Part shown: positions 1-61,103 of the stretch, piece by piece
How the letters are laid out: every line of letters begins with the position of its first letter
Numbering within the stretch: position 1 is the first letter of the stretch
Assembly: GCA_016866995.1 (NCBI GenBank)
Contig: VGKQ01000004.1
Coordinates: 1 to 61,103 of the forward strand
DNA length: 61,103 nt
From: Candidatus Pacearchaeota archaeon
Lineage (GTDB): Archaea > Nanobdellota > Nanobdellia > Pacearchaeales > GW2011-AR1
Direction of reading: 5' to 3'
Position numbers and translations under genes: made by a program
Notes under the pieces: generated by a model
Databases searched by the model: none
What the model saw: the letters and a program-made list of their open reading frames with translations, nothing else
Told to the model about the DNA's origin: nothing

Positions 1-178
1 GTTTTATTGAATCCTATTAAATTAAAAGACTGTTAAGAAATTTATATATTTTTATTAATATTAATTGGATTTATATGCTAACATTTTTGTATAAAGATAA
101 TGTTAATAATAGAATTAATAATTGAACAAAGGTTTATAATTCTTGATTTCTTGAATATTAAAAGAGGGAATAAAAACC

Positions 179-628
179 ATGTTAATCAGGACACATATTG
201 CAATATCTGTATTTTTTATATTTTTATTTCTGCAGCATATATCAAACAAATTTTTGTTTATTGCTGTTGTTTTGATTGCGACATTTATTCCTGATATTGA
301 TTCTGGGTTTTCAATTCTTGGAAGAAAACCTGTTTTCAAGCCTGTCCAGTTTTTTGTCAGGCACAGAAGTTTTATACACAGCTTTACTTTCTGCATTTTA
401 TTTTCTATTTTACTTGGGGTATTTATTCCTAAACTCGCTTTTGGATTTTTTTTGGGATATTCTGTTCATTTGCTTGCCGACTCTTTTACACAAGAAGGAA
501 TAACTGCTTTCTGGCCTTATAAAAAAACAAGTTCTGGATTTATAAAAACAGGCGGAAGAATTGAGACATCTGTTTTTTTGATATCTGTTATTATAGATTT
601 GCTTCTTCTTGTTCTGCTATTTGTCTAA
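179..628 (+). CDS. membrane-bound metal-dependent hydrolase (YdjM/DUF457-like)
   Basis: 149-aa ORF with several hydrophobic helices. The RHRSFIHS and HLLADSFTQEG motifs resemble the DUF457 inner-membrane hydrolase family. Confidence 0.55.
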   Translation: MLIRTHIAISVFFIFLFLQHISNKFLFIAVVLIATFIPDIDSGFSILGRKPVFKPVQFFVRHRSFIHSFTFCILFSILLGVFIPKLAFGFFLGYSVHLLADSFTQEGITAFWPYKKTSSGFIKTGGRIETSVFLISVIIDLLLLVLLFV

Positions 629-826
629 TTGGCTTAGTTTTGATATTATCAACTAATTAGTAAATATTTATGGATAACTATATAATTTATTAATTTTTAC
701 TTTATAATTTGCCGCAGGATGAAAGCTGCAATTAATAATAATTAACCCCTTAAATAAAATTATACTAATTAACAAAAGATATCTTTTTTCTTGGAATTTC
801 TGTGTATATTTCAGACTAAATAAATC

Positions 827-834
827 TTTATAAA
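827..834 (+). promoter_or_regulatory. TATA-box candidate upstream of radA
   Basis: TTTATAAA is centred about 25 nt upstream of the radA ATG at 855. This fits a leaderless or short-leader archaeal transcript. Confidence 0.35.
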
Positions 835-854
835 TCACAAGAATATGTGAAATT

Positions 855-3320
855 ATGGCAGAAAAGAAAGAGGAAAAAACAGAAACAAAGCTTACTGACT
901 TGCCTGGAATTGGGCCGGCTGTTGCTTCGAAACTTGAGGCTGCAGGAATATTTGATTTAATGGGGCTGGCTGTTTTATCTCCGGCGCAGCTTTCTGAGCT
1001 TGCAGGGGTTGGAGAAGCTGTTGCCCGAAAGGCTATACAAGCATCAAGAAAGATGATGGACTTGGGATTTTCTGACGGCTTGGAATTTGCGAAAAAGAGA
1101 GAAGAAGTTTTTCATATTACAACTGGCTCAAGAAATCTGAATAATCTTCTGGGTGGGAGAGGAATTGAAACAAAGGCAATTACAGAAGCATATGGGGCAT
1201 ATGGAAGTGGAAAAACACAGCTTGGCTTGTCCCTTGCTGTTAATGTGCAACTGCCTCTTGAAAAAGGAGGGGCGAATGGAAAGGCTGTTTTTATTGACAC
1301 AGAAGGCACATTTCGCCCTGAAAGAATCAGGCAGATTGCAGAGGCAATTGGAGCTCAGCCTGATAAAGTTCTGAAAAATATTTTTGTTGCCCGCGCATTT
1401 AATTCAGACCATCAGATTTTGCTTCTTGACAAGATTACAGAAATGATTAAGAACGGAGAGCCAATAAGGCTTGTGATTATTGATTCTTTGACTGCTCATT
1501 TTAGAGCAGAGTATTCTGGAAGAGGCATGCTTGCAGACAGGCAGCAGAAATTAAACAAGTATCTTCATGACTTAATGAAGCTTGCTGAGCAGTGCAATAT
1601 TGCGGTTTATGTAACAAATCAGGTAATGGCAAATCCTGCAATGATGTTTGGAGACCCGACAACAGCAGTTGGCGGGAATATTGTCGGGCATGCTTGCCTG
1701 ACTGGAGACAGCCTGATTCAGCTTGGAAATGGAAGCATAAAGGAAATAAAAAATATGAAACAAGAAAAGATTATTTCCGGAAATTTTAATAAACTAAGAT
1801 TAGAAACAGCAAATTCTGAGCTAGTTTTTGTTAATCCTAATGTTGACAAGATTTATAATATAAAAACTGATTGCCAGATAAATTGCTCTCCTCTACACAG
1901 GTTTTTTACAGTTGATAATTTTTCAATTATTGAGAGAGAAGCCAAAGACTTGAGAGAGGGAGAGTTTGTCATGCAGGCAGGAAAAATTCAGATTGAGGGA
2001 GAGGAGCAGAAATTGCCTTTGACGAATATCAGGAAAATTGGGAGAATCTCTGCAGAAGATTCAGAAAGATTAAGAGAAGAAATTAAAAAAGAAAATATCT
2101 CGAGAGAAGAAATATGCAAAAAAATCGGAATTACTAAAAGGCAGTTCAGGAGAGTTTTGAACCAAAGCTGGCCAACTTCAATAAGAACCTTGGAAAATCT
2201 GCAGAATTGTTTTTCAGGAAAATTACAACTCCAGATTTTGCCTGTTCAGACTCACAAGCATAGAAATTTAATTTTGCCTGAAGTTATGAATGCTCAACTT
2301 GGACAAAGTTTGGGATATTTTTTAGGTGACGGGAATCTTGAATCAAGAGGATTAAGATTTAGAGATGAAAGAATTGAAGTTTTGCAGTCTTATAATTTTT
2401 TATTCAAGCAAATTTTTAATATTTCCGGAAGCATAAACAAGATAAAAGACAAGAATTGCTATAATCTCAGCATAAATTCAAAAGAGATTTCTGATTTTTT
2501 TAAGTTAGTTCTTCCAAATATTTTTGAATATATTGGAAAGAGCAAAAACGAGGTTGTTGCAGGATTTGTAAGAGGATTTGTTGATGCAGAAGGGCATATT
2601 AACAAGAAAAGGGCAATGATTTCTGTTGCACAAAAAAATAAGCAGATTTTAAGATATTTGCAATTATTTTTATTAAGGTTTGGGGTAAGAAGCACAATCA
2701 AATATGAAATTGGAAAGAAAAAAATAAATGTTTTGAGAATAATTGCCAGGGATGTTAAGAATTATTTACAAATAGGATTTACTGCTCAAGACAAACAAGA
2801 AACCTTATTAAAACAAATAAAAAAAATAAATCTGACTTATGATAAAGAAATGGTGCCTCTTAAAAGACAAGAGATATGGAATTTGCTTGAACAAGCAGGA
2901 TTATTCCCTTCAAAATTCATAAAGCCGAGAGGAAAAAATTATGAATGGATTAATAGAAACGAATTGGAGAGAGCATTTAATGCTTTGATGAAACAGGAAA
3001 TTAAGGACAGACAAATCAAGCAAAAAATTGATTTTATCTTTAAGCTGTTAAATTCTGATGCAAGATTTGAGAAAATCCGCGAGATAAATATTTCTGAAAA
3101 TGAAAATAAAGAATTATTTTATGATTTTTCTGTTCCGATGAATGAAAACTATCTCGCTAATGGGTTTATTGTCCATAATTCTACATACAGGATTTATCTG
3201 AGAAGAGGGAAAAAAGATTCGAGAGTTGCGAAATTAATTGATTCTCCAAATCTTCCTGACAATGAAACAATTTTCTTCTTGACAACCGGCGGACTGAAAG
3301 ACGGAGATGTTGAGGAATAA
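855..3320 (+). CDS. radA: DNA repair and recombination protein RadA, interrupted by an intein
   Basis: N-terminal HhH region ([19 protein letters not shown]), Walker [10 protein letters not shown] and Walker B LVIIDS. The exteins (855-1694 plus 3180-3320) give about 326 aa, a normal RadA length. Confidence 0.95.
1695..3179 (+). mobile_element. RadA intein with LAGLIDADG homing-endonuclease domain (495 aa)
   Basis: Starts with Cys (GHA|[10 protein letters not shown]) and has block B SPLHRF. Two LAGLIDADG motifs are present ([10 protein letters not shown] and GFVDAEGHI). It ends with FIVHN followed by Ser (HN|STYRIYL). Confidence 0.9.
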
Positions 3321-3326
3321 ATTAAA

Positions 3327-3893
3327 ATGACACATGATGGTAGGTGGAAACTTGATGGAAGGCCTGTGCCTCCTTTTGTTTTAGGCAAAAGAGAATTAAA
3401 AATAACACATTATGAATCCGGAGCTCCGTGGGATTATCCTGTTAGTTTAAGAATTTTACCTAGAAAAGATATTGCAATAGTTACTGCTGTTGACAGAAGA
3501 AGAACAACAGATGGAGGCCCTGCATACAAGAAATTTATGTGCTATTCATCAGCAGACAGGCAGATTGTTACAGCTTATTTAGCTTGCTCTTTTTCAGGAA
3601 AAGTTAAAGTAGAAGCATGGCAGCCGGAAAAAAAGAGTTTACTTGAAAATATTGATTTTGAGCATGTTGACATTACTCAAGATGTTAAGCAAGATAGAGA
3701 TAATAATACAAAACTTGTTGCAAGGCATTTGGAAAGAATTGCTGGAAGAGAAACTATTACTGATGGATTAAGAGAATTAGCTGAAAAATGTTATTTTGAT
3801 ATGCTTTGGAATGTTCCTGAATCTTATGGAATTTATGGCGGAGATGTTCCTGAAATTCCTGAAAATTGGAGACAGGAGATTGCTGCAACATGA
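3327..3893 (+). CDS. hypothetical protein
   Basis: 188-aa ORF. Its stop overlaps the metK ATG as ATGA. I recognise no motif. Confidence 0.6.
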
Positions 3894-5044
3894 AAAATTA
3901 TTTTATTACATCTGAGAGCGTGACAGAAGGGCATCCTGATAAAATATGCGACCAGATTTCAGATGCTATCCTTGACAATTTGATTTTTCAGGACCCATAC
4001 TCAAGAGTGGCAGTAGAAACTCTTGTTACAACCGGAAGCGTGCATGTTGCAGGAGAAGTGACAACAAGAGGATTTGCTGATATTCAGTCAATTGCCAGAA
4101 GAGTTTTGAAAGATATTGGATATACATCTCCTGAATTTGGAATTGATTCAGAGGATGCTGGTGTCTGGGTTTCTATTCACGGACAAAGCTGTGACATTGC
4201 CCAGGGAGTTTCAGAAAGCGAGAACAAGGAGCAGGGAGCAGGAGACCAGGGAATGATGTATGGATATGCCTGCAATGAAACTCCTGAATTAATGCCTCTT
4301 CCAATTATTCTTGCGCACAAATTAACAAGAAGAATGGCTGAACTGAGAAAAAAAGGTGAAATAAAAGATATCGGACCTGACGGGAAATCTCAAGTTACTG
4401 TTGAGTATATTGCAGATGTGCCTGCGAGGATTGAAGCAATTGTTATTGCACAGCAGCACAAAAAAGAAATTTCAGAAGAAGAATTAAAAAAAGAAATTTA
4501 TGAGAAAGTTATTCTGCCTGTATGCGGGAGCATGATTGACGAGAAAACAAAGATACATATTAATGCTACTGGAAGATTTGTTATTGGAGGGCCTGAAGGA
4601 GATACAGGAGTTACAGGAAGAAAAATTATTGTTGATTCATACGGGGGAGTAGGAAGGCATGGAGGAGGAGCATTTTCTGGGAAGGATCCGAGCAAAGTTG
4701 ACAGGAGCGGGGCTTATATGGCAAGATATGTTGCTAAAAATATTGTGGCTGCCGGCTTGGCTGAGAAGTGCGAAGTTCAAATAAGTTATGCAATCGGGGT
4801 TGCAAAGCCAACTTCAATAAATATTGAATGCTTTAAGACAGAAAAAATTCCTGAAGAAAAAATTATTGAACTTGTTCTGAGAAATTTTGATTTCCGCCCA
4901 AGAGCAATTATAGAAACTTTGAACTTGAGACGCCCGATTTACAGAAAGACTGCTGCTTACGGACATTTTGGAAGAAATGACGAGGATTTTACATGGGAGA
5001 AGACAGACAAGGCTGAAATATTGAGAAAAGAGGCGGGAATTTGA
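3890..5044 (+). CDS. metK: S-adenosylmethionine synthetase, bacterial/eukaryotic MetK type
   Basis: Contains the [28 protein letters not shown] and [16 protein letters not shown] motifs. I chose the ATG at 3890 (MKNYFITSE) over the track start at 3866. Confidence 0.93.
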
Positions 5045-5113
5045 AATTTAAGAATTTTTTCTTGAGTGATTATTAAACACAAAATTTAAGTATTATGGAT
5101 TTCTTTGTATTTT

Positions 5114-7816
5114 ATGAAAAGAGGGAAGGCAAGAAAGTTTATTTACATATTAATATTTTTAGTGCTTATTATACTTCCTGCTTTTGTTTACGCCCAAGAA
5201 CAGAATAATAAGAATATTTTTGGGAAGATTGGAGATTTTTTTCAGAATATTCTGAGCAAGTTGAGAATTACTGGAAATGTTGTTGAAACCATGAGTTTTC
5301 CAACAGATGAAAACTGGCCGTCAGAAAAATATTTAAGCGCCCAGCCAGCAACAGTAAGCTTTACAGTCCCGTCTGATTACCAAGGAAAATTTGTAGATGT
5401 GGGTGTTATAGTTTCTGCATCCCAGTATGGATATACTCAGTGCAGCTATGATGTTTCATTGAGTGTTTCTGGCTGTTCAAAATCCGGAAGCGGAGCAACT
5501 TGCACAATTACGCCTTCTCTGGGAAGCACAGTAACTTTAAATGTCGCGCCGGTTGAGCCAATGGGCTCGTGCTCTGGGACAGGGGGGTGGGGTTCTATGC
5601 ATGTAAAGGTTTACAGATATCCTTATTGCGGAGACGGAGATTGTAATTCTCAAAGCAGAGATTTATCAAATGTTAACGGGCAGCTTGCCAGAGAAACCTG
5701 CACAAACTGCCCTGATGACTGCCTGGATTCTGGAGAGATTTGTTGTAGTGGTGCTGTGATAATTGGAGGAGAGTGCTGCATTAATTCTGACTGCTCTTAT
5801 GGAGAAACATGTTCTGTTTATAATAAATGCGTGGCTGCAGCAAAAAAATCAAACGGAGAATCCTGCACTTCAGGCTCTCAATGTAATTCTGGATACTGCA
5901 ATAGATATTGCTGCCAGTACCCAAACCCATGCTGTGCATCAAATTCAGACTGCAATACTGATTATGAGTGCGGCTCAGATAAATATTGTGTCAGAAGGAC
6001 AGTAAATAACAAGGCAAACGGACAGACTTGCGTATACAACACAGAGTGCAATTCAGGATGGTGTCATAAGGGGGTGTGCTGTGAATACGGAAAAACCTGC
6101 TGTCTTTATAATTCAGAGTGTACTTCTGGAGTATGCAGCAATTATTACTGCCAATCTTTCCAACAAACTACAAAATATTCTAACGGACATTCCTGCTATT
6201 CTGATTCAGACTGCGACTCAGAAAACTGCGAAAATGATATCTGCTGTTCCTACGGAAAAACCTGCTGTGCTTATGATTATGAATGTTCTTCTGGATATCA
6301 TTGCTCATCAAGTTATTATTGTGTTAAGTCAACAACTGAGTCAGAAACAAAATCTGCAGGAGAGACTTGTTATTCTGATTCAGAGTGTTCATCTGGAAAT
6401 TGTGAAGCAGGAATATGCTGTTATTCAAGCGAGATTTGCTGCTATTCTGATTATGAATGCGATTCAGAATATAAATGTGAGAATTACAAATGTGTTTTGA
6501 AATCATTTACAACAAGCAAGGCAGATGGGGAGTATTGCAGCTCAAGTTCTGATTGCACATCAGGATGGTGTGATAATAGTATTTGCTGTGAATATGGAAA
6601 AGAATGCTGTGTAAATGACAACCAGTGCGATTCTGGAGTGTGCTGGGCAGCCCAGGGAACAGATGATTACTGGTGCAAGGAAGCTACAACACAAGAAACT
6701 GCAGCAAAAAAATCAAACGGAGAATCATGCGGCTATGGTTCAGATTGTGAATCTGACAGGTGCTCAAATAGTATTTGCTGTTCACAGGCAGTTTATTCAT
6801 GCTGCTCTTCAGATTCTCAGTGTGGATATGGACGGGAATGTGCTAATAAAATCTGCACTGAAAAAGCACCAAAAACACAAGCAGAACAAACTCAAAAAAA
6901 ATCTGATACAGAATCCAAGTTTTTGAATTCATTTTACAAATATTATGGCATTACTGGATATTATTCTCCTGTTTTGAAGAAAACTGTTCCAAAATCTGAT
7001 TATTATGCAGGAGTTTCAATATTATTTCAGGAGCAGGCAAGCCAGATTGATACAAAAGTGATGGCGTTTGGAAAGTTTACGACTGTGCTTAATACAATTA
7101 AGGGCATGACAATGAGTGCTGCTTCTGTTGATCCTATCGGGCTTGCAATAAGCATTGGAGATTTTATGGATGAGATGTCGACTGAAGTTGGCGTTGAGCA
7201 AGGAGAAAATATTGCTGCTAATTTATATTCTACAGCTTCCCTTGCATTCAGTGCTGCCGGCGAATCAGAGAGAGCAAGCGCTGGACTGGCGAAACTGACA
7301 AGCAGGTTTCCAAGCAACAGAGTTATAAAATCAATTTCAGCAAGACAGCAGGCTTTGCAGAATAAGATGCTTCCTGACAAGACAGCCCAATCGCAAATGG
7401 TTTTGCTTTCTCTTGCTGATTTTGCAATGGAAAAAACACTGATGGCAGATGTGAAGGAAGCCGGAAGATACGGCACTGTTGATTATCTGCAAAAAATTGA
7501 GCTTTCTATTATGGCAAAAGAGCTTTCAAAATTATACAAGAAAGCAGAAAAAAATAAAATTACAGAAGATGAAGCTGCTTTGCTGATGAGTTATGAGCAG
7601 GAATTCTGGCTTTTGGAAATAGCAAGAAACAAGAATTATATTGCGTATGAGGAGAATGCCGGGTTTTTAAGCAAAGGGTTTTATGCGATAACAAAAACAA
7701 TTTTATCTGCAAATTATGAAGATAATATTAAAAGTGCAAATGATATAATAGAAGATGCGCAGAAAAAATATACTGCAGCAGCTGCAGGAAAAACAGAGGT
7801 TTATGCCAATATTTAA
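5114..7816 (+). CDS. secreted cysteine-rich repeat protein with Cys-free helical C-terminal domain
   Basis: Signal peptide MKRGKARKFIYILIFLVLIILPAFVYA. Six tandem modules of about 55 aa, each with 8 Cys. The last 300 aa or so lack Cys. The track start at 5105 is a TTG; the ATG at 5114 is preferred. Confidence 0.8.
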   Translation: MKRGKARKFIYILIFLVLIILPAFVYAQEQNNKNIFGKIGDFFQNILSKLRITGNVVETMSFPTDENWPSEKYLSAQPATVSFTVPSDYQGKFVDVGVIVSASQYGYTQCSYDVSLSVSGCSKSGSGATCTITPSLGSTVTLNVAPVEPMGSCSGTGGWGSMHVKVYRYPYCGDGDCNSQSRDLSNVNGQLARETCTNCPDDCLDSGEICCSGAVIIGGECCINSDCSYGETCSVYNKCVAAAKKSNGESCTSGSQCNSGYCNRYCCQYPNPCCASNSDCNTDYECGSDKYCVRRTVNNKANGQTCVYNTECNSGWCHKGVCCEYGKTCCLYNSECTSGVCSNYYCQSFQQTTKYSNGHSCYSDSDCDSENCENDICCSYGKTCCAYDYECSSGYHCSSSYYCVKSTTESETKSAGETCYSDSECSSGNCEAGICCYSSEICCYSDYECDSEYKCENYKCVLKSFTTSKADGEYCSSSSDCTSGWCDNSICCEYGKECCVNDNQCDSGVCWAAQGTDDYWCKEATTQETAAKKSNGESCGYGSDCESDRCSNSICCSQAVYSCCSSDSQCGYGRECANKICTEKAPKTQAEQTQKKSDTESKFLNSFYKYYGITGYYSPVLKKTVPKSDYYAGVSILFQEQASQIDTKVMAFGKFTTVLNTIKGMTMSAASVDPIGLAISIGDFMDEMSTEVGVEQGENIAANLYSTASLAFSAAGESERASAGLAKLTSRFPSNRVIKSISARQQALQNKMLPDKTAQSQMVLLSLADFAMEKTLMADVKEAGRYGTVDYLQKIELSIMAKELSKLYKKAEKNKITEDEAALLMSYEQEFWLLEIARNKNYIAYEENAGFLSKGFYAITKTILSANYEDNIKSANDIIEDAQKKYTAAAAGKTEVYANI
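5834..6859 (+). repeat. six tandem coding repeats (about 55-aa, 8-Cys module)
   Basis: The pattern K-x-NG-x-x-C-x5-C-x-SG-x-C-x4-CC-x4-CC-x5-C-x5-C-x4-C recurs six times. Modules 1 and 6 share an identical 27-nt stretch, gcagcaaaaaaatcaaacggagaatc (5836 and 6701). Confidence 0.8.
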
Positions 7817-8849
7817 AATGATAAAAAATATATTGTTTATTTTCCTGCTTTTAATCTGCCTAATCAGTTTTGCAAGCGCCTTGGATTTGGGAAAACAGAC
7901 AGAACAGCTGATGAATCTTGACATCAGCAGAAGCACAACAGAGATTCTTAATTCTGTGACATATGGGATGCAAGGAGAAATTTATCTTGGCGTTCCCAAA
8001 AAAGTTATTTCAACAGATGAAGGAGAGTTGAGTGTTTTTGTTTTTAATCTTGGCTCAGAGCCTGAAAAAGTTATGACTGAATTAATAAATTATTTTAAAG
8101 ATGAGGGGTTTAAGCAAGTAAATGAAGTTGTCAGGGGAAATGCAAAAGGATTTGAACTTAAAAATGCTGATACAACATTATTTTTGATTAGGAGAGACAG
8201 CATCTTAGTTGAGTATAAACTTAGTGTGACAATAAATCAAGCAAAAATATCAGAGAGCAAGCCGTGGGTAAAATATGTTATCATTGCAGCAGTTATTGTT
8301 ATTCTTGTGTTTCTTGTTTATAGATTTAAAGATAAAATTAAAAATATTTTTTTGAAAATAAAAAAGCCATCTTTTTCAAAAAAAATCAGCAAACCAGCAG
8401 CAAGAAAACAAATTGCCTCCAAAATAAGTTTTTGGGGGAAATTAAAGTCAATTTCAGATAAAGTCAGTTTTTTTATTAATCTTATTCCTGTAATTATTTT
8501 TGTTATTATCTTGATTTTAGGCTTGATAAAATATTCATTTCCAACAAATTTTTCTGCTATTCTTGCTGTTTTTCTGCTGATTATACTTCCTGCTCTTGCC
8601 CTGTTTTTCTGCGCTTATAATATTTTTATTGGAAAAAGAATTAAGATGTGCATGATTATCAACGGAATTTTTGGAATTTTATTTATTCTTATAGGATTAT
8701 TTCTAAGTTTTTTTATGAGTAGAATTTATAGATTTGGGGGCGGAGGAAGAGTTTATATTGACAGCTTTAATGTTCTGCTGTTTGGAGTTTTTGTTTTTTG
8801 GGGAATTGCGCTTTTATATTCTGCTTATAGATTATGGAAAAATAAATAA
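7803..8849 (+). CDS. membrane protein (signal peptide plus C-terminal multi-TM region)
   Basis: N-terminus MPIFKMIKNILFIFLLLICLISFASA, with several hydrophobic helices in the C-terminal half. The start is ambiguous (7803 or 7818) and overlaps or abuts the upstream stop. Confidence 0.7.
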   Translation: MPIFKMIKNILFIFLLLICLISFASALDLGKQTEQLMNLDISRSTTEILNSVTYGMQGEIYLGVPKKVISTDEGELSVFVFNLGSEPEKVMTELINYFKDEGFKQVNEVVRGNAKGFELKNADTTLFLIRRDSILVEYKLSVTINQAKISESKPWVKYVIIAAVIVILVFLVYRFKDKIKNIFLKIKKPSFSKKISKPAARKQIASKISFWGKLKSISDKVSFFINLIPVIIFVIILILGLIKYSFPTNFSAILAVFLLIILPALALFFCAYNIFIGKRIKMCMIINGIFGILFILIGLFLSFFMSRIYRFGGGGRVYIDSFNVLLFGVFVFWGIALLYSAYRLWKNK

Positions 8850-8865
8850 TTTTTTATTAAAAAAT

Positions 8866-10032
8866 CTATTTAAACCCGGGAAGATTTTCTTTTATATATG
8901 ATGAAAGTTTTTCAGCCACAAAACTCGCCCCATTCTCATTAAAGTGCATATCATCATAAAAATAATCAGGTGTTTTTGGAGTATCTTTGTCAAGATCAAT
9001 ACAAAAAATATCTTTATTACTTTCACACACTTCAAGAAGTTTTTGATTAAAGGCATCTATTGAATATATCATTGTTTCTACAGGATAATAATTGTCGCCA
9101 AAATCATTTGTCATCCAGAGGCTTGCATCTTCTTCTTCAGTCATATTCTTTTTCCAAAGATAAGGCTGTGTTGAAAATATAAGAGTAATATTATTTTCCT
9201 TAGAGAGACTGATTATTCTTTTTAAATTTCTTTCATAATCTTCAAGTGATTGATTTAAGTCAGGCTTTTCATTTATCCAGTTTTTTGCATTTTTTCTTTT
9301 AAGCCTGTTTTCAGCAAGAGTGTAACCAATAGCATCCTGTGGCTTGGGCTTGTTGAACTTTAATTCTGCAAATCTGTAAATCTTGTAAGTTATTGTTGAT
9401 TTCCATGTATATCCCGGAGATAAACTAAAAGTGTAAGAATCTTTACTATCAAATTCACTTTCATTAAAAGGCTGCCATTCATCTTTCCTGCTTAATCTAA
9501 ACAGCACATCATTTGCTCCAGTCATCATGATAATCATATCAGGCTCGTAATTTTCTGGAAGATATTTAAGCTCAAGAATATTGTTTCTTATGCCATGCCC
9601 GCTTTTTCCAATGTTCATTGTAATTACTTTTTTATTGTCATTTGTTTTTTTTAGTTTATTCATTAGAATATAGGGCCATGCTTCTTTATCATCGAGATAT
9701 AAACATTCAGAAGTGCTTCCTCCAATGATTAAAACTCTGTATTCATTTTCATGATTTTTGAATTCAACACCCCTGTATCCAAGGCTGTTAATTGTAAAAA
9801 GCGATTCTCCACTTATTCTGTGAAATATGCTTGAATTCGGGGAAAATACGTACCTGAGATTAGGAGGCCAAACATAAGAATAATTTACTTTTGAAATGTT
9901 TAGATAATTGAAAATTTCAAAAACAGCAAGGATAAATACAACCGCAATAAAGACAATAAAAAAATATATCAGATATATCAGAATTTTTTTAATTTTATTT
10001 TTCATGTTTTTACATGCTATTTTATTTAACAA
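8866..10032 (-). CDS. SGNH/GDSL-type hydrolase with N-terminal membrane anchor
   Basis: Block I GGSTSE, block II GKSGHG, block III GAND and block V DDMHFNENG. An N-terminal TM helix is present. An alternative start lies at 10005. Confidence 0.75.
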   Translation of the reverse strand: MLNKIACKNMKNKIKKILIYLIYFFIVFIAVVFILAVFEIFNYLNISKVNYSYVWPPNLRYVFSPNSSIFHRISGESLFTINSLGYRGVEFKNHENEYRVLIIGGSTSECLYLDDKEAWPYILMNKLKKTNDNKKVITMNIGKSGHGIRNNILELKYLPENYEPDMIIMMTGANDVLFRLSRKDEWQPFNESEFDSKDSYTFSLSPGYTWKSTITYKIYRFAELKFNKPKPQDAIGYTLAENRLKRKNAKNWINEKPDLNQSLEDYERNLKRIISLSKENNITLIFSTQPYLWKKNMTEEEDASLWMTNDFGDNYYPVETMIYSIDAFNQKLLEVCESNKDIFCIDLDKDTPKTPDYFYDDMHFNENGASFVAEKLSSYIKENLPGFK

Positions 10033-10057
10033 TAGAAATCGTATTTTAAAAAGCTTG

Positions 10058-10079
10058 TTGAGGATTTAATTTTAATGAT
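10058..10079. repeat. 22-nt exact direct repeat, copy 1 (TTGAGGATTTAATTTTAATGAT)
   Basis: An identical 22-mer recurs at 14450-14471. Both copies are intergenic. Confidence 0.85.
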
Positions 10080-10107
10080 AAAGATAACAACTTTTTCTTA
10101 AGTGATA

Positions 10108-10427
10108 TCAGAATTTGAATAATTTCTCGTAATCCTTATGATTCATCCAGTCAAGAATTACTGCAATAACTTCTATATCTTCATTAGTTAAAGAATATAA
10201 TAACCTCCACCCTTCGCTTAAATTGTAAATAAACAAATTATTGATGTCGTAATCTTTGATTAATTTTTTGGAATTAACTCCTTCTTGACTCTTCTGCCAA
10301 AGAAGGCATCACTGCAAATTGATGAGAAAGCTCTTTCTAATTCCTTATGTAGCTTAGGATTCTTTTCTTTAAGCTCTTCAAACGCATTTTTTAATTCTTC
10401 ACTGACAAATCTTACTTTGCATTCCAT
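10108..10427 (-). pseudogene. RelE/ParE-family toxin, frameshifted in an A6 run
   Basis: Two frames join to MECKVRFVSEELKNAFEELKEKNPKLHKELERAFSSICSDAFFGRRVKKELIPK / LIKDYDINNLFIYNLSEGWRLLYSLTNEDIEVIAVILDWMNHKDYEKLFKF. The span is 320 nt, which is not a multiple of 3. The break is at the homopolymer at 10265-10270. The start overlaps the upstream ORF by 16 nt. Confidence 0.6.
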
Positions 10428-10720
10428 TCCAAGTCTTTCCTCCCCCTAACTCTTTCTAAAAGTTTTGGATTCCAGATGTAAACAATATATCCTTCTTTGT
10501 CATAAACTATTCTTAATGTTTCCTCAAGATACTGCATTATTACCTGAAATGTCTGCCACATTACTTTTCTTGGAAGTTTATTGAATAATTCAGTTTTTTT
10601 GAACTCGCCTGAATTTTCTTCTATGAATTTTTCAACCATTAAAACTGTCTGCAGAGTGGGGCTTCTTGCTATGTCATTCTTTTCATAATAGTTATTTTTC
10701 TTTGCAAGTTTAGTTTCCAT
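10412..10720 (-). CDS. hypothetical protein, possible antitoxin partner (winged-helix-like)
   Basis: 102-aa ORF that overlaps the toxin-like start in a typical toxin-antitoxin arrangement. The fold assignment is only a guess. Confidence 0.5.
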   Translation of the reverse strand: METKLAKKNNYYEKNDIARSPTLQTVLMVEKFIEENSGEFKKTELFNKLPRKVMWQTFQVIMQYLEETLRIVYDKEGYIVYIWNPKLLERVRGRKDLEWNAK

Positions 10721-10821
10721 CTTGATAATATCAATTGATATTACTATTTAAATGTTTCAGTTTTCTTTTACTTGAGATTTGTTAATCCAAAAGATTAACT
10801 TCCCAATAATTTCCTAAATTT

Positions 10822-11592
10822 TTATTCTTTAGCTATTTTCCACATAAGGTCAAAATACGACTTAAAACTCTCTGCTATTTTCCTATTTTTTATAGCAAAC
10901 ATTATAGGGAAAGGTTCATATATCCCTATGGAAACCTGATCTTTAGATGTTTGAAAAAGAGTTGGCAAATCCATTCCCCGAGGCATGTATTTAACTTGTG
11001 TGTTTTTGAATTTTTCTAAAAATAAGGTTTTTCTTCCAGTATAATTTTTAATTACTTTTTGGATTATTCCTTTCTTTGCTCTTCTGCTGTTATAATCTTT
11101 AAAGTAGCCAGTTAAAGAAGGATTCATTAAAGGAGGTGAGCCTACTATGTAAATTATTTCCCCCTTACCTAAATTATTTAGAGTTGATTCTTGCAGTGTT
11201 TTTATTCCTTTAACCCCTTCAAATACATTTATCTCATATGGTTTTTTTGATGAATACTTTATCTTGCTAAGCTCTTTCATAGCATCTTTAACTTCTGTCT
11301 CTGCTTTTAGCATATCTTTAATTTTATCACTATAAGTTTTTAGTAGAATTTCAGGGTCTGCAGCCATAAAATGTTTTTTATTTGCGGAAATAGTATAAGA
11401 AATAAAACCCTTTGTAGTTAGGCTATCAAGTATCTGATATATTTTTGAAGAAGGAATTCCTGTTTTTTTAATAATCTGCCCAGTTGTAGTGGGTCCTAAT
11501 TGTATTAGAGCATTATATACATAAATTTCCTTTGTACTTAATCCCAAATATGCCAATGGATGAAATATTTTATCTTTAATGAACTCTTCCAT
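10822..11592 (-). CDS. TrmB-family transcriptional regulator
   Basis: N-terminal wHTH YVYNALIQLGPTTTGQIIKKTGIPSSKIYQILDSLTTKGFISY, followed by a C-terminal sensor-like domain. Confidence 0.8.
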   Translation of the reverse strand: MEEFIKDKIFHPLAYLGLSTKEIYVYNALIQLGPTTTGQIIKKTGIPSSKIYQILDSLTTKGFISYTISANKKHFMAADPEILLKTYSDKIKDMLKAETEVKDAMKELSKIKYSSKKPYEINVFEGVKGIKTLQESTLNNLGKGEIIYIVGSPPLMNPSLTGYFKDYNSRRAKKGIIQKVIKNYTGRKTLFLEKFKNTQVKYMPRGMDLPTLFQTSKDQVSIGIYEPFPIMFAIKNRKIAESFKSYFDLMWKIAKE

Positions 11593-11631
11593 AGAAATAT
11601 ATCTCTTTAATACTTAAAAATCTTTCGATTA

Positions 11632-11651
11632 TACTACTCCTAAAAGTAGTA
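11632..11651. promoter_or_regulatory. palindrome TACTACT-N6-AGTAGTA in a divergent promoter region
   Basis: Perfect 7-bp arms located between the TrmB-like gene and the radical-SAM operon. Candidate operator. Confidence 0.3.
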
Positions 11652-11686
11652 GGGTAATAATATATGCGGACTTTCCATTTCAGGTT

Positions 11687-12970
11687 ATGGAAAAGAAAAC
11701 ATTTAACACAGGAGAAAGACAATATAGAAGGGTATATGAACCTCTTTTGCCAGAATACTATCCAATAAAACTAATTGGAGCATTCATATCTTTAGATTTT
11801 ATTGTTGGGTGTGCTTTTAATTGTAGTTTTTGCATTTCTAAAAGGCATCCTTCAAGAAAGGAGTTATTTGAAAGAGGATTAGTTATTGATAATCGAGTAG
11901 CTCCTGAAAAGATGTATCATTGGCTCAAATCTTTACCCTCATATCAAGCAGGAGTTCAGATAAGAATAGGACATGATACAGATGCAGGATTAGAGTTTGA
12001 AAAAAGCTCGCAGTTAATTGATCTTATAGATAATGAGCATTCTATCACCTATTTAACAAGAAAACCTTTAAATGAAAACGAAAGAGATTTTTTCGCTAAA
12101 TATAGAAGCAATCTTCTACTAAAACTTACTACAACTCCAAGAAGTAAATCTTTGAGTATAACTCGAGACCCTTTAGATTTAGTTCATTCAGCAGAACCAA
12201 TTGATAATAAAATGTTATACTGGGTAGTTGGACCTTTAGTAAATGACAATCAAGAGGACACTGAAAGAATTTTAAAGACTCTTCCTAAGGGCAGTAGATT
12301 GTTTCTTAAAAATTTAAATTATTATGGATTACCACATTTGGATCAAGTTAAACCTTTAGCAGAACAAGACTATAAAAGATTTGAGCAAGTTGCTTTAGAC
12401 CAAGGACATATTGTAACAGAATGGTTTTGTGATAGTTTAGCACGGGTTAATAAGGGATTTTTTGATGTTGATAAAATTGAGCAACAACCAGATTCACCAA
12501 AAAAAGAAAGAGAAATAGCATATTGCAAATCTTGTTCAAGTTATCCTATTTGTTACACTCCTCTAGACGTTAAAGGATTTAGAGACCAATTAGATAAACA
12601 TTTAGAATTTTTAGGACTTCATCTTATAGATGAGCCAAGAAGAACTGGAAATCGTTCTTTTGAAATTAAAGTAGCAGAACCCAGTTCAAGAGGAGAGGAA
12701 ACTTATCTTAATCATGTTATTAATCCCCCAGTTAGTATTAATATTAATACAAGAGAGCAAGGAAGAAGTCAAGGAGGAAGTTTCTGCAATATAGATGGAG
12801 AAGTCCTAAAAAGATGGTATCAAAATGGTTTTTTTCCAGTTACAGAATTGAATAATGTTGCTGAAAATGTTCTTGATGATATAAGGCGAATATTTGGAAA
12901 AAGAGGATATATTCCTAAGACATTTTCTGATAATGGGGGTTTAGCATTAGAATGTAAAAAATGCAAATAA
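11687..12970 (+). CDS. radical SAM domain protein
   Basis: CX3CX2C motif (CAFNCSFC) near the N-terminus. 427 aa. First gene of a tightly packed three-gene operon. Confidence 0.8.
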   Translation: MEKKTFNTGERQYRRVYEPLLPEYYPIKLIGAFISLDFIVGCAFNCSFCISKRHPSRKELFERGLVIDNRVAPEKMYHWLKSLPSYQAGVQIRIGHDTDAGLEFEKSSQLIDLIDNEHSITYLTRKPLNENERDFFAKYRSNLLLKLTTTPRSKSLSITRDPLDLVHSAEPIDNKMLYWVVGPLVNDNQEDTERILKTLPKGSRLFLKNLNYYGLPHLDQVKPLAEQDYKRFEQVALDQGHIVTEWFCDSLARVNKGFFDVDKIEQQPDSPKKEREIAYCKSCSSYPICYTPLDVKGFRDQLDKHLEFLGLHLIDEPRRTGNRSFEIKVAEPSSRGEETYLNHVINPPVSININTREQGRSQGGSFCNIDGEVLKRWYQNGFFPVTELNNVAENVLDDIRRIFGKRGYIPKTFSDNGGLALECKKCK

Positions 12971-13617
12971 ACAAAATGAGAATAATACAGCATAGTTACC
13001 GACTAAAATTTCAACAAACTGAAGAATTGATTGAAATACTATCTAAAGAAGATAGAATCAGAAAATACTTAGAAGCCCTACAAAATCATAGCCCCCATAC
13101 TCTTGAACATAGCTATAGGGTTGGATTATTATGTGTCGATCTGGGGCTTGAAAATGGATTTCAAGGAAGGGAGATAAAATTATTAGGTTATGGGGGATTA
13201 CTTCACGATATTGGAAAAGTATATATCCCCTCAAAAATATTAGATAAAAATTCTTTTCTGACTTCTTTTGAAAGAGAATTAATAAACGGACATACTAGAT
13301 TAGGAGCAGAAGCAGTGGAAGAGTTTGAAGATGATTTAATGAGGATAATTGTTGGGCACCATGAATATCAAATAAATCCTTACCCTCGAAAAGGAAATGA
13401 GAGAAGAAATGCTAAAAGAAAGGAAGTGATTGAAAGAAGAGAAAATAACCACTTAGTTGAAACTTTAACTCAGATATTAGCAGCCTCAGATTTTTATGAT
13501 GCTCTAAGAAGTGAAAGGGCATATCAATCTTCAAAAGAAAAAGAAGAGGCTGAAAGGATTATGTTAACTAAGTATACTGGAAATCATAACTATGTAAATC
13601 AATTACTTATGAGATAA
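12961..13617 (+). CDS. HD-domain phosphohydrolase (HD-GYP-like)
   Basis: Motifs HSYRV..., GLLHDIGK and GHHEY. The start overlaps the upstream stop by 10 nt. Confidence 0.75.
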   Translation: MQINKMRIIQHSYRLKFQQTEELIEILSKEDRIRKYLEALQNHSPHTLEHSYRVGLLCVDLGLENGFQGREIKLLGYGGLLHDIGKVYIPSKILDKNSFLTSFERELINGHTRLGAEAVEEFEDDLMRIIVGHHEYQINPYPRKGNERRNAKRKEVIERRENNHLVETLTQILAASDFYDALRSERAYQSSKEKEEAERIMLTKYTGNHNYVNQLLMR

Positions 13618-13619
13618 AA

Positions 13620-14375
13620 ATGAAAATTCAAATAGATCCCCATGAATTACAAAGACAAGTTGAAATGGCTTTTTTACTTGAGGTTACAATACCAAAAAAG
13701 GAATGCACTTCTAGATTTAGAGATATAGGGCCTAAACAAAAATTTGAATATTTCTTAATCTCTGCAATAAACTCTGGAAAGTATTTTTTTGAATTGGGGG
13801 AGAGAATCAACATAACACAAGGACAACCAGATGTATTTTATGATTTGGCTTATCGAGCTTTAATTGACAGCCAAAAATCTAGAGGAGGAAAGATAGTAAA
13901 TTATGGATTGCTTGAGGCTATGTTTCCTGTTATTGTTTCGAGATGCTTATTTGATGGAAATGGTTTGGAAGTTTTGAAGGCTGTTCCGAATGTTCTAAAG
14001 GATACATCAAATGAAGATGTTAGATATGTGGCAGAAATGAGAAAAAAGATTTATTTAGCAAGCAATAAGCAATTCAAAAGAGATTTTCCCTTTCATACCT
14101 TTGGAGATAATGTTTTTGAGCATTATGATTATCACAAAAAAGTAGCTCATGAAGCATCAAGATTATTTGTTAGCGAACTAACTGATGGTATGCCTTTAAC
14201 AAGAAAAATGTATCAATTATTAACGACAGACAAAGGAGATTTGACAGAAAGATTAAATGAAGGATTTAATCAAGCGAGAAATCTGTCTGGACTTCCGTAT
14301 GGAGCACTAGCAGATTTTTCTGCAGCAGCTCTTTTTCTTTTAATTTCTGAGGATCCCAACTCTTCTATATTTTAA
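13620..14375 (+). CDS. hypothetical protein, weak resemblance to the CitG/MdcB triphosphoribosyl-dephospho-CoA synthase family
   Basis: 251-aa ORF starting 2 nt after the HD gene stop. The C-terminal GALADFSAAALFLLIS and the GGKIVNYGLLEAMFP segment recall CitG motifs, from memory only. Confidence 0.4.
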   Translation: MKIQIDPHELQRQVEMAFLLEVTIPKKECTSRFRDIGPKQKFEYFLISAINSGKYFFELGERINITQGQPDVFYDLAYRALIDSQKSRGGKIVNYGLLEAMFPVIVSRCLFDGNGLEVLKAVPNVLKDTSNEDVRYVAEMRKKIYLASNKQFKRDFPFHTFGDNVFEHYDYHKKVAHEASRLFVSELTDGMPLTRKMYQLLTTDKGDLTERLNEGFNQARNLSGLPYGALADFSAAALFLLISEDPNSSIF

Positions 14376-14449
14376 TTTATTTTCTTTCAGTTAAACGCTC
14401 CCAAAAACAATAAGTTCGGTGCTCCCCGAACCTCTGCGTCGATAGAGTT

Positions 14450-14471
14450 TTGAGGATTTAATTTTAATGAT
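14450..14471. repeat. 22-nt exact direct repeat, copy 2
   Basis: Identical to 10058-10079. Confidence 0.85.
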
Positions 14472-14487
14472 TTATGCCCCCAAAAAG

Positions 14488-14542
14488 TTTTCACTTTTGA
14501 ATATAAAATTTAAGATAGTAAAGTGAAAACTTTTTCCACGAG
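14488..14542. repeat. 55-nt hairpin-containing repeat, copy 1
   Basis: TTTTCACTTT-N22-AAAGTGAAAA plus a tail. It matches 16126-16180 with one mismatch. Confidence 0.85.
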
Positions 14543-14706
14543 ATTATTAACCTTAGGTTAAGGTTCTCACGAGATTTCAAAAGGGTTTGTCGACGATAAG
14601 GTTTTTCCATCAAAAAAGTTGGGTGTTAGAAGTGGTTTTTTAATATTTTTGATTAGTTCAACGCTCCCCGGAATTTCCTAAACTTAAGTGGGAATTTTAG
14701 AAAAAC

Positions 14707-15969
14707 CTATTCTAGAAGCCATTTCCAAAGGGGAATAAATCTTATAGTTGCTTTATCACCAAACCACTCCGCTTTCTCTTCTTTTTCAATATCTTCAGTT
14801 ATAATCAAAAGATTATTACATTTTAATTCTTTACCTGCTTTAATTAATGCCCGTATTTCTCTATCTTTGGTTTTCAAATCATTTACATTAAAGCAGACTT
14901 GTATTAATTGCTTAACTTTCAGCCCTTGTTTTATTACAAAATCAACTTCTTCTTGTTGCGGATTTTTCCAATAATAGATTCTTATATCATTGTCCAATTC
15001 TCTTCTCTTTAATTCTATTGCAACAGCATTTTCATATAACCTTCCAAAATCAGGGCTTGATTTAAATGCATTTGCATGAATAAATCCATTATCTATACAA
15101 TAAATCTTTTTATTCGAAGTTATTTGTTCTTTAACTTTGTAAGAAAATTTACTTAGGCTAAAAAAAATAAATGCTTCTTCAAGATAGCCAAAATATTTTT
15201 TAGTAGTATGAACACTATTTATTTTTGTCATCTTAGATAAATTATTATAAGAATATTCATTTGCAATATTTGACATAAGATAAAATGCTAAATTTTCAAT
15301 TCTTTGCGGAAATCTTATCTTATATCTTTTTACTATATCTTTATAGACTATTGAATTAAAAAGAATTGTTAAGTAATCTTTGTAATCCATTTTCCTTATC
15401 AAGGGTTCTGGATAACCTCCATAAATAATATAATTATAAAGTTTTTCTTTTATTTGATGAGATGTTAATTCTTTTTTTTCTATCTCTAGGTATTCTTTAA
15501 AAGAAAATGGAAAAATCGTAATTAAAAAATATCTTCCAGTTAGGTGAGTTGCAAGTTCTTTACTTAGCAATTTAGAATTACTCCCCGTAACAATTAGGTT
15601 TAGATTTCTTCTATGAAGCCTATTTAGAAACAGTTCCCATTTAGGAAGGTTTTGAATTTCGTCAAATAAAACAAACTCAGGATTCTTGTAAACCGTGTTC
15701 ATTGCTTCAACAATTATATCATAATCTTTTACTCCCACTAGTTTTTCGTCATCAAAATTTACATATCCAAAATTTCCTTTTTTGTTTAAGAAGTGCAAAG
15801 CAAAGAAAGATTTTCCAGCTCTTCTTGGTCCAATTATTACTTTTATTAATGGGGCTTCCAACTTCTTCAAATTCGTAGTTCTCTCTACATAATGTTCTTT
15901 AAGTTTTTTATCCAAGTCTTGTTTCTGAGCTATAAGTATTTCTTTAACCATTTTATTCAAGATGCACAA
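14707..15969 (-). CDS. AAA-type ATPase (COG1373/DUF4143-like)
   Basis: Walker A GPRRAGKS and Walker B-like VLFDEIQ. 420 aa, with architecture typical of archaeal DUF4143 ATPases. Confidence 0.8.
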   Translation of the reverse strand: MCILNKMVKEILIAQKQDLDKKLKEHYVERTTNLKKLEAPLIKVIIGPRRAGKSFFALHFLNKKGNFGYVNFDDEKLVGVKDYDIIVEAMNTVYKNPEFVLFDEIQNLPKWELFLNRLHRRNLNLIVTGSNSKLLSKELATHLTGRYFLITIFPFSFKEYLEIEKKELTSHQIKEKLYNYIIYGGYPEPLIRKMDYKDYLTILFNSIVYKDIVKRYKIRFPQRIENLAFYLMSNIANEYSYNNLSKMTKINSVHTTKKYFGYLEEAFIFFSLSKFSYKVKEQITSNKKIYCIDNGFIHANAFKSSPDFGRLYENAVAIELKRRELDNDIRIYYWKNPQQEEVDFVIKQGLKVKQLIQVCFNVNDLKTKDREIRALIKAGKELKCNNLLIITEDIEKEEKAEWFGDKATIRFIPLWKWLLE

Positions 15970-16125
15970 AAGTATTTAAATTTATGCATTATGAGATAAT
16001 TAATACCAATACTCACGATAAGTTAACCTAAAGTACGAGGAACCCACGAGATAATTAACATAAGGTTAATAATCTCACGCTAAAATTAAGATTTTACCGA
16101 CGATAAAATGAACGCCCCAGGACAC

Positions 16126-16180
16126 TTTTCACTTTTGAATATAAAATTTAAGATAGTAAAGTGAAAACTTTTTCCATGAG
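16126..16180. repeat. 55-nt hairpin-containing repeat, copy 2
   Basis: Same orientation as copy 1, on the other side of the ATPase gene. Confidence 0.85.
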
Positions 16181-16250
16181 AGTTATTGCCATTCTGACTA
16201 AAAACAGGACGGCGAAAGAAAGCATTATATGTGATATTATTTTATTTATA

Positions 16251-16619
16251 TTAACTAAAACTCATCCAGAGCAACCATGCTCCTAAAAGAAGCATGAAAA
16301 TTGTGCTGAGTGCCTGCTTCTTTTTGAATCTCTGTGCCTGCTTATGAATCTGTTCTGGAAATCCAACTTTTAAAATTCCTTTAATTAGAGTAGACCAGCC
16401 GAGAAGAGTAATAACTATTCTCCAATCCAAAACCCAAATATTATGCAAAATTACAGTAACTAATCCCATGAGAAGGGTTATGTACCCGGTTGATATAACA
16501 AATGCTTTATTATCAGTCATCTCTATTGTTTTGCCTAATTGCCTTGTTATGATAAATAACAAACCAAAAATTAGAAAGAAACTGCCTAAAAATCTTGCGA
16601 AAAATATTGAAATTTCCAT
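16251..16619 (-). CDS. small integral membrane protein
   Basis: 122 aa with four predicted hydrophobic helices. Confidence 0.6.
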   Translation of the reverse strand: MEISIFFARFLGSFFLIFGLLFIITRQLGKTIEMTDNKAFVISTGYITLLMGLVTVILHNIWVLDWRIVITLLGWSTLIKGILKVGFPEQIHKQAQRFKKKQALSTIFMLLLGAWLLWMSFS

Positions 16620-16793
16620 AGTTTTCCTCTTTTAGTAAATAATAAAATTAATGTTTATAAATTTTAGTATTAAGATTTTAAATCTGAATTTTTCAGAAAT
16701 CCCTGTTTATAGTCAAGAATATAAAGTGCTCCCACGAGACCCAATCCCAAAAGGATAAATTTGAGGGACACTCCGAAGTATAAGTATAATATG

Positions 16794-17294
16794 TTACAAC
16801 TTTTTATAATTATATAGTAAATCTAACTTATCTGGAAGGTTATCTATTCCTCCAAATTCCTTTATAGCTAAAGATTTAATTCTTTTTTTTATCTCGGGTT
16901 TAACATTAGTAATTGTCATTTCTTTAATTCCTCCGATACTTTCACAATCATCTTCAATTAAGATATCCGGCATAATTCTTTCTGCCACATCTTTATAATC
17001 TTCATTTGTTTTTCTAAACAATAATTCGCCTTCTGGAAAATAATATTTTTTAAGAACTTTTTTAATCTGGGCAATTTCGGTTTTAGATTTTCTTGAAGTT
17101 AAATAAAATACTTTTGCGCCTTGTTTTTTCCAAGATTCTAATTTTTTAACAGAATTTCCTATTGGAATATAATTAGAATAATCTTTGACAGATGCCTCTT
17201 GATTTTCTACTTGTTTAACAATCTCTTCTCTTTTCAAACCAACGCCTGCTTTGTGCATCAAAATTGTTCCTTCCGTAAAAATGATTATTTTCAT
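16794..17294 (-). CDS. hypothetical protein, HAD-like layout with a degenerate Asp motif
   Basis: YLTSR and LIEDD resemble HAD motifs II and IV. The N-terminal IFTEGT lacks the DxD nucleophile. Confidence 0.45.
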   Translation of the reverse strand: MKIIIFTEGTILMHKAGVGLKREEIVKQVENQEASVKDYSNYIPIGNSVKKLESWKKQGAKVFYLTSRKSKTEIAQIKKVLKKYYFPEGELLFRKTNEDYKDVAERIMPDILIEDDCESIGGIKEMTITNVKPEIKKRIKSLAIKEFGGIDNLPDKLDLLYNYKKL

Positions 17295-17390
17295 ATTATC
17301 TTAAGGATTATGTTATTTTTAAACTTCAATATTTCACAGGGACTGTGCCTCCTTTTTCCAAAAAACCTTTTATCGTCGGTGATGAAAATA

Positions 17391-17528
17391 CGCCCCCACG
17401 AGGAATTGCACCTCGGTCTCAACCTGTTCGCGAGGCTCTACTCGGACTTGCACTCGTTAATACGAGTTAGTTTGTCTCGTGCAAGCCCTCGCCGCAAGGT
17501 CGCATTCTGTCTGCTGAACTATGGGAGC
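17391..17528 (-). tRNA. tRNA-Arg (anticodon GCG) with a 66-nt intron at 37/38
   Basis: Acceptor GCTCCCA/TGGGGGC, D stem GTTC/GAAT, anticodon stem CGACC/GGTTG, loop TTGCGG|intron|A, T stem CGAGG/CCTCG. The intron forms helices CGAGG/CCTCG and CTTGCAC/GTGCAAG. The D loop lacks GG and the T loop reads TGCAATT. Confidence 0.7.
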
Positions 17529-17685
17529 TTTTAATTAGCAGATTATTACAATATATAACTTTTACCTTTATTAATACCGCAAATATTAATTCTATTATTA
17601 ACCTTCAATTACAAGGATTAAGTAAAATTTATTACAGCATTAGTTAAAATAATAAGGTTAAGTTGTAAGCTAACAGCAGAAAAAA

Positions 17686-18180
17686 TTATTTCCAGACTGT
17701 TCTTTCAATTTCTTTTTTTTCTGTTGTTACAGGGTAGATTAATTCTGACAGCTCATCTGGAGTGAACCATAACTTAATCTCCTTTTCTGCTGTTTCCTCG
17801 CTGTCTGAGGCATGAATAACATTTTCAAAAACTCCTGTCTTGCTGTTAAATCTGCCGTATTTTCCCTGAATTGAGATTGGATTTGCTTCTTCTGGGTTTG
17901 TTTTTCCTACAATCTCCCGAATTTTTCTGATTGCATCTTCTCCATGATAAACCATTGCAAAAACTCTGTCTGTATGCCATCTTCCCATAATATAATTTAC
18001 AGTATTCTCGTAAACCTGCGTGCCTTTTTCTGTTCCTTTTTTGGCTATCTGCTCTTCTTTTAATTTAGAATAATGTTTTTCTGCCAGCTCTTTGTTGACT
18101 TTTAGAACTCTTGCACCTACAATCTTAAGTTTTGTTTCTGACAAGACAGAAATTATATTTCCTGTCAGGCTTTTTATCAA
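17686..18180 (-). CDS. ndk: nucleoside diphosphate kinase
   Basis: Active-site motif NVIHASDS. The conserved N-terminal IIKPDG motif is encoded in frame upstream of the listed TTG start (open frame to 18255), with no ATG, GTG or TTG there. Confidence 0.8.
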   Translation of the reverse strand: MIKSLTGNIISVLSETKLKIVGARVLKVNKELAEKHYSKLKEEQIAKKGTEKGTQVYENTVNYIMGRWHTDRVFAMVYHGEDAIRKIREIVGKTNPEEANPISIQGKYGRFNSKTGVFENVIHASDSEETAEKEIKLWFTPDELSELIYPVTTEKKEIERTVWK

Positions 18181-18760
18181 GCCATCAGGCTTGATTATGA
18201 TTAAACATTGCTGGATTTTATTTTCTGCTATAATTGATATCTTAAGGATTGGTTTTTAAAGATTACTGTTAATATGAATTGTTAAGTTAGAAGCTGTTTT
18301 ATTTTAGTTTAATAAGTAATATTTATTTAAAAGTCTAAATAAAAAATTCTATTATTTGAAGAAAAAAACCCATACATACTAAGATAATCCAAACTAAAAC
18401 ACGTATTTCTTTAGCAGTTAATTTTATTTTTACAATTCTATCATTTATATCATATTCATACACTCCTTTAATAAAAAAATAATAGATTTTAGGACGTATA
18501 CAGCCTCGGAAATAGTCTCAAAAATAACCGCAAACGCACCAATAAAGTTTAATATTAGCCCAATTAAATTTAAAATTATTTTTTCTTTTAAGATAATATT
18601 AATTTATATATTTTTGTTTTATTATAAAGGTTAATATCTGCAAAAATTAATTTTTTATCAATTAAATATCATAAAACAGATTAAATTTACTTATGATATT
18701 TTTTCCGAAAGATATTTAAACATCATTTTTTTTAATTTTTAGTAGTAAAAAGAGGGCAAA

Positions 18761-21700
18761 GTGAGATATAACTTGAAATTTTTTAAAAATTTCAGAAAGT
18801 ATGGAAAAGCAAATTTAGAATTTTTTATTTTTCTTGCTGTTTTTTTTGTAGCTGTGATTTCTGTTTATTCTTACAGCGTTCTTGGAGAATTTTCTTCATC
18901 TAGTCTTTCTGCATTGCAGACAGGCACAGACTGCGGAAGGCTTTTAGGAAATTATTCAGGATGCGCAGCAGATTCTGCTTGTATGTGGAAAAATAATTCT
19001 GGAACAATTTTAGAAGATCCGTGGTGCACTATAAATTTTACTAATTATAATTCTTCTGACTCATGCATTTTTGGAGGTCCGAGCGTTGGAATACCGTGCC
19101 GCAATTTAACTGGCGGATCAATACTTAATGCAGGATGTTGCCTGTATAAGATGGGAGGAGGAGGAGGCGGAGGAGGAATGATGGGTTGCCCGCAGTTTGA
19201 CGGAAATTATTCAGGGTGCGCGAATAGCAGTGTTTATGGGATTACAGGATGTTCATGGAAGGCAAATAACATAAACCAGAACCCGTGGTGCATGATTAAT
19301 TCTTTAAATAATGCAAGAAGCAAGAATCCGAGCGCAACAACTGTTGATATAGGGTGCTGTGAGATGCAGGGATGCTGGAGTTTCAGGGGAAATCAGACAA
19401 TTGTAAATGCAACTTATGGATATAATTGCACTTCTGCATTAGGCGGAGTTTGCAGTTATAGCACTGCATGTCCCGAGCCAGGAGGATGTTGTGCTCCAAA
19501 AGCATGCAATGAAGTAAGCACTCAGGACAAGTGCAACCAGCTTATACAGCTTGGAAATCCGTGCACATGGAGCGGGAGTTGCCAGATGGTTGGAGGAGGA
19601 TTTTTCCAATATAATACTACTGACTCGTGCTTTTCACAAGCAGGATGGTGGAATGGCTCTACATGTATTATGCCTGGAGCTTCTGGCGGAGGAGGAATGG
19701 GCGGAGGGGGAGGAGGATTTATGTTTGCCCAGGAGGCAAGATGCTGGTTTGCTGACAACAAGCCTGGAATATGCAATAATGTTACAGGATGCATTTATTG
19801 CAATGATACAACTACTCAGATAAATAATGATTCTAGTATTTGCTATAATAAAAGAGCAGGGGCATGCCAAGGGCATGAGCCAGCATATACTAATTGGAAT
19901 GGAACTGCCAGTGTTTCTATTACAGATACAGGATTAAGTATTTTATCAATGAATTGCACTCATATTAGATTAAAACAGATATGCAACTGCGGGCCTCTTC
20001 CAAATTGTGTTTGGGCAAATACAACATCTGATTCTGGAAGTTTTTGCCAGCCTGGATTAAAATCAACTGATAATATGCAGTCATGCCAGCCGCCTGCTCC
20101 ATTTTGCGAGCATTCGCTTGCAAAAAATAATGAAACTTTATGCTTACAATTAGCTGAAACTTATATGATGCCGTGCAAGTGGGAAAATACAACAACCCCT
20201 GCGCTAAACTGCACATTTAATTCAAATGCTGTTTTTGGAACAGGAACAGGCGGAGGAAATTTAGATTATAATTTGATAAGCGGAGAGACATCTTGTGTGG
20301 CAGCAGGAGGAACATGGAGAAGCGAGTATTATGTTGACAATGACGGAACATTCAAACAGGATTCGTGGTGTGAGAAAGGAGCAATGTTTGATTTTGCATC
20401 TAGAATGGCAGTTGGAAACAAAGGAAATTGCGACACTGATTGCTGGGCATGCGAGTTTAATTCAACAGGAGGAAGCTGGGGAACAGGAGCTAATGGTATT
20501 GGTAATGCAACTTTTGCGTGTGTAGGAAGCAAAAAAGGAGTTTGTGTCTGGAAGAATGATACAAATGCCCCAAATGATTTGGGTTATTGTGATTATCCAA
20601 AAGAATTCAGTTTTGGAGGAGGAAAAGATTGCGCTACTGATTGCAAGGCTTGCGAGTTAATGTTTAATGCTACAAGAGAGTGCTGGAGCAGTCCTACTGG
20701 ATGCGCGTGGTTTAATGATACTCTTGCTCCGAAAGGAGGATATTGTATGGGTTCAAGCAGAAAATCATGCTATAATGATTGCTTTAGCTGTTATGAACAA
20801 TCATCCTGCGCAAATATAACTTATCATCCTTCAATAAATTGTTCATGGGATGCTGCAACAAAATTCTGCAAGCCACTCAGCTTTACAGGAGAAATATGTT
20901 TTAATGCAGTTGATGATGATAATGACGGAGCAACAGACTGCGCTGATTCTGACTGCAGCTTTGATATGTTCTGCGGAGGAGGGAGCATGGGAAGCGGAGG
21001 AACAGATTGCAAGAGAATATTTTTACAAACCCCGTGCATAAAAAATATATCTTCAAGCGGAAAAAACTGCACATGGGTTACTCCTACTTTTGGCGGAAGT
21101 CCATATTGCGACTTTCCAGGAAGCAACTGCTGGATGTATGAAAATAATGTTAATGGATGCACAGGAAGCTGGCGCAATGATACAGGATGCATGTGGAGAA
21201 ATGCTACTAATGGGTTCTTTGGATTTTGCGACATTAACAAGACAAATACAAATGTTTGCTTTAATTCCACAAATGCTGTGAATTTAACTCTTTGCAATGC
21301 TGTAACAGAATGCCAGTGGATATCTGATTTATATATGGGAAGCGGAGGAAGATGTGAGTTCAAGTTATTTGCAATGTGCGGAGGAAATGCTACTAATATG
21401 ATGAGTTCAGCTTCATGTTATGCAGCAGGAGGAGGAAATAAATGTGCATGGAGAAATGACAGTTTCTCGCCAAATAGAGGATTTTGCGAGCCAATATGCT
21501 TCTCGAGAGATGCTGGATCATGCACTTCAGGAGGGCTTGGAGGATTATGTTCTGTGAAATCATCAAGTTGTGAGCCAGAGATGTTTGTTGGAGGCGGAGG
21601 AACAGGAGGAGGCGGAGGCGGAATGGGATTTGGGTGCCATATGTATGATATGAATTATACAGGATGTATGAGAAATAATATGACTTGCATGTGGAAAACA

Positions 21701-24583
21701 TTCTCACAAAATGCATCACAAGGAGTGTGCAATGAAAAAGGGCAGGAGATGATGATACAAGGAATGGACATGAGTGCTCCAAAACCATTAGGACAAGACC
21801 CGGCTGATACAACCCCTAATGAAACTGATATAAGGCAGTTTGGAGTCAAGGATTTGCCAGCTTCATTGTCATTTGGAATAGTTGTTACTAATATTACAAA
21901 TGCTGCTGTATGCAAGGGATATATGGTTGGAGGAATGGGCGGAGGGCCTGGAAATATTCCTGTTTCAGGAGCAGGGACAGCCACAACAAAATTTTACTGG
22001 TATTTAGACACAAACAAGAATACTACTGATAATTGCAATGCAACAATTCAGGGAGGAAATAATCCAATAAATGATAAATGTTATAAATTAAGTGCATCAA
22101 TGAGAAATAATATAAGCATTTGGAGAAATACTGCTTCAAATAATGGAAAGAGATTTATTGTTACAGAAGGAGCAAATGCAAGAGTTTCTGATTATCTTAT
22201 TGTGAATGGAAATGATGAAACTAGAATATTCTTAGTCGTAAGCATCGGAGCTGGAACAAGCGCAAACGACTATTCCAGACTTAGAGATGTCATAACAGGA
22301 ACAGATTATGACTTTGCAACAGGAACAAGAAATGCAACTTTAACTGCAAGAACAATCGGTGGAGCTGAATATAATGCAGCTTCTGATCCAAGCAATCCAG
22401 ATGCAAGCAAATGGACTGTCAACTTGACTTGGGGAACTGGAAGTAATTTTTCACGTCCTGGAGCAGTTACTGATAGTGTTTGCGCAATTGATACTGGATA
22501 TGAATTCTTGGTTAAATATGTTGTAAGCTTGAGCAATGCAAGCAATCCAAACAGCGCCAGTCTTGAAACAAAATCATTTTACAGGTGCTCTAGAGGAGAA
22601 TGGGTTTTAACAAATGTTCCACTGACAAGCAACAGAAACATGATGTGCGGGATGAATATGGATATTCCCGGAGGAAAAGTGCTTGGAGGGGTTATGATTG
22701 TTATTGACAAGCAAAATCTTGAATCATTTTCAAATTATAATAAGACAGCTCCAATGAGGGTGTTTATTTCAAGCGCGAATGCAACATATTCTGAGCTTGC
22801 ACCCTTAGATTCTGTAAATTCTGCAGGATATTATACGCCTGGAAGCGCTGATTTCAAGTTTGTTGACTGCATGAATCCAAACACCAAGGATGAAAAGTGC
22901 AAGAATTTCCAGAAATTTGGATTTAATGTTTTTGAAGACTGCAAAAATGGAATTGATGATGATGGAGACGGCATGACTGATTGTGTTGATCCAAAATGCA
23001 AATTCACGCCTGTATGCGCATCAGGAACAGCATTCAGCTTTGTTGCAGATGAGAATGACAAGCAAGCTCCTACTGTATCATTCAGCAATGTGGATGTTTT
23101 GCATAATTCAGCATCTGTCAAGTTTGATACTGACGAGCCTGCAAACGGGACATTGAAATTCTATGGAAATGATTCAACCTGCAATTCACTTAACGCAAGC
23201 ATAAATGAATTAGGAGATCCTGCGCTTGCTTTTGATGATTTCAAGCCTTTCCATTTAGTTCCTTTAGACGATGTTTCTCTTGGGTATAGCTTGATAAACG
23301 GAACAACTTACTTTTATAAAACATTAATCTGCGACCCTTCATCAAACTGCGCAGAATCTGCCTGCCTGAATTTTACAACAAAAACAGATAGTGCTTACAA
23401 GAATTTTATATTCAAGATGAAACTGCCTCCTGGTTATAATGTTACAATTCCTGCTTTGAGTTATTCTGGGAATTTTACAGCAAATGCCGGAGGAAGAGCA
23501 TATGATGTTGGGATAAAAACAAATGCTTCTGTTTCAAGAAATATGAATGTTACAATTAATTGCGGAACTCAGTCAATGACATTTATAGGAGTTGATATAA
23601 TGAAGCCAAAAAGCATTGATTTGACAAATGCGTTTGTCTGCAATCAGACAGGAAATGTTCTTGGAATGAACTCAAGCTCAAAGTCATGGAACCAGGCTGT
23701 TTCTGACTTGAATTTAGGAGGAAGCGGAGATTATATCAAGCTTACTTTCCCTGTCACATACAGCTCTTCAAACAATATTTCCTGGTGCAATGATGACGGC
23801 TCTACAAACTGCAGTGTTGTTAATAATTATGCTGCTTGCGCATCTGGAGGAACAAGCAAGACAGACTGCAAGATTCCAACATCGCTTGGATTTTCTGCTT
23901 ATAAAATAAGCACTGTATCAAGTCCTGGAGGAGGCACTACGCCTTCAGGAGGCGGAGGAGGCGGAGGAGGAGCAACAGGAAGCACATATTCAATAAATGA
24001 GGACCAGTTTATTCTTGGATATAGCAAAGAGCTTGCAAAAGATGACAAGATTAAATTCCCTATTGGCGGAGTGACACACATATTATTAGTTACTAAGTTA
24101 ACAAGCTCAACAATTTCTTTAAATATATCCTCAATAACAATACAAACAACTCTTGGAGCAGGAGAAGAGAAGAAATTTGATCTGACTGGAGATAATTATT
24201 ATGACTTGCTTGTCAGTTTTGCAGGATATAACTCAAGTTCAAGCAAAGGAAAAATTACAATAAAAAGTTTGCATGAATTAACTTCAACAACTACTACAAC
24301 TGAAACAACTCCATCCACAGGAACTACTCCAACAACTACTACAACAACTACAACAACAACTGAAACAACTCCATCCAGTGAAAAAAGCAAAATTAATCTT
24401 GGAAAATATTGGTGGGTTGTAATTGTTCTTGTTGTCATAATTGTCATAATTGTTTTAATTGTTTTTGGCAGGCGTGGAGTTGGAAAAGATAAGGGTGTTA
24501 TGATGATAGATGGCTCTTTTCTTAATTCTTTGAAGGAGAAAGTGCAGGGGAAAAATTATAGTGGAAAGTGGATAAAAGTTTAA
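18761..24583 (+). CDS. giant Cys-rich, N-glycosylation-sequon-rich surface protein with C-terminal TM anchor
   Basis: 1940 aa. N-terminal hydrophobic segment and dozens of N-x-S/T sequons. Poly-Gly runs are present. Motifs CFNAVDDDNDGATDCADSDC and CKNGIDDDGDGMTDCVDPKC are present. A Thr-rich stalk precedes the TM helix YWWVVIVLVVIIVIIVLIVF. GTG start preceded by agaggg. Confidence 0.85.
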   Translation: MRYNLKFFKNFRKYGKANLEFFIFLAVFFVAVISVYSYSVLGEFSSSSLSALQTGTDCGRLLGNYSGCAADSACMWKNNSGTILEDPWCTINFTNYNSSDSCIFGGPSVGIPCRNLTGGSILNAGCCLYKMGGGGGGGGMMGCPQFDGNYSGCANSSVYGITGCSWKANNINQNPWCMINSLNNARSKNPSATTVDIGCCEMQGCWSFRGNQTIVNATYGYNCTSALGGVCSYSTACPEPGGCCAPKACNEVSTQDKCNQLIQLGNPCTWSGSCQMVGGGFFQYNTTDSCFSQAGWWNGSTCIMPGASGGGGMGGGGGGFMFAQEARCWFADNKPGICNNVTGCIYCNDTTTQINNDSSICYNKRAGACQGHEPAYTNWNGTASVSITDTGLSILSMNCTHIRLKQICNCGPLPNCVWANTTSDSGSFCQPGLKSTDNMQSCQPPAPFCEHSLAKNNETLCLQLAETYMMPCKWENTTTPALNCTFNSNAVFGTGTGGGNLDYNLISGETSCVAAGGTWRSEYYVDNDGTFKQDSWCEKGAMFDFASRMAVGNKGNCDTDCWACEFNSTGGSWGTGANGIGNATFACVGSKKGVCVWKNDTNAPNDLGYCDYPKEFSFGGGKDCATDCKACELMFNATRECWSSPTGCAWFNDTLAPKGGYCMGSSRKSCYNDCFSCYEQSSCANITYHPSINCSWDAATKFCKPLSFTGEICFNAVDDDNDGATDCADSDCSFDMFCGGGSMGSGGTDCKRIFLQTPCIKNISSSGKNCTWVTPTFGGSPYCDFPGSNCWMYENNVNGCTGSWRNDTGCMWRNATNGFFGFCDINKTNTNVCFNSTNAVNLTLCNAVTECQWISDLYMGSGGRCEFKLFAMCGGNATNMMSSASCYAAGGGNKCAWRNDSFSPNRGFCEPICFSRDAGSCTSGGLGGLCSVKSSSCEPEMFVGGGGTGGGGGGMGFGCHMYDMNYTGCMRNNMTCMWKTFSQNASQGVCNEKGQEMMIQGMDMSAPKPLGQDPADTTPNETDIRQFGVKDLPASLSFGIVVTNITNAAVCKGYMVGGMGGGPGNIPVSGAGTATTKFYWYLDTNKNTTDNCNATIQGGNNPINDKCYKLSASMRNNISIWRNTASNNGKRFIVTEGANARVSDYLIVNGNDETRIFLVVSIGAGTSANDYSRLRDVITGTDYDFATGTRNATLTARTIGGAEYNAASDPSNPDASKWTVNLTWGTGSNFSRPGAVTDSVCAIDTGYEFLVKYVVSLSNASNPNSASLETKSFYRCSRGEWVLTNVPLTSNRNMMCGMNMDIPGGKVLGGVMIVIDKQNLESFSNYNKTAPMRVFISSANATYSELAPLDSVNSAGYYTPGSADFKFVDCMNPNTKDEKCKNFQKFGFNVFEDCKNGIDDDGDGMTDCVDPKCKFTPVCASGTAFSFVADENDKQAPTVSFSNVDVLHNSASVKFDTDEPANGTLKFYGNDSTCNSLNASINELGDPALAFDDFKPFHLVPLDDVSLGYSLINGTTYFYKTLICDPSSNCAESACLNFTTKTDSAYKNFIFKMKLPPGYNVTIPALSYSGNFTANAGGRAYDVGIKTNASVSRNMNVTINCGTQSMTFIGVDIMKPKSIDLTNAFVCNQTGNVLGMNSSSKSWNQAVSDLNLGGSGDYIKLTFPVTYSSSNNISWCNDDGSTNCSVVNNYAACASGGTSKTDCKIPTSLGFSAYKISTVSSPGGGTTPSGGGGGGGGATGSTYSINEDQFILGYSKELAKDDKIKFPIGGVTHILLVTKLTSSTISLNISSITIQTTLGAGEEKKFDLTGDNYYDLLVSFAGYNSSSSKGKITIKSLHELTSTTTTTETTPSTGTTPTTTTTTTTTTETTPSSEKSKINLGKYWWVVIVLVVIIVIIVLIVFGRRGVGKDKGVMMIDGSFLNSLKEKVQGKNYSGKWIKV

Positions 24584-24828
24584 ACTATTGATTATTGCAT
24601 GAGACAATAGGATTTATTGATTTTGTTATTAGCAAAAAATTTTTATATAAGGAGAGATTATTTATAGATTATGCTGATAATTTTTTTAAATTCTCATTCT
24701 AATTTTTGATTATAATTATTTTTATTAACTTTCTCAGCATAATATCGTCAATAAATGCCAAAAACTGAAAAATAATTTAAAATATAAATAAATTAACTGA
24801 AAATATCTCATTTAATATACAATATTTC

Positions 24829-27800
24829 GTGCTAGAAAAGTATTTAAACCTGTTTTTTCTTAATTCTCTATTAAAAAAAGAGATTAACTTGAGAAGCTTA
24901 AAATTATTTATTTCTGCATTATTTGTATTAGTTTTTTCTATATCATTTATTTCACTTATCTCTGCCTATTATGTTGGGAATATTTATTTTACAATTCCTG
25001 ATTCTGTTTTTAAGACAAATGAAAGAGTAGAATTTGTAGGATATCTTTTTCTTGCGAATTATACAGAAAATGGAACATATGTTTCTTCTTCCATGCCTGT
25101 TGCAAATGCGACAATTAACTTGACTATTTACAACAGCACTGTTTTTGTAAGCAATTACACATTTACAACTGATTTTCAGGGGAAATTTTACTCGAGAAGC
25201 AGTTATTACGGAAGCGCGACACAGGTTAATACATCTTCTAATCCTGGAAAATACATAATCCGTGCAGAATATATTGATCCTGAAAATATGACATGGTTTT
25301 CAGAAGTTGAAATAGAAGTATTTAACAGCACTCTGGATTTGCTGTCAGTAAGCTCTGAAAAAGTTAAGTACAACTCTCTTGAAACAATTAAAGTTAATGT
25401 AGAAGCAATAAGAATGCTTGGAGATAATTTGTTTTATATTGCAAATGTTTCTGTTTTGGGAAGCTTGAGAAACTCATCAAAAGCTGCGCTTGGGACATTC
25501 TCATGCACAACAGGAAGCAGCGGGAAGTGCTCAACAACAGTAAATGCGCCCTTAACTTACGGAAGCTATATTCTTGAAGTCAATAATTACAAGGCATTCA
25601 GCAGCTTTGTTGTCGCGCCTTTTTCTGCAAATGCATATATGAAAGATGAGCTTGGGAAGAGCATGAAAAATATTTTTTCTGTCGGAGAGCAGGGAAGAGT
25701 TGAAGTAAGCATTTTGAATGCAACATCAACAGATGTTTATAATTTTTCAGGATATATTGCCAATCCTACAGGGAGCAGCATCAAGGCAATAAATCCAACT
25801 TTATTAAACAGCAATAATTCTTTTACAAATTCATTTTTGTTCAGTATTGACAACCAATTTACTTATGGAACATATACTGCCTTTCTGACTATTTACAAGA
25901 GAGGAGACGGAAGCATAACAACTTCAACTTCTTTTGAGGTTAAGGACTGGGACTTAAGCATAAACAAGAGAGCAAGCAATTCTGGGTTTGAATATAAATA
26001 CAGTGTTTTTCCAAATAAGACAATGTATTTTGAGGCATATCCAACTTACAGGACAAATGGTTCTGTAATTCCTGGAATAAACTCAACATTTTTCTCAATA
26101 AATATGACAGACAATTTAAATAATATAATCAAGACAGCAAATATGTCATGGAACTCGTCCTGCGGGACTTCTGGATGCTATCAGTTTTACATAAATTCTT
26201 CGTCAAATACTGGAAAATTTTTCTTATCTGTAAGCTTGGCATATGGGGGAGATATACAAACAAAGAACCAGATTGTTGATGTTATAGGAAGTGTGATGTC
26301 TGCGCAGTCAACAGACAAGGACGGGAATATAAAAGAATTATTTGGAACAAATGAGTATGCTTATCTTTCATTAACAGCATATAATCTGACAAGTTCATCA
26401 TTTAATTTAACTGATGCTGAAATATTTCTTGTATCATATATGAATGGCTCTGATTTTTTATACACTCAAGTTAATAATTTTTCGCTTGTTAATTCATCAA
26501 ACAGTGCTTATGAGTGGGCATGGAATTCAACATTGCAAAGAATAAAACTTGATGTGCCAAAGGCAGGAGGCATTTTCAATGTGCTTTTGTTTGGAGATAA
26601 CAGGAGCATTGGAACTGAAACAAAATTTATTGTAAATCCATATGATGCCTGTCTTTCTCCTAAAAATACTCCTGGCAGTGTAACTAGTGGATATTATTAT
26701 GTTTATCAGTTTAAGACAACTGATACTGTATATTTTGAGATTAAAATGTATCAGGCAAATAATCCGCTTGGAAGAGCAACTGCTACAAACGGAACTAATG
26801 GAAGCACTTATGGAATGGGAAGCCAATGCGCATCTGATTCAACAAAACAAGCTGTTACAAATGCAACTCTTTCTGTTCAAGAAGTAAAAAATCTTGAGTC
26901 TGTAGCAACACAGAATATAAATGCTTCTGAATCAACTTGCCAGGCAAGTGATAATTCTGGGGCATATACATGCACTGTAAAACCATTGTCAAAGTGGGAT
27001 GGAGGAGGAAGCATTGTCAAAATAGCAGTCAGAGGGCAGGATGGAACAACAACAATAATATACGGGAGATTTGAATCAAGAGCATTTTATATGTATGGAT
27101 ATCCAAGCACATGGCAGAATAATCCTTCAAGCAATATTTCCTTGAATTTGCAGATTTATGAGGCAGGAAGCAACTGGTGGAGCACTTATGGTGGAAGCGG
27201 CGGATTGAGCGGAACAGTGACTTTAAAAAAGATTGAGTATCAGGGAAGCGATGGAGAGTGGCTTTGGCCTCCAATAAGTTATAATTATAATGTTACTGCT
27301 GTAAATTCAACAAGCATTACATCTGGAAGAGGAACTATAAATTTGACAGCTGCTCTTGCGCCCGGGGGGAGATGGAAGACAGGATATTATAGAGTTATAT
27401 TACAGGCAACAACAACATCAGGAGATACTGATTATGGGTATGCGTGGTTTGGAGTTAAGTTATGGGATGTTTATGGCTCTCCTGTTGAGTGCAATAATTA
27501 TGGGTGTGGATATAAAAGTTACTTCAATTCAAAGGAAAATGTTTCTCTTTATGTTACAATAAACAAAGCAGGAAGCAATTACTGGAGTTATTCTGGCGGG
27601 CAGGACATAGGAGGAAATGTCACATTGGGAGTAAAGAAAGTTCAGAATTGCAGAACCTGGCCGTGCAAGGAATTAAACTCAACAGATTATGTTGCAACAA
27701 GAACAACTGTTAATGCATCAAGCCCGTGGTACTGGAATGCAAACTTAAACAGCACTTTTAACAAGTATTTTGTTTATATTAATACAACAAAAGGAAGCTG

Positions 27801-29814
27801 GGGCACTGGATATTATGCTGTGACATTAGATGTTAATGGGACAGATACTGGAAATGCGTGGTTTAATACGCTTGCGTTTTATGTTGAAACAACACCAACA
27901 AATGCAAATGGCTCGGGATGGAAATCCGGAATTAGAGGGCATTTGCCAATGTATTTTAATGTAACAACTGTCAAGAATTACAAGTCAGGATATTCCTGGT
28001 ATAATGGCTCTGACTGGTTTTATATAAGATATAATCAATCAGATTATGTGAATGTAACAGTTGATGATGTTGTCTTGAGAACATGGGATTATAATACTTA
28101 CACATCAAAAGAATATAATTATCCTGAAGATATAAACATAACTCCTTTCAGCATTAATGGAAGCGCTGTTGTAAATATAACTTATAAAAATGGGACATGG
28201 CCTACTGGATATTACTGGGGAGAATTGAGCTTGAAGAATTCTGACAATGAAACTTCAACAGGCTGGCTTTGGTTCTCTGTCCAGCCGTTTAGAGTAAATG
28301 TGCAGGCAACTAATTATGAAATAGACTATGACCAGTGTGTCAATGCTTCATTATCCATTTACGAGCCAGATTGGTATTCAACAGAGCCTTTATGGGGAAA
28401 TTATTCAGTAACAAGTGTTTATGAGAATATCTGGAGCGGGGGAGGAAGCAGCACAACTGGATATACAAATTATACTTCTGGAAGCTTTAATGCAACGACA
28501 AATATAACTTTATGTCCAAATAGCGCAACATGGGGAAGTGGAAGCTGGGGAGGATATCATTATATGAATGTTGTTGTTAAGGATAATGCTTTAAATGACA
28601 CTCAGACAGGATGGCTTTATTTTAAGGCTACTCCTTTTAGAATTAGTTGGAGCGGGACAGGAGGGAGCAGGCAGACAAATGAAAACTTTAATGTCACTGC
28701 TATTGTAGTTAAACCTACAACTGGCTTGAATACAACAGCAAATTTAACTAGAATTTACCAATGGAGATATGATAATTATATGAGCACACTTGAGGAATAC
28801 AGATTTAAAGTAGGAAGCTGCGACTCTGCTGTTTCAGGACAGTGCACTGTAAATGGAACACAGAATGTGACAATATATGCGCCTAGTGGAGGATGGAAGG
28901 TTGGTTATAATTATTTATATTCCCAATGGAAGAGCCAGACTGATTCAACATTAGTAGTTGATGATTGGTATGGGATTTATTTTGATGGAAGAGAGGCATA
29001 TAATGGATGGTTTGAAAACAGGGATGCTGGCGGCTATAATTGGAAGTATGAGTTTGCAAATAATGAGAATTTGACAATCAAGCTTTTCACAAGGGATTCA
29101 AGTTATAGTGCTGCTGATTTAACTATTAGATCTGTGCAATATGCATATTCTGCTGACAGCTGCGGAGGAGAATGGTGCAAAACTTATTCTACTGCAACTT
29201 TCTCGCCAACATCAACATCTGGAGGAAGTGCTTTAATTAAAATTCAGGTGCCGAGCAATAACTGGAGTTATGGATATTATTATATAAAAGCAAGTGTTGA
29301 AGGGAGCGGAGGGGCAGCTACAATATTGGGAGGAGAGGTAAGAGTGAAAGATTTGACTGCGCCAAATGTTACAATACATACTCCTCTAATGAATGGCACT
29401 TATTCAGGAAATAACTTGTCATTTGCAGCAACAACAAGCGAGAATGCTGAATGTGGACTTGGAATTTATAATTTTGAAAGTTATTACAACTGGATGTGTT
29501 GGGGATGGAATTTATCAAATAATTCAGTAATCCAGAGATTTATTGATTCGTGCAATGCTTCGTATTATGGATATAATGGAACAAGCTATTATAATTTATG
29601 GATTTCAAAAGATTATTATTCTGCTTATAATGGCTCTGTTTCAAGTTATGGTACTGGGAGCTATATGACAACAGGTTCAAGAGCACACATCTATGTATTT
29701 AATACAACAGAATGGCCTGCACAGCATTATGGGTTGTATGTATGGTGCCGTGATAATGACTGGAATTATGGAACTTCAATGGCTACATTTAAAATAAATA
29801 ATAGTGTTACATAA
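24829..29814 (+). CDS. giant Asn/Ser/Thr/Tyr/Trp-rich secreted surface protein
   Basis: 1661 aa. N-terminal signal/anchor LKLFISALFVLVFSISFISLISA. Very many N-x-S/T sequons and repeated WGTGYY / WKTGYY / WPTGYY beta-sandwich-like modules. The start codon is uncertain (GTG at 24829). Confidence 0.85.
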   Translation: MLEKYLNLFFLNSLLKKEINLRSLKLFISALFVLVFSISFISLISAYYVGNIYFTIPDSVFKTNERVEFVGYLFLANYTENGTYVSSSMPVANATINLTIYNSTVFVSNYTFTTDFQGKFYSRSSYYGSATQVNTSSNPGKYIIRAEYIDPENMTWFSEVEIEVFNSTLDLLSVSSEKVKYNSLETIKVNVEAIRMLGDNLFYIANVSVLGSLRNSSKAALGTFSCTTGSSGKCSTTVNAPLTYGSYILEVNNYKAFSSFVVAPFSANAYMKDELGKSMKNIFSVGEQGRVEVSILNATSTDVYNFSGYIANPTGSSIKAINPTLLNSNNSFTNSFLFSIDNQFTYGTYTAFLTIYKRGDGSITTSTSFEVKDWDLSINKRASNSGFEYKYSVFPNKTMYFEAYPTYRTNGSVIPGINSTFFSINMTDNLNNIIKTANMSWNSSCGTSGCYQFYINSSSNTGKFFLSVSLAYGGDIQTKNQIVDVIGSVMSAQSTDKDGNIKELFGTNEYAYLSLTAYNLTSSSFNLTDAEIFLVSYMNGSDFLYTQVNNFSLVNSSNSAYEWAWNSTLQRIKLDVPKAGGIFNVLLFGDNRSIGTETKFIVNPYDACLSPKNTPGSVTSGYYYVYQFKTTDTVYFEIKMYQANNPLGRATATNGTNGSTYGMGSQCASDSTKQAVTNATLSVQEVKNLESVATQNINASESTCQASDNSGAYTCTVKPLSKWDGGGSIVKIAVRGQDGTTTIIYGRFESRAFYMYGYPSTWQNNPSSNISLNLQIYEAGSNWWSTYGGSGGLSGTVTLKKIEYQGSDGEWLWPPISYNYNVTAVNSTSITSGRGTINLTAALAPGGRWKTGYYRVILQATTTSGDTDYGYAWFGVKLWDVYGSPVECNNYGCGYKSYFNSKENVSLYVTINKAGSNYWSYSGGQDIGGNVTLGVKKVQNCRTWPCKELNSTDYVATRTTVNASSPWYWNANLNSTFNKYFVYINTTKGSWGTGYYAVTLDVNGTDTGNAWFNTLAFYVETTPTNANGSGWKSGIRGHLPMYFNVTTVKNYKSGYSWYNGSDWFYIRYNQSDYVNVTVDDVVLRTWDYNTYTSKEYNYPEDINITPFSINGSAVVNITYKNGTWPTGYYWGELSLKNSDNETSTGWLWFSVQPFRVNVQATNYEIDYDQCVNASLSIYEPDWYSTEPLWGNYSVTSVYENIWSGGGSSTTGYTNYTSGSFNATTNITLCPNSATWGSGSWGGYHYMNVVVKDNALNDTQTGWLYFKATPFRISWSGTGGSRQTNENFNVTAIVVKPTTGLNTTANLTRIYQWRYDNYMSTLEEYRFKVGSCDSAVSGQCTVNGTQNVTIYAPSGGWKVGYNYLYSQWKSQTDSTLVVDDWYGIYFDGREAYNGWFENRDAGGYNWKYEFANNENLTIKLFTRDSSYSAADLTIRSVQYAYSADSCGGEWCKTYSTATFSPTSTSGGSALIKIQVPSNNWSYGYYYIKASVEGSGGAATILGGEVRVKDLTAPNVTIHTPLMNGTYSGNNLSFAATTSENAECGLGIYNFESYYNWMCWGWNLSNNSVIQRFIDSCNASYYGYNGTSYYNLWISKDYYSAYNGSVSSYGTGSYMTTGSRAHIYVFNTTEWPAQHYGLYVWCRDNDWNYGTSMATFKINNSVT

Positions 29815-30077
29815 TTTAAATAAAAAATATAAGTTAAAGAATTGAAGAAAAAGGAGCTAAAATAAAAGAAATAATCAACAAAAGAGAAAGATAAATAAGT
29901 GGGAGATGGGAAAGATAAAAAATAATATAATCAGAATAAAAAAATATCACAAACGAGAAAATAAAGAATAAACACCTTAAAAAACAAGTAAATTAGAAGA
30001 AGGAGAAATATAAAATAAGAAAAATTAAATAAAAAATCATAAAAATTAATAAATAAAAAAACATAATCAAATAAAAA

Positions 30078-31334
30078 ATGAAACAAAAATATTTTACAAG
30101 ATTAATCTTGTTTGCATTGGTTTTAATTGTTAATGTTGGCTTGGTGTTTGGAGCTGCAAGCTTTCAGGTTACAAGCTTTTCATGCTCTCCAAAAGATGTT
30201 GTTATTAATGATGTTTTCTCATGCACTGCCCAGGTAAAAAACGCAGGGGATGCTGCTGGTACTATTAGTACTGTAACACTTTATCCTGATGCTGTAAACT
30301 GGCTTGAGAATACAAATTATCCGCAGGCATCTGGGACAAGCGTAACTCCGGGGCAATCTACTGAAATAACATTTACAGGATTGAAGGCTGTCAAGTCAGG
30401 AAATAACGGCTTCTCGAAGATAATGCTTGATTCTGTTACAGATACTTATGTTGCTGACAGCAATACTAAAGTCAAGGTTATTAATGTTGTTGTAACTCTT
30501 ACCAATTCTGTTTCTTCTGCACAAATGGGGCAAAATTTTACAGTTAGTGCAGAAGTGACTGCAGGAGGGAATATTGATGTAACTTTAACATTTTCTGTTG
30601 CGAGCGGAGGATGCAGTATTGGAAATGATAATGCACAGAAAACAATCACTGGAATGCAAGATGGGAGCAAGCAGTCAAGAACATGGACTGTTACACAAGG
30701 AAATGAAGGAGCATGCAAGTTCAGCGTGTCTGCAACAGCTGTTGGAAGCGGAATAAAAACAGATACAACACCAGGAAGCATTACATGTCCAAACTGCCCT
30801 GTACCTTCAAGCACCCCTTCTTCTGGCGGAGGAGGAAGCGGAGGAGGCGGGTGGAGCAAGATTTATTTAATTGGAGAGTTGACATCTGCACAGGCTGTTG
30901 ATATGGCTATAAATGAGAAAGTTAATTTAAGCATTTCTGGAAAATCATACATAATTACACTTGAAAATTTTACCCAGACAGATGTAAGAATAAAGATTGG
31001 CACAGAAAAATATACTATTGCTGTTGGAGATGAAGTTAACATAGACTTAAATGGAGATTATGAAAAGGATATTTCTGTTAAGCCAAAATATATAAACTTT
31101 CTTTTGGGAAAAGTGCAATTAATATTCACTCCATACAAGATTTCTGGCGGCGCTCCTGTGACAGGAGAGGCTGTAAAACAAGAAACAGCAGAAACGCCAG
31201 CAGAAAAGATAGTATCTGCTGCAAAATCAAATAAATTTTTGTTTGTATTAATTGTGATATTTGCTGTTATTGCTGTTTTGTCGCTTGCATATTACTTTTT
31301 TATTAAAAACAGGAGAAAATTGGGATATGGATAA
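30078..31334 (+). CDS. surface protein (CARDB/S-layer-like domains) with C-terminal TM anchor
   Basis: Sec signal MKQKYFTRLILFALVLIVNVGLVFGA. CARDB-like FQVTSFSCSPKDVVINDVFSCTAQVKNAGDAAG. A Gly linker precedes a conserved module of about 90 aa. The C-terminal TM helix is FLFVLIVIFAVIAVLSLAYYFFI. Confidence 0.8.
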   Translation: MKQKYFTRLILFALVLIVNVGLVFGAASFQVTSFSCSPKDVVINDVFSCTAQVKNAGDAAGTISTVTLYPDAVNWLENTNYPQASGTSVTPGQSTEITFTGLKAVKSGNNGFSKIMLDSVTDTYVADSNTKVKVINVVVTLTNSVSSAQMGQNFTVSAEVTAGGNIDVTLTFSVASGGCSIGNDNAQKTITGMQDGSKQSRTWTVTQGNEGACKFSVSATAVGSGIKTDTTPGSITCPNCPVPSSTPSSGGGGSGGGGWSKIYLIGELTSAQAVDMAINEKVNLSISGKSYIITLENFTQTDVRIKIGTEKYTIAVGDEVNIDLNGDYEKDISVKPKYINFLLGKVQLIFTPYKISGGAPVTGEAVKQETAETPAEKIVSAAKSNKFLFVLIVIFAVIAVLSLAYYFFIKNRRKLGYG

Positions 31335-32052
31335 AGAAAAAATCGCACTGTCTGTCTTTGGAGTTTCTGCAGTTGCAGTTGTTATTCTTTTTGCAATTGC
31401 ATTCACTCAAAATACAGGAATGAGCGGAAGGGTTGTGCAGGAAATTCCAAGCGAGCAACCTCAATCAACAAACATAGCTGGATGCTCAGACACTGATGGA
31501 AGAAATTATGATGTTAAAGGAGTTTTAAGCTTTTGTGATAATAGTGGCTGTACAACAAATGAAGATTTATGCAATGGCAGGATGCTTATTGAGTGGTATT
31601 GCGAGAATAATGAGAAAAGGTATGAAGAAAAATTGTGCGAGTACACTTGTGATGGGGGGACTTGTTTAGGTTATGTTACAAAATTCTCATATCCTTATGC
31701 TGGCAGCGGAGGAGGAGGGGGAGGAGGAGAAGAAAGCCCTGTATCTGGAGGAGCAACAACAAGCGCTCCAACAATCAGAGATTTAGGAGAATTAACTCTT
31801 GAGAATACACTTGAAATGAATAGCAATGAAAATCTGAGATTTAGTATTGGAGGAGTAAATTATTTGATGATACTTGAAGGGCACAGCGAGACTCAGGCAA
31901 CATTAATTGCCGGAAGCCAGGAGATTGTGCTTGGTGTTGGAAGCGATACAAAAATTGATTTGAATGGAAACAGTGTTCCTGATTTGTATGTCTGGCTTAG
32001 AAGCATAAATGTTCTTACAGGAAAAGTCAAGTTAACTCTAGATTTGGCTTGA
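31327..32052 (+). CDS. membrane-anchored Cys-rich protein carrying the same C-terminal module
   Basis: Start MDKEKIALSVFGVSAVAVVILFAIAF overlaps the upstream stop as ATGGATAA. A Cys-rich region, a poly-Gly run and the shared module follow. Confidence 0.75.
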   Translation: MDKEKIALSVFGVSAVAVVILFAIAFTQNTGMSGRVVQEIPSEQPQSTNIAGCSDTDGRNYDVKGVLSFCDNSGCTTNEDLCNGRMLIEWYCENNEKRYEEKLCEYTCDGGTCLGYVTKFSYPYAGSGGGGGGGEESPVSGGATTSAPTIRDLGELTLENTLEMNSNENLRFSIGGVNYLMILEGHSETQATLIAGSQEIVLGVGSDTKIDLNGNSVPDLYVWLRSINVLTGKVKLTLDLA

Positions 32053-32196
32053 TAATCTGATTTTATTAGTTATAGGAAAACCAACCAACATTCTTGTTAC
32101 ATTATAATTAATTCTAAAATATCAATAAATTAATGTATATTAAGTTAATTAAGGTGTAATTGCTATTTGGTTTTAGATTTTTGCTGGAAAATTAAT

Positions 32197-32209
32197 TTAT
32201 CGACGATAA
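32197..32209. promoter_or_regulatory. perfect palindrome TTATCGACGATAA
   Basis: Lies about 55 nt upstream of the ATG at 32263. One of five intergenic copies of this motif. Confidence 0.35.
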
Positions 32210-32262
32210 TTCTGATTTTTAAGCATAATAATCTTTATTAACATTGAATTTTATTATGATTT

Positions 32263-32655
32263 ATGGAAAATTTTAATGGGGTGATAATTGAAGAGAGTCT
32301 TGAGAATAAGGATATCTTAAAAAAAGTAAGGATTATCAGTACAAAGATTGAGAAGGTTACTGAGAAACATAAAACTCCTTGGATAAAACAGTGGACTCTT
32401 CATAATGTTGAGATTCCTAAAAAACAAGCCAAAAGTATTGCAGAGGAAATAAGCAAGTCTCTAGACTCTGAACACAATTGGTATGCTGATTTTAAAAATA
32501 ATTCTTATCACTTTATTATTTTTAGGAATAAGATATTTTATGTTAACAGAAGCAAGAAAGAACAATATACTGAGGCAACACAATATGGGGTTTCTCTGGG
32601 AATTCCAGAATATCAAGTTGATTTTTCCCCTTATGTTAAATTGTGGAAAAGATAA
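32263..32655 (+). CDS. hypothetical protein
   Basis: 130-aa ORF with no recognisable motif. Confidence 0.6.
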   Translation: MENFNGVIIEESLENKDILKKVRIISTKIEKVTEKHKTPWIKQWTLHNVEIPKKQAKSIAEEISKSLDSEHNWYADFKNNSYHFIIFRNKIFYVNRSKKEQYTEATQYGVSLGIPEYQVDFSPYVKLWKR

Positions 32656-32671
32656 TATTACATTCAAAAAA

Positions 32672-33949
32672 ATGGAAGAAAAAAGGATTATCGGAGATTC
32701 AAAAAATTCTGATGAATTTTTAGACTCCTCAAAAACACAAAAACAAGTTTTTGCAGATTTGCACATTCATTCAAGATACTCAAGAGCATGCAGCAAGGAT
32801 ATAACAATTGAAAATCTTGTGAAATATGCCAAGATTAAGGGGCTTGGATTGCTTGGAACAGGCGATTTTACTCATCCTTTGTGGCTTAGAGAAATCAAGG
32901 AAAAACTTAAAGAAAAAGATGGCTTGTACTACTATAATGATTTTCCCTTTATCTTAACTGGAGAAGTTAGTTTGATTTATTCACAGGGAGGAAAAGGCAG
33001 AAGAGTTCATCTTGTTGTTCTTGCCCCCAATACTGAAATTGTTGACAAGATAAATGCTTACCTTGATACTCGGGGGAGGAGAGATTATGACGGCAGGCCT
33101 ATTTTTAATATTCCTGCTGATAAATTTGTCGAGGAAATGATGAAAATTTCTGACAAGATTGAGATAATTCCTGCTCATGCATGGACTCCGTGGTTTGGAA
33201 TTTTTGGAAGCATGTCTGGATTTGATTCATTAAAAGAAGCATTTCAGGAACAACTTGGGAATATTCATGCTATTGAGACTGGAATGTCAAGCTCGCCCGA
33301 AATGAACTGGATGATATCTGAGTTAAATAATAAATCCATAATCTCGTTTTCAGATTCTCATTCTTTCTGGCCTTGGAGAATTGGAAGAGAGGCTACTATT
33401 TTTTCTTCTGCTGAGAGTTATGATGATATTATTTCTGCAATACGCGAAAACAAGATTATTGGAACAGTCGAAACAGAGCCTGCTTATGGAAAATACCACT
33501 GGGATGGGCATGCTAACTGCAATTTTTCTTCAAATCCAGAAAAAACAAAAGAAATTGGGGGAATTTGCCCTGTTTGTGGAAAGCCATTAACAATTGGGGT
33601 TGAAAACCGAGTTGAAAAATTGAAAAACCAGGAAAGTTATGTTTATCCTCGGAAAAAGCCATTTTACAAGCTTCTTCCTTTGCATGAATTAATTGCTTTG
33701 GCAAAAGCTTCAACTCTTGCTTCAAGAAAAACATGGCTTACATACAACTTACTGATTGAAAAATTTGGAAATGAGTTCAGGATTTTGCTTGATATTGGAA
33801 CAGACGACTTAAGAAAAGTGCTGCCTAATGATGAGCTGCTTGTTAATCTTATAATTGACAACAGAATTGGAAAGATAAGAGTCAAGCCCGGCTTTGACGG
33901 AAAATATGGCGAGCCGATGCTGAAAGAGAAGCAAATGAAACTTGAATAA
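32672..33949 (+). CDS. endonuclease Q-like (PHP-type N-terminus plus zinc-finger) DNA repair nuclease
   Basis: Contains ADLHIHSRYSRA, GTGDFTHP, CPVCGKPLTIGV and the C-terminal GFDGKYG, as I recall for EndoQ. The ATG at 32672 is preferred over the overlapping track start at 32483. Confidence 0.7.
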   Translation: MEEKRIIGDSKNSDEFLDSSKTQKQVFADLHIHSRYSRACSKDITIENLVKYAKIKGLGLLGTGDFTHPLWLREIKEKLKEKDGLYYYNDFPFILTGEVSLIYSQGGKGRRVHLVVLAPNTEIVDKINAYLDTRGRRDYDGRPIFNIPADKFVEEMMKISDKIEIIPAHAWTPWFGIFGSMSGFDSLKEAFQEQLGNIHAIETGMSSSPEMNWMISELNNKSIISFSDSHSFWPWRIGREATIFSSAESYDDIISAIRENKIIGTVETEPAYGKYHWDGHANCNFSSNPEKTKEIGGICPVCGKPLTIGVENRVEKLKNQESYVYPRKKPFYKLLPLHELIALAKASTLASRKTWLTYNLLIEKFGNEFRILLDIGTDDLRKVLPNDELLVNLIIDNRIGKIRVKPGFDGKYGEPMLKEKQMKLE

Positions 33950-34029
33950 TTTTCTATTATTAACTTATAACTCAATCTCTTTATTGTTTAAATTGATTTA
34001 ATGGCTGTTTATTACATTAATTACAGATT

Positions 34030-34143
34030 TTATTTTTTTAGATTAATTTTTATATACTTGTAATGCGCATTCTTAGTTTCTTTTCCGCAATGAGATGATT
34101 TTAGTGTATAATTTCCACAAACCTGACATTTTTTTAATTTCAT
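34030..34143 (-). CDS. Nop10-like H/ACA RNP protein (37-aa mini-ORF, absent from the ORF track)
   Basis: Translates to MKLKKCQVCGNYTLKSSHCGKETKNAHYKYIKINLKK. It has the CxxCG-YTL...C-G...AH zinc-ribbon pattern of archaeal Nop10. It lies downstream of aIF2-alpha, a common archaeal neighbourhood. Confidence 0.5.
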   Translation of the reverse strand: MKLKKCQVCGNYTLKSSHCGKETKNAHYKYIKINLKK

Positions 34144-34145
34144 TT

Positions 34146-34158
34146 TTATCGTCGATAA
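34146..34158. promoter_or_regulatory. perfect palindrome TTATCGTCGATAA
   Basis: Lies 3 nt upstream of the Nop10-like ATG on the minus strand. Confidence 0.35.
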
Positions 34159-34175
34159 TTTTGAAAATCATCAAT

Positions 34176-34469
34176 TTAATTTACTTGTTCATCAGAATAA
34201 TAATCTTCATTGTTTATTGACTTGGAAATATTGCCTATTTCGTTCATTATTTCCTGCATTATTTTCTTGTTTGCAGCTTCTGGATTTTTCTGCTTGAATT
34301 TAATTGCAAGATTTGCTGCTGCAATTGCGCCGATTTTTTCTTTTTTATCTGCTTTTATCTCTTTCATCACATATCTTAAAATCTGCTCAACATCTGCCCG
34401 CGGCTTTTTGTCCATATATTCAAGAACCTTGCCTGCAGCAACCATCATTACAACTTTATCTTCCACCAT
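34176..34469 (-). CDS. hypothetical protein
   Basis: 97-aa Lys/Glu-rich ORF between the aIF2-alpha and Nop10-like genes. Confidence 0.55.
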   Translation of the reverse strand: MVEDKVVMMVAAGKVLEYMDKKPRADVEQILRYVMKEIKADKKEKIGAIAAANLAIKFKQKNPEAANKKIMQEIMNEIGNISKSINNEDYYSDEQVN

Positions 34470-34515
34470 TTTTATATATTTATTTTTACTTTAGAAGTTT
34501 TTAAATATTATTATA

Positions 34516-35226
34516 CTATCTTGAAACTTGGAATTCTGCCTTTTTTTCCTTTGCTTGTTTTTCTATTTTATCAAGAGACTGGGATATTTCCTGGTTTGCC
34601 TTTTTGTAATCTGCTGACTTGATTTTTATTGCATATTTTCCTGCTGCCATGTAAGAAATCTCGCAGTTTCCTTTGCAGAATGAAAGCATGCTCTTTATTG
34701 TTTTGACTCCATCAGGGCTTTTGCTTGAAAGGTTAAATATTTTTTTTACTTCCACTGCTTTTTCTTTTTTTTCCTGGAGAATTTTGCATATTTTTTCTGC
34801 CTCCTCTTTTTCCAGATGTTTTTCAAGTTTTTCCGGATTAATCTTGCAATTTTGCAGAAACTCATATAAACTTGACTCTTTTTTTATTTTTTCTGCCACA
34901 TCTGCAGCTTTTTCTCCAAGAACAGATTTTAAAATGCTTACTGAATTTTTTTCTTTTTCGTATTTTTCCATAACTTCCTGTTTTTCTTTGAGAGAAACTC
35001 TTCTCAAGCTGAGATTAATGTTTCCTTTTTCATCTATTTTGAGAACTTTACAGACTATTTTTTTTCCAGGAATTACATAATCTCTAAGATTTCTTATTCT
35101 TCCAGGAGCTATTTCGCTTGTGACAATTGTTCCCTGCTCTCCTTCCTCGAGCTTTACAAATACAGTAGTCCTGTCTATGTCTGTTACAGCGCATAAAACC
35201 AAGTCTCCTTCTTTCAAGTTTTCCAT
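34516..35226 (-). CDS. translation initiation factor 2 subunit alpha (aIF2-alpha)
   Basis: N-terminal S1 domain (GDLVLCAVTDIDRTTVFVKLEEGEQGTIVTSEIAPGRIRNLRDYV...LSLRRVS). Helical and C-terminal alpha-beta domains follow. Confidence 0.88.
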   Translation of the reverse strand: MENLKEGDLVLCAVTDIDRTTVFVKLEEGEQGTIVTSEIAPGRIRNLRDYVIPGKKIVCKVLKIDEKGNINLSLRRVSLKEKQEVMEKYEKEKNSVSILKSVLGEKAADVAEKIKKESSLYEFLQNCKINPEKLEKHLEKEEAEKICKILQEKKEKAVEVKKIFNLSSKSPDGVKTIKSMLSFCKGNCEISYMAAGKYAIKIKSADYKKANQEISQSLDKIEKQAKEKKAEFQVSR

Positions 35227-35403
35227 AATATTTTAGAATTTAGAGATATTATAAAGCTTTGCTTGTTTTTTGATATTTCAGAATTAACTTCTAATTTATA
35301 TTTGAATTAGTTTAATTACAAAATATTTAATATAATATATTATATAACATTAACAATATAGTTTGATTAATTTAAGGGTTTTTGCTATGGTTTGAATATA
35401 TGT

Positions 35404-36702
35404 CTATATCTTTACAACTTCAATATCAAGAATTTTTGTCAGACATTTAATGAAAGCTTCCTCGTTTTCTCTTGAGATATAGCATCCGGCTGCCTGAGCA
35501 TGCCCTCCTGTTTCTCCTCCTATTTTACTTGTAACTGACTCGAGAATTTCGCGGACATTTCTGCCGTTTCTTCCTGCAATTCTGGCAGAAACTTTTATCT
35601 TGTCCTCGCAGTATGCCATTGTGATTATTATTGTGCCTTCTTCATACATTGAAGACACTGATATTATTGAAGCAACTGTTCCGATTATTGTGTCTTTTAT
35701 ATTCTCTTTTGCATTTACAATAATATAATTTTTTCCTATTATTTTGTTTGTTGAGACAAAATTTAGCGCAGCTATTAAATGCTGCTTGTAATCTGCGTAT
35801 ATTTTTTCAGCTTTTAGCCTTGCCTGCTTGTTTCCCAGGCAGATTAACAGCGAGATTTCAGAAAATCCCAGCCTTGAACAGGCATTTATCATTGCTGAAA
35901 GCTCGCGGGCATCTTCAAGCTTGTTGAATACTTTTACAAGATAAATATTTCCTATAACTTCAGAATTATTTTTGTCTATTCTTCTAAGCAAGATTGAGGT
36001 GATAAGCTTTGAATTCTCCTCTTCAGTGAGTTCGATAAGGCTTTTGTATTCTCCATTTATTTTTTCTATTCCGGCTTCTTTTAAAACTTCAAGAACGCCG
36101 CGGGAATTTCCTGTCACTCCTGGAATAAACATTGAAGAAGAAAATTCGAGGGTTTTATGTATTGGGCGGGTTGAAGGATATAATAACAACCCCTTTTTTA
36201 TTGTTACTTCTGCATCTTCTATTATTAAATTGTTTAGTTTGCTGATATTTTTTTCCAGCATATCTCCAACCATCCCAATTAGCGCCAGATTTGCCAAGCC
36301 TGTATTTTGCTTGTCTATATTTTTAGCAAATAAGTAAACCAATCCAGAAGCTGAAATCTGCTCTTCTCCAAATAGATGAGGATTGATAAAAATTACATTA
36401 TCCGGCTTTTTGCTGGTTATTTCGTGATGGTCTATTACAAAAACATCCTTTATTTCTGACAAATTATGAAGGTTGCTTGAACCCATGTCAAGAAAAACAA
36501 GCATCTCATTCTTACTTGAGATATTTTCCGGGAATTGTTTTAATATATTAACTGAGAAAATCCTGTCAAGCCTTTTTAATGTTGAAATCATTATTGCTGC
36601 TGCTGTTATGCCATCTGTATCATGATGAGAAATTATTCTGACTGGTTTTTTTTCTGATATTTCAAGAAATTTCTGAACCGCTTCTTCAATTGCCTTGTGC
36701 AT
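35404..36702 (-). CDS. DHH-family phosphoesterase (archaeal RecJ/GAN-like)
   Basis: Motifs HHDTDG, VIDHHE (DHH) and DHHA1 GGETGGHAQAAG. Confidence 0.85.
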   Translation of the reverse strand: MHKAIEEAVQKFLEISEKKPVRIISHHDTDGITAAAIMISTLKRLDRIFSVNILKQFPENISSKNEMLVFLDMGSSNLHNLSEIKDVFVIDHHEITSKKPDNVIFINPHLFGEEQISASGLVYLFAKNIDKQNTGLANLALIGMVGDMLEKNISKLNNLIIEDAEVTIKKGLLLYPSTRPIHKTLEFSSSMFIPGVTGNSRGVLEVLKEAGIEKINGEYKSLIELTEEENSKLITSILLRRIDKNNSEVIGNIYLVKVFNKLEDARELSAMINACSRLGFSEISLLICLGNKQARLKAEKIYADYKQHLIAALNFVSTNKIIGKNYIIVNAKENIKDTIIGTVASIISVSSMYEEGTIIITMAYCEDKIKVSARIAGRNGRNVREILESVTSKIGGETGGHAQAAGCYISRENEEAFIKCLTKILDIEVVKI

Positions 36703-36954
36703 TTTTCCTCTTTTTTATTTTCACAACAATTTTTGCATATACTAGTATTTAAATGTGAGTTAGAACTTGAAAGTAGAAATAGTTTTTCTGCAGAAAAACT
36801 ATTTCCCTGATAAATTAGCATTATCTTGATAATATTCTTTATATTTTTAATAGTTTTTATTGTGCAAATTACCTTTGATTAAATTATTATTAATAATTAA
36901 AATAAATGCTCTAAAATTATTTTAGAAGTATCTTAATATTAACTTAATTAATAA

Positions 36955-37266
36955 TTATTTCAAACTTTTTAATTTTCTTAATTTTGCTTCTTTTATCATT
37001 AAAGCTCTTCTGCAAATCTTGTCTTTTCTATTTTTTGAGATGTGTTTTTTTAATTTTTCCAGGCTCTCTGTTAAATTCTTGATATCTGCATCAACATAGG
37101 CTTTGTTTTCTTTTAGAATTTTTGACATTTTTTTGTTTAAATTTTTCTTTGCGAGAATTTTATGCTCTTTTGCGAGTATTAATCCAATTTTCTCGCTTGT
37201 TTTTCCCTGCTTTGCCAGCTCTACAATTAGTTTTTCTGCTTCTTTTTCTTCAAGTTTTTCAGTCAT
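36955..37266 (-). CDS. 30S ribosomal protein uS15 (S15P/S13e), short form
   Basis: Contains LIVELAKQGKTSEKIGLILAKEH...KNRKDKICRRALMIKEAKLRKL, which matches the conserved C-terminal uS15 helices. Confidence 0.75.
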   Translation of the reverse strand: MTEKLEEKEAEKLIVELAKQGKTSEKIGLILAKEHKILAKKNLNKKMSKILKENKAYVDADIKNLTESLEKLKKHISKNRKDKICRRALMIKEAKLRKLKSLK

Positions 37267-37370
37267 AAATATATGCTGGAAAGAGGATTTAAAAACCTGA
37301 TGGTTTTTAACTCATTAAAATTCTGATGAATTATTAAGATTTTTAAAGCTATTGTTTATTATAATAATAT

Positions 37371-37500
37371 AGCCCTGTCGTCCAGCGGTCAAATTCAATA
37401 ATTTTATTGTTGAAGACTTGGGATAGTGGCCTTTGGTCCAAATTCATCAGAATTTGCTGAACGAAAGCCATTGACGGAGGTTCGAATCCTCCCAGGGCTA
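37371..37500 (+). tRNA. tRNA-Gln (anticodon UUG) with two introns (D-loop and 37/38)
   Basis: Acceptor AGCCCTG/CAGGGCT. D stem GTCC/GGAT, separated by 37 nt. Anticodon stem GTGGC/GCCAT with loop CTTTGG|29-nt intron|A. T arm GGAGG-TTCGAAT-CCTCC. Confidence 0.7.
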
Positions 37501-37572
37501 CTTTTCTAATTAGTGTTTATGTCAGAAATTTTCACTGAAGTTCAAATTTCTGAACACCCCAAAAATGCGAAT

Positions 37573-38298
37573 TCAGTGAGCATTTTTGCGGTATCTTCCT
37601 CTTGCCTCAACTTTTTTCAATTGCTCCAAAATTTTTGTTTTATCTTTTGAATTATATCCTTTTAGGAAGCTTGAGAAAAGTTTTTCCCAGTTTTGAAAAT
37701 GCTTTGCTTCTAATGCCTGCTTTAGCAAGTGAATATCAACAGCTTTATCCTCTATTCTGCTTGAAATATAGCCGAGCCCAAAATCAATAATGTAAACTTG
37801 AAAATTATTCTTATCTGTAATTAGCTTACTGTTACCTGTTGATTGTTTAATTGACTTGTTTGTTTTTGCTGCTGGCTTATTATTTATTTTTTGACTATCT
37901 TTTATTGATTTATTTTCAACTAAAATCATGTTTGATGTTGTCAAGTCTCCGTGAATTATATTGTTATCATGAAGTTTTGCTGTTTCTTCTCCTACTTGCT
38001 CCATAATTTCAAATTTATCTTTTAGATTATCAAGATTTTCACTCAGCTTTTTCCCATCAAGAAACTCAAGTTCAATTTCCTTGCTTTTTTCATCTGACTT
38101 TATTAGTTTTGGAACAGAAATTAACTTGCTTGCTTTTTCCAGCAACTTGGATTCGCTTCTTGTTCTCAATTTTCTTAATTTTTCATCTAATTCCGGAATT
38201 CTATATGATTTTTTTATTCTTCTCTTGATAATTTTGCCTCCTTCTCTGAGAATTATTGCTTCTGCTGCATGTGCTATTATTTTTTCCATGTTAACCAA
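37573..38298 (-). CDS. Bud32/PRPK-type Kae1-associated kinase
   Basis: Contains GAEAIIL, the catalytic HGDLTTSNMIL, IDFGLG and EDKAVDIHLL. A Lys/Asn-rich insertion of about 45 aa lies between the catalytic loop and DFG. Confidence 0.85.
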   Translation of the reverse strand: MVNMEKIIAHAAEAIILREGGKIIKRRIKKSYRIPELDEKLRKLRTRSESKLLEKASKLISVPKLIKSDEKSKEIELEFLDGKKLSENLDNLKDKFEIMEQVGEETAKLHDNNIIHGDLTTSNMILVENKSIKDSQKINNKPAAKTNKSIKQSTGNSKLITDKNNFQVYIIDFGLGYISSRIEDKAVDIHLLKQALEAKHFQNWEKLFSSFLKGYNSKDKTKILEQLKKVEARGRYRKNAH

Positions 38299-38488
38299 AT
38301 ATTTTTAATAAAATTAAAAATAAAATCAATCCGAGAATTATTAATATTATATATACCCAATTTAATTTTTGCGATTTATTATTGCTTCTATCTGCATTTG
38401 AATTAACATTAGGCTCGTAGCTCATTGTGCCTGAGTTCCATATCATTCTTGGCTTGAGATATTTTATTTTTTTTCGTGTTTTTTTCAT
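38291..38488 (-). CDS. small membrane protein (tentative)
   Basis: 65-aa ORF with a C-terminal TM helix. Its stop overlaps the Bud32 start by 8 nt. Confidence 0.4.
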   Translation of the reverse strand: MKKTRKKIKYLKPRMIWNSGTMSYEPNVNSNADRSNNKSQKLNWVYIILIILGLILFLILLKIFG

Positions 38489-38539
38489 AATTAGCTTTAA
38501 ATATCCTAATTTATATATTTATTTTTTAAAAAGATATTT

Positions 38540-39307
38540 TTGGCATTACTTATAATTTTTGTTTTTTCTAGTGTTTATGCTCTTGATTTTCCGCAGTATA
38601 AAGACAAATATGTCAATGATTTTGCAGGAGTTTTCTCATCTCAACAAGCAAGCGAATTAAGAAGCATGTTTGCAGGAATTGATTCTGACACAAGCGCCGA
38701 AGTTGTTTTTGTGAGCATGAAGGAATGCACTTCATATGGGGGAGCAAGCCAGTTTGCTATTTCTTTGCTGAATTACTGGAAGGTTGGAAAAAGCGACAAG
38801 AATAACGGCTTGTTAATATTGTACTGTCTTCAGGAGAATAAAATATTTGCTGCAACAGGATATGGATTAGAAGGAATTTTACCTGATTCCAAGATTGGAA
38901 GGTTGCTTGATGAGAATTATGTTCCTTTAAGAGATGCAGGAAATGTTTCACAAGGAATTATTGAATTTTCTTCAGCTGTCTCACAGGTTATAGAAGAAAA
39001 TAAGCAAGAGGTTTTATCTGGAAAAGCAGGAGGAATCAACAAAAAATATGGAGACTGGATTTTTTTTATAATAATTCTTTTAATATTTTTTATAATTCCG
39101 AGAATATTAAAATTTATTTTTAGAAATAAGATAAAACAAAGAACAAAATCAAAACAAAAATCTTCTGGAATTTGGAATGCATTATTTTGGTTATGGGTTG
39201 GAAGTTCATTAGGAAGAAGCTCGGGAAGCAGAGGATTTAGTGGAGGCGGTTTTGGCGGAGGCGGATTTGGAGGGGGCGGTGGCGGCGGGGGAGGCGCTGG
39301 GAGATAA
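38540..39307 (+). CDS. TPM-domain protein (YgcG-like) with Gly-rich tail
   Basis: Contains VNDFAGVFSSQQASEL, NNGLLILY and ATGYGLEGILPD. A TM helix and a GGGFGGGGFGGGGGGGGG tail follow. TTG start. Confidence 0.8.
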   Translation: MALLIIFVFSSVYALDFPQYKDKYVNDFAGVFSSQQASELRSMFAGIDSDTSAEVVFVSMKECTSYGGASQFAISLLNYWKVGKSDKNNGLLILYCLQENKIFAATGYGLEGILPDSKIGRLLDENYVPLRDAGNVSQGIIEFSSAVSQVIEENKQEVLSGKAGGINKKYGDWIFFIIILLIFFIIPRILKFIFRNKIKQRTKSKQKSSGIWNALFWLWVGSSLGRSSGSRGFSGGGFGGGGFGGGGGGGGGAGR

Positions 39308-39440
39308 GTTTAAAAATTAAAAATAGTAAATTATGTTATTAATGTTATTTTCAGATAATATATTATTTGAAAAATAAATAAGTTTATAAATCAATCTTTT
39401 CTTTTAATAAAGAAACAAAACAAGTCTATTAAAAACAAAA

Positions 39441-40025
39441 ATGAATAAAAAAGGACTGGCTGTTGTGTGGTGGGTTGTAATTGCAGTAGCAGTAATTATT
39501 GTTCTTTATGGAATTTATGGATATAATAGTTTTGTAACCTTAAACCAGAATATTAACGGGAAGTGGAGCGAGGTTGAGAACCAGTATCAGAGGCAGGCTG
39601 ACTTGATTCCAAATCTTGTATCTGTTGTTGCAAGTTCTGTTGGGGCTGAGACAAAATATGTGAAGGATATTGTTGATGCAAGAACATCTTGGCAATCTGC
39701 GCAATCCCAGCTTCAAAAAGATGAGGCAGGAGTTAGGATGAATAATGGTGTTGCTGCTCTTGTAAGCGCGGTTGCTGAAAATTATCCTACACTACAGGCA
39801 AACAAGCAGTATGTTGCGCTTACAGATGAGTTATCAGGGACACAGAACAGAATAGCTGTTGCAAGAGGAGAGTATATCAAATCAATTCAAGCTTATAACA
39901 CTGCTGTAATGAGATTTCCAAGCCTGATTATTGCGAGAATATTTGGATTTTCTGAGAAAGATTATTATAAAGCAGAACTTTCTTCTATGAAAACACCTGT
40001 TCTTGGAGAGGGAGTTTTGCCTTAA
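39441..40025 (+). CDS. lemA: LemA family protein
   Basis: N-terminal TM helix, then YNSFVTLNQNINGKWSEVENQYQRQADLIPNLV and RIAVARGEYIKSIQAYNTAVMRFPS. Confidence 0.9.
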   Translation: MNKKGLAVVWWVVIAVAVIIVLYGIYGYNSFVTLNQNINGKWSEVENQYQRQADLIPNLVSVVASSVGAETKYVKDIVDARTSWQSAQSQLQKDEAGVRMNNGVAALVSAVAENYPTLQANKQYVALTDELSGTQNRIAVARGEYIKSIQAYNTAVMRFPSLIIARIFGFSEKDYYKAELSSMKTPVLGEGVLP

Positions 40026-40180
40026 GGCAAAACTCTGGATTATATTTTTGGGATTAGTGCAAATTAAATTTAATAATTGCTGATAATTATAATAAGTTAA
40101 ATTGATAAATATTAATCCTAGACAATATAGCTTAAAAATAGTTTTATAATCCTTAATATTAATTAATAATTAATTAAAAG

Positions 40181-43100
40181 TTACATCCTGATTTTTCTTC
40201 CGAACTTTTTCGCTAACTTGAGCATCTGCTTTTGTGAGAAGCCCTGCTGCATTTCTGACATATCTCCATCTTTTATAAAACTTGAAATCATCTTGTATTG
40301 CTTGAGAAGAGCCCGGACATCGCTTGTATTTATTCCAGAGCCTTTTGCTATTCTTGCTATTCTGCTTGTCTGTTTTTCAATTATTTCTGGATTTTCTATT
40401 TCCTCGCGAGTCATGCTCTGGATTGCAAATTTCCATTTTTTTATTTTTTCTTCCTGATTTTCCAGCATGTTTTCCGGAATTTTTGCATTTCCTAATCCTG
40501 GAATTAAATTTTTTATTTTTGACAGAGAGCCGATGTTTTCCATGCTTTTTAGCTGTTCTAATAAATCAAGCATTGTGAATTTGCCTTCTTTTAATCTTTC
40601 CTGCATTTGCTTTTGTTTTTTCTCATCTACAACAGATGAAACTCTTTCTATTAAACTCTGCAAATCTCCCATGCCAAGCATTCTTGACAAGAAACTTGAG
40701 GGATTAAACAACTCAATATCATGAACATGCTCGCCTGTTGTTATAAAATAAACAGGAGCTTTAGTCTCATGGCACGCTGTCAATGCACCCCCGCCTTTTG
40801 CTGTTGAATCCATTCTTGTTATAATTACCCCATTAATTGAAAGAGCTTTTTGAAATTCAGAAGCTTGCTTTTTTGCAGCCTGCCCAATATCAGCAGGCAT
40901 TACAAGAATTGTGTAATCTGGCTTCAACTCGCGTCCTAATTTTTTTATTTCATTAATTAAATCTTTATCTAGAGCATCTCTCCCTGCTGTGTCTACAAAA
41001 ATCAAGTCATATTGGTTTAACTCGCGAGAAAATTTTTTCCATGTTTTTATTGGGTTATTCTCTTCTTTGTCAATGAAAACTTTGAAATTATTTTTATTTC
41101 CAAGCTGTTCTAACTGCTCGCGAGCAGCTGGACGATGAACATCCAAGCCAAGAGCTGCTGTTTTAAATCCCCTTTTGTTGTAATATGCTGCTAATTTTGA
41201 GATTGTTGTTGTATTATGCACAATAAAGTTATCTGCGATGAAACTATGATTATCTTCTATTGTCAAATCATAAACATAATTTTCATCATTTTCTAATTTT
41301 TTAATATCACTTATCTGCCCCCATTTAGCATCCGAGTATGCTAAAATCCTTAGATTATTTAACTCTTTTAAGAAATGTTCTTGATTAATTGAGGCAAGAT
41401 ACTTATTGCCTATTGAAGTTAAAATATTGCTTTTATTGATAAATCCTGCTTTCTGTAAGTGAGTTATCATTCCATTTAAAATGTTATGATTTATTGTTTC
41501 ATTATGGTTTAGTTTATTGAGAATTATTGGAAAGATTCCTAATCTTTTTGTTTCATAGTATAAAACCAACTTAATTAACTGCTCTTTGGAGATAAACCCT
41601 GCTTCTTCATATCTTCCATAGCTATTAACTGCACTCTGGATTTCTCCTATCGAGAACCCTCCCATCTCCCTGATATTCTTTAAATAATCTCCCAGTGGAA
41701 TCATCTCATTTCTTCCACTTCCCTGAATTTGCCCATATAACTGGAATTTTGATAGGTTTTCTTTTTTATGAAAAATAACCGAGCCTATTTTTTCTGCGTA
41801 TCTTTCAGATGATCTTCCGGAGATTATCATTCTGCAATAATCCTTGCCATTTACTTTCTTGCAGGATATGGAGCTTGATATTGAAAATCTTTTAAGCAGA
41901 AAACTTATTTGTTGAATTAATGTTTTGCTTTCAGAAGTTAATTCAATCTGCCTTGAGCCTTTTGATGGTGAGCCATCGCAATCAAAATATGCTTTTATAA
42001 AACTTTTGACAACCTCATTATCTGATTTTAGTATTTCTTCAGGAACTTCCATGTTCGTTCCTTTTCTGCCAGCTTTTAATTTAAATATCTCTAATAATTT
42101 GACTAAGGTTGTTGAACAGAAGATTACTCTGAACATTTTGTTGGTCCTTAAATCTCTCTTAATTTTTGGGGCAGTATTAAATAAGTTCTTCCCAAGATAA
42201 GTTAGCCTTTCAATAATCTCCTTGTCTTCGCTTACTATTTCAATATATTGTTTTCCGATATGCCCATCTCCCATTAAATATCCTAAAAATTCTGCAAACT
42301 CTGGATTAATTGTTAAAGGAATTGAAATAATATTTTTACTGTTTTTTAACTTTGCAGTAATAATGTTAAAATTCTCCAGGCTTACTAATTCTATTGGAAC
42401 TTGCCCCTCTCTTAAAGAGATTGTAAAACAGCAGTAATTTTTTTGGCATTTAAGGCTTTTACAAATCTCTTTTATTTCTTTGTCTCTTATAATCTCTTGA
42501 ACTTGCTTTTTAGTCAGGCAGAGGTCTAAATTAAGAGTTTTTATTTTATTTCTAATTGACTGAGGAATTCCACTAATTTCTATTTTTTCTGGAATGGCAA
42601 TGAAATTTTCTTTAGTTAACTCATCTGCTCTTATTTGAATAATCTTCCCCTCCTTTAAGGCGAAAAAGGGATGTTCTGGAGTTACTCTGATTGAGAAATC
42701 ATTGCCATTATCTATTTTTACTTCATATAATTCTTTCTTTTTCAGCTTCCACAAATGAGTTGCTTTTTTATTTTCTATCTTGCAGGTTTTAGGATTAAAT
42801 GATGGGACAAATAATTCCTGGCTTGAAATATCTATTATTTTTCCGTCTTCTAAATATGATTCTCTTAAAAATAAATATTTATCATATAATTTTTCTGCTT
42901 TAATCAACTCGCCTGTTGAAAGTTGTATTTTTGTATCTTTATGAACGCATTTTCCTGCTCCGTACAATCCAAGAAGCATAATTTTAATATTCTTGTTTTT
43001 TTCTAATTCTAATTCTTTCTGGCTTCCTCCTAAAATTTCGAGCAATTTATCATGAAGCAACTTGATTATATGCTCTTTTTTCTCTATTCCCTTAATTCTC

Positions 43101-43285
43101 TCGTCAAAAGCTGCTTTTCTTAGTTCGTCACTTAAATTTTTGACAAGATGAATATTTACATCTGCTTCTATCAAAGCTCTCTGCAAGTCTTTTATGATGC
43201 TTTCAACAATATTTTTGTCAAGAAAAATAGCATTAGCTATCTTGTCTGTTGCTTTTTTTATTGCTGATGAAAGTTTTTCAAACAT
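40181..43285 (-). CDS. srp54: signal recognition particle protein SRP54, interrupted by an intein in the P-loop
   Basis: N domain is present. The G-domain P-loop GLYGAGK|TTT is split by the intein. DTAGR, TRMDSTAKGGGAL and a Met-rich M domain follow. The exteins total 455 aa. Confidence 0.95.
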   Translation of the reverse strand: MFEKLSSAIKKATDKIANAIFLDKNIVESIIKDLQRALIEADVNIHLVKNLSDELRKAAFDERIKGIEKKEHIIKLLHDKLLEILGGSQKELELEKNKNIKIMLLGLYGAGKCVHKDTKIQLSTGELIKAEKLYDKYLFLRESYLEDGKIIDISSQELFVPSFNPKTCKIENKKATHLWKLKKKELYEVKIDNGNDFSIRVTPEHPFFALKEGKIIQIRADELTKENFIAIPEKIEISGIPQSIRNKIKTLNLDLCLTKKQVQEIIRDKEIKEICKSLKCQKNYCCFTISLREGQVPIELVSLENFNIITAKLKNSKNIISIPLTINPEFAEFLGYLMGDGHIGKQYIEIVSEDKEIIERLTYLGKNLFNTAPKIKRDLRTNKMFRVIFCSTTLVKLLEIFKLKAGRKGTNMEVPEEILKSDNEVVKSFIKAYFDCDGSPSKGSRQIELTSESKTLIQQISFLLKRFSISSSISCKKVNGKDYCRMIISGRSSERYAEKIGSVIFHKKENLSKFQLYGQIQGSGRNEMIPLGDYLKNIREMGGFSIGEIQSAVNSYGRYEEAGFISKEQLIKLVLYYETKRLGIFPIILNKLNHNETINHNILNGMITHLQKAGFINKSNILTSIGNKYLASINQEHFLKELNNLRILAYSDAKWGQISDIKKLENDENYVYDLTIEDNHSFIADNFIVHNTTTISKLAAYYNKRGFKTAALGLDVHRPAAREQLEQLGNKNNFKVFIDKEENNPIKTWKKFSRELNQYDLIFVDTAGRDALDKDLINEIKKLGRELKPDYTILVMPADIGQAAKKQASEFQKALSINGVIITRMDSTAKGGGALTACHETKAPVYFITTGEHVHDIELFNPSSFLSRMLGMGDLQSLIERVSSVVDEKKQKQMQERLKEGKFTMLDLLEQLKSMENIGSLSKIKNLIPGLGNAKIPENMLENQEEKIKKWKFAIQSMTREEIENPEIIEKQTSRIARIAKGSGINTSDVRALLKQYKMISSFIKDGDMSEMQQGFSQKQMLKLAKKFGRKIRM
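41213..42949 (-). mobile_element. SRP54 intein with LAGLIDADG homing-endonuclease domain (579 aa)
   Basis: Starts with Cys (GAGK|CVHKDTKIQL) and has block B TPEHPF. LAGLIDADG motifs are LGYLMGDGHIG and AYFDCDGSP. It ends FIVHN followed by Thr (HN|TTTISKL). Confidence 0.9.
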
Positions 43286-43297
43286 GTTTTATTTTCC

Positions 43298-44107
43298 TTA
43301 TATTGTGTCAAGAGGGCTTTTTATATTTTTTATGTTTGCCTGTGAGATTTGAGTATAAATTTGAGTGGTTTTTATATCTGAGTGTCCAAGTAGTTTCTGT
43401 ATTATTCTTAAATCTGTTCCCTGCTCAAGAAGATGGGTTGCAAAACTATGCCTTAATAAATGAGGATAAACTTCTTTTTTAATTCCTGCTTTTTTTGCAG
43501 AATTTTCTACTATTTTTGCAATTGTTTTTTTAGTTAATTTTCCTTCCCTGTTGGAAGGAAATAATATTTTATCACTATTCAGCTTGCAATATGCTTCAAG
43601 CTCTTCTTTTAATGAATCCGGAATTTTAACAAACCTGTCTTTTTTTCCTTTCCCAAGGCTAATATGAATCAACTTTTCTGAAAAGTTAACATCCTCTTTC
43701 ATTAAATTTATGATTTCAGAAACGCGGAGCCCGCAGCCATATAAAACCTTTAGTATTAGCTTGTGCTTTATATTGCTTGTTGCCTGAACCATTTGTCTGA
43801 TTTCTTCTTTTGTTAGTATCTCGGGAATTTTTTTGTTTCTCTTTGGTTTTGGAATACAGATTTTTTGATTTAATATATTCTTAAAGAAATATTCTATTGC
43901 AAATATGCTGTGAGAAACTGAAGATGGTTCATTTTTCTTTAGCTGAAAAAGAGCAAAATTACTGGCAGTTTCTTTATTCATACCTTTGTTTTCTGTGAAT
44001 TCAAGATATTTTTTGACATGAATCAGATAAGATTTTATAGTTTCCCCTGAATAATTTTTCAGAAGAAGATTTTCTTCAAGTTTTTTTAATAACCCTTGAT
44101 ATTTCAT
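43298..44107 (-). CDS. tyrosine recombinase (Xer/IntI-like), candidate integrase of the adjacent cassette array
   Basis: Catalytic R (CGLRVSE), K (GKGKKDR), HxxR (HLLRHSFATHL), H (LGHSD) and Y (TQIYTQI). N-terminal SAM-like domain (NYSGETIKSYLIHVKKYLEF). Only 269 aa, with no long insertion before the HxxR box. Confidence 0.88.
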   Translation of the reverse strand: MKYQGLLKKLEENLLLKNYSGETIKSYLIHVKKYLEFTENKGMNKETASNFALFQLKKNEPSSVSHSIFAIEYFFKNILNQKICIPKPKRNKKIPEILTKEEIRQMVQATSNIKHKLILKVLYGCGLRVSEIINLMKEDVNFSEKLIHISLGKGKKDRFVKIPDSLKEELEAYCKLNSDKILFPSNREGKLTKKTIAKIVENSAKKAGIKKEVYPHLLRHSFATHLLEQGTDLRIIQKLLGHSDIKTTQIYTQISQANIKNIKSPLDTI

Positions 44108-44154
44108 AAGTTTTACATTTTTTTATTATTTATAAAGATTACTATATATCTTAA

Positions 44155-44200
44155 TTGGATATGTAAATTTACCATAATTTCCATATCCAATATGTTAGTT
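44155..44200 (+). other. attI-like site
   Basis: A 9-bp inverted repeat TTGGATATG-N18-CATATCCAA is followed by TAT and GTTAGTT (44194-44200). It lies 87 bp from the recombinase start codon. No left core or palindromic partner is present. Confidence 0.45.
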
Positions 44201-44312
44201 GCAATTTGCCCCCTCGCTACGAAAATGAACGGAAGCTCTACCACTGATAATTATTCATTTATTAGTGATTACAAAAGGAAGATTTATATACTCTTTTAAT
44301 ATTATTCATGCT

Positions 44313-44966
44313 ATGGAAAAGACATTAAAAGAAAGATTTGACAAGTGCTCTTGGGATGAGTATTTTTATAGAAAATTTCACGCGCTTTGGCGCTCTGTCC
44401 AAGCAAGAGGAGGCTATGAGATAGCTAATCTTTTTATGCAAGAACGAGCTGGGAATCTACATTTATTTCCATGTGGTGCAGAAGGAATAGGTTTACCAAC
44501 TGACGAGTTGTCTCAACTTATCTATGTTCCTAGAATGGTATTAGAACTAGATAAGAATTCAAAGAGCAAAGATAGGGAGAATGGTATAGCATTCTTTTCC
44601 AAAGATGATTTAAATCAATTTACAGATAATAATCTGCCATACCCTCACTACCATGATGTCACTCTTGTTGATTTTATTTTATATACCGGTTCAGAGAGAT
44701 TAAGAGGAAATAGTAACGAATATTTAACAAGCCAACAAGTTTTAGATAAAATAGCTCATGATTTCTTATATCAACAGAAAGCCATGCAATATTCACGAAG
44801 ATTATTATGGCATTGTAAAAGGAGGAATGATAAAGATTTAGGAACTGATGAGATAAGAGATACTACCACAGAGATTTTTAGACCTAAATCCAGCAGAGAA
44901 AAGGTGGATAGATTTATACATGAACTTATTGTTTTATACGCTTCTGAAATGGACTTGACTTTTTGA
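44313..44966 (+). CDS. cassette 1 ORF, hypothetical protein
   Basis: 217 aa from MEKTLKERFDK. A TATA-like tttatata lies about 30 nt upstream. No recognisable motif. Confidence 0.65.
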   Translation: MEKTLKERFDKCSWDEYFYRKFHALWRSVQARGGYEIANLFMQERAGNLHLFPCGAEGIGLPTDELSQLIYVPRMVLELDKNSKSKDRENGIAFFSKDDLNQFTDNNLPYPHYHDVTLVDFILYTGSERLRGNSNEYLTSQQVLDKIAHDFLYQQKAMQYSRRLLWHCKRRNDKDLGTDEIRDTTTEIFRPKSSREKVDRFIHELIVLYASEMDLTF

Positions 44967-45050
44967 TTTTTTCGCTTGCTCGGGGGCAAACTTTGATTTT
45001 TTGCTTCGCAACATTGCACTAAAAATCAACCACTCCAAGTATTCGTGGGC

Positions 45051-45166
45051 AACTAACAGCGATTAAGTGGTTACGCTCGGTTGCACCTCGCTCCACCCAT
45101 ATTTTTCGGAAATTTATAATATTTTTAGATAGTCCGAAAAACATCGCTTAATCGCATATGTTAGGC
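45051..45166 (+). other. attC-like site 1 (116 bp)
   Basis: Structure is AACTAAC-A-GCGATTAAG ... CTTAATCGC-ATAT-GTTAGGC. The internal stem is TTTTTCGGA/TCCGAAAAA. Confidence 0.7.
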
Positions 45167-45209
45167 AAAATAAATTTTTGGGCGATAATAGGACATCTTA
45201 AGAATTCTA

Positions 45210-45575
45210 TTACTTATTCAAAAAAAAGTTTATAAGTTTATATATTCCATACCCAATACCACCATAAACAGCAACACCTCCTACAATCATTACTGCAGTC
45301 ATTATCTTTTCTTCACGAGAACTCATTTCTTTTTCATAAGCTGCTGTATATTCTGGGTGATTTTCCTTTAACCAAAAATATTCTTCATGAGAAAGTCTAG
45401 GTCTTTGCCAAGGAGAAGGCATTGCAGAAGGAGCATTATTGTCTAGTGCATGTTCATCTAACTCTCTTTCTCTTTCCAATATTCCTTCTAATTGTCCAGG
45501 GCTAATGTACTCTCCTCTTGCAAATTTAGATTCAAATGCCCTATAATCAACTGTATGATTTTTCTCATTTACCAT
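45210..45575 (-). CDS. cassette 2 ORF, hypothetical membrane-anchored protein
   Basis: 121 aa with a C-terminal TM helix (IMTAVMIVGGVAVYGGIGYGIY). It has its own AT-rich upstream region containing a TATA-like box. Confidence 0.65.
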   Translation of the reverse strand: MVNEKNHTVDYRAFESKFARGEYISPGQLEGILERERELDEHALDNNAPSAMPSPWQRPRLSHEEYFWLKENHPEYTAAYEKEMSSREEKIMTAVMIVGGVAVYGGIGYGIYKLINFFLNK

Positions 45576-45701
45576 ACTATAAAGAATGTTATATAAATAT
45601 ATAAACTTTATGATTACTTCTCGCCCAAAAATTTACTCTGCGGATTTTTCGAAGAAAAAATCCTTGCCACGTTGCACTCTCCTCCCTTCGGTCGTCGGGT
45701 C

Positions 45702-45834
45702 GCCTAACAGCGATTAAGAGGAAACCTCGTTGCACTTCGGTTTCCCAAATTTTTTGCCAACTCTCAAAAATCCTCCAGTTATATGGGTCGGATTTTTGGA
45801 GGGCAAAAAACTTCTCTTAATCGCGATGTTAGTT
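45702..45834 (+). other. attC-like site 2 (133 bp)
   Basis: Structure is GCCTAAC-A-GCGATTAAGAG ... CTCTTAATCGC-GAT-GTTAGTT. The inner arms are complementary at 11 of 11 positions. The internal stem is imperfect and contains bulges. Confidence 0.75.
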
Positions 45835-45908
45835 GCAATCAGCCTCGGGCGCCTATTAGATTTTTCATCACAATAATCCTTTTAAAGACTAATCTTATTC
45901 TTTTATTC

Positions 45909-46580
45909 ATGGATGAAAAATTAGTTAGAGGGGAACTTCCTATTCAATCTGTTTATCAGAGAGGAGAAGCAGTTACTGCTACTGTTCCTATTCATTTAGC
46001 TGTGATGGATTTACCAGAGAAAGTTAGAACTGATGTTTCTTTAATCGCAGATGCGAAGGATATTGTTAAGCTATGGTATGATGAAGACATGGCTTATTAT
46101 CTGCGTGTTTTGAGAGAAGCAGATATGGAACTCCCTTGGCTTGAAGATTATGAAAGATTTAAAGATGAGTGGCAGCTTGATGGAGAACCAAGTGACGGAT
46201 TTTTATCTTTATCTTGGAGAGAAAACGGAGAAGTTCATAATATAAAATATAATTCTGTGCCTGTAGTTCTTCGCAACCAACACGATGAATTTGGAGAATT
46301 TTATACTCCAGAATCATGGAAACGAGGAGGTTGGATTGAGATAATCTATAGAAATGTAACAGACCCTGAAGTTGTTGCAATGAGCCCGGAAAAAATGCGA
46401 AGGTATGGTAGAGAAACAGACATCGCCAGAATCCATGAAGATAGAGGTCTTGCCGAAGTTGTTGGTAATGCTTTTAGTTCTGATTATCATATGAATATGG
46501 CAAAAACTCTGCTATTGAGAGATTTTGCAGTTTTCTATTTAAACAGATTGCTGGATAAAGCTAACGGAAGTTCCCCTTAA
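45909..46580 (+). CDS. cassette 3 ORF, hypothetical protein
   Basis: 223 aa from MDEKLVRGELPIQ. The track start at 45783 lies inside attC-like site 2 and was trimmed. Confidence 0.65.
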   Translation: MDEKLVRGELPIQSVYQRGEAVTATVPIHLAVMDLPEKVRTDVSLIADAKDIVKLWYDEDMAYYLRVLREADMELPWLEDYERFKDEWQLDGEPSDGFLSLSWRENGEVHNIKYNSVPVVLRNQHDEFGEFYTPESWKRGGWIEIIYRNVTDPEVVAMSPEKMRRYGRETDIARIHEDRGLAEVVGNAFSSDYHMNMAKTLLLRDFAVFYLNRLLDKANGSSP

Positions 46581-46655
46581 TTTTACGGCGCCCTCGGCCG
46601 ACTTCTCCGAATTTTTGTTCCAAAAATTCTCGACCTTCGCAAGTTTGCTCAGGGG

Positions 46656-46750
46656 ACTTAACAGCACTTTTACGGTTCCGCCTTCGCTCTGCCGCTCGGC
46701 TCCACCCAAACTTGCCTCCGGCAAGCTTCGTAAAAGTGCATATGTTAAGT
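46656..46750 (+). other. attC-like site 3 (95 bp)
   Basis: Structure is ACTTAAC-A-GCACTTTTACG ... CGTAAAAGTGC-ATAT-GTTAAGT. The arms are complementary at 11 of 11 positions. The internal stem is CTTGCC/GGCAAG. Confidence 0.75.
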
Positions 46751-46812
46751 CGAATAATTTTTCGGGCTCGCTTATTGGAATTCCCACCCACGTTAGGGGC
46801 ACTCTCAAAGAA

Positions 46813-47223
46813 TCACAAATACTTTTTAACAAGATTTGCAGCAGTAAATCCAATACAATAACCAACTGCAGTTTTTCCTGCACCTAAAACTGCTCCTCGT
46901 GCAGCAAATGGCAAGGCAGATTCTGAGTACCTTTCTACTGATGCCATTGTAAAACTTCCAACTAAATACTCTGCTCCAGATTGAAGAACGGTTGGAGCAA
47001 TTTTCATAGATAAATCTGCTACCAATGGAGCATTTATTCCAAATCCGTCTAAAAATCCTGCAGTTGCTCCGCTAACCAATGCAACAATTCCAAACAATCT
47101 ATCTATAGAATTTCTTTTCCCTTGTTCCTTTAATTGCTCATTTAAAGGATGCCCCTTTACTCTTTCACAGACAAGTCTATCTAAAAGACCTATATTCTTT
47201 GTATCATAAGTTTGATCTGCCAT
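46813..47223 (-). CDS. cassette 4 ORF, hypothetical Gly/Ala-rich membrane-associated protein
   Basis: 136 aa, with glycine-zipper-like segments (GIVALVSGATAGFLDGFG and GAVLGAGKTAVGYCIGF). Confidence 0.6.
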   Translation of the reverse strand: MADQTYDTKNIGLLDRLVCERVKGHPLNEQLKEQGKRNSIDRLFGIVALVSGATAGFLDGFGINAPLVADLSMKIAPTVLQSGAEYLVGSFTMASVERYSESALPFAARGAVLGAGKTAVGYCIGFTAANLVKKYL

Positions 47224-47414
47224 CTTGTTATTTTCTCAGAAATCGCTGAGGACGAATCACCTCAATGATGATAATAAGCGTCGACTTTTAAACCTTTCGA
47301 AAGTGCCCCTTTTTCGTTTCCCACCCTACGAAATTGGCTCGCCCGAAAAATTACTTCTCCTTCCTTTCAGTCAGTCGACCACATTGCATTCTCAAGTCTG
47401 CGGACTTTCGGGGC

Positions 47415-47473
47415 GTATAACAGCGATTATATACAATTCAGAAGTCGGCTATATCGTAAAAGAGGGGTTTCGG
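47415..47473 (+). other. attC-like site 4 (degenerate)
   Basis: Structure is GTATAAC-A-GCGATTATATA ... CTATATCGT ... GTTTCGG. The left core and arm are good, but the right core fits GTTRRRY poorly. Confidence 0.4.
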
Positions 47474-47508
47474 GCTAGCAATTACAAAATTATTACTAAA
47501 TTAAAATT

Positions 47509-48210
47509 CTAAACGCCAACTTGTCTATTGAGTACTTCCATACAACGTGATAGAACTTCCCTATCATACTGTAGCATTTGTAAATTATGCTCAAGAGGCC
47601 ATGGTATAACATCCTCAGGAGGTTTGTGGGATAATCTATAAAACCACGATTTCCTCACATATTCCTGCCACCTTGCCTTAAATTCTTTTGCTTTTTCAAT
47701 AATTTGTTTTTTAGTACTTTCCATCTCTTGTAAACAAGTAGCATATTTCGATTCTAAAAAATATTTTGTTTTACCCCTAAATAGATTGTTTTTTGCTACA
47801 TCTTCCATATCATGAATACTAAGGTATCTACCTATTTCTTCAGGTTCTACTCTAGCCCCCATTTCCACAACCTTTGCTAGTACTAACCCTACACCTAAGG
47901 GAATGTTATGATTTTTAAATAAAATTTCTCTCAGTTCTTCTGGGGTATACTCAATTCCAAGCTTCTGTGATAGTGTTAAGTAAGTAGTTGTGAACCAGCC
48001 ATCTACTGTAACTGAAGTTTGGGACTCTGGATGTATCATAGCTTCATATAATCCATCCCGGAATTCTTTTGTGACTACTACTTTTTTATCTTCTGTAGAA
48101 TTTACAAGATTATTTATATATCGATTTCTTTCAGCGATACTGCCACTTAAACAACCCTCTAAAGATCGCTTATCCAAAACAATTTCTACTAATTGATTAT
48201 CTTTTCCCAT
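47509..48210 (-). CDS. cassette 5 ORF, hypothetical protein
   Basis: 233 aa. An SD-like gaggt and a TATA-like aaagtttatatt lie upstream on the minus strand. Confidence 0.65.
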   Translation of the reverse strand: MGKDNQLVEIVLDKRSLEGCLSGSIAERNRYINNLVNSTEDKKVVVTKEFRDGLYEAMIHPESQTSVTVDGWFTTTYLTLSQKLGIEYTPEELREILFKNHNIPLGVGLVLAKVVEMGARVEPEEIGRYLSIHDMEDVAKNNLFRGKTKYFLESKYATCLQEMESTKKQIIEKAKEFKARWQEYVRKSWFYRLSHKPPEDVIPWPLEHNLQMLQYDREVLSRCMEVLNRQVGV

Positions 48211-48448
48211 TTTTACCCACTTACCTCTTCATTAATTAGGAATAATATAAACTTTAAAAATATATCGCCCGAACCCCTCTTACTTCTTTTACTCTAATGC
48301 TCTCCGAGCTTTATACGCCGACTTTTGAACTCGAAAGTTTTAATCTTCTTCCTTGTTCACTCCGTTCACAATATCAGAAGTTAAATCTTTCGGTTTTCTC
48401 CGCTCGAGGGAAAATCAAAGATTTTCCAGCTCTGAGCTTCGAAAACGA

Positions 48449-48497
48449 ATATAACAGCGATTAAGTGAAATTCAAAAATCGTGCTCCCAAGTTACGT
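48449..48497 (+). other. attC-like site 5 (short, 49 bp)
   Basis: Structure is ATATAAC-A-GCGATT ... AATCGTGCT-CCCAA-GTTACGT. The arms pair with one bulged base. Confidence 0.55.
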
Positions 48498-48508
48498 TCG
48501 GGGCAAAA

Positions 48509-48832
48509 TTATCTCAACACAGCTACATCTACAGGCTTCATATCTCTGTCACCTGCTCCGTCATAGAATTGTTTTATATTAGCCATTTCTGCAATTCTTC
48601 TTAGAAAATCTTTTACTTCTGGAGTTCTATAATTACAACTTGACCAACACTGAACTAAAAGTGGAAAATCTTCTTTAGGAGTATATCTTACAAGACAAAC
48701 TTTGTTATCGCTTAACCATTGTCTATTTGGAAGTTCGCATGAACTATCTTGCATATTAAGCTCTCGACTACATAAATCTGCAAGATTTTCCACTTTATCT
48801 TTTGGAAATGAATCCAACCAATAGTATGCCAT
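48509..48832 (-). CDS. cassette 6 ORF, hypothetical protein
   Basis: 107-aa ORF with no recognisable motif. Confidence 0.6.
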   Translation of the reverse strand: MAYYWLDSFPKDKVENLADLCSRELNMQDSSCELPNRQWLSDNKVCLVRYTPKEDFPLLVQCWSSCNYRTPEVKDFLRRIAEMANIKQFYDGAGDRDMKPVDVAVLR

Positions 48833-48968
48833 GACATTTGAGAACTTCAGACTGCTTATAAATTTTGCCCCTCACTAATTCAAATTTCCCACCCGCCCAC
48901 GCACGATTTTTGAACTCAAAATTCTTTCAGAATTTTTGGGACGCTGCGCTTTCGCTATCGCTCAGGGC

Positions 48969-49086
48969 ACTTAACAGGCATTAACAGGAATTTTACTCGG
49001 CTCGTGATTTTCCCAAATTGAGTTCTCAGCTCTGTTCCCTTCAGTCACGAGGAGAACTCAACTTCTGTTAATATGGGATGTTATGT
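48969..49086 (+). other. attC-like site 6 (118 bp)
   Basis: Structure is ACTTAAC-AGGC-ATTAACAG ... CTGTTAAT-ATGGGAT-GTTATGT. The internal stem is TTGAGTTCTC/GAGAACTCAA. Confidence 0.7.
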
Positions 49087-49127
49087 CTAATTCAAAATTC
49101 GGACTAAAAAAATAGAAACCGAAAGAT

Positions 49128-49601
49128 TTATTCTCTCGGAGAAAAAGTTCCATCACCATTGTTCAATAATTCATAAACGTTTGCAGTTAAATTTCCAACA
49201 TATGAAACAACAACAGCATCTAATCTTCCATCTCCATTCATATCTCCTGTTGCAACACCCGCTCCAGTACCCCATGTTGGAACTGATCCTATTTTTCTAG
49301 TTTTATATTGACCATTTCCTAAATTTTCATTTAAGTAAACGTTTGCAGTTAAATTTCCAACATATGAAACAACAACAGCATCTAATCTTCCATCTCCATT
49401 CATATCTCCTGTTGCAACACCCGTTCCAGTACCCCATGTTGGAACTGATGCAACTGGTTTAGGAGCTGATGCTTTTTCTCCTTCAGATTTTGAACATCCT
49501 ATTGTGCCTAAAGCCAATACTCCTACCAATACAATACTTGTTAATGTTTCTTTAATTATCATACAATTAGATATTAATGGCATGTTTATAAATCTTCCCA
49601 T
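49128..49601 (-). CDS. cassette 7 ORF, lipoprotein-like protein with two FG-GAP/VCBS-type repeats
   Basis: Signal plus LGTIGC lipobox-like motif. The segment VPTWGTG.GVATGDMNGDGRLDAVVVSYVGNLTANVY is repeated twice. Confidence 0.7.
   Translation of the reverse strand: MGRFINMPLISNCMIIKETLTSIVLVGVLALGTIGCSKSEGEKASAPKPVASVPTWGTGTGVATGDMNGDGRLDAVVVSYVGNLTANVYLNENLGNGQYKTRKIGSVPTWGTGAGVATGDMNGDGRLDAVVVSYVGNLTANVYELLNNGDGTFSPRE
49174..49449. repeat. tandem duplication, two 114-nt copies 162 nt apart
   Basis: 49174-49287 and 49336-49449 differ at one position (cccgCtcc versus cccgTtcc). They encode the two FG-GAP-like repeats. Confidence 0.85.
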
Positions 49602-49715
49602 ATTTTTACTACTCTAGAATTAATAATAAAAGCGCGCCCCGTCCCCCGTCCTTAAAATTACTCTAAAATTAATCTTACTTGCCACATTGCATTTTCGGGC
49701 TGATGCCCTCGGGTC

Positions 49716-49741
49716 GCTGAACAGGGCTTAACAGGTTCAGG
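49716..49741 (+). other. terminal truncated attC-like site
   Basis: Reads GCTGAAC-AGGGCTTAACAG-GTTCAGG. The left core plus arm resembles site 6 (AGGCATTAACAG), but it abuts a right core directly. Confidence 0.4.
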
Positions 49742-49827
49742 CTTTGATAGTTGTATAAGTCATCTAACATAATTCCTAAGGGCTTTTTGGGTTTTTAAGG
49801 ATTATATTTACTAGAATTCAATGTTAT

Positions 49828-50985
49828 TTAATCTAAACCCAGTGCTTTGATTATTTCTTCTTTATTGAATTCCTCCAAATCTTTGTAATCCTGCCCTGTT
49901 CCGAGAAATAAGATTGGCTTTCCTGTCACATAACTGACACTTAAACTTGTTCCGCCTTTTTCATCAACATCCTGCTTGCTTAGAATTATTCCATCAATTC
50001 CAACTGCCTGGTTAAATGTCTTGGCTTGTTCTGTCGCATCATTTCCTGTTATGGCTTCTCCTACAAATAATTTCAAGTCTGGCTTGCTTACTCGAATAAT
50101 TTTTTCCATTTCCTTGAGAAGACTTGAGTTAGTGTACATTCTTCCTGCTGTGTCTACAAGAACAACTTTTATTTTTCTTGCCTTTGCATATTCTATTGCA
50201 TCATATGCAACTGCTGCCGGGTCTGAGCCGTATGTTTGTTTTATTACTTTAATTCTGAGCTTTTCTCCATGCTTGACAAGCTGCTCAATGCTTGCTGCTC
50301 TAAATGTGTCTGCTGCTGCGAAAACACTTGAGATTTTATTCTGTTTTAAGAAACTTGCGAGCTTAGCAATTGTTGTTGTTTTTCCGCTTCCATTTATCCC
50401 AAAGAAAACAATAACAAATACACCTTCTTTGCTTTTTATTTTCTCGATTAAATTAAAACCCTGAATAAATAAACTTGAGAGCGAGTTTTTAAGAGCTGTT
50501 TTTATTGCTTCTTCAACCTCTTCTTTTTTTACTTCCTTGTCAACAAGTTCTTTTTTCAAGTTCTCGCGCAAGTAATCAACAACATCAAGAGCGACATTAT
50601 TTTCAAGCAAAATATTTTCTAAACTCTCAAATAACTCTGAAAAATCTTGTTCTGTTATTCTGTATTTTCTTGACAACCCAATTCTCTCCCAGAATGATTT
50701 TTTTTCTTCTGTTTCTTTTTTTTCTTTTTCCTGCTTGATTTGTTCAATAATTTCATCAGGGCGCGGAATAGGCCTTATTTCTTCTCCTTTTTCTTTCTTG
50801 ATATCTTCTATTAAATCACTTGAAATTTTTCTTTCTTCTTCCAGCTCTTTTTTTGTCCGTATTTTATGTTCAATTTTTTCTTTTGGCTTTTTTTCCTTGA
50901 TTTTCTTTTCTTCTTTTTTTGGTTTCAGAACTACAACTTTCGGCTTTATCCATGATTTCAGCTTATCTTTCAGGAAATTGAACAT
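49828..50985 (-). CDS. ftsY: signal recognition particle receptor FtsY
   Basis: Lys/Glu-rich N-terminus. NG domain with GINGSGKTTTIAKLA, DTAGR and SKQDVDEKGG. Confidence 0.93.
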   Translation of the reverse strand: MFNFLKDKLKSWIKPKVVVLKPKKEEKKIKEKKPKEKIEHKIRTKKELEEERKISSDLIEDIKKEKGEEIRPIPRPDEIIEQIKQEKEKKETEEKKSFWERIGLSRKYRITEQDFSELFESLENILLENNVALDVVDYLRENLKKELVDKEVKKEEVEEAIKTALKNSLSSLFIQGFNLIEKIKSKEGVFVIVFFGINGSGKTTTIAKLASFLKQNKISSVFAAADTFRAASIEQLVKHGEKLRIKVIKQTYGSDPAAVAYDAIEYAKARKIKVVLVDTAGRMYTNSSLLKEMEKIIRVSKPDLKLFVGEAITGNDATEQAKTFNQAVGIDGIILSKQDVDEKGGTSLSVSYVTGKPILFLGTGQDYKDLEEFNKEEIIKALGLD

Positions 50986-51107
50986 AAATATAGATATTTA
51001 TTGTAGTTTTTAATATTAACTATAATTCCTTAGTTATTTGTTTAACATAATTTTGGATAATTTTATATAGTAGATTTATCTTTTATTTGCACAAAAAAGA
51101 GGAAATT

Positions 51108-51680
51108 ATGAAGTGTAAAATTTACTTGTTCAGGCATGGCATGACTGCTGACAACGAAGAAGGAATTTTTTCTGGCTGGAGAGATGTTTCTTTAAGCAGA
51201 AGAGGAATTAGAGATGCGAAAATTATTGCTTTAAGATTGCGAGATAAAAAGTTTGCGCTTGCTTTTCAGTCTGACTTGCTGAGAAGCAGGCAGACATTGA
51301 GAGAAGTTTTGAAATTTCATAAGCATGTTAAAATAATAACTGACAAGAGAATTAGAGAGAGAAATTATGGGAATTTGCAAGGACACACTCATCTTGAGAT
51401 TGTTCAGAAATATGGATACAAAAAATATGATTTGTGGCATAGAGGATATAAAAACAGGCCTCCTGAAGGAGAAAGCTTTGAGGATGTTGATAAAAGAGTT
51501 TTGTCTTTTATTAAATACTTGCTGGAAATAATGAGAGATGAAAAAGTTTCTGTTGCTATTTCTGCTCATAATAATTCAATGAGGCCGTTCAGAAAGTATT
51601 TTGAAAAATTGAGCCAGGAAGAAATGTGCACTTTGTACAATGATTATGAGTCTGTATATGAGTATGAGGTTGAAGTTTAG
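51108..51680 (+). CDS. histidine phosphatase family protein (phosphoglycerate-mutase-like)
   Basis: RHG motif (IYLFRHGMTADN) and a later SAHNNSMR His motif. The ATG at 51108 is preceded by aagagga. Confidence 0.8.
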   Translation: MKCKIYLFRHGMTADNEEGIFSGWRDVSLSRRGIRDAKIIALRLRDKKFALAFQSDLLRSRQTLREVLKFHKHVKIITDKRIRERNYGNLQGHTHLEIVQKYGYKKYDLWHRGYKNRPPEGESFEDVDKRVLSFIKYLLEIMRDEKVSVAISAHNNSMRPFRKYFEKLSQEEMCTLYNDYESVYEYEVEV

Positions 51681-51840
51681 ATTTTTTATCTCTTATTAAT
51701 GCCACCAAACCTTATTTATTTGTTTTTATTAGTTAACTTCATGGGCTTTTTTTATTAATTAGGTTATGTTCTATTTCAGCATAATAATTCTTATAAATGA
51801 AAATTAACTAGCAGAAATATAAAAATTTGAAGAATATAGT

Positions 51841-52398
51841 ATGATAACATATAATGATTTATACGAGCTTTTGAGAAAGGAAAGATATTCTGAGCAGATA
51901 CAAATCCTGCCCGGAAGTTTTTTTGATGATGTAAGAGACTATTTTGAGGACAAAAAACAGATGACTTTGAAAGATACAGACATGTTTTCAGATGCTGTAA
52001 TCAAGTCAAAGAAGCAGTTTGAAAATGCAATAAGCATATTCCGAGAGCTTATGCTTAGAAGAAGAAAGAAGCTCTTGAATCTGGCTTTTGTTGCTGCTGA
52101 GACTGGAATTTCAAAGAGAGATTTTGAGAATATGCTTGATTTTGAGAGAGAGCTTTTTGAGAAGATAATAAAAAGCATGGAAGACACTGAAAAGAAAATA
52201 TCTGAATTTTTAAACGGGAAGAAGCAGGAACAAGAGAAGAACAGGATGATTGTTTTTAAGGAAGATACTTCTGAATTTCTTGGCACAGAAGGAGAGATGA
52301 TAGGACCTTTCAAAAAAGGAGATATTGCGAATCTTCCTGTTGAGATTGTGAAAATTCTGGAGACAGCAGGGAAAATTGAGAAAATAGAGGATAACTAA
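51841..52398 (+). CDS. GINS-subunit-like replication protein (tentative)
   Basis: 185-aa helical protein. N-terminal YNDLYELLRKERYSEQIQILPGSFFDDV and C-terminal GPFKKGDIANLPVEIVKILETAGKIE resemble archaeal Gins15/51, from memory. Confidence 0.45.
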   Translation: MITYNDLYELLRKERYSEQIQILPGSFFDDVRDYFEDKKQMTLKDTDMFSDAVIKSKKQFENAISIFRELMLRRRKKLLNLAFVAAETGISKRDFENMLDFERELFEKIIKSMEDTEKKISEFLNGKKQEQEKNRMIVFKEDTSEFLGTEGEMIGPFKKGDIANLPVEIVKILETAGKIEKIEDN

Positions 52399-52483
52399 GC
52401 CTGTAGAGAGATTCGAACTCCCGACCCCCGGTTTTCTTGCATTGATACAAAACCGATGCTCTGACCAGCTGAGCTATACAGGC
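52398..52483 (-). tRNA. tRNA-Thr (anticodon UGU) with a 12-nt intron at 37/38
   Basis: Acceptor GCCTGTA/TACAGGC, D arm GCTC-AGCTGGTCA-GAGC, anticodon stem TCGGT/ACCGG, loop TTTGTA|TCAATGCAAGAA|A, T arm GGGAG-TTCGAAT-CTCTC. Its 3' end touches the stop codon of the upstream gene. Confidence 0.85.
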
Positions 52484-52662
52484 TTGAAAATATGAGAAAA
52501 AGATTATTTTTAAGGTTTTGTATCTTTTATGCTTCTTAGCTTGAACTTAACTTTGTTTTTGATTTAGAAGACATTTATTAGCTTAATTTAACCTGATTAT
52601 TGATTTAAAATTTAAGATAGTTTAGGTGTTATTAATAATGAGAATAATTAAAGTAAATAGAA

Positions 52663-53241
52663 TTATTCCTTTTTTTCTTCTTTCTTCTCTATAATTTTTT
52701 CAACTTCTATTTTTGGCTTTTCTTTTTCTATATTAATCTTACGGATTTCGCAGAGAGCAAGAGGGTAGATTTTTTTTAACTTGAGGGAGAGAGATTTTTG
52801 GATTTTATTGCCTATTATGTCAAGAAAAATATCATCTCTAACTTTGTCTTTTGCGTATTCTTGCAAATATTTTCTTCCTTCTTCTCTAAGTGCTTTTCTT
52901 ACAGCTCTTGTAACTTTTTTTCTTGTGATTAAGAATATCTTCATCCTGAGAAAGGAATCAGAACACTCGCAGGAAAATGAATCCTCAACATAAGAAACAG
53001 ATTTTCTCATCATTCTTCTTATGAAAAATGGGAATACTGAAATTTTTTTTATATATCCTGAAGCTTTTCCATTTTCCATTTTTATCTGGAAAACTGCCTC
53101 GAGGCTTTTTCCCTTCAGCATTCGCGTCAAGTCGAGCTTTATTGTTCTCTTGTCAAGCTGCTCAATTGTATATGAAAGAAGCTTTACTTTTTCATTTATT
53201 AATTCAAGTTCAACATCAAAAAATTTCTTTTTTTCAGCCAT
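52663..53241 (-). CDS. 30S ribosomal protein eS1 (S3Ae)
   Basis: The motifs FFDVELELI..., FIRRMMRKSVSYVEDSF..., ITRKKVTRAVRKALREE and KKIYPLALCEIRKI match the S3Ae pattern. Confidence 0.82.
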   Translation of the reverse strand: MAEKKKFFDVELELINEKVKLLSYTIEQLDKRTIKLDLTRMLKGKSLEAVFQIKMENGKASGYIKKISVFPFFIRRMMRKSVSYVEDSFSCECSDSFLRMKIFLITRKKVTRAVRKALREEGRKYLQEYAKDKVRDDIFLDIIGNKIQKSLSLKLKKIYPLALCEIRKINIEKEKPKIEVEKIIEKKEEKKE

Positions 53242-53249
53242 TTTTTAAT

Positions 53250-53576
53250 TTATTTTTTCTGGGGCTCCTCTATCTGAATTTTACTTACCCTTCTTGAGAA
53301 ACTTGATGGCTTGCTTTTCTTGCAAGTTTGGCAAGTGTATAAGACAACAAGCCTTTTTGTTGATTTTGTCTTTCTTTTCCATTTTGTCACAGCCGGCTTG
53401 CTTCCCCATCTTCCAAGATTTCCATGTCCTCTTCCCTTTCCCCTTAATTTTGCCCTTAGCAAGCTTCCCCATTTCAAACTTCCTCTTTTATGTCCTGTGC
53501 TTACTAATTCTATCTTCTGCTCTGTCTGCTTCTTGCAGTACGGGCAAAATCTTTTTGTTTTTTTCGGCAGTTTCAT
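53250..53576 (-). CDS. 50S ribosomal protein eL42 (L44e)
   Basis: MKLPKKTKRFCPYCKKQTEQKIE ... YTCQTCKKS shows the paired CxxC zinc ribbon typical of L44e. Confidence 0.82.
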   Translation of the reverse strand: MKLPKKTKRFCPYCKKQTEQKIELVSTGHKRGSLKWGSLLRAKLRGKGRGHGNLGRWGSKPAVTKWKRKTKSTKRLVVLYTCQTCKKSKPSSFSRRVSKIQIEEPQKK

Positions 53577-53618
53577 GATATTTCGATATAAAGATGGTTT
53601 TTAAATTTAATGATAAAA

Positions 53619-53713
53619 TGGACCCGCGCAGAATTGAACTGCGGATCTCATCGACGTCAACGATGCGTCATTTATGGGCTTATTAAATAAGCTAACCACT
53701 AGACCACGGGTCC
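53619..53713 (-). tRNA. tRNA-Val (anticodon GAC) with a 23-nt intron in the D arm
   Basis: Acceptor GGACCCG/CGGGTCC. D stem GTCT paired with A|intron GCTTATTTAATAAGCCCATAAAT|GAC. Anticodon arm CATCG-TTGACGT-CGATG. T arm CGCAG-TTCAATT-CTGCG. Confidence 0.78.
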
Positions 53714-53867
53714 ATATTTATACTCATATTAAGCAGATTATAAACCTTTTTCTGCTTAATGTTCTTATTAACTTACTAAGTAAATTAATTAATAATAAGA
53801 TTTAAATACAAGATTTTGTTCTTTTAATAAGGAAAAACAAGTCTGAAGAAATAAAAAAGAGGCAAGA

Positions 53868-53999
53868 ATGAAAAAGTATCTGCTTTTAATTGAAGATGAA
53901 AAATTGTGGGAGAAGTTTAAAGAGTTTATTGAGAAAGATATTAATACAGAAATTATGATGCTGATAAAAAAGAAAGTGGAGAAGAAAAAAGATGAATAG
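53868..53999 (+). CDS. small hypothetical protein (43 aa, tentative)
   Basis: Translates to MKKYLLLIEDEKLWEKFKEFIEKDINTEIMMLIKKKVEKKKDE. Its stop overlaps the ATG at 53992 of the next gene. Confidence 0.35.
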   Translation: MKKYLLLIEDEKLWEKFKEFIEKDINTEIMMLIKKKVEKKKDE

Positions 54000-55839
54000 C
54001 AAAATGAAAAATAAAGGGCAAATCACAGTTTTTATCATAATAGCAATTGTAATTGTGGCGGGAATTGCAATATTTTTTGTTTTCAGGGACAAGATTTTTG
54101 TCAGCAAACTTCCTGCAAGATTCCAGCCAATTGAGAATTATTTTCTGACATGCATTGAGGATAAAGCAATAGAGGCAAAGAATATTCTTGGACAACAGGG
54201 CGGATACATTTATCCTCCTGAATTTCAGGCTGGCTCGAGCTTTTCACCATTTTCAAACATGCTTGACTTTTACGGCTCAGGTGTTCCATACTGGTATTAT
54301 ATTTCAGGAAATAATCTTGTAAAAGAGCAAGTGCCAGGCAGGCAGAAAATGGAAGACCAGCTTGATAAATATATTGAAGAAAATCTTGATTGTGATTTTT
54401 CAGGCTATGAACAGCAAGGGTATACAATAAATTTTTCAAAGCCGAAAGTAAGCACAACAATAAATGATTATGACATTCAGGTTAATGTGCAGTCTGATTT
54501 GGACATGTCAAGAGAAAGCGAAAGTGCAAGACAGACAAGCCATAAGACAAGCATAAGCACGAGAACAGGGAAGTTTTATTCTGAAGCCCTGAAGATTTAC
54601 AATTACGAGAAGCAGAATTCATTTCTTGAAAATTATGCTGTTGATGTTCTGAGAAATTATGCTCCTGTAGATGGTGTTGAGATTTCATGCTCTCCAAAGA
54701 CATGGAATGCAAGAAGTGTTTTCTTGAATCTGCAGGAGGCATTGGAGGCAAACATGCAGGCAATTAATGCCCAGGGAAAAAGCAAAGAAAAATATTTTAA
54801 CTTGGACTTGACTGACGAGCAAGTTAATTTTATGTATAATGCAAACTGGCCGAGCAAAATGGAAGTCTGGAATGCTGACAATGGAATTATGATTGCAGAA
54901 CCAGTAGGAACCCAGGCAGGATTGGGAATACTTGGATTCTGCTATGTTCCGTATCATTTTGTTTATGATATTAAGTATCCGGTTCTTGTACAGATATTTA
55001 ATGAGAATGAGATTTTCCAGTTTCCTGTTGCAGTCATTATTGACAAGAACAAGCCGAGAAATGCCTTAAATGCAACTGCTATTCCTGAAGAGACAGAATT
55101 GTGCAATTATATGAACTCTGATATCTCTGTTTACTCCTATGATAATAAGCTTGAGCCAGTTGAGGCAGATATTAGCTTTGAATGTTTGGGAGAGAGATGT
55201 GATATTGGCAGAACTGTAATAAATAATGAAGCTGATGAAGCTGTTCTAAAAGGCAAATTCCCGCAATGTATTAATGGATTTATAACTGCAAAAGCTGATG
55301 GTTATGCAAGAAAAAGAGTTCAATTTTCATCAAATATTGAAGGAAGCGTTGACATTGTCCTTGACAAGCTTTTCAATGTAACTGTAAATTTGAAAGTTGA
55401 TAATAAAGATACTGATGATTTTGCTGTAATTACATTTTTAGGAGAAAATGGAAGGACTTTAGTATGGCCTGAGCAGAAGGAATTACAGCTTTCAGAGGGA
55501 TTTTACAATATCTCTGTTTTTGTCTACAGGAATTCATCAATAATCATTCCTGGAACTAAGAGCGAGAAGTGTGCAGAGGTTCCTAAATCAGGAATACTTG
55601 GAGTATTTGGGGCAACAGAAGAAAAATGCTTTACAGTTGATATTCCCTCTCAAACATTAACAAGCCTGGTTTCGGGCGGGGGGAAGACACAGGATTATTT
55701 CACAGATGACATGCTTGAAAAAGGAGTTTTAGAAGTGCAAACCAGCAGCATTCCTGTGCCAAGAAGCATAGAACAGCTTCAAGAAAGCTATATGCAGTTG
55801 GAAGTAAATTCAGTTTATATTGAGGCAAAAGAAGAATAA
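53992..55839 (+). CDS. secreted or anchored protein with class III (type IV pilin-like) signal peptide
   Basis: The N-terminus MNSKMKNKGQITVFIIIAIVIVAGIAIFFVF has a KG|Q motif followed by a hydrophobic helix. 615 aa with no other recognised domain. Confidence 0.72.
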   Translation: MNSKMKNKGQITVFIIIAIVIVAGIAIFFVFRDKIFVSKLPARFQPIENYFLTCIEDKAIEAKNILGQQGGYIYPPEFQAGSSFSPFSNMLDFYGSGVPYWYYISGNNLVKEQVPGRQKMEDQLDKYIEENLDCDFSGYEQQGYTINFSKPKVSTTINDYDIQVNVQSDLDMSRESESARQTSHKTSISTRTGKFYSEALKIYNYEKQNSFLENYAVDVLRNYAPVDGVEISCSPKTWNARSVFLNLQEALEANMQAINAQGKSKEKYFNLDLTDEQVNFMYNANWPSKMEVWNADNGIMIAEPVGTQAGLGILGFCYVPYHFVYDIKYPVLVQIFNENEIFQFPVAVIIDKNKPRNALNATAIPEETELCNYMNSDISVYSYDNKLEPVEADISFECLGERCDIGRTVINNEADEAVLKGKFPQCINGFITAKADGYARKRVQFSSNIEGSVDIVLDKLFNVTVNLKVDNKDTDDFAVITFLGENGRTLVWPEQKELQLSEGFYNISVFVYRNSSIIIPGTKSEKCAEVPKSGILGVFGATEEKCFTVDIPSQTLTSLVSGGGKTQDYFTDDMLEKGVLEVQTSSIPVPRSIEQLQESYMQLEVNSVYIEAKEE

Positions 55840-55888
55840 AAAATAAACAAAAATATAGGCAAATAAATTTGCAAGATAAAATAAAATA

Positions 55889-55977
55889 CAAAATGAAACA
55901 AAATAAAATGAAACAAAATTAAACACAAGAAAATATAAAAAATAAAAAACAAAATTAAACACAAGAAAATATAAAAA
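55889..55977 (+). repeat. A-rich direct repeats duplicating the downstream start region
   Basis: aaatgaaacaaaat occurs twice in tandem (55891 and 55906). The 29-mer acaaaattaaacacaagaaaatataaaaa occurs twice (55913 and 55949). The true gene start atgaaacaaaaa is at 55987. Confidence 0.8.
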
Positions 55978-55986
55978 TATTAAAAA

Positions 55987-58900
55987 ATGAAACAAAAAAT
56001 AACAAAGATAAATTTATTTAAAATTATTAAAAAATCTCAAAAATTGCTGTTATTTGTTGTATTGCTAGCTTCATTATCATTAGTTATGGCAGCAGATTAC
56101 AGGACAATGAGTTTTTCAAGCTCGTATTCAAATGTGCAGTATTTTACCCCTAATTCATATAATAGCTATTCAATGACTCAGGCAACAACTTACTGGCCTA
56201 ATTTGTCAAATGCTGAAAAATGCGAGGCAAACATGGATTTTTACATGAACATCAGGCCAGATGGGTGCACTCCGAGAGTTGTTCGAAGCGATTTACTGGA
56301 AGAGCAGAATGTCCCTGTTTTCTGCAGAGTTGATATTTTAAAGCTTAATCCATTGATTGAAGTAAGCCAGATAAAATCTGTTTCTTATAATTCAAATGGA
56401 AGCAACAAGTATATTGCCGGGGTTGGATTTCATCCAAACAGAGAGGCTATATATTCTCAGAAAGGATTTCTTAATAATCCATTAATTAATGATGCAGGTT
56501 ATGTTGTAGTTGTTTTGAAGAGAATTCCTGCTGAAAAAGATATGCCTGATTCAATAAAAGTAAATTTGACAGGAGCACTGACATTTGATGCATTTGGATT
56601 TTACGGCTCTGGAAGCAATAATTATTATTTGAAGCCTGTTGATAATGAGTACTGGGGCATAGGAGATAATTACAAAGAAAACTCAATTTTCAAAGGGCAG
56701 GCTTACTTGAGGGCAGAAGATATTGAATCAAGCAGTGCAAAAATTTCTGTTTATGCTGACAAGGATACAAGAATATCAAGCCTTGTTCTGCAGCAGGGAC
56801 AGACTTCAAACAAGATTTATCTTCCTGGATTTTACTGCAAGGCAGGATTTAAAATGAAATTAGATGCTGTAACTGCAGGATTTAAGAGAGTTCAGCTAGA
56901 GGTTGATGATAATACAATATGGCTTACTGAAGGAGAAAAATTTCTTGACAATAAATGCAAGGTTGTTGAAATAAATATAAAACAGGAAACTCAGAAAAAA
57001 CAGGAAATTCAGAGTGTTGAGTTTGAAAGCAAGACATTCCAGATGAAAAATTTGGAGGATGAACAGGGAAAAGTCTGGAGCTTTTCAGAACTTGAAAATG
57101 TTAATCTTGACAATGTTCCTAAGCTTATTGATTTGTATAATAAATATGAAAGCGAGAAAACCAAGAAGAAAAATGGATTATTAATAGTTTATAATACTCC
57201 CAGCCAGGCAAAATATATTACAAAAATGGAGAAAGATGGGGACAAGATAAAATTATTTTCCGGAACAACATTGATTGATATTGGAAGCACTGACTCGCAG
57301 AAATTCCTTAAAGATTTGAAAGTAAGCAGAGTCTCATTTGTGATTTACAGGGAGAAAGTAACTAAAACTACAAGTGGCTCTGTTACAAAATCTGTGAAGA
57401 TTTCATGCCCTGAAAAAACAGAGACATTGAGCTATAGCGAGGGAGTTGTTGAGCAGCAAAAGAATACACAAGCATGGTGGGATTTATTCAGGAAAGAGCA
57501 GAAAGAGAAGCAATTAAGCGACGCTGTTCTTGATGATGAAACAAAAAGGGCTTTTGACATGGCTAAAGCACAGGCGCAGGAAATAGAGAATTATTACGGA
57601 AGCGCAGGAGAGGGAAACGAGATTTTTGCTGCAAAAGCTTTTTACAAACTTGCATTGCTGGCAGAACAGGCACAATTGAATGAGACAGCAAGAAACTTAT
57701 TTTTGAAGCTTGTTCAGGATTATGCAGACACGCCTTATGCAAAAAGCGCGGGCACTCATCTTGAGAATATTGGAATTGGATATCTTGGAATTGGAACTCA
57801 CAAAATAAGATTAATAAAAATTGAGTCTCCTTCAAGAGATGATGCCTCTGCTTCTTTTAGTGTGACAAAATCAGGCAATAAGCTTCCTGCTGAAAAAATA
57901 CAGGAGACAGAAACATTTGCAAATGTTTTCAGGCTTGTAAAATTATATCCAGACAAGGTTGATTTAGTGAAAATTAATGACAATAAAGAAGAAAGATTTA
58001 ATTTGAGCACTGCTTATCGAACAAGAAGCTTTGATGATTACCAAATAACTCTTGACACAATTTATTACAAGAAGACAGCCAAGGTTACAATTAAGTCTTT
58101 TGACTTTAATTTTGTATCTCAAGCAGACTTTCCGTTTGAAGTTGGAATTGAGAAAAGAGCAATAGAGCTTTCTCCTGACAAGACAAGGGAGAGAATAAAA
58201 AATCTGAACAAGACTATTGCTCAGTGGGAGAATATTGTCAAGAATCTTGGAAAGATTGTTGAGGGATGGAAAGCAGCATGCCTTGCAACATCTGCAGTTA
58301 TTACTGCAAAAAATTTCTTTATGAATCTTGGAGGAGGAGCTACTGCAAGGCAGGCAGTTATGCCTCAATGGTATAAGAGGTGCGAGATTGAATCTGGAAA
58401 AGACCAGGTTGCATTTAATAAATGCCTGAAAGACCATGGAACAGAAATAGACAATGATATCAGCATTTATCAAAGAGAAATTCAAAGATTAAATACTGAG
58501 ATGACTGCAATACAAAATACAAATAAATTTACAGGAACAGACACTGTTGATACAAAAAAGGCAAAAGAAATTTTAAGAGGACAAGCCCAGATATTTTCAT
58601 ATTTTCCCTTGACATTAGATGAGGGCGGGAAGATAGTTCAGGGAAAGCAAGTTAGTGTTACATCTGCCCAGCTTGATGCTGCAAGCTATACTGACTTGAG
58701 AGACTTAATATTTAACCAGAGAATTTTGAATTCAGGAGCAAGCGAAACAGCAAGATTAACTGCCACTGGAAAAATAGATGCAATTGTTTCAAGATTAGAC
58801 AAGAAAGTAAAAACAGGAAGCAGTGAAATTTATGAGGGAGGAGAAGAGTGGCTTAATTCCTTTTCATTAAAATATTATTCTACTGGAAAGAATGCAGGAT

Positions 58901-61103
58901 TGCCTTATATAATTCCTCTTCCAAAAAATTACGGAGGAAAGACAGGATTTTACGTTATTATTCAGGATGCAAATTCATTTGGAAGAGGCTCTGGATTTAC
59001 AGAAGCAGGAGAAATCAAGGAATTTTGGATACAGAATGTTGGCAAGGACGGGAGAGTTGACCCGTATGGAGATGAGGCAACACAGATAAACATGAACTGG
59101 AAGAAAATGCCGCAAGTTTTGAATTTGAGCCCTGAAGATTCAGAAAAAATAATTCAGGATGCTATTCAGGCAATTGAGCAGGCAAAAAGGCAGTATGGCT
59201 CAAACAGAGTGAGCATATTTGGAAGAGAAATTCCAGTTGACAAGTCAGGGAATATTAATGAGAAAAGATGCCAGGATTTCATGTCTCCTGAAGACTGCCA
59301 GATAATATTTAATGTCTGCGATCCAGTAGTGTGCCCAAGTTCGAGGTGCAATTTAGGAGGAGCATACAGAGTTGACAATGTTATCCAATCTGGGATAATT
59401 GGAAGCATAGCTTTATGCCTGCCAAATATAAATGAGGGGATAGTTGTGCCTGTTTGCATTTCTGGAGTTTATGCCGGCTTGGAAGCTTATATTTCTATAT
59501 TAAAAGCTCACAGAGATTGTCTTCAAGAAAATCTGAATTCAGGAAGAATGACTGGAATCTGCGATGAGATTTATTCAATTTATCTCTGCGAATTTTTCTG
59601 GAGGCAGATTGGGCCGTATATTGATTTGCTTCTCATCAAGTTCCTTGAAACTATTCAGGGGCAGGGAATGAGGGGGGGCGGAGAGTATCTTACTGTTCAG
59701 GATTCATGGAAAAATATGGAAAGCTCAATAAATTATCTGAAAAATGAGTATTCTGCAAATGCTTTCAAGACATTTGAGGCAAGAAATACAGGGGATATTG
59801 GGGCTGAATTCTGCAAGATGTATGTTTCATCTGCCACTCCTGATTTTAAGGAGTTATTAGAGCCAGAGTCTCCATACCAGTTTGCAGCATGGTTTGATGA
59901 AATTTCATATACAGAAGCAACTGCGCCTGCAACTTCCCAGTATAAAGTGTTTTATCATATATATGCTGGCAAAGATGAAGGAATCAGCTATCAAGTTTAC
60001 TTGACAGATCCGCCTAAATCTGCATATATTGCTGTCCAGAATTATATTGTTGTTGATACTAATTATATTCCAAAAGGAGGATTTCAGTCACAAACTCGGG
60101 ACTTTACTGCGCCTGCTGGCTACAAGCAAGTATGCGTGAGAATTAATGGAAAGGATGAGTGCGGCTTTAAGAAAGTTACAACTAATTTCGCAATTAATTA
60201 TGTTTCTGATGCATATTATACAGAAATGCTTTCAAAAGCAGACATCAAGACAAGAGAAGAGTGCACTTCTGGAAGCCCTTCAAGTGTTTCAGATGTTTCT
60301 GCGCTTGGATTATTGCAGACCGGAAACATACAGGAGGGAGTTGAAACTGTTATAAATCCACAGCTTGAGAAAAAAGGAGTTGTTAGAGTATGCTCTTCAA
60401 CAAATCCAGGGCAATCCACAAGTCCGCAAAGATGGAAAGAGGTTGGATTTTGCGACAATGAAGATGTAAAATGCTGGCTTGATATTCAGAGCGTGCAGGA
60501 TGTTATTAAGAATAAGAATATGACACAGCAAGTGATAAATTCAGGAAACCTGAGTTCAATCGGAGTTCCTGTATATGACCAGGAATTAATTAACAGCAAG
60601 CTTAAGAAAGTTACAGATGCGCTTGAGAGATTTAACAATGAGATTAAGACAATGACTCCTCAGGCAAGAAAACAGCTTGCAATTGACATACTTGACAAGA
60701 AAAATCTTGCAATTATTGACATTGACTCATTAATGAAAGAGATGGAAGATGTGAGGCAGAATGCGCCCCTTAATAATATGAAAGCCAAGGCTGTTTATTA
60801 CGAGTCTGACATTTATTACACTCTTGCAAAAGCGATGATTGATTCTCTTCTTGAAACAAAAAAAGACACTGCTGTTGTAGGAGGAAAGCCGTGTTCATGG
60901 GAAAACAAGCGGGATGTAGAGCCGACAGTTGGCGATAATTCTTTGATAAGAGATAATGAGGGAAATTATTGGAAGAAAAAAGGAGGCAGCTGGATTGCAA
61001 GTGATGAGCTTGGGAAGAAAGAAGGAACAAGCAGGAGCTTCAATAATATTCCAACTCCAATATGCCTTGTGAATATTGAAACTGCTCCTGCAGAAACTAC
61101 AAC
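55987..61103 (+). CDS. giant secreted protein, 3'-truncated by the window end (at least 1705 aa)
   Basis: Sec signal MKQKITKINLFKIIKKSQKLLLFVVLLASLSLVMAADY. The frame was checked as open at 56041, 57001, 58021, 59041, 60001 and 61021. It is absent from the track, presumably because no stop codon falls within the window. Confidence 0.8.
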   Translation, partial: MKQKITKINLFKIIKKSQKLLLFVVLLASLSLVMAADYRTMSFSSSYSNVQYFTPNSYNSYSMTQATTYWPNLSNAEKCEANMDFYMNIRPDGCTPRVVRSDLLEEQNVPVFCRVDILKLNPLIEVSQIKSVSYNSNGSNKYIAGVGFHPNREAIYSQKGFLNNPLINDAGYVVVVLKRIPAEKDMPDSIKVNLTGALTFDAFGFYGSGSNNYYLKPVDNEYWGIGDNYKENSIFKGQAYLRAEDIESSSAKISVYADKDTRISSLVLQQGQTSNKIYLPGFYCKAGFKMKLDAVTAGFKRVQLEVDDNTIWLTEGEKFLDNKCKVVEINIKQETQKKQEIQSVEFESKTFQMKNLEDEQGKVWSFSELENVNLDNVPKLIDLYNKYESEKTKKKNGLLIVYNTPSQAKYITKMEKDGDKIKLFSGTTLIDIGSTDSQKFLKDLKVSRVSFVIYREKVTKTTSGSVTKSVKISCPEKTETLSYSEGVVEQQKNTQAWWDLFRKEQKEKQLSDAVLDDETKRAFDMAKAQAQEIENYYGSAGEGNEIFAAKAFYKLALLAEQAQLNETARNLFLKLVQDYADTPYAKSAGTHLENIGIGYLGIGTHKIRLIKIESPSRDDASASFSVTKSGNKLPAEKIQETETFANVFRLVKLYPDKVDLVKINDNKEERFNLSTAYRTRSFDDYQITLDTIYYKKTAKVTIKSFDFNFVSQADFPFEVGIEKRAIELSPDKTRERIKNLNKTIAQWENIVKNLGKIVEGWKAACLATSAVITAKNFFMNLGGGATARQAVMPQWYKRCEIESGKDQVAFNKCLKDHGTEIDNDISIYQREIQRLNTEMTAIQNTNKFTGTDTVDTKKAKEILRGQAQIFSYFPLTLDEGGKIVQGKQVSVTSAQLDAASYTDLRDLIFNQRILNSGASETARLTATGKIDAIVSRLDKKVKTGSSEIYEGGEEWLNSFSLKYYSTGKNAGLPYIIPLPKNYGGKTGFYVIIQDANSFGRGSGFTEAGEIKEFWIQNVGKDGRVDPYGDEATQINMNWKKMPQVLNLSPEDSEKIIQDAIQAIEQAKRQYGSNRVSIFGREIPVDKSGNINEKRCQDFMSPEDCQIIFNVCDPVVCPSSRCNLGGAYRVDNVIQSGIIGSIALCLPNINEGIVVPVCISGVYAGLEAYISILKAHRDCLQENLNSGRMTGICDEIYSIYLCEFFWRQIGPYIDLLLIKFLETIQGQGMRGGGEYLTVQDSWKNMESSINYLKNEYSANAFKTFEARNTGDIGAEFCKMYVSSATPDFKELLEPESPYQFAAWFDEISYTEATAPATSQYKVFYHIYAGKDEGISYQVYLTDPPKSAYIAVQNYIVVDTNYIPKGGFQSQTRDFTAPAGYKQVCVRINGKDECGFKKVTTNFAINYVSDAYYTEMLSKADIKTREECTSGSPSSVSDVSALGLLQTGNIQEGVETVINPQLEKKGVVRVCSSTNPGQSTSPQRWKEVGFCDNEDVKCWLDIQSVQDVIKNKNMTQQVINSGNLSSIGVPVYDQELINSKLKKVTDALERFNNEIKTMTPQARKQLAIDILDKKNLAIIDIDSLMKEMEDVRQNAPLNNMKAKAVYYESDIYYTLAKAMIDSLLETKKDTAVVGGKPCSWENKRDVEPTVGDNSLIRDNEGNYWKKKGGSWIASDELGKKEGTSRSFNNIPTPICLVNIETAPAETT

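Follow-up and report, generated by a model that had tools for sequence, protein, structure and literature searches.

A gene-cassette array beside a XerA-type recombinase gene in a Pacearchaeota genome: a probable integron-like capture platform

A stretch of 61,103 nucleotides from a Pacearchaeota archaeon (the window, in what follows) holds an array of gene cassettes between the core genes srp54 and ftsY, and we consider it likely that this array, together with the recombinase gene that it adjoins, is a chromosomal platform for the capture of gene cassettes, integron-like in its working and built from Xer-type parts. The initial annotation had proposed a gene-capture platform between these two genes in a DPANN-like archaeon. 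Both flanking genes and the lineage were confirmed, as was the layout, in which the recombinase gene is followed by an attI-like site and then by cassettes and crossover falls at G|TT, and the reading is backed by a permutation signature, hypervariable content and haplotypes that differ exactly at GTT, although the system is not an integron proper. The features are as follows.

40181 to 43285, minus strand: srp54, flanking core gene with an intein inside (Pfam families from the same gene in locus L001)
43298 to 44107, minus strand: tyrosine recombinase of XerA type by sequence, 269 aa, without the IntI-specific insertion; presumed cassette recombinase
44130 to 44148, minus strand: putative TATA/BRE promoter-like element of the recombinase gene (TTATAAAGATTACTATATA)
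44154 to 44191, no strand: dif-like inverted repeat with perfect arms, attI-like site (ATTGGATATG, 18 nt, CATATCCAAT)
44192 to 44205, plus strand: attI-like junction (AT, G|TTAGTT, GCAAT), insertion point of the first cassette
44195 to 45160, plus strand: cassette 1, ORF 44265-44966 (plus strand, 233 aa, no family) and site 1
45051 to 45166, plus strand: site 1, AACTAAC-A-GCGATTAAG...CTTAATCGC-ATAT-GTTAGGC (R2 95.9 bits; DNA fold z -3.9)
45161 to 45828, plus strand: cassette 2, ORF 45210-45575 (minus strand, 121 aa) and site 2
45702 to 45834, plus strand: site 2 (R2 100.2 bits; DNA fold z -7.1)
45829 to 46744, plus strand: cassette 3, ORF 45909-46580 (plus strand, 223 aa; the L001 gene call maps to the same positions) and site 3
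46656 to 46750, plus strand: site 3 (R2 80.1 bits; DNA fold z -4.7)
46745 to 49080, plus strand: composite unit, three minus-strand ORFs (46813-47223, 47509-48210, 48509-48832) and site 6
47415 to 47431 and 48449 to 48497: decayed left-half sites inside the composite unit, TAACAGCGATTA kept
48969 to 49086, plus strand: site 6 (R2 55.9 bits, E 1.6e-10; outside the training set)
49081 to 49741, plus strand: last cassette, ORF 49128-49601 (minus strand, 157 aa) and truncated site 7 (49716-49741)
49828 to 50985, minus strand: ftsY, flanking core gene (SRP54_N and SRP54 families in L001)

The recombinase was found on the minus strand with the 269 residues first described, and its gene is transcribed away from the array. 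In profile searches, the protein matches NF040815 (XerA_Arch) with 236.6 bits against a cut-off of 220, and its match to the integron integrase model TIGR02249 is split in two and, at 210.7 bits, lies under the cut-off of 265. It aligns colinearly with P. abyssi XerA (4A8E), and in the alignment with VchIntIA (2A3V) it passes over IntI residues 180-241; the IntI insertion of ~44 aa is absent, and the motifs GLRVSE, GKGKKDR, HLLRHSFATH, LLGHS and TQIYT are all kept. Judged by these alignments and profiles, the protein is of XerA type and not an integron integrase, and it presumably catalyses the recombination of the adjacent cassettes.

The inverted repeat before the recombinase gene had been described as 9 bp long and followed by GTTAGTT, 87 bp upstream of the start codon. 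Its position and its perfection stand, but the arms measure 10 bp (44154-44163 and 44182-44191), with GTTAGTT at 44194-44200. Related loci keep a TATATAAAGGTTACTAT motif at the same position, a candidate recombinase promoter, and their attI-like sites share a layout of dif-like palindrome, spacer of 2-5 nt and G|TTNNNN-KCAAT. Of 14 clade A loci, 11 have a perfect inverted repeat of at least 9 bp whose end lies at most 5 nt ahead of a GTT. The arm sequences differ from genome to genome in a covarying manner that preserves complementarity, and the spacer within the palindrome ranges from 6 to 18 nt across loci, with no fixed length of 6.

Seven units, each with its own palindrome, had been counted in the array. 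Sites 1, 2, 3 and 6 are solid, with coordinates, cores and perfectly complementary inner arms all as claimed, and so is the left-short asymmetry (1 nt on the left versus 3-4 nt on the right), but the count was too high: of sites 4 and 5 only a decayed left half with the motif TAACAGCGATTA remains, and site 7 (R2 13.8 bits, E 0.8) is truncated to a left half, whose homologue in L007 belongs to a full site. Folding as single-stranded DNA, suggested as a check, bears out sites 1 to 3, which fold much better than shuffled sequences, and modestly site 6 (z -1.3), but gives no gain over shuffles for sites 4 and 5 (z +0.8 and -0.2), which the family model R2 does not match either. Because sites 4, 5 and 7 are decayed, part of the array may be frozen. 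T-runs occur on both strands of the sites, which directly follow stop codons.

The cassette sites have a common layout, in which RYYYAAC and a single A are followed by an L'' arm of 11-12 nt, a variable region with CCCAAAT, AACTTC, the L' arm, GAT, ATAT or GTAT, and G|TTNNNN. In the alignment of the family, double compensatory changes were seen at 9 of the 12 pairs of the L stem, and 98.3% of the cells in this stem are paired, a fraction inflated for part of the stem by the choice of sites through 7-mer complementarity, against ~40% with the partner shifted by 1-3 columns. Since the only R2 matches in the 61-kb window, both strands searched, are the four array sites, a chance origin of these sites is excluded. 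Over 332 kb (the window and related loci), R2 gave 40 matches, all oriented divergently from the recombinase gene and 39 of them upstream of a homologous recombinase gene. The matches extend to loci outside the training set, some of them on CPR bacterial chromosomes with no more than 42-45% identity in the recombinase and with genuinely bacterial flanks (lepA, HtrA, ClpB, MurJ); a rough NJ tree places the recombinase clades linked to arrays in archaea and in CPR bacteria as sisters. By contrast, none of 11 loci of a second DPANN Xer-like clade has an R2 match. The system is also present in other DPANN archaea and in CPR bacteria, adjoining related recombinases, and the sites form a family with a covarying stem, linked exclusively and in fixed orientation to one recombinase clade in both groups.

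The arrays also carry a permutation signature. The left core of a site and the right core of the preceding one are exact reverse complements over all 7 nt at 24 of 39 junctions, against 1.95 on average and never more than 9 in 20,000 shuffles, and only 2 of 38 left cores match the right core of their own site. Three perfect junctions lie in the window: GTTAGTT at 44194 is the exact reverse complement of AACTAAC, the left core of site 1; GCCTAAC of site 2 complements GTTAGGC of site 1; and ACTTAAC of site 6 complements GTTAAGT of site 3, so that the intervening 2.3 kb with its three ORFs behaves as one unit. In 13 of 19 arrays, the first site exactly complements the attI-like site beside the recombinase gene. 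Variation at the level of cassettes among relatives, which had been proposed as a check, is extensive: a comparison of 78 ORFs from 19 arrays gave a single weak shared protein pair, and at the DNA level the arrays share site-related non-coding segments only. Natural haplotypes differ by precise GTT events. One related species has three array haplotypes beside an identical recombinase protein; they share the same sequence through ...CCGTTATGTT and diverge right after the attI-like GTT, and one of them equals another minus 4.5 kb, a deletion that runs exactly from the attI GTT to the GTT of a site.

If the locus works as we propose, circular cassettes would be inserted beside the recombinase gene by recombination between the G|TT of their own site and that of the attI-like site, and excision would proceed between two sites or between attI and a site. 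Each cassette seems to bring its own promoter and terminator, which would be why ORFs lie on either strand. We infer both a folded, single-stranded state of the active sites and the identity of the strand that recombines. Some observations run counter to a platform of Xer type: XerA enzymes read the arms of dif by sequence and here the L arms vary freely, the protein lacks the IntI domain by which folded attC sites are read, and the spacer of the attI palindrome is not fixed at 6 nt.

The R''-L''-variable-L'-R' arrangement had been taken for the attC architecture that goes with an integron integrase, an identification that does not hold: the recombinase scores as XerA, and a surrogate canonical attC covariance model (not that of IntegronFinder), which detected 8 of 9 class 1 attCs, found the sites at noise level on both strands of the window, with none detected, and had no match in 82 loci. 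As in integrons, a tyrosine recombinase gene is divergent from the adjoining insertion site, the cassettes are arranged in tandem and each terminates in an imperfect palindrome that has inner L arms between its RYYYAAC...GTTRRRY cores, crossover falls at G|TT, each cassette starts with a core to which its left core is complementary, cassettes turn over at the attI-proximal end, and content is hypervariable and mostly of unknown function. Unlike attC sites, in which the central spacer is unpaired and extrahelical bases lie on the R''/L'' side, features that were looked for here, these sites have a paired R-L spacer and a bulge of 3-4 nt on the R' side, and their L stem of 11-12 bp comes with conserved CCCAAAT and KCAAT motifs. 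Further differences are the dif-like palindrome as attI, ORFs on both strands that apparently have their own promoters, and hosts among DPANN archaea and CPR bacteria. The report of archaeal integrons to which the initial annotation referred is that of Ghaly 2022 (PMC9668308); because Pacearchaeales are listed there only as integrase-less attC clusters (MAGs, IntegronFinder) and all of its archaeal IntIs have the IntI domain, the present variant falls outside its coverage, and we found no description of a Xer-type integron-like platform in the searchable literature.

These clusters suggest another reading, in which the array is an ordinary integron cassette cluster (CALIN) served in trans by a canonical IntI from elsewhere, the neighbouring XerA-type gene being incidental. 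The R''-L''...L'-R' layout, the AAC/GTT cores and the G|TT crossover agree with it, but we regard it as very unlikely given the linkage and fixed orientation to one recombinase clade in ~20 loci from two domains, the anchoring of the first junction in a conserved site by the gene, the blank attC searches, and the lack of any IntI reported for a Pacearchaeales MAG (PMC9668308). That the palindromes are generic intergenic elements, REP-like or bidirectional terminators with no role in recombination, is scarcely credible. The T-runs and the position just past stop codons fit such elements, and the sites may well act secondarily as terminators, but their orientation is uniform whatever the strand of the gene, and terminators do not explain the permutation signature and the precise haplotype breakpoints. 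The initial annotation had raised recurrence of the palindromes downstream of core genes, and none is found in the window's remaining 55 kb; the confinement of R2 matches to the array, the permutation signature and the haplotype breakpoints refute this reading.

Elements that have no integrase of their own, such as the CTX-type phages (IMEX) and the dif modules of Acinetobacter plasmids, gather in tandem at Xer sites, and the CTX substrate is a folded single-stranded hairpin. The palindrome could similarly be the chromosomal dif, the recombinase an ordinary XerA and the cassettes selfish or accessory hitchhikers that exploit both, as CTX-type elements do with XerCD/dif, with no dedicated capture system. 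Several points favour this: the palindrome arms come close to ATTGGATATAA, the dif arm validated by experiment for P. abyssi XerA (Cortez et al. 2010, PMC2958812); L015 and L017 have the canonical 11-6-11 layout (CATAA-N6-TTATG); the recombinase scores above the cut-off of the XerA equivalog model, and its conservation across the order, 70-81%, is at the level expected of a housekeeping gene; and a published classification regards a Xer-related group in candidate phyla, 'Cand', as a likely Xer substitute (PMC8138268). We nevertheless find it unlikely. Crossover lies past the outer end of the right arm, outside the palindrome and not in its spacer, and yields a cassette array; the cassette sites are not dif copies but long structured palindromes with freely varying arms, a dedicated family serving cassettes of single-gene scale. 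In Thermococcales, dif does not adjoin xerA. Here the spacing is variable, and recombinase, site and array move as a module that lies beside different core genes in different genomes, across contexts and domains. Pacearchaeota also hold a second conserved Xer-like family without arrays or palindrome, and at least one MAG has both clades, with one of its two contigs a 3.7-kb fragment; the array-linked clade may be either a dedicated paralogue or the only Xer of the cell. The capture platform made of Xer-type parts remains our preferred reading. Its link to Xer/dif lies in the near match of the palindrome arms to the P. abyssi dif arm and in the cassette-start motif TTNNNNKCAAT, which resembles a dif arm with its inner edge at the crossover point.

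As for the cassettes themselves, five of the seven ORFs in the window point toward the recombinase gene and not away from it. The 157-aa product of the last one has FG-GAP repeats (Pfam FG-GAP_3, 4.7e-15) and a signal-peptide-like N-terminus, and, in a further likeness to integrons, the arrays of relatives include R-M and TA-like genes as well as genes for secreted or membrane proteins. The cassettes had been described as less AT-rich than the flanking genes, which is correct for the immediate flanks (GC 0.36-0.41 at 45-50 kb versus 0.30-0.33), although GC reaches up to 0.43 elsewhere in the window.

The region between srp54 and ftsY on this Pacearchaeota contig is best supported as an integron-like capture platform built of Xer-type parts. 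The main features of the region are the following.

40181-43285, minus strand: srp54, intein-containing, flanking the array
43298-44107, minus strand: tyrosine recombinase of 269 aa
44154-44163 and 44182-44191, upstream of the recombinase gene: perfect 10-bp inverted repeat with the arms ATTGGATATG and CATATCCAAT
44194-44200: GTTAGTT, preceded by AT after the inverted repeat
49828-50985, minus strand: ftsY, the other flank of the array

Of the seven array ORFs (107 to 233 aa), two are encoded on the plus strand and five on the minus strand, as is the recombinase gene; a family could be recognised for only one of the seven (an FG-GAP repeat protein). Integrons are defined by promoterless, co-oriented cassettes expressed from Pc, whereas five of the seven ORFs are reversed here, and TATA-like AT-rich sequence is found upstream of the reversed ORFs, within the cassettes. 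The last cassette ORF contains a 127-nt direct repeat (49174-49300 and 49336-49462, 94% identity, 162-nt period) that corresponds to two FG-GAP repeats.

The initial annotation had counted seven palindromic units, numbered here from the recombinase side, but only four of these are intact. In sites 1, 2, 3 and 6 (45051-45166, 45702-45834, 46656-46750 and 48969-49086), the cores and the perfectly complementary inner arms are exactly where they had been described. In contrast, sites 4 and 5 retain the left-half motif TAACAGCGATTA alone, and site 7 is a truncated left half. Folding as single-stranded DNA bears out the expected structure in part: sites 1 to 3 fold well beyond shuffles (z -3.9, -7.1 and -4.7, respectively) and site 6 shows a modest gain (z -1.3), but sites 4 and 5 fold no better than shuffles, the spacer is paired rather than open, and the R''/L'' arm (R for cores, L for inner arms) has no extrahelical bases. 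The window sites read TAAC-A-GCGATTAAG...CTTAATCGC-ATAT-GTTA, with GCG/CGC pairing between the R and L boxes and no bulge in the L arms, and their sole asymmetry is one of 1 nt versus 3-4 nt, with the surplus bases on the R' arm. These surplus bases belong to the 3' arm when the plus strand is read, and most ORFs are on the minus strand with a site right after the stop codon, so a right-to-left reading of the array was considered; it was rejected because the boundary between constant and variable sequence on the side of attI, the dif-like palindrome plus GTT upstream of the recombinase gene, is the GTT that adjoins the conserved palindrome.

The same architecture is present in related loci, which were retrieved by way of their recombinase, upstream of homologous recombinase genes. 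The family consensus consists of tcgggNc, RYYYAAC, a single A, an L'' arm of 11-12 nt, a variable region always with CCCAAAT, AACTTC, the L' arm, GAT/ATAT/GTAT, and GTTNNNN-KCAAT, and AAC and GTT are invariant among the sites. In a 12-site alignment, two-sided changes were found at nine of 12 L-stem pairs, and 98.3% of the L-stem cells are paired, compared with around 40% when the partner is slid, a pairing figure that is partly inflated because the sites were chosen by 7-mer complementarity. When a covariance model of this family was run with filters off on both strands of the 61 kb, it matched only sites 1, 2, 3 and 6, the last of which had not been used for training and scored 55.9 bits. 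The sites are thus not genome-wide repeats, which answers, for the 61-kb window, the concern that they might be generic REP or terminator elements. On the window and 18 related loci together (332 kb), the model gave 40 matches at E <= 0.01, all of them oriented divergent from the recombinase gene and 39 located upstream of it.

Many of these matches lie upstream of recombinases that are 42-45% identical to that of the window, in MAGs labelled Patescibacteria, Parcubacteria and Moranbacteria. These CPR loci are truly bacterial; lepA, PPIase, HtrA and ClpB genes come after the recombinase gene, MurJ is found beyond the array, and the attI-like site reads CTATACGAA-AACAC-TTCGTATAT-AAACGA-GTTNNNN-GAAAT. 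A rough NJ tree places the array-linked recombinases of archaea (clade A) and those of CPR (clade C) as sisters. The linkage of the site family to one recombinase clade is exclusive, and in 11 loci of a second DPANN Xer-like clade (clade B), we found no match to the family model and no palindrome-plus-GTT site upstream. Clade B is a large, conserved Pacearchaeota family (68-74% conserved there and around 44% identical to the window recombinase), and it may be the true housekeeping XerA. Both clades occur in one MAG (loci L047 and L086, the latter a short contig); a comparison of the clade A and clade B homologue lists for a shared contig gave no match and was uninformative. Members of clade B (L024, L025, L029, L031, L039, L041, L047, L053 and L057) have a conserved upstream motif of their own, GATTRTRCGAACTTGTTTATA, and no cassette sites.

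Given that no Rfam family matches the cassette sites, a surrogate canonical attC model was built from attCaadA7 and seven archaeal attCs, all of which are recombined by IntI1 (Ghaly et al. 2022, Data S10). Run on two class 1 arrays as a positive control, it recovered eight of their nine attCs, with 24-65 bits and on the correct strand throughout; one 114-nt class 1 attC gave a weak 9.8 bits, and long sites are penalised by this model. On both strands of the window, it reported none of sites 1-7 (the top in-array score, 7.9 bits, is noise), and across 82 related loci, it gave zero matches. We take this result as a sign of non-canonical sites and not as an absence of sites. Canonical attC sites read TAAC-AATTCA-TTCAAG...CTTAA-TTCAAGC-GTTA and, as integrons require, their central spacer is unpaired and their R''/L'' arm has extrahelical bases, whereas the window sites have a paired spacer, unbulged L arms and 3-4 extra bases on R' instead. 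Other hallmarks of integrons are present: the sites are imperfect palindromes of the R''-L''-variable-L'-R' type with RYYYAAC/GTTRRRY cores, an attI-like site adjoins the recombinase gene with insertion between G and TT (G/TT), and the array has two or more sites spaced by less than 4 kb, all in the same orientation and with mobile cassettes.

Integrons are defined by IntI, with its special domain that reads folded attC sites, and a CALIN by at least two model-detected attCs with no IntI within 4 kb. For the window recombinase, the top NCBIfam model is the archaeal XerA equivalog NF040815 (236.6 bits, cut-off 220), and the protein is an XerA equivalog by that measure, while the integron-integrase model TIGR02249 scores 210.7 bits, under its cut-off of 265, in a match split into two stretches. 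The closest solved relative, P. abyssi XerA (4A8E, E 5e-49), is colinear with the protein. The alignment with VchIntIA (2A3V), in contrast, is limited to IntI residues 8-179 and 242-318, and since it leaps from 179 to 242 while the query gains just 18 residues against 62 in IntI, the IntI-specific insertion (around 44 aa) is absent; the protein has no IntI-specific domain around patch III. Array-linked homologues are all around 270 aa long, and homologues at 70-81% identity are plentiful in Candidatus Pacearchaeota MAGs. NF040815 also matches the CPR homologues and clade B, so it is unable to separate the three clades. Its curated product name is "site-specific tyrosine recombinase/integron integrase", owing to which MAG annotations already call these IntI-domain-free proteins "integron integrase".

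The proposal that the sites have the architecture of integron attC is therefore not supported in its strict form, as the surrogate canonical model is silent on both strands and the IntI-domain test failed. The array is an integron-like variant outside the IntI and canonical attC definitions. Ghaly et al. reported archaeal integrons in 75 MAGs, in which all six IntIs have the IntI-specific domain, and the Pacearchaeales MAGs of that study contain only integrase-less attC clusters (Ghaly et al. 2022, PMC9668308). Smyshlyaev et al. described a "Cand" group of Xer-related recombinases from candidate phyla, presumed to be Xer stand-ins, with cassettes unmentioned (2021, PMC8138268). Full-text searches, which covered few subscription journals, returned no account of XerA-type recombinases with adjoining cassette arrays in DPANN or CPR organisms, and an earlier description may exist.

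Several associations with dif can be drawn. The 28-bp archaeal dif has 11-bp arms and a 6-bp spacer, as in the P. abyssi dif used in XerA experiments (ATTGGATATAA-TCGGCC-TTATATCTAAA; PMC2958812), whereas the perfect 10-bp arms of the window, which closely resemble the P. abyssi dif arm, are 18 nt apart. At 11 of 14 clade A loci, a perfect repeat of 9 bp or more ends at most 5 nt before GTT, and the arms vary between relatives yet remain complementary. Only some relatives (L015, L017 and L019) have the canonical 6-nt spacer, with CATAA-N6-TTATG in L015 and L017. Cassette starts read TTNNNN-KCAAT; for instance, L016 has TTATATGCAAT, versus TTATATCCAAT for the palindromic dif arm. From this likeness, the G/TT crossover would correspond to the inner edge of a dif-arm-like 11-mer. 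A difference is that in Thermococcales, dif is not adjacent to xerA.

If a circular cassette were opened at the G/TT of its own site, its left core would be complementary to the six bases with which the cassette itself begins, and in the array these six bases would be the right core of the preceding site. Among the 40 aligned family-model matches, 24 of 39 junctions have a left core that equals, over all 7 nt, the reverse complement of the preceding right core or attI junction (13 of the 19 first junctions and 11 of the 20 internal junctions); a match between the left core and the right core of the same site is seen in just two of 38 cases. A null obtained by shuffling partners gave a mean of 1.95 and a maximum of 9 over 20,000 trials. 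In the window, the junctions from attI to site 1, from site 1 to site 2 and from site 3 to site 6 are perfect.

The content of the arrays is hypervariable. Among 78 ORFs of 19 arrays, there was a single, weak cross-locus protein match, and the DNA shared between arrays is restricted to site-related non-coding segments with 73-90% identity. In relatives, array genes encode N6/N4 and C5 DNA methylases, a HaeIII-type endonuclease, a Fic/DOC protein, an MNT-HEPN pair, a DsbA-like thioredoxin, NUDIX and CbiM. Evidence at the population level comes from contigs encoding one identical recombinase (P0082, from Crystal Geyser Pacearchaeota), which carry three different arrays beside the same core flank. 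Two of these contigs, L095 and L098, share identical sequence towards the recombinase and in the distal cassettes, with unrelated blocks of 7.0 kb and 6.8 kb in between, and a third, L104, equals L095 less 4.5 kb. All three haplotypes read ...GGTTAATATCCGTTATGTT and then diverge at once, being the same through GTT at the nucleotide level. Past this point, L104 has the stretch that in L095 comes after the right core GTTGCTT of a family-model site, and the difference between them is the one expected for a precise attI x site product at G/TT. Gain and loss at GTT are site-specific, and the variation at the level of cassettes that the initial annotation had proposed to look for among relatives is present. 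Its functional claim, a gene-capture platform, is supported by the permutation signature, the hypervariable content and the haplotype breakpoints, so integron likeness is upheld in function although the defining tests for IntI and canonical attC failed. A metagenome scan by the attI junction pattern returned one contig only, L094.

The main rival explanation is that the recombinase is an ordinary XerA acting with its dif, and that the cassettes exploit both in the manner of IMEX. Its mechanism is mostly common with that of a dedicated platform, and the two differ on dedicatedness; the existence of clade B and a crossover located outside the palindrome favour a dedicated system, but neither is decisive. 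A classical integron served in trans by a distant IntI is poorly supported, given the silence of the canonical model in the window and at the 82 loci and a permutation signature anchored at the attI junction, as seen in the first sites. Generic terminator palindromes are likewise poorly supported, as the family model is restricted to the array in the 61 kb, and neither the permutation signature nor haplotypes that break at GTT would be expected of them.

For the integron-like platform, the adjacent recombinase is the presumed catalyst, and we infer both that the folded single-stranded form of the sites is the active one and which strand recombines. We hold with middling confidence the wider proposal that these are previously undescribed, cross-domain capture platforms of ultra-small DPANN and CPR/Patescibacteria symbionts, in which a Xer-type recombinase that lacks the IntI insertion would work with a dif-like attI and with structured sites that form a family of their own. 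Integron behaviour (ordered capture, attI-proximal turnover and G/TT crossover) is associated here with a plain Xer-type enzyme, which bears on the origin of integrons from Xer recombinases and on the minimal needs of structured-site recombination. The system may be an extant intermediate that links Xer/dif with integrons; alternatively, the integron principle may have arisen here independently. Such a platform would offer DPANN and CPR organisms, whose genomes are tiny and in which few mobile elements are recognised, a dedicated way to gain accessory and defence genes, and it could also be a route of gene exchange between both groups in shared habitats. Current censuses of integron-like systems would be incomplete, because the integrase and probably many sites escape standard finders. 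Being compact, the system lends itself to direct testing in E. coli or in vitro.

Other elements were observed in the arrays of relatives. A second conserved element, which reads GAAAAACTT-CTTTTACCC, then around 36 nt, then ATATAAC-AAA-GGGTAAAAG-GTTCGC...CCCAAATTTTTC, is found in L007 (~6390-6290), L005 (~2790-2690 and ~1900-1800), L014 and L018, often directly past the attI junction; it scores only around 19 bits with the family model and looks like permuted half-sites, with the right-half arm upstream of the left half. In L012 (9473-9794 and 5850-5958), one site (ACAGAAC-AT-ATATTAAAGAG...) is present in three near-identical copies within one array, and two of these copies are 105 nt apart, forming a cassette without an ORF. 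L015 (~9850-9930), which has the palindrome with the 6-nt spacer, presents GTTAGTT-TCAATTTT and, some 70 nt on, AACTAAC-ATAAT-TAGTTTCAATTTT, a minimal site with cores but without L arms. The family model is silent there, so further site subfamilies probably exist.

Some segments are shared across loci. The first ~75 nt of a cassette at 49061-49135 (GTTATGTCTAATTCAAAATTCGGACTAAAA...GAAACCGAAAGATTTATTCTC) are 85% identical to L005 416-489, and the ORFs that come after are unrelated, which suggests cassette "scaffolds" with exchangeable ORFs; on the minus strand, this segment has a hairpin and a T-run, resembling a terminator for the reversed ORFs. The segment 44988-45064, which takes in the left half of site 1, shows 89.6% identity to L013 9133-9209 and L094 1881-1957, from a lineage with a recombinase of only 71% identity; there, the segment follows a different ORF and the site is without its right half, and in L094, an MNT-HEPN pair comes next. 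In one population variant, a 363-aa array ORF is broken up into ORFs of 119 and 273 aa by a 116-nt tandem duplication (L097 4826-5057 versus L098 7982-8097).

Outside the array, the srp54 product has 1034 aa, with an intein that contains a LAGLIDADG homing-endonuclease domain, and the Pfam families Intein_splicing and LAGLIDADG_3 are listed for the identical srp54 gene in L001. An Rfam tRNA call spans 130 nt (37371-37500, plus strand) where ARAGORN reports none, and this is probably an intron-containing archaeal tRNA; a tRNA-Gln of 88 nt is located at 52397-52484 on the minus strand. Two giant plus-strand ORFs, 18761-24583 (1940 aa) and 24829-29814 (1661 aa), lie in the GC-richest part of the window (0.41-0.43).

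Follow-up and report, generated by a model that had tools for sequence, protein, structure and literature searches.

A small Xer-like recombinase encoded in a genome of Candidatus Pacearchaeota archaeon sits beside a conserved insertion site and an array of gene cassettes, and for this reason it is probably the integrase of the array, although it lacks the extra helix (I2) that every known integron integrase uses to recognise folded cassette sites. Taken together, the gene, the proximal site and the cassettes form an integron-like platform (integrase, attI, attC), whose assignment rests on comparative sequence evidence alone, with catalysis by this protein being inferred. The original prediction noted that the recombinase associated with the array is Xer-sized and seems to lack the IntI-specific insertion, and this observation is confirmed. 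Its interpretation, which left three possibilities side by side, is partly supported, in that the comparative evidence favours one of them, namely a compact recombinase that handles attC-like hairpins differently.

The window considered here is the whole stretch of DNA that was analysed, 61,103 nucleotides of contig VGKQ01000004.1 (assembly GCA_016866995.1), and all coordinates refer to it. Related loci are designated by L followed by a number. The features of the locus are as follows.

40181..43285 (-): flanking core gene, SRP54 carrying a LAGLIDADG intein; it starts 13 nt after the recombinase stop codon.
43298..44107 (-): tyrosine recombinase of 269 aa, Xer-sized, lacking the IntI additional domain and ending in an IKSPLD tail; proposed integrase of the platform.
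44120..44150 (-): A+T-rich, TATA-like stretch between the proximal site and the start codon, conserved as (T)ATAGTAACCTTTATATA in orthologous loci; presumed promoter of the recombinase gene, a function that is inferred.
44155..44190 (-): inverted repeat of the proximal site, with arms at 44155-44163 and 44182-44190 (TTGGATATG / CATATCCAA).
44194..44202 (-): attI-type junction, reading GTTAGTTGC on the plus strand and GCAACTAAC on the gene strand, with the crossover within GTT/AAC at 44194-44196.
44195..45160 (+): cassette 1, made of ORF 44265-44966(+), 233 aa with no Pfam hit, and its own site.
45042..45175 (-): attC-like three-way-junction site 1 (94.3 bits, E 3e-17).
45693..45843 (-): attC-like three-way-junction site 2 (72.8 bits, E 8.5e-13).
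46647..46759 (-): attC-like three-way-junction site 3 (89.2 bits, E 3.6e-16).
48960..49095 (-): attC-like three-way-junction site 4 (80.5 bits, E 2.2e-14).
47408..47470 (-): degenerate site remnant that keeps TATAACAGCGATTA but has lost the 3' half; recognised as a member of repeat families D3 and D15 (families of repeats within the window) and not found by the covariance model.
48450..48502 (-): degenerate, short site remnant (repeat family D15).
49707..49760 (-): degenerate outermost site remnant, marking the end of the array (repeat family D3; weak model hit, E 0.6).
45210..49601 (both strands): remaining cassette ORFs, 45210-45575(-), about 45910-46580(+), 46813-47223(-), 47509-48210(-), 48509-48832(-) and 49128-49601(-); the last is FG-GAP-like, and the others have no Pfam hit.
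49828..50985 (-): flanking core gene at the outer end of the array, FtsY-type SRP receptor.

The Recombinase

The protein is a full tyrosine recombinase, with a PF00589 match at E 2.4e-44 and an N-terminal SAM-like domain. R128, K153, H216, R219, H242 and Y251 are invariant columns across the aligned recombinases and are read as the intact catalytic set. The stretch between GKGKKDR and HLLRHSFATHL is 57 residues, and not about 50 as originally estimated, while the same interval in IntI1 is 100 residues. In this alignment, IntI1 and a Vibrio IntIA-like protein carry two extra segments of about 27 and 11 aa, which are absent from the window protein, from a CPR homologue, from another DPANN recombinase and from a XerD-type protein. 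A C-terminal SPLD motif is instead shared with IntI and is absent from the XerD-type sequence.

A phmmer search against the PDB aligned the protein end to end with the XerA of Pyrococcus abyssi (4a8e, E 4.6e-49) and with that of Thermoplasma acidophilum (5hxy, E 1.3e-39). Regarding Vibrio cholerae IntIA (VchIntIA, 2a3v), the alignment is in two pieces, query 9-172 to residues 8-179 and query 191-267 to residues 242-318, so that IntIA residues 180-241 are skipped and about 44 residues are missing. The AlphaFold2 model (pLDDT 86.6) shows only short strand bridges, and no extra helix, between the predicted helices 164-176 and 193-206, and a Foldseek search with it ranked XerA 5hxy, IntI 2a3v and XerA 4a8e on top. 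The protein scores above the NCBIfam equivalog cut-off for archaeal XerA (NF040815, 236.6 against 220) and below the cut-offs of the integron integrase models (TIGR02249, 210.7 against 265; NF011946, 120.2 against 435), and the absence of the additional domain predicts no full hit to the intI_Cterm profile of IntegronFinder. However, NF040815 also accepts CPR bacterial and other clades, and NCBIfam scores cannot separate the array-linked clades from their sister clades.

A neighbour-joining (NJ) tree of 51 sequences and 273 columns, with 200 bootstraps, gives 100% support to the Pacearchaeota-type clade, 100% to the CPR clade, and 79% to a second DPANN clade, while the two clades linked to arrays are sisters only weakly (48%). 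All of these, together with IntI and some Bacteroidota-type proteins, form a clade (81%) that excludes the characterised euryarchaeal XerA proteins, themselves a separate clade (78%). This tree is a rough one, obtained by NJ only, and the placement of the protein apart from XerA is provisional.

The Cassette Array

Upstream of the gene, at higher window coordinates, seven short ORFs lie between the recombinase and ftsY, and none of the cassette ORFs listed as remaining has a homologue in the 80 related loci described below. Four intergenic elements share one plan when read on the gene strand: TAAC, 3-4 nt, an 11-bp stem, GAAGTT plus a hairpin, TTGGG(TGGAG) plus a hairpin, the complement of the stem, 1 nt, and GTTA. 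Each element folds on the strand that encodes the recombinase, into an R stem (TAAC/GTTA), an asymmetric internal loop (3-4 nt against 1 nt), an 11-bp L stem, and a three-way junction with conserved motifs (GAAGTT, TTGGGTGGAG, GTAACC), the three-way junction being also the consensus fold given by RNAalifold. These elements have the features of attC sites, namely imperfect palindromes with R''/L''/L'/R' boxes that fold as hairpins with unpaired bases, with the difference that an internal loop replaces the single extrahelical bases and that the junction carries sequence motifs. No Rfam family matches them.

Two motif scans were too unspecific to be of use, and a crude search for R boxes and stems, which gave chance hits at a stem length of 7, was replaced by a covariance model built from 14 sites. 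In the window, this model finds only the four full sites, all on the minus strand, in addition to the weak hit at the outermost remnant. The original prediction had the array divergent from the gene as in a classical integron, and this is correct for the sites, whereas five of the seven cassette ORFs in the window run in the non-classical direction.

Related Loci in Pacearchaeota-type Archaea and CPR Bacteria

A scan of one genome per species returned 80 loci that encode relatives of the recombinase. Sites of the same plan, with the same internal motifs, turned up next to relatives in Pacearchaeota-type archaea (64-81% identical to the window protein) and, unexpectedly, in CPR/Patescibacteria bacteria (41-45%). 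The model finds 35 sites in 15 of the 80 loci, all on the recombinase strand and all upstream of the gene, and four more Pacearchaeota-type loci, retrieved by exact protein look-up, all carry sites. Over 20 sources there are 47 sites at E<=1e-4, every one on the gene strand and all but one upstream of the gene. At least one site is present in 10 of 12 Pacearchaeota-type loci with enough upstream sequence and in 10 of 10 such CPR loci; two orthologous loci, L004 and L006, keep the proximal site but have no detectable array within 10 kb. Across the 80 loci, sites occur in these two clades only, leaving 11 other DPANN recombinase loci, equally distant in sequence (41-45%), and the rest without any.

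The site structure is supported by covariation: on the alignment of the 47 sites, which is fitted to the model and thus favours the structure, 93.5% of cells are paired, 20 of 26 pairs have changes on both sides, and the covariation score is 0.50, against 0.14 when shuffled and at most 0.09 when slid. Moreover, the gene strand gives the more stable fold in 45 of 47 sites (p=2e-9), and a G-T pair is kept in 45 of 47. The folded strand is thus the sense strand of the recombinase gene, as in classical integrons. In the CPR loci nearly all cassette ORFs lie on the strand opposite the recombinase, each followed by its site, exactly as in integrons, while in the archaeal loci many ORFs lie on the recombinase strand.

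The Proximal Site

Every member of the two array-linked clades has, just upstream of the gene, a site with the same R-box core: AAATTGnAnnTAAC, a 3-5-nt spacer, an inverted repeat whose arms covary between orthologous loci, and then a TATA-like box. In 10 Pacearchaeota-type loci the TAAC starts 89-91 nt before the start codon; in the window it starts 90 nt before it and is the complement of 44194-44197, the site reading ..AAATTGCAACTAA|C-ATAT-inverted repeat. The 11 other DPANN recombinase loci have neither this site nor any array, and the same holds for the remaining loci. The spacer between the arms of the repeat is 6 nt in some loci and 10-18 nt in others. In L005, L006, L008 and L010 the repeat has dif geometry, with 11-12-bp arms and a 6-nt spacer, while in the window and most orthologues the spacer is 10-18 nt, which is not a workable Xer core. 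This repeat may mimic, as a hairpin, the L stem of a cassette site, or it may be a dif or an operator.

Cassette Boundaries

The most telling result concerns the ends of the cassettes. In L003, whose recombinase is 73% identical to that of the window, a 213-nt unit without an ORF occurs three times at 100% identity, and the identity begins and ends inside an AAC triplet. The left neighbours of the three copies differ, while the right neighbours are another site, the unit itself, and the proximal site.

More generally, for 41 cassettes the 6 nt after the GTT of the 3' half of a site were compared with two candidate partners. Complementarity to the 6 nt before the AAC of the next site toward the recombinase is 4.9/6, with 20 perfect, whereas complementarity to the site's own 5' flank is 3.0/6, with 1 perfect; permuted pairs give 2.6, with a maximum of 3.22 in 2000 permutations (Wilcoxon p=2.7e-7). 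This is the signature of circular cassettes opened within AAC/GTT, the two ends of each cassette being complementary halves of one R box. For the innermost cassette the partner is the proximal site, and 12 of 16 are perfect, including the window, where GCAACTAAC at the proximal junction (complement of 44194-44202) matches the far R half of site 1 at 45049-45057, with the flank 6/6 complementary. The proximal site is therefore the insertion point, that is, an attI, and the gene is adjacent both to it and to an attC cassette array with the crossover at G|TT.

Comparison with Known Systems

With integron integrases, their attI and their attC (class 1 IntI1; V. cholerae IntIA, PDB 2A3V), the locus shares a recombinase gene next to an insertion site and divergent from an array whose sites read RYYYAAC...GTTRRRY, folding on the sense strand of the integrase gene, a crossover in the AAC/GTT triplet, circularly permuted cassettes, a variable cargo mostly of unknown function, and the SPLD motif. 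It differs in the absence of the additional domain or I2 helix, in the length of the protein (269 aa against 320-337), in the score below the TIGR02249 cut-off, in the lack of single-base bulges in the L box, in the covarying inverted repeat of the proximal site, and in the many ORFs on the integrase strand of the archaeal arrays.

With archaeal XerA/dif (4A8E and 5HXY) the protein shares size, predicted fold, and the NF040815 match. In Thermococcales, however, dif is a single 11-6-11 site in the terminus region and is not next to xerA (PMC2958812), while here a different kind of site sits at a fixed distance from the gene and carries cassette junctions.

A further comparison is with IMEX elements that use Xer on folded single-stranded DNA, of the CTX-phi type, and with single-recombinase Xer systems that have dif beside the gene (XerS/difSL, XerH/difH). 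In these terms, a Xer-type enzyme without I2 would act on a folded single strand that mimics a duplex site, with elements piling up in tandem at one chromosomal site next to the recombinase gene; a single-stranded-IMEX scenario is sketched by Escudero et al. (PMC7790495). Here, the inserts are short, gene-sized cassettes with a dedicated, conserved site family, not phages or islands, and the junction is outside the dif-like repeat.

Finally, the taxon and the kind of array are those of the archaeal CALINs of Ghaly et al. (PMC9668308), who found integrons in 75 archaeal MAGs but only six IntIs, all defined by the additional domain, with most arrays scored as CALINs. All nine Nanoarchaeota MAGs with attCs in the part of their Data S1 considered here, among them four Pacearchaeales, have 0 IntI, the MAGs concerned including Pacearchaeales and Woesearchaeales, and L090 comes from the same species as one of them. 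That study looked for integrases only through the IntI-specific profile, and did not link these arrays to the adjacent Xer-like gene or to a proximal site. Full-text searches, covering open-access papers and bioRxiv only, found no description of an I2-less integrase tied to such arrays.

Interpretation

The explanation that we favour, with moderate confidence, is that the 269-aa protein is the integrase of a chromosomal, integron-like gene-capture platform, made of the recombinase gene, the proximal attI, and an array of cassettes each carrying one attC-like site. The sequence comparisons establish the anatomy and polarity of this platform, its conservation in two recombinase clades, one in Pacearchaeota-type DPANN archaea and one in CPR bacteria, the crossover triplet, and the nature of cassettes as units whose ends join within AAC/GTT, including at the proximal site. 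It is instead by inference that this recombinase performs the strand exchange: by analogy with IntI and with XerCD acting on folded phage ssDNA, this would be one exchange between the proximal site and the folded gene-strand form of a cassette site, resolved by replication. Likewise inferred is that recognition relies on the conserved junction motifs and the asymmetric internal loop, rather than on the I2 helix that docks extrahelical bases in IntI. The protein may in addition serve as the XerA of the cell.

Some findings weigh against this view. In IntI1 and VchIntIA the I2 helix is held to be needed for attC recombination (PMC7790495), so that an I2-less enzyme doing this job is unprecedented; in addition to the profile scores, the weak monophyly of the array-linked clades, the two loci without an array and the direction of most cassette ORFs in the window, the gene abuts housekeeping genes as if in an operon. 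Moreover, a site-first scan of metagenome contigs returned mostly short contigs or chance matches (of the 80 stretches listed, 15 passed the model and only about four were informative), but among these, solo sites occur with 2.8-9 kb of room and no recombinase, as is also true of classical integrons.

Among the alternatives, a dual-function XerA is possible but considered unlikely. In this view the protein is the only Xer recombinase of the lineage, the proximal inverted repeat is its dif, adjacent to the gene as in XerS/difSL and XerH/difH, and hairpin cassettes exploit this pair as single-stranded IMEX-like elements, so that the same enzyme still does the insertions but capture is a by-product of chromosome-dimer resolution. 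The NF040815 score, the tight packing with core genes, the dif geometry in four orthologues, the retention of the site without an array in L004 and L006, and an identity among Pacearchaeota (64-81%) similar to that of the neighbouring SRP54 are in its favour, as is the finding of only one tyrosine recombinase in the window and in each related locus, within 10 kb. On the other hand, the spacer of the window and most orthologues does not suit a Xer core, the crossover mapped by the cassette ends lies in the AAC, 3-4 nt outside the repeat and not at an arm-spacer boundary, CPR bacteria carry the same module, the protein does not group with characterised XerA, and the second DPANN recombinase clade, which lacks the site, could be the true XerA.

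Another possibility of the original prediction, a plain XerA beside an integrase-less attC cluster built by another integrase, canonical IntI or other, in trans or in a former host, is how current IntegronFinder-type criteria would file the locus, and how Pacearchaeales arrays were published (as CALINs), and the absence of I2 and the solo sites agree with it. It is nevertheless doubtful, because chance adjacency cannot explain 47 of 47 sites on the gene strand in 20 sources from two domains of life, a proximal site at a fixed distance from the start codon, innermost cassettes ending at that site in 12 of 16 loci, or the complete absence of sites next to sister recombinase clades. The nine Nanoarchaeota MAGs with attCs in the part of Data S1 considered here, which have no canonical IntI, also speak against it. 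The related possibility that the true integrase lies elsewhere is disfavoured, though not excluded, since these nine MAGs from that part of Data S1 have no canonical IntI and the window holds no second tyrosine recombinase. It is very unlikely that the repeated elements are not recombination sites but structured RNAs, terminators or MITE-like repeats that happen to cluster here: the conserved three-way junction with motifs is unusual for attC sites, and several ORFs in the window are flanked by other inverted repeats, but no Rfam family matches, the unit boundaries sit in AAC/GTT with complementary halves, identical cassettes occur in three contexts, and the intervening genes are unrelated between genomes.

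A bolder reading, which remains tentative and is less likely than not, is that DPANN archaea and CPR bacteria share an old integron lineage whose integrase never acquired, or has lost, the I2 helix, and in which a Xer-like enzyme would recombine folded three-way-junction cassette sites with a hairpin-bearing attI next to its own gene. If so, it would be the natural intermediate between Xer/dif and IntI/attC that experimental work says is lacking, and it would turn the archaeal and CPR CALINs of this site type into complete integrons. Integron integrases are defined, and searched for, by the I2 helix, whose acquisition is the textbook step from duplex to single-strand recombination; Escudero et al. 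(PMC7790495) treat it as the step that created integron integrases, while noting the lack of natural intermediates. A conserved integrase-attI-attC platform with a Xer-sized enzyme would show a second structural solution for recombining folded cassette sites, would explain why the Nanoarchaeota arrays in the published survey, as far as its data table was considered, were scored as integrase-less, would reveal gene-capture platforms in the two great groups of ultra-small, host-dependent microbes and shared across the two domains, and would supply a small enzyme with a well-defined site pair for studying how strand choice and single-strand exchange work without I2.

Additional Observations on Strains and Synteny

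All five contigs that carry the identical protein are the same strain and, for this reason, show no array polymorphism. In public runs that hold this strain, which are kept only as assembled contigs, Logan unitigs break at the junctions, at 44195-44223 for the proximal site and at 48461-48508 for one of the degenerate remnants, and extra depth is found over cassette flanks in samples where the strain is rare, but no excision products or circle junctions were seen. L077, which looked like a second recombinase in one MAG, is only a fragment of the same sister-clade gene as L038. Synteny is not conserved among the related loci, with SRP54 lying downstream of the recombinase only in L009.

Genes and repeats around the array

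The stretch that carries the recombinase and the cassettes includes, besides these elements, the following features:
40181-43285 (-), SRP54 gene, starting 13 nt after the recombinase stop codon
37371-37500 (+) and 52398-52483 (-), two tRNA genes
18761-24583 and 24829-29814 (+), two very large ORFs (1940 and 1661 aa)

The SRP54 gene is interrupted in frame by an intein with a LAGLIDADG homing-endonuclease domain, giving a product of 1034 aa. Regarding the tRNA genes, the first spans 130 nt and so probably contains an intron, while the two large ORFs are located in a region of higher G+C (about 0.38-0.41).

Within the array, the minus-strand cassette ORFs are bracketed by a second inverted repeat (AAATTTTTGGGCG / CGCCCAAAAATTT), found at 45165-45188 / 45618-45641 and 46760-46775 / 47338-47360, and a conserved leader (GTGCAAYGTGGCAAG plus a small hairpin) lies between each site and its ORF. 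In the loci of CPR bacteria, a GC hairpin (GGGCGATAGCCC) sits in the equivalent place, before the R box. In addition, the outermost cassette ORF (49128-49601, FG-GAP-like) contains a 127-nt direct repeat at 49174-49300 and 49336-49462, whose copies are 94% identical and 162 nt apart, and this is an internal duplication of a repeat unit.

Sites in related loci and in the lake community

The CPR proximal sites, located about 100 nt upstream of the recombinase genes in five of the related loci (L018, L024, L027, L031 and L037), contain TATACGAAGT and TTCGTATA, which are the same as parts of the loxP arms, although this is probably a coincidence. The only site found downstream of a recombinase gene is the one at 12238-12340 (+) of locus L089, and it lies within a run of small minus-strand ORFs. 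Moreover, a solo site of the CPR type, at 8990-9108 (-) of locus L147, has no recombinase within 9 kb; the sequence expected for the other end of its cassette (CCGATAAC) lies about 433 nt further on, as if one cassette had been inserted at a secondary site.

Locus L039 (positions 9698-10858 and 11534-18024 of the locus), on the Cytophagales chromosome CP126125.1, encodes a 386-aa relative with an N-terminal extension of about 100 aa and apparently no additional domain. This gene is followed, downstream rather than upstream, by six hairpin sites of another type, with 9-10-bp stems, and it may represent another array-linked recombinase of Bacteroidota that lacks the I2 helix.

Finally, in two of the public sequencing runs, X6 and X7, cassette-flank segments and part of the cassette at 48509-48832 (segments 44868-45091, 47332-47555 and 48452-49123) have several-fold more depth than the chromosomal backbone in samples where this strain is rare, and some contigs keep the flanks but carry other cargo. 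Cassette boundaries therefore seem to be shared with other genomes in the lake community.
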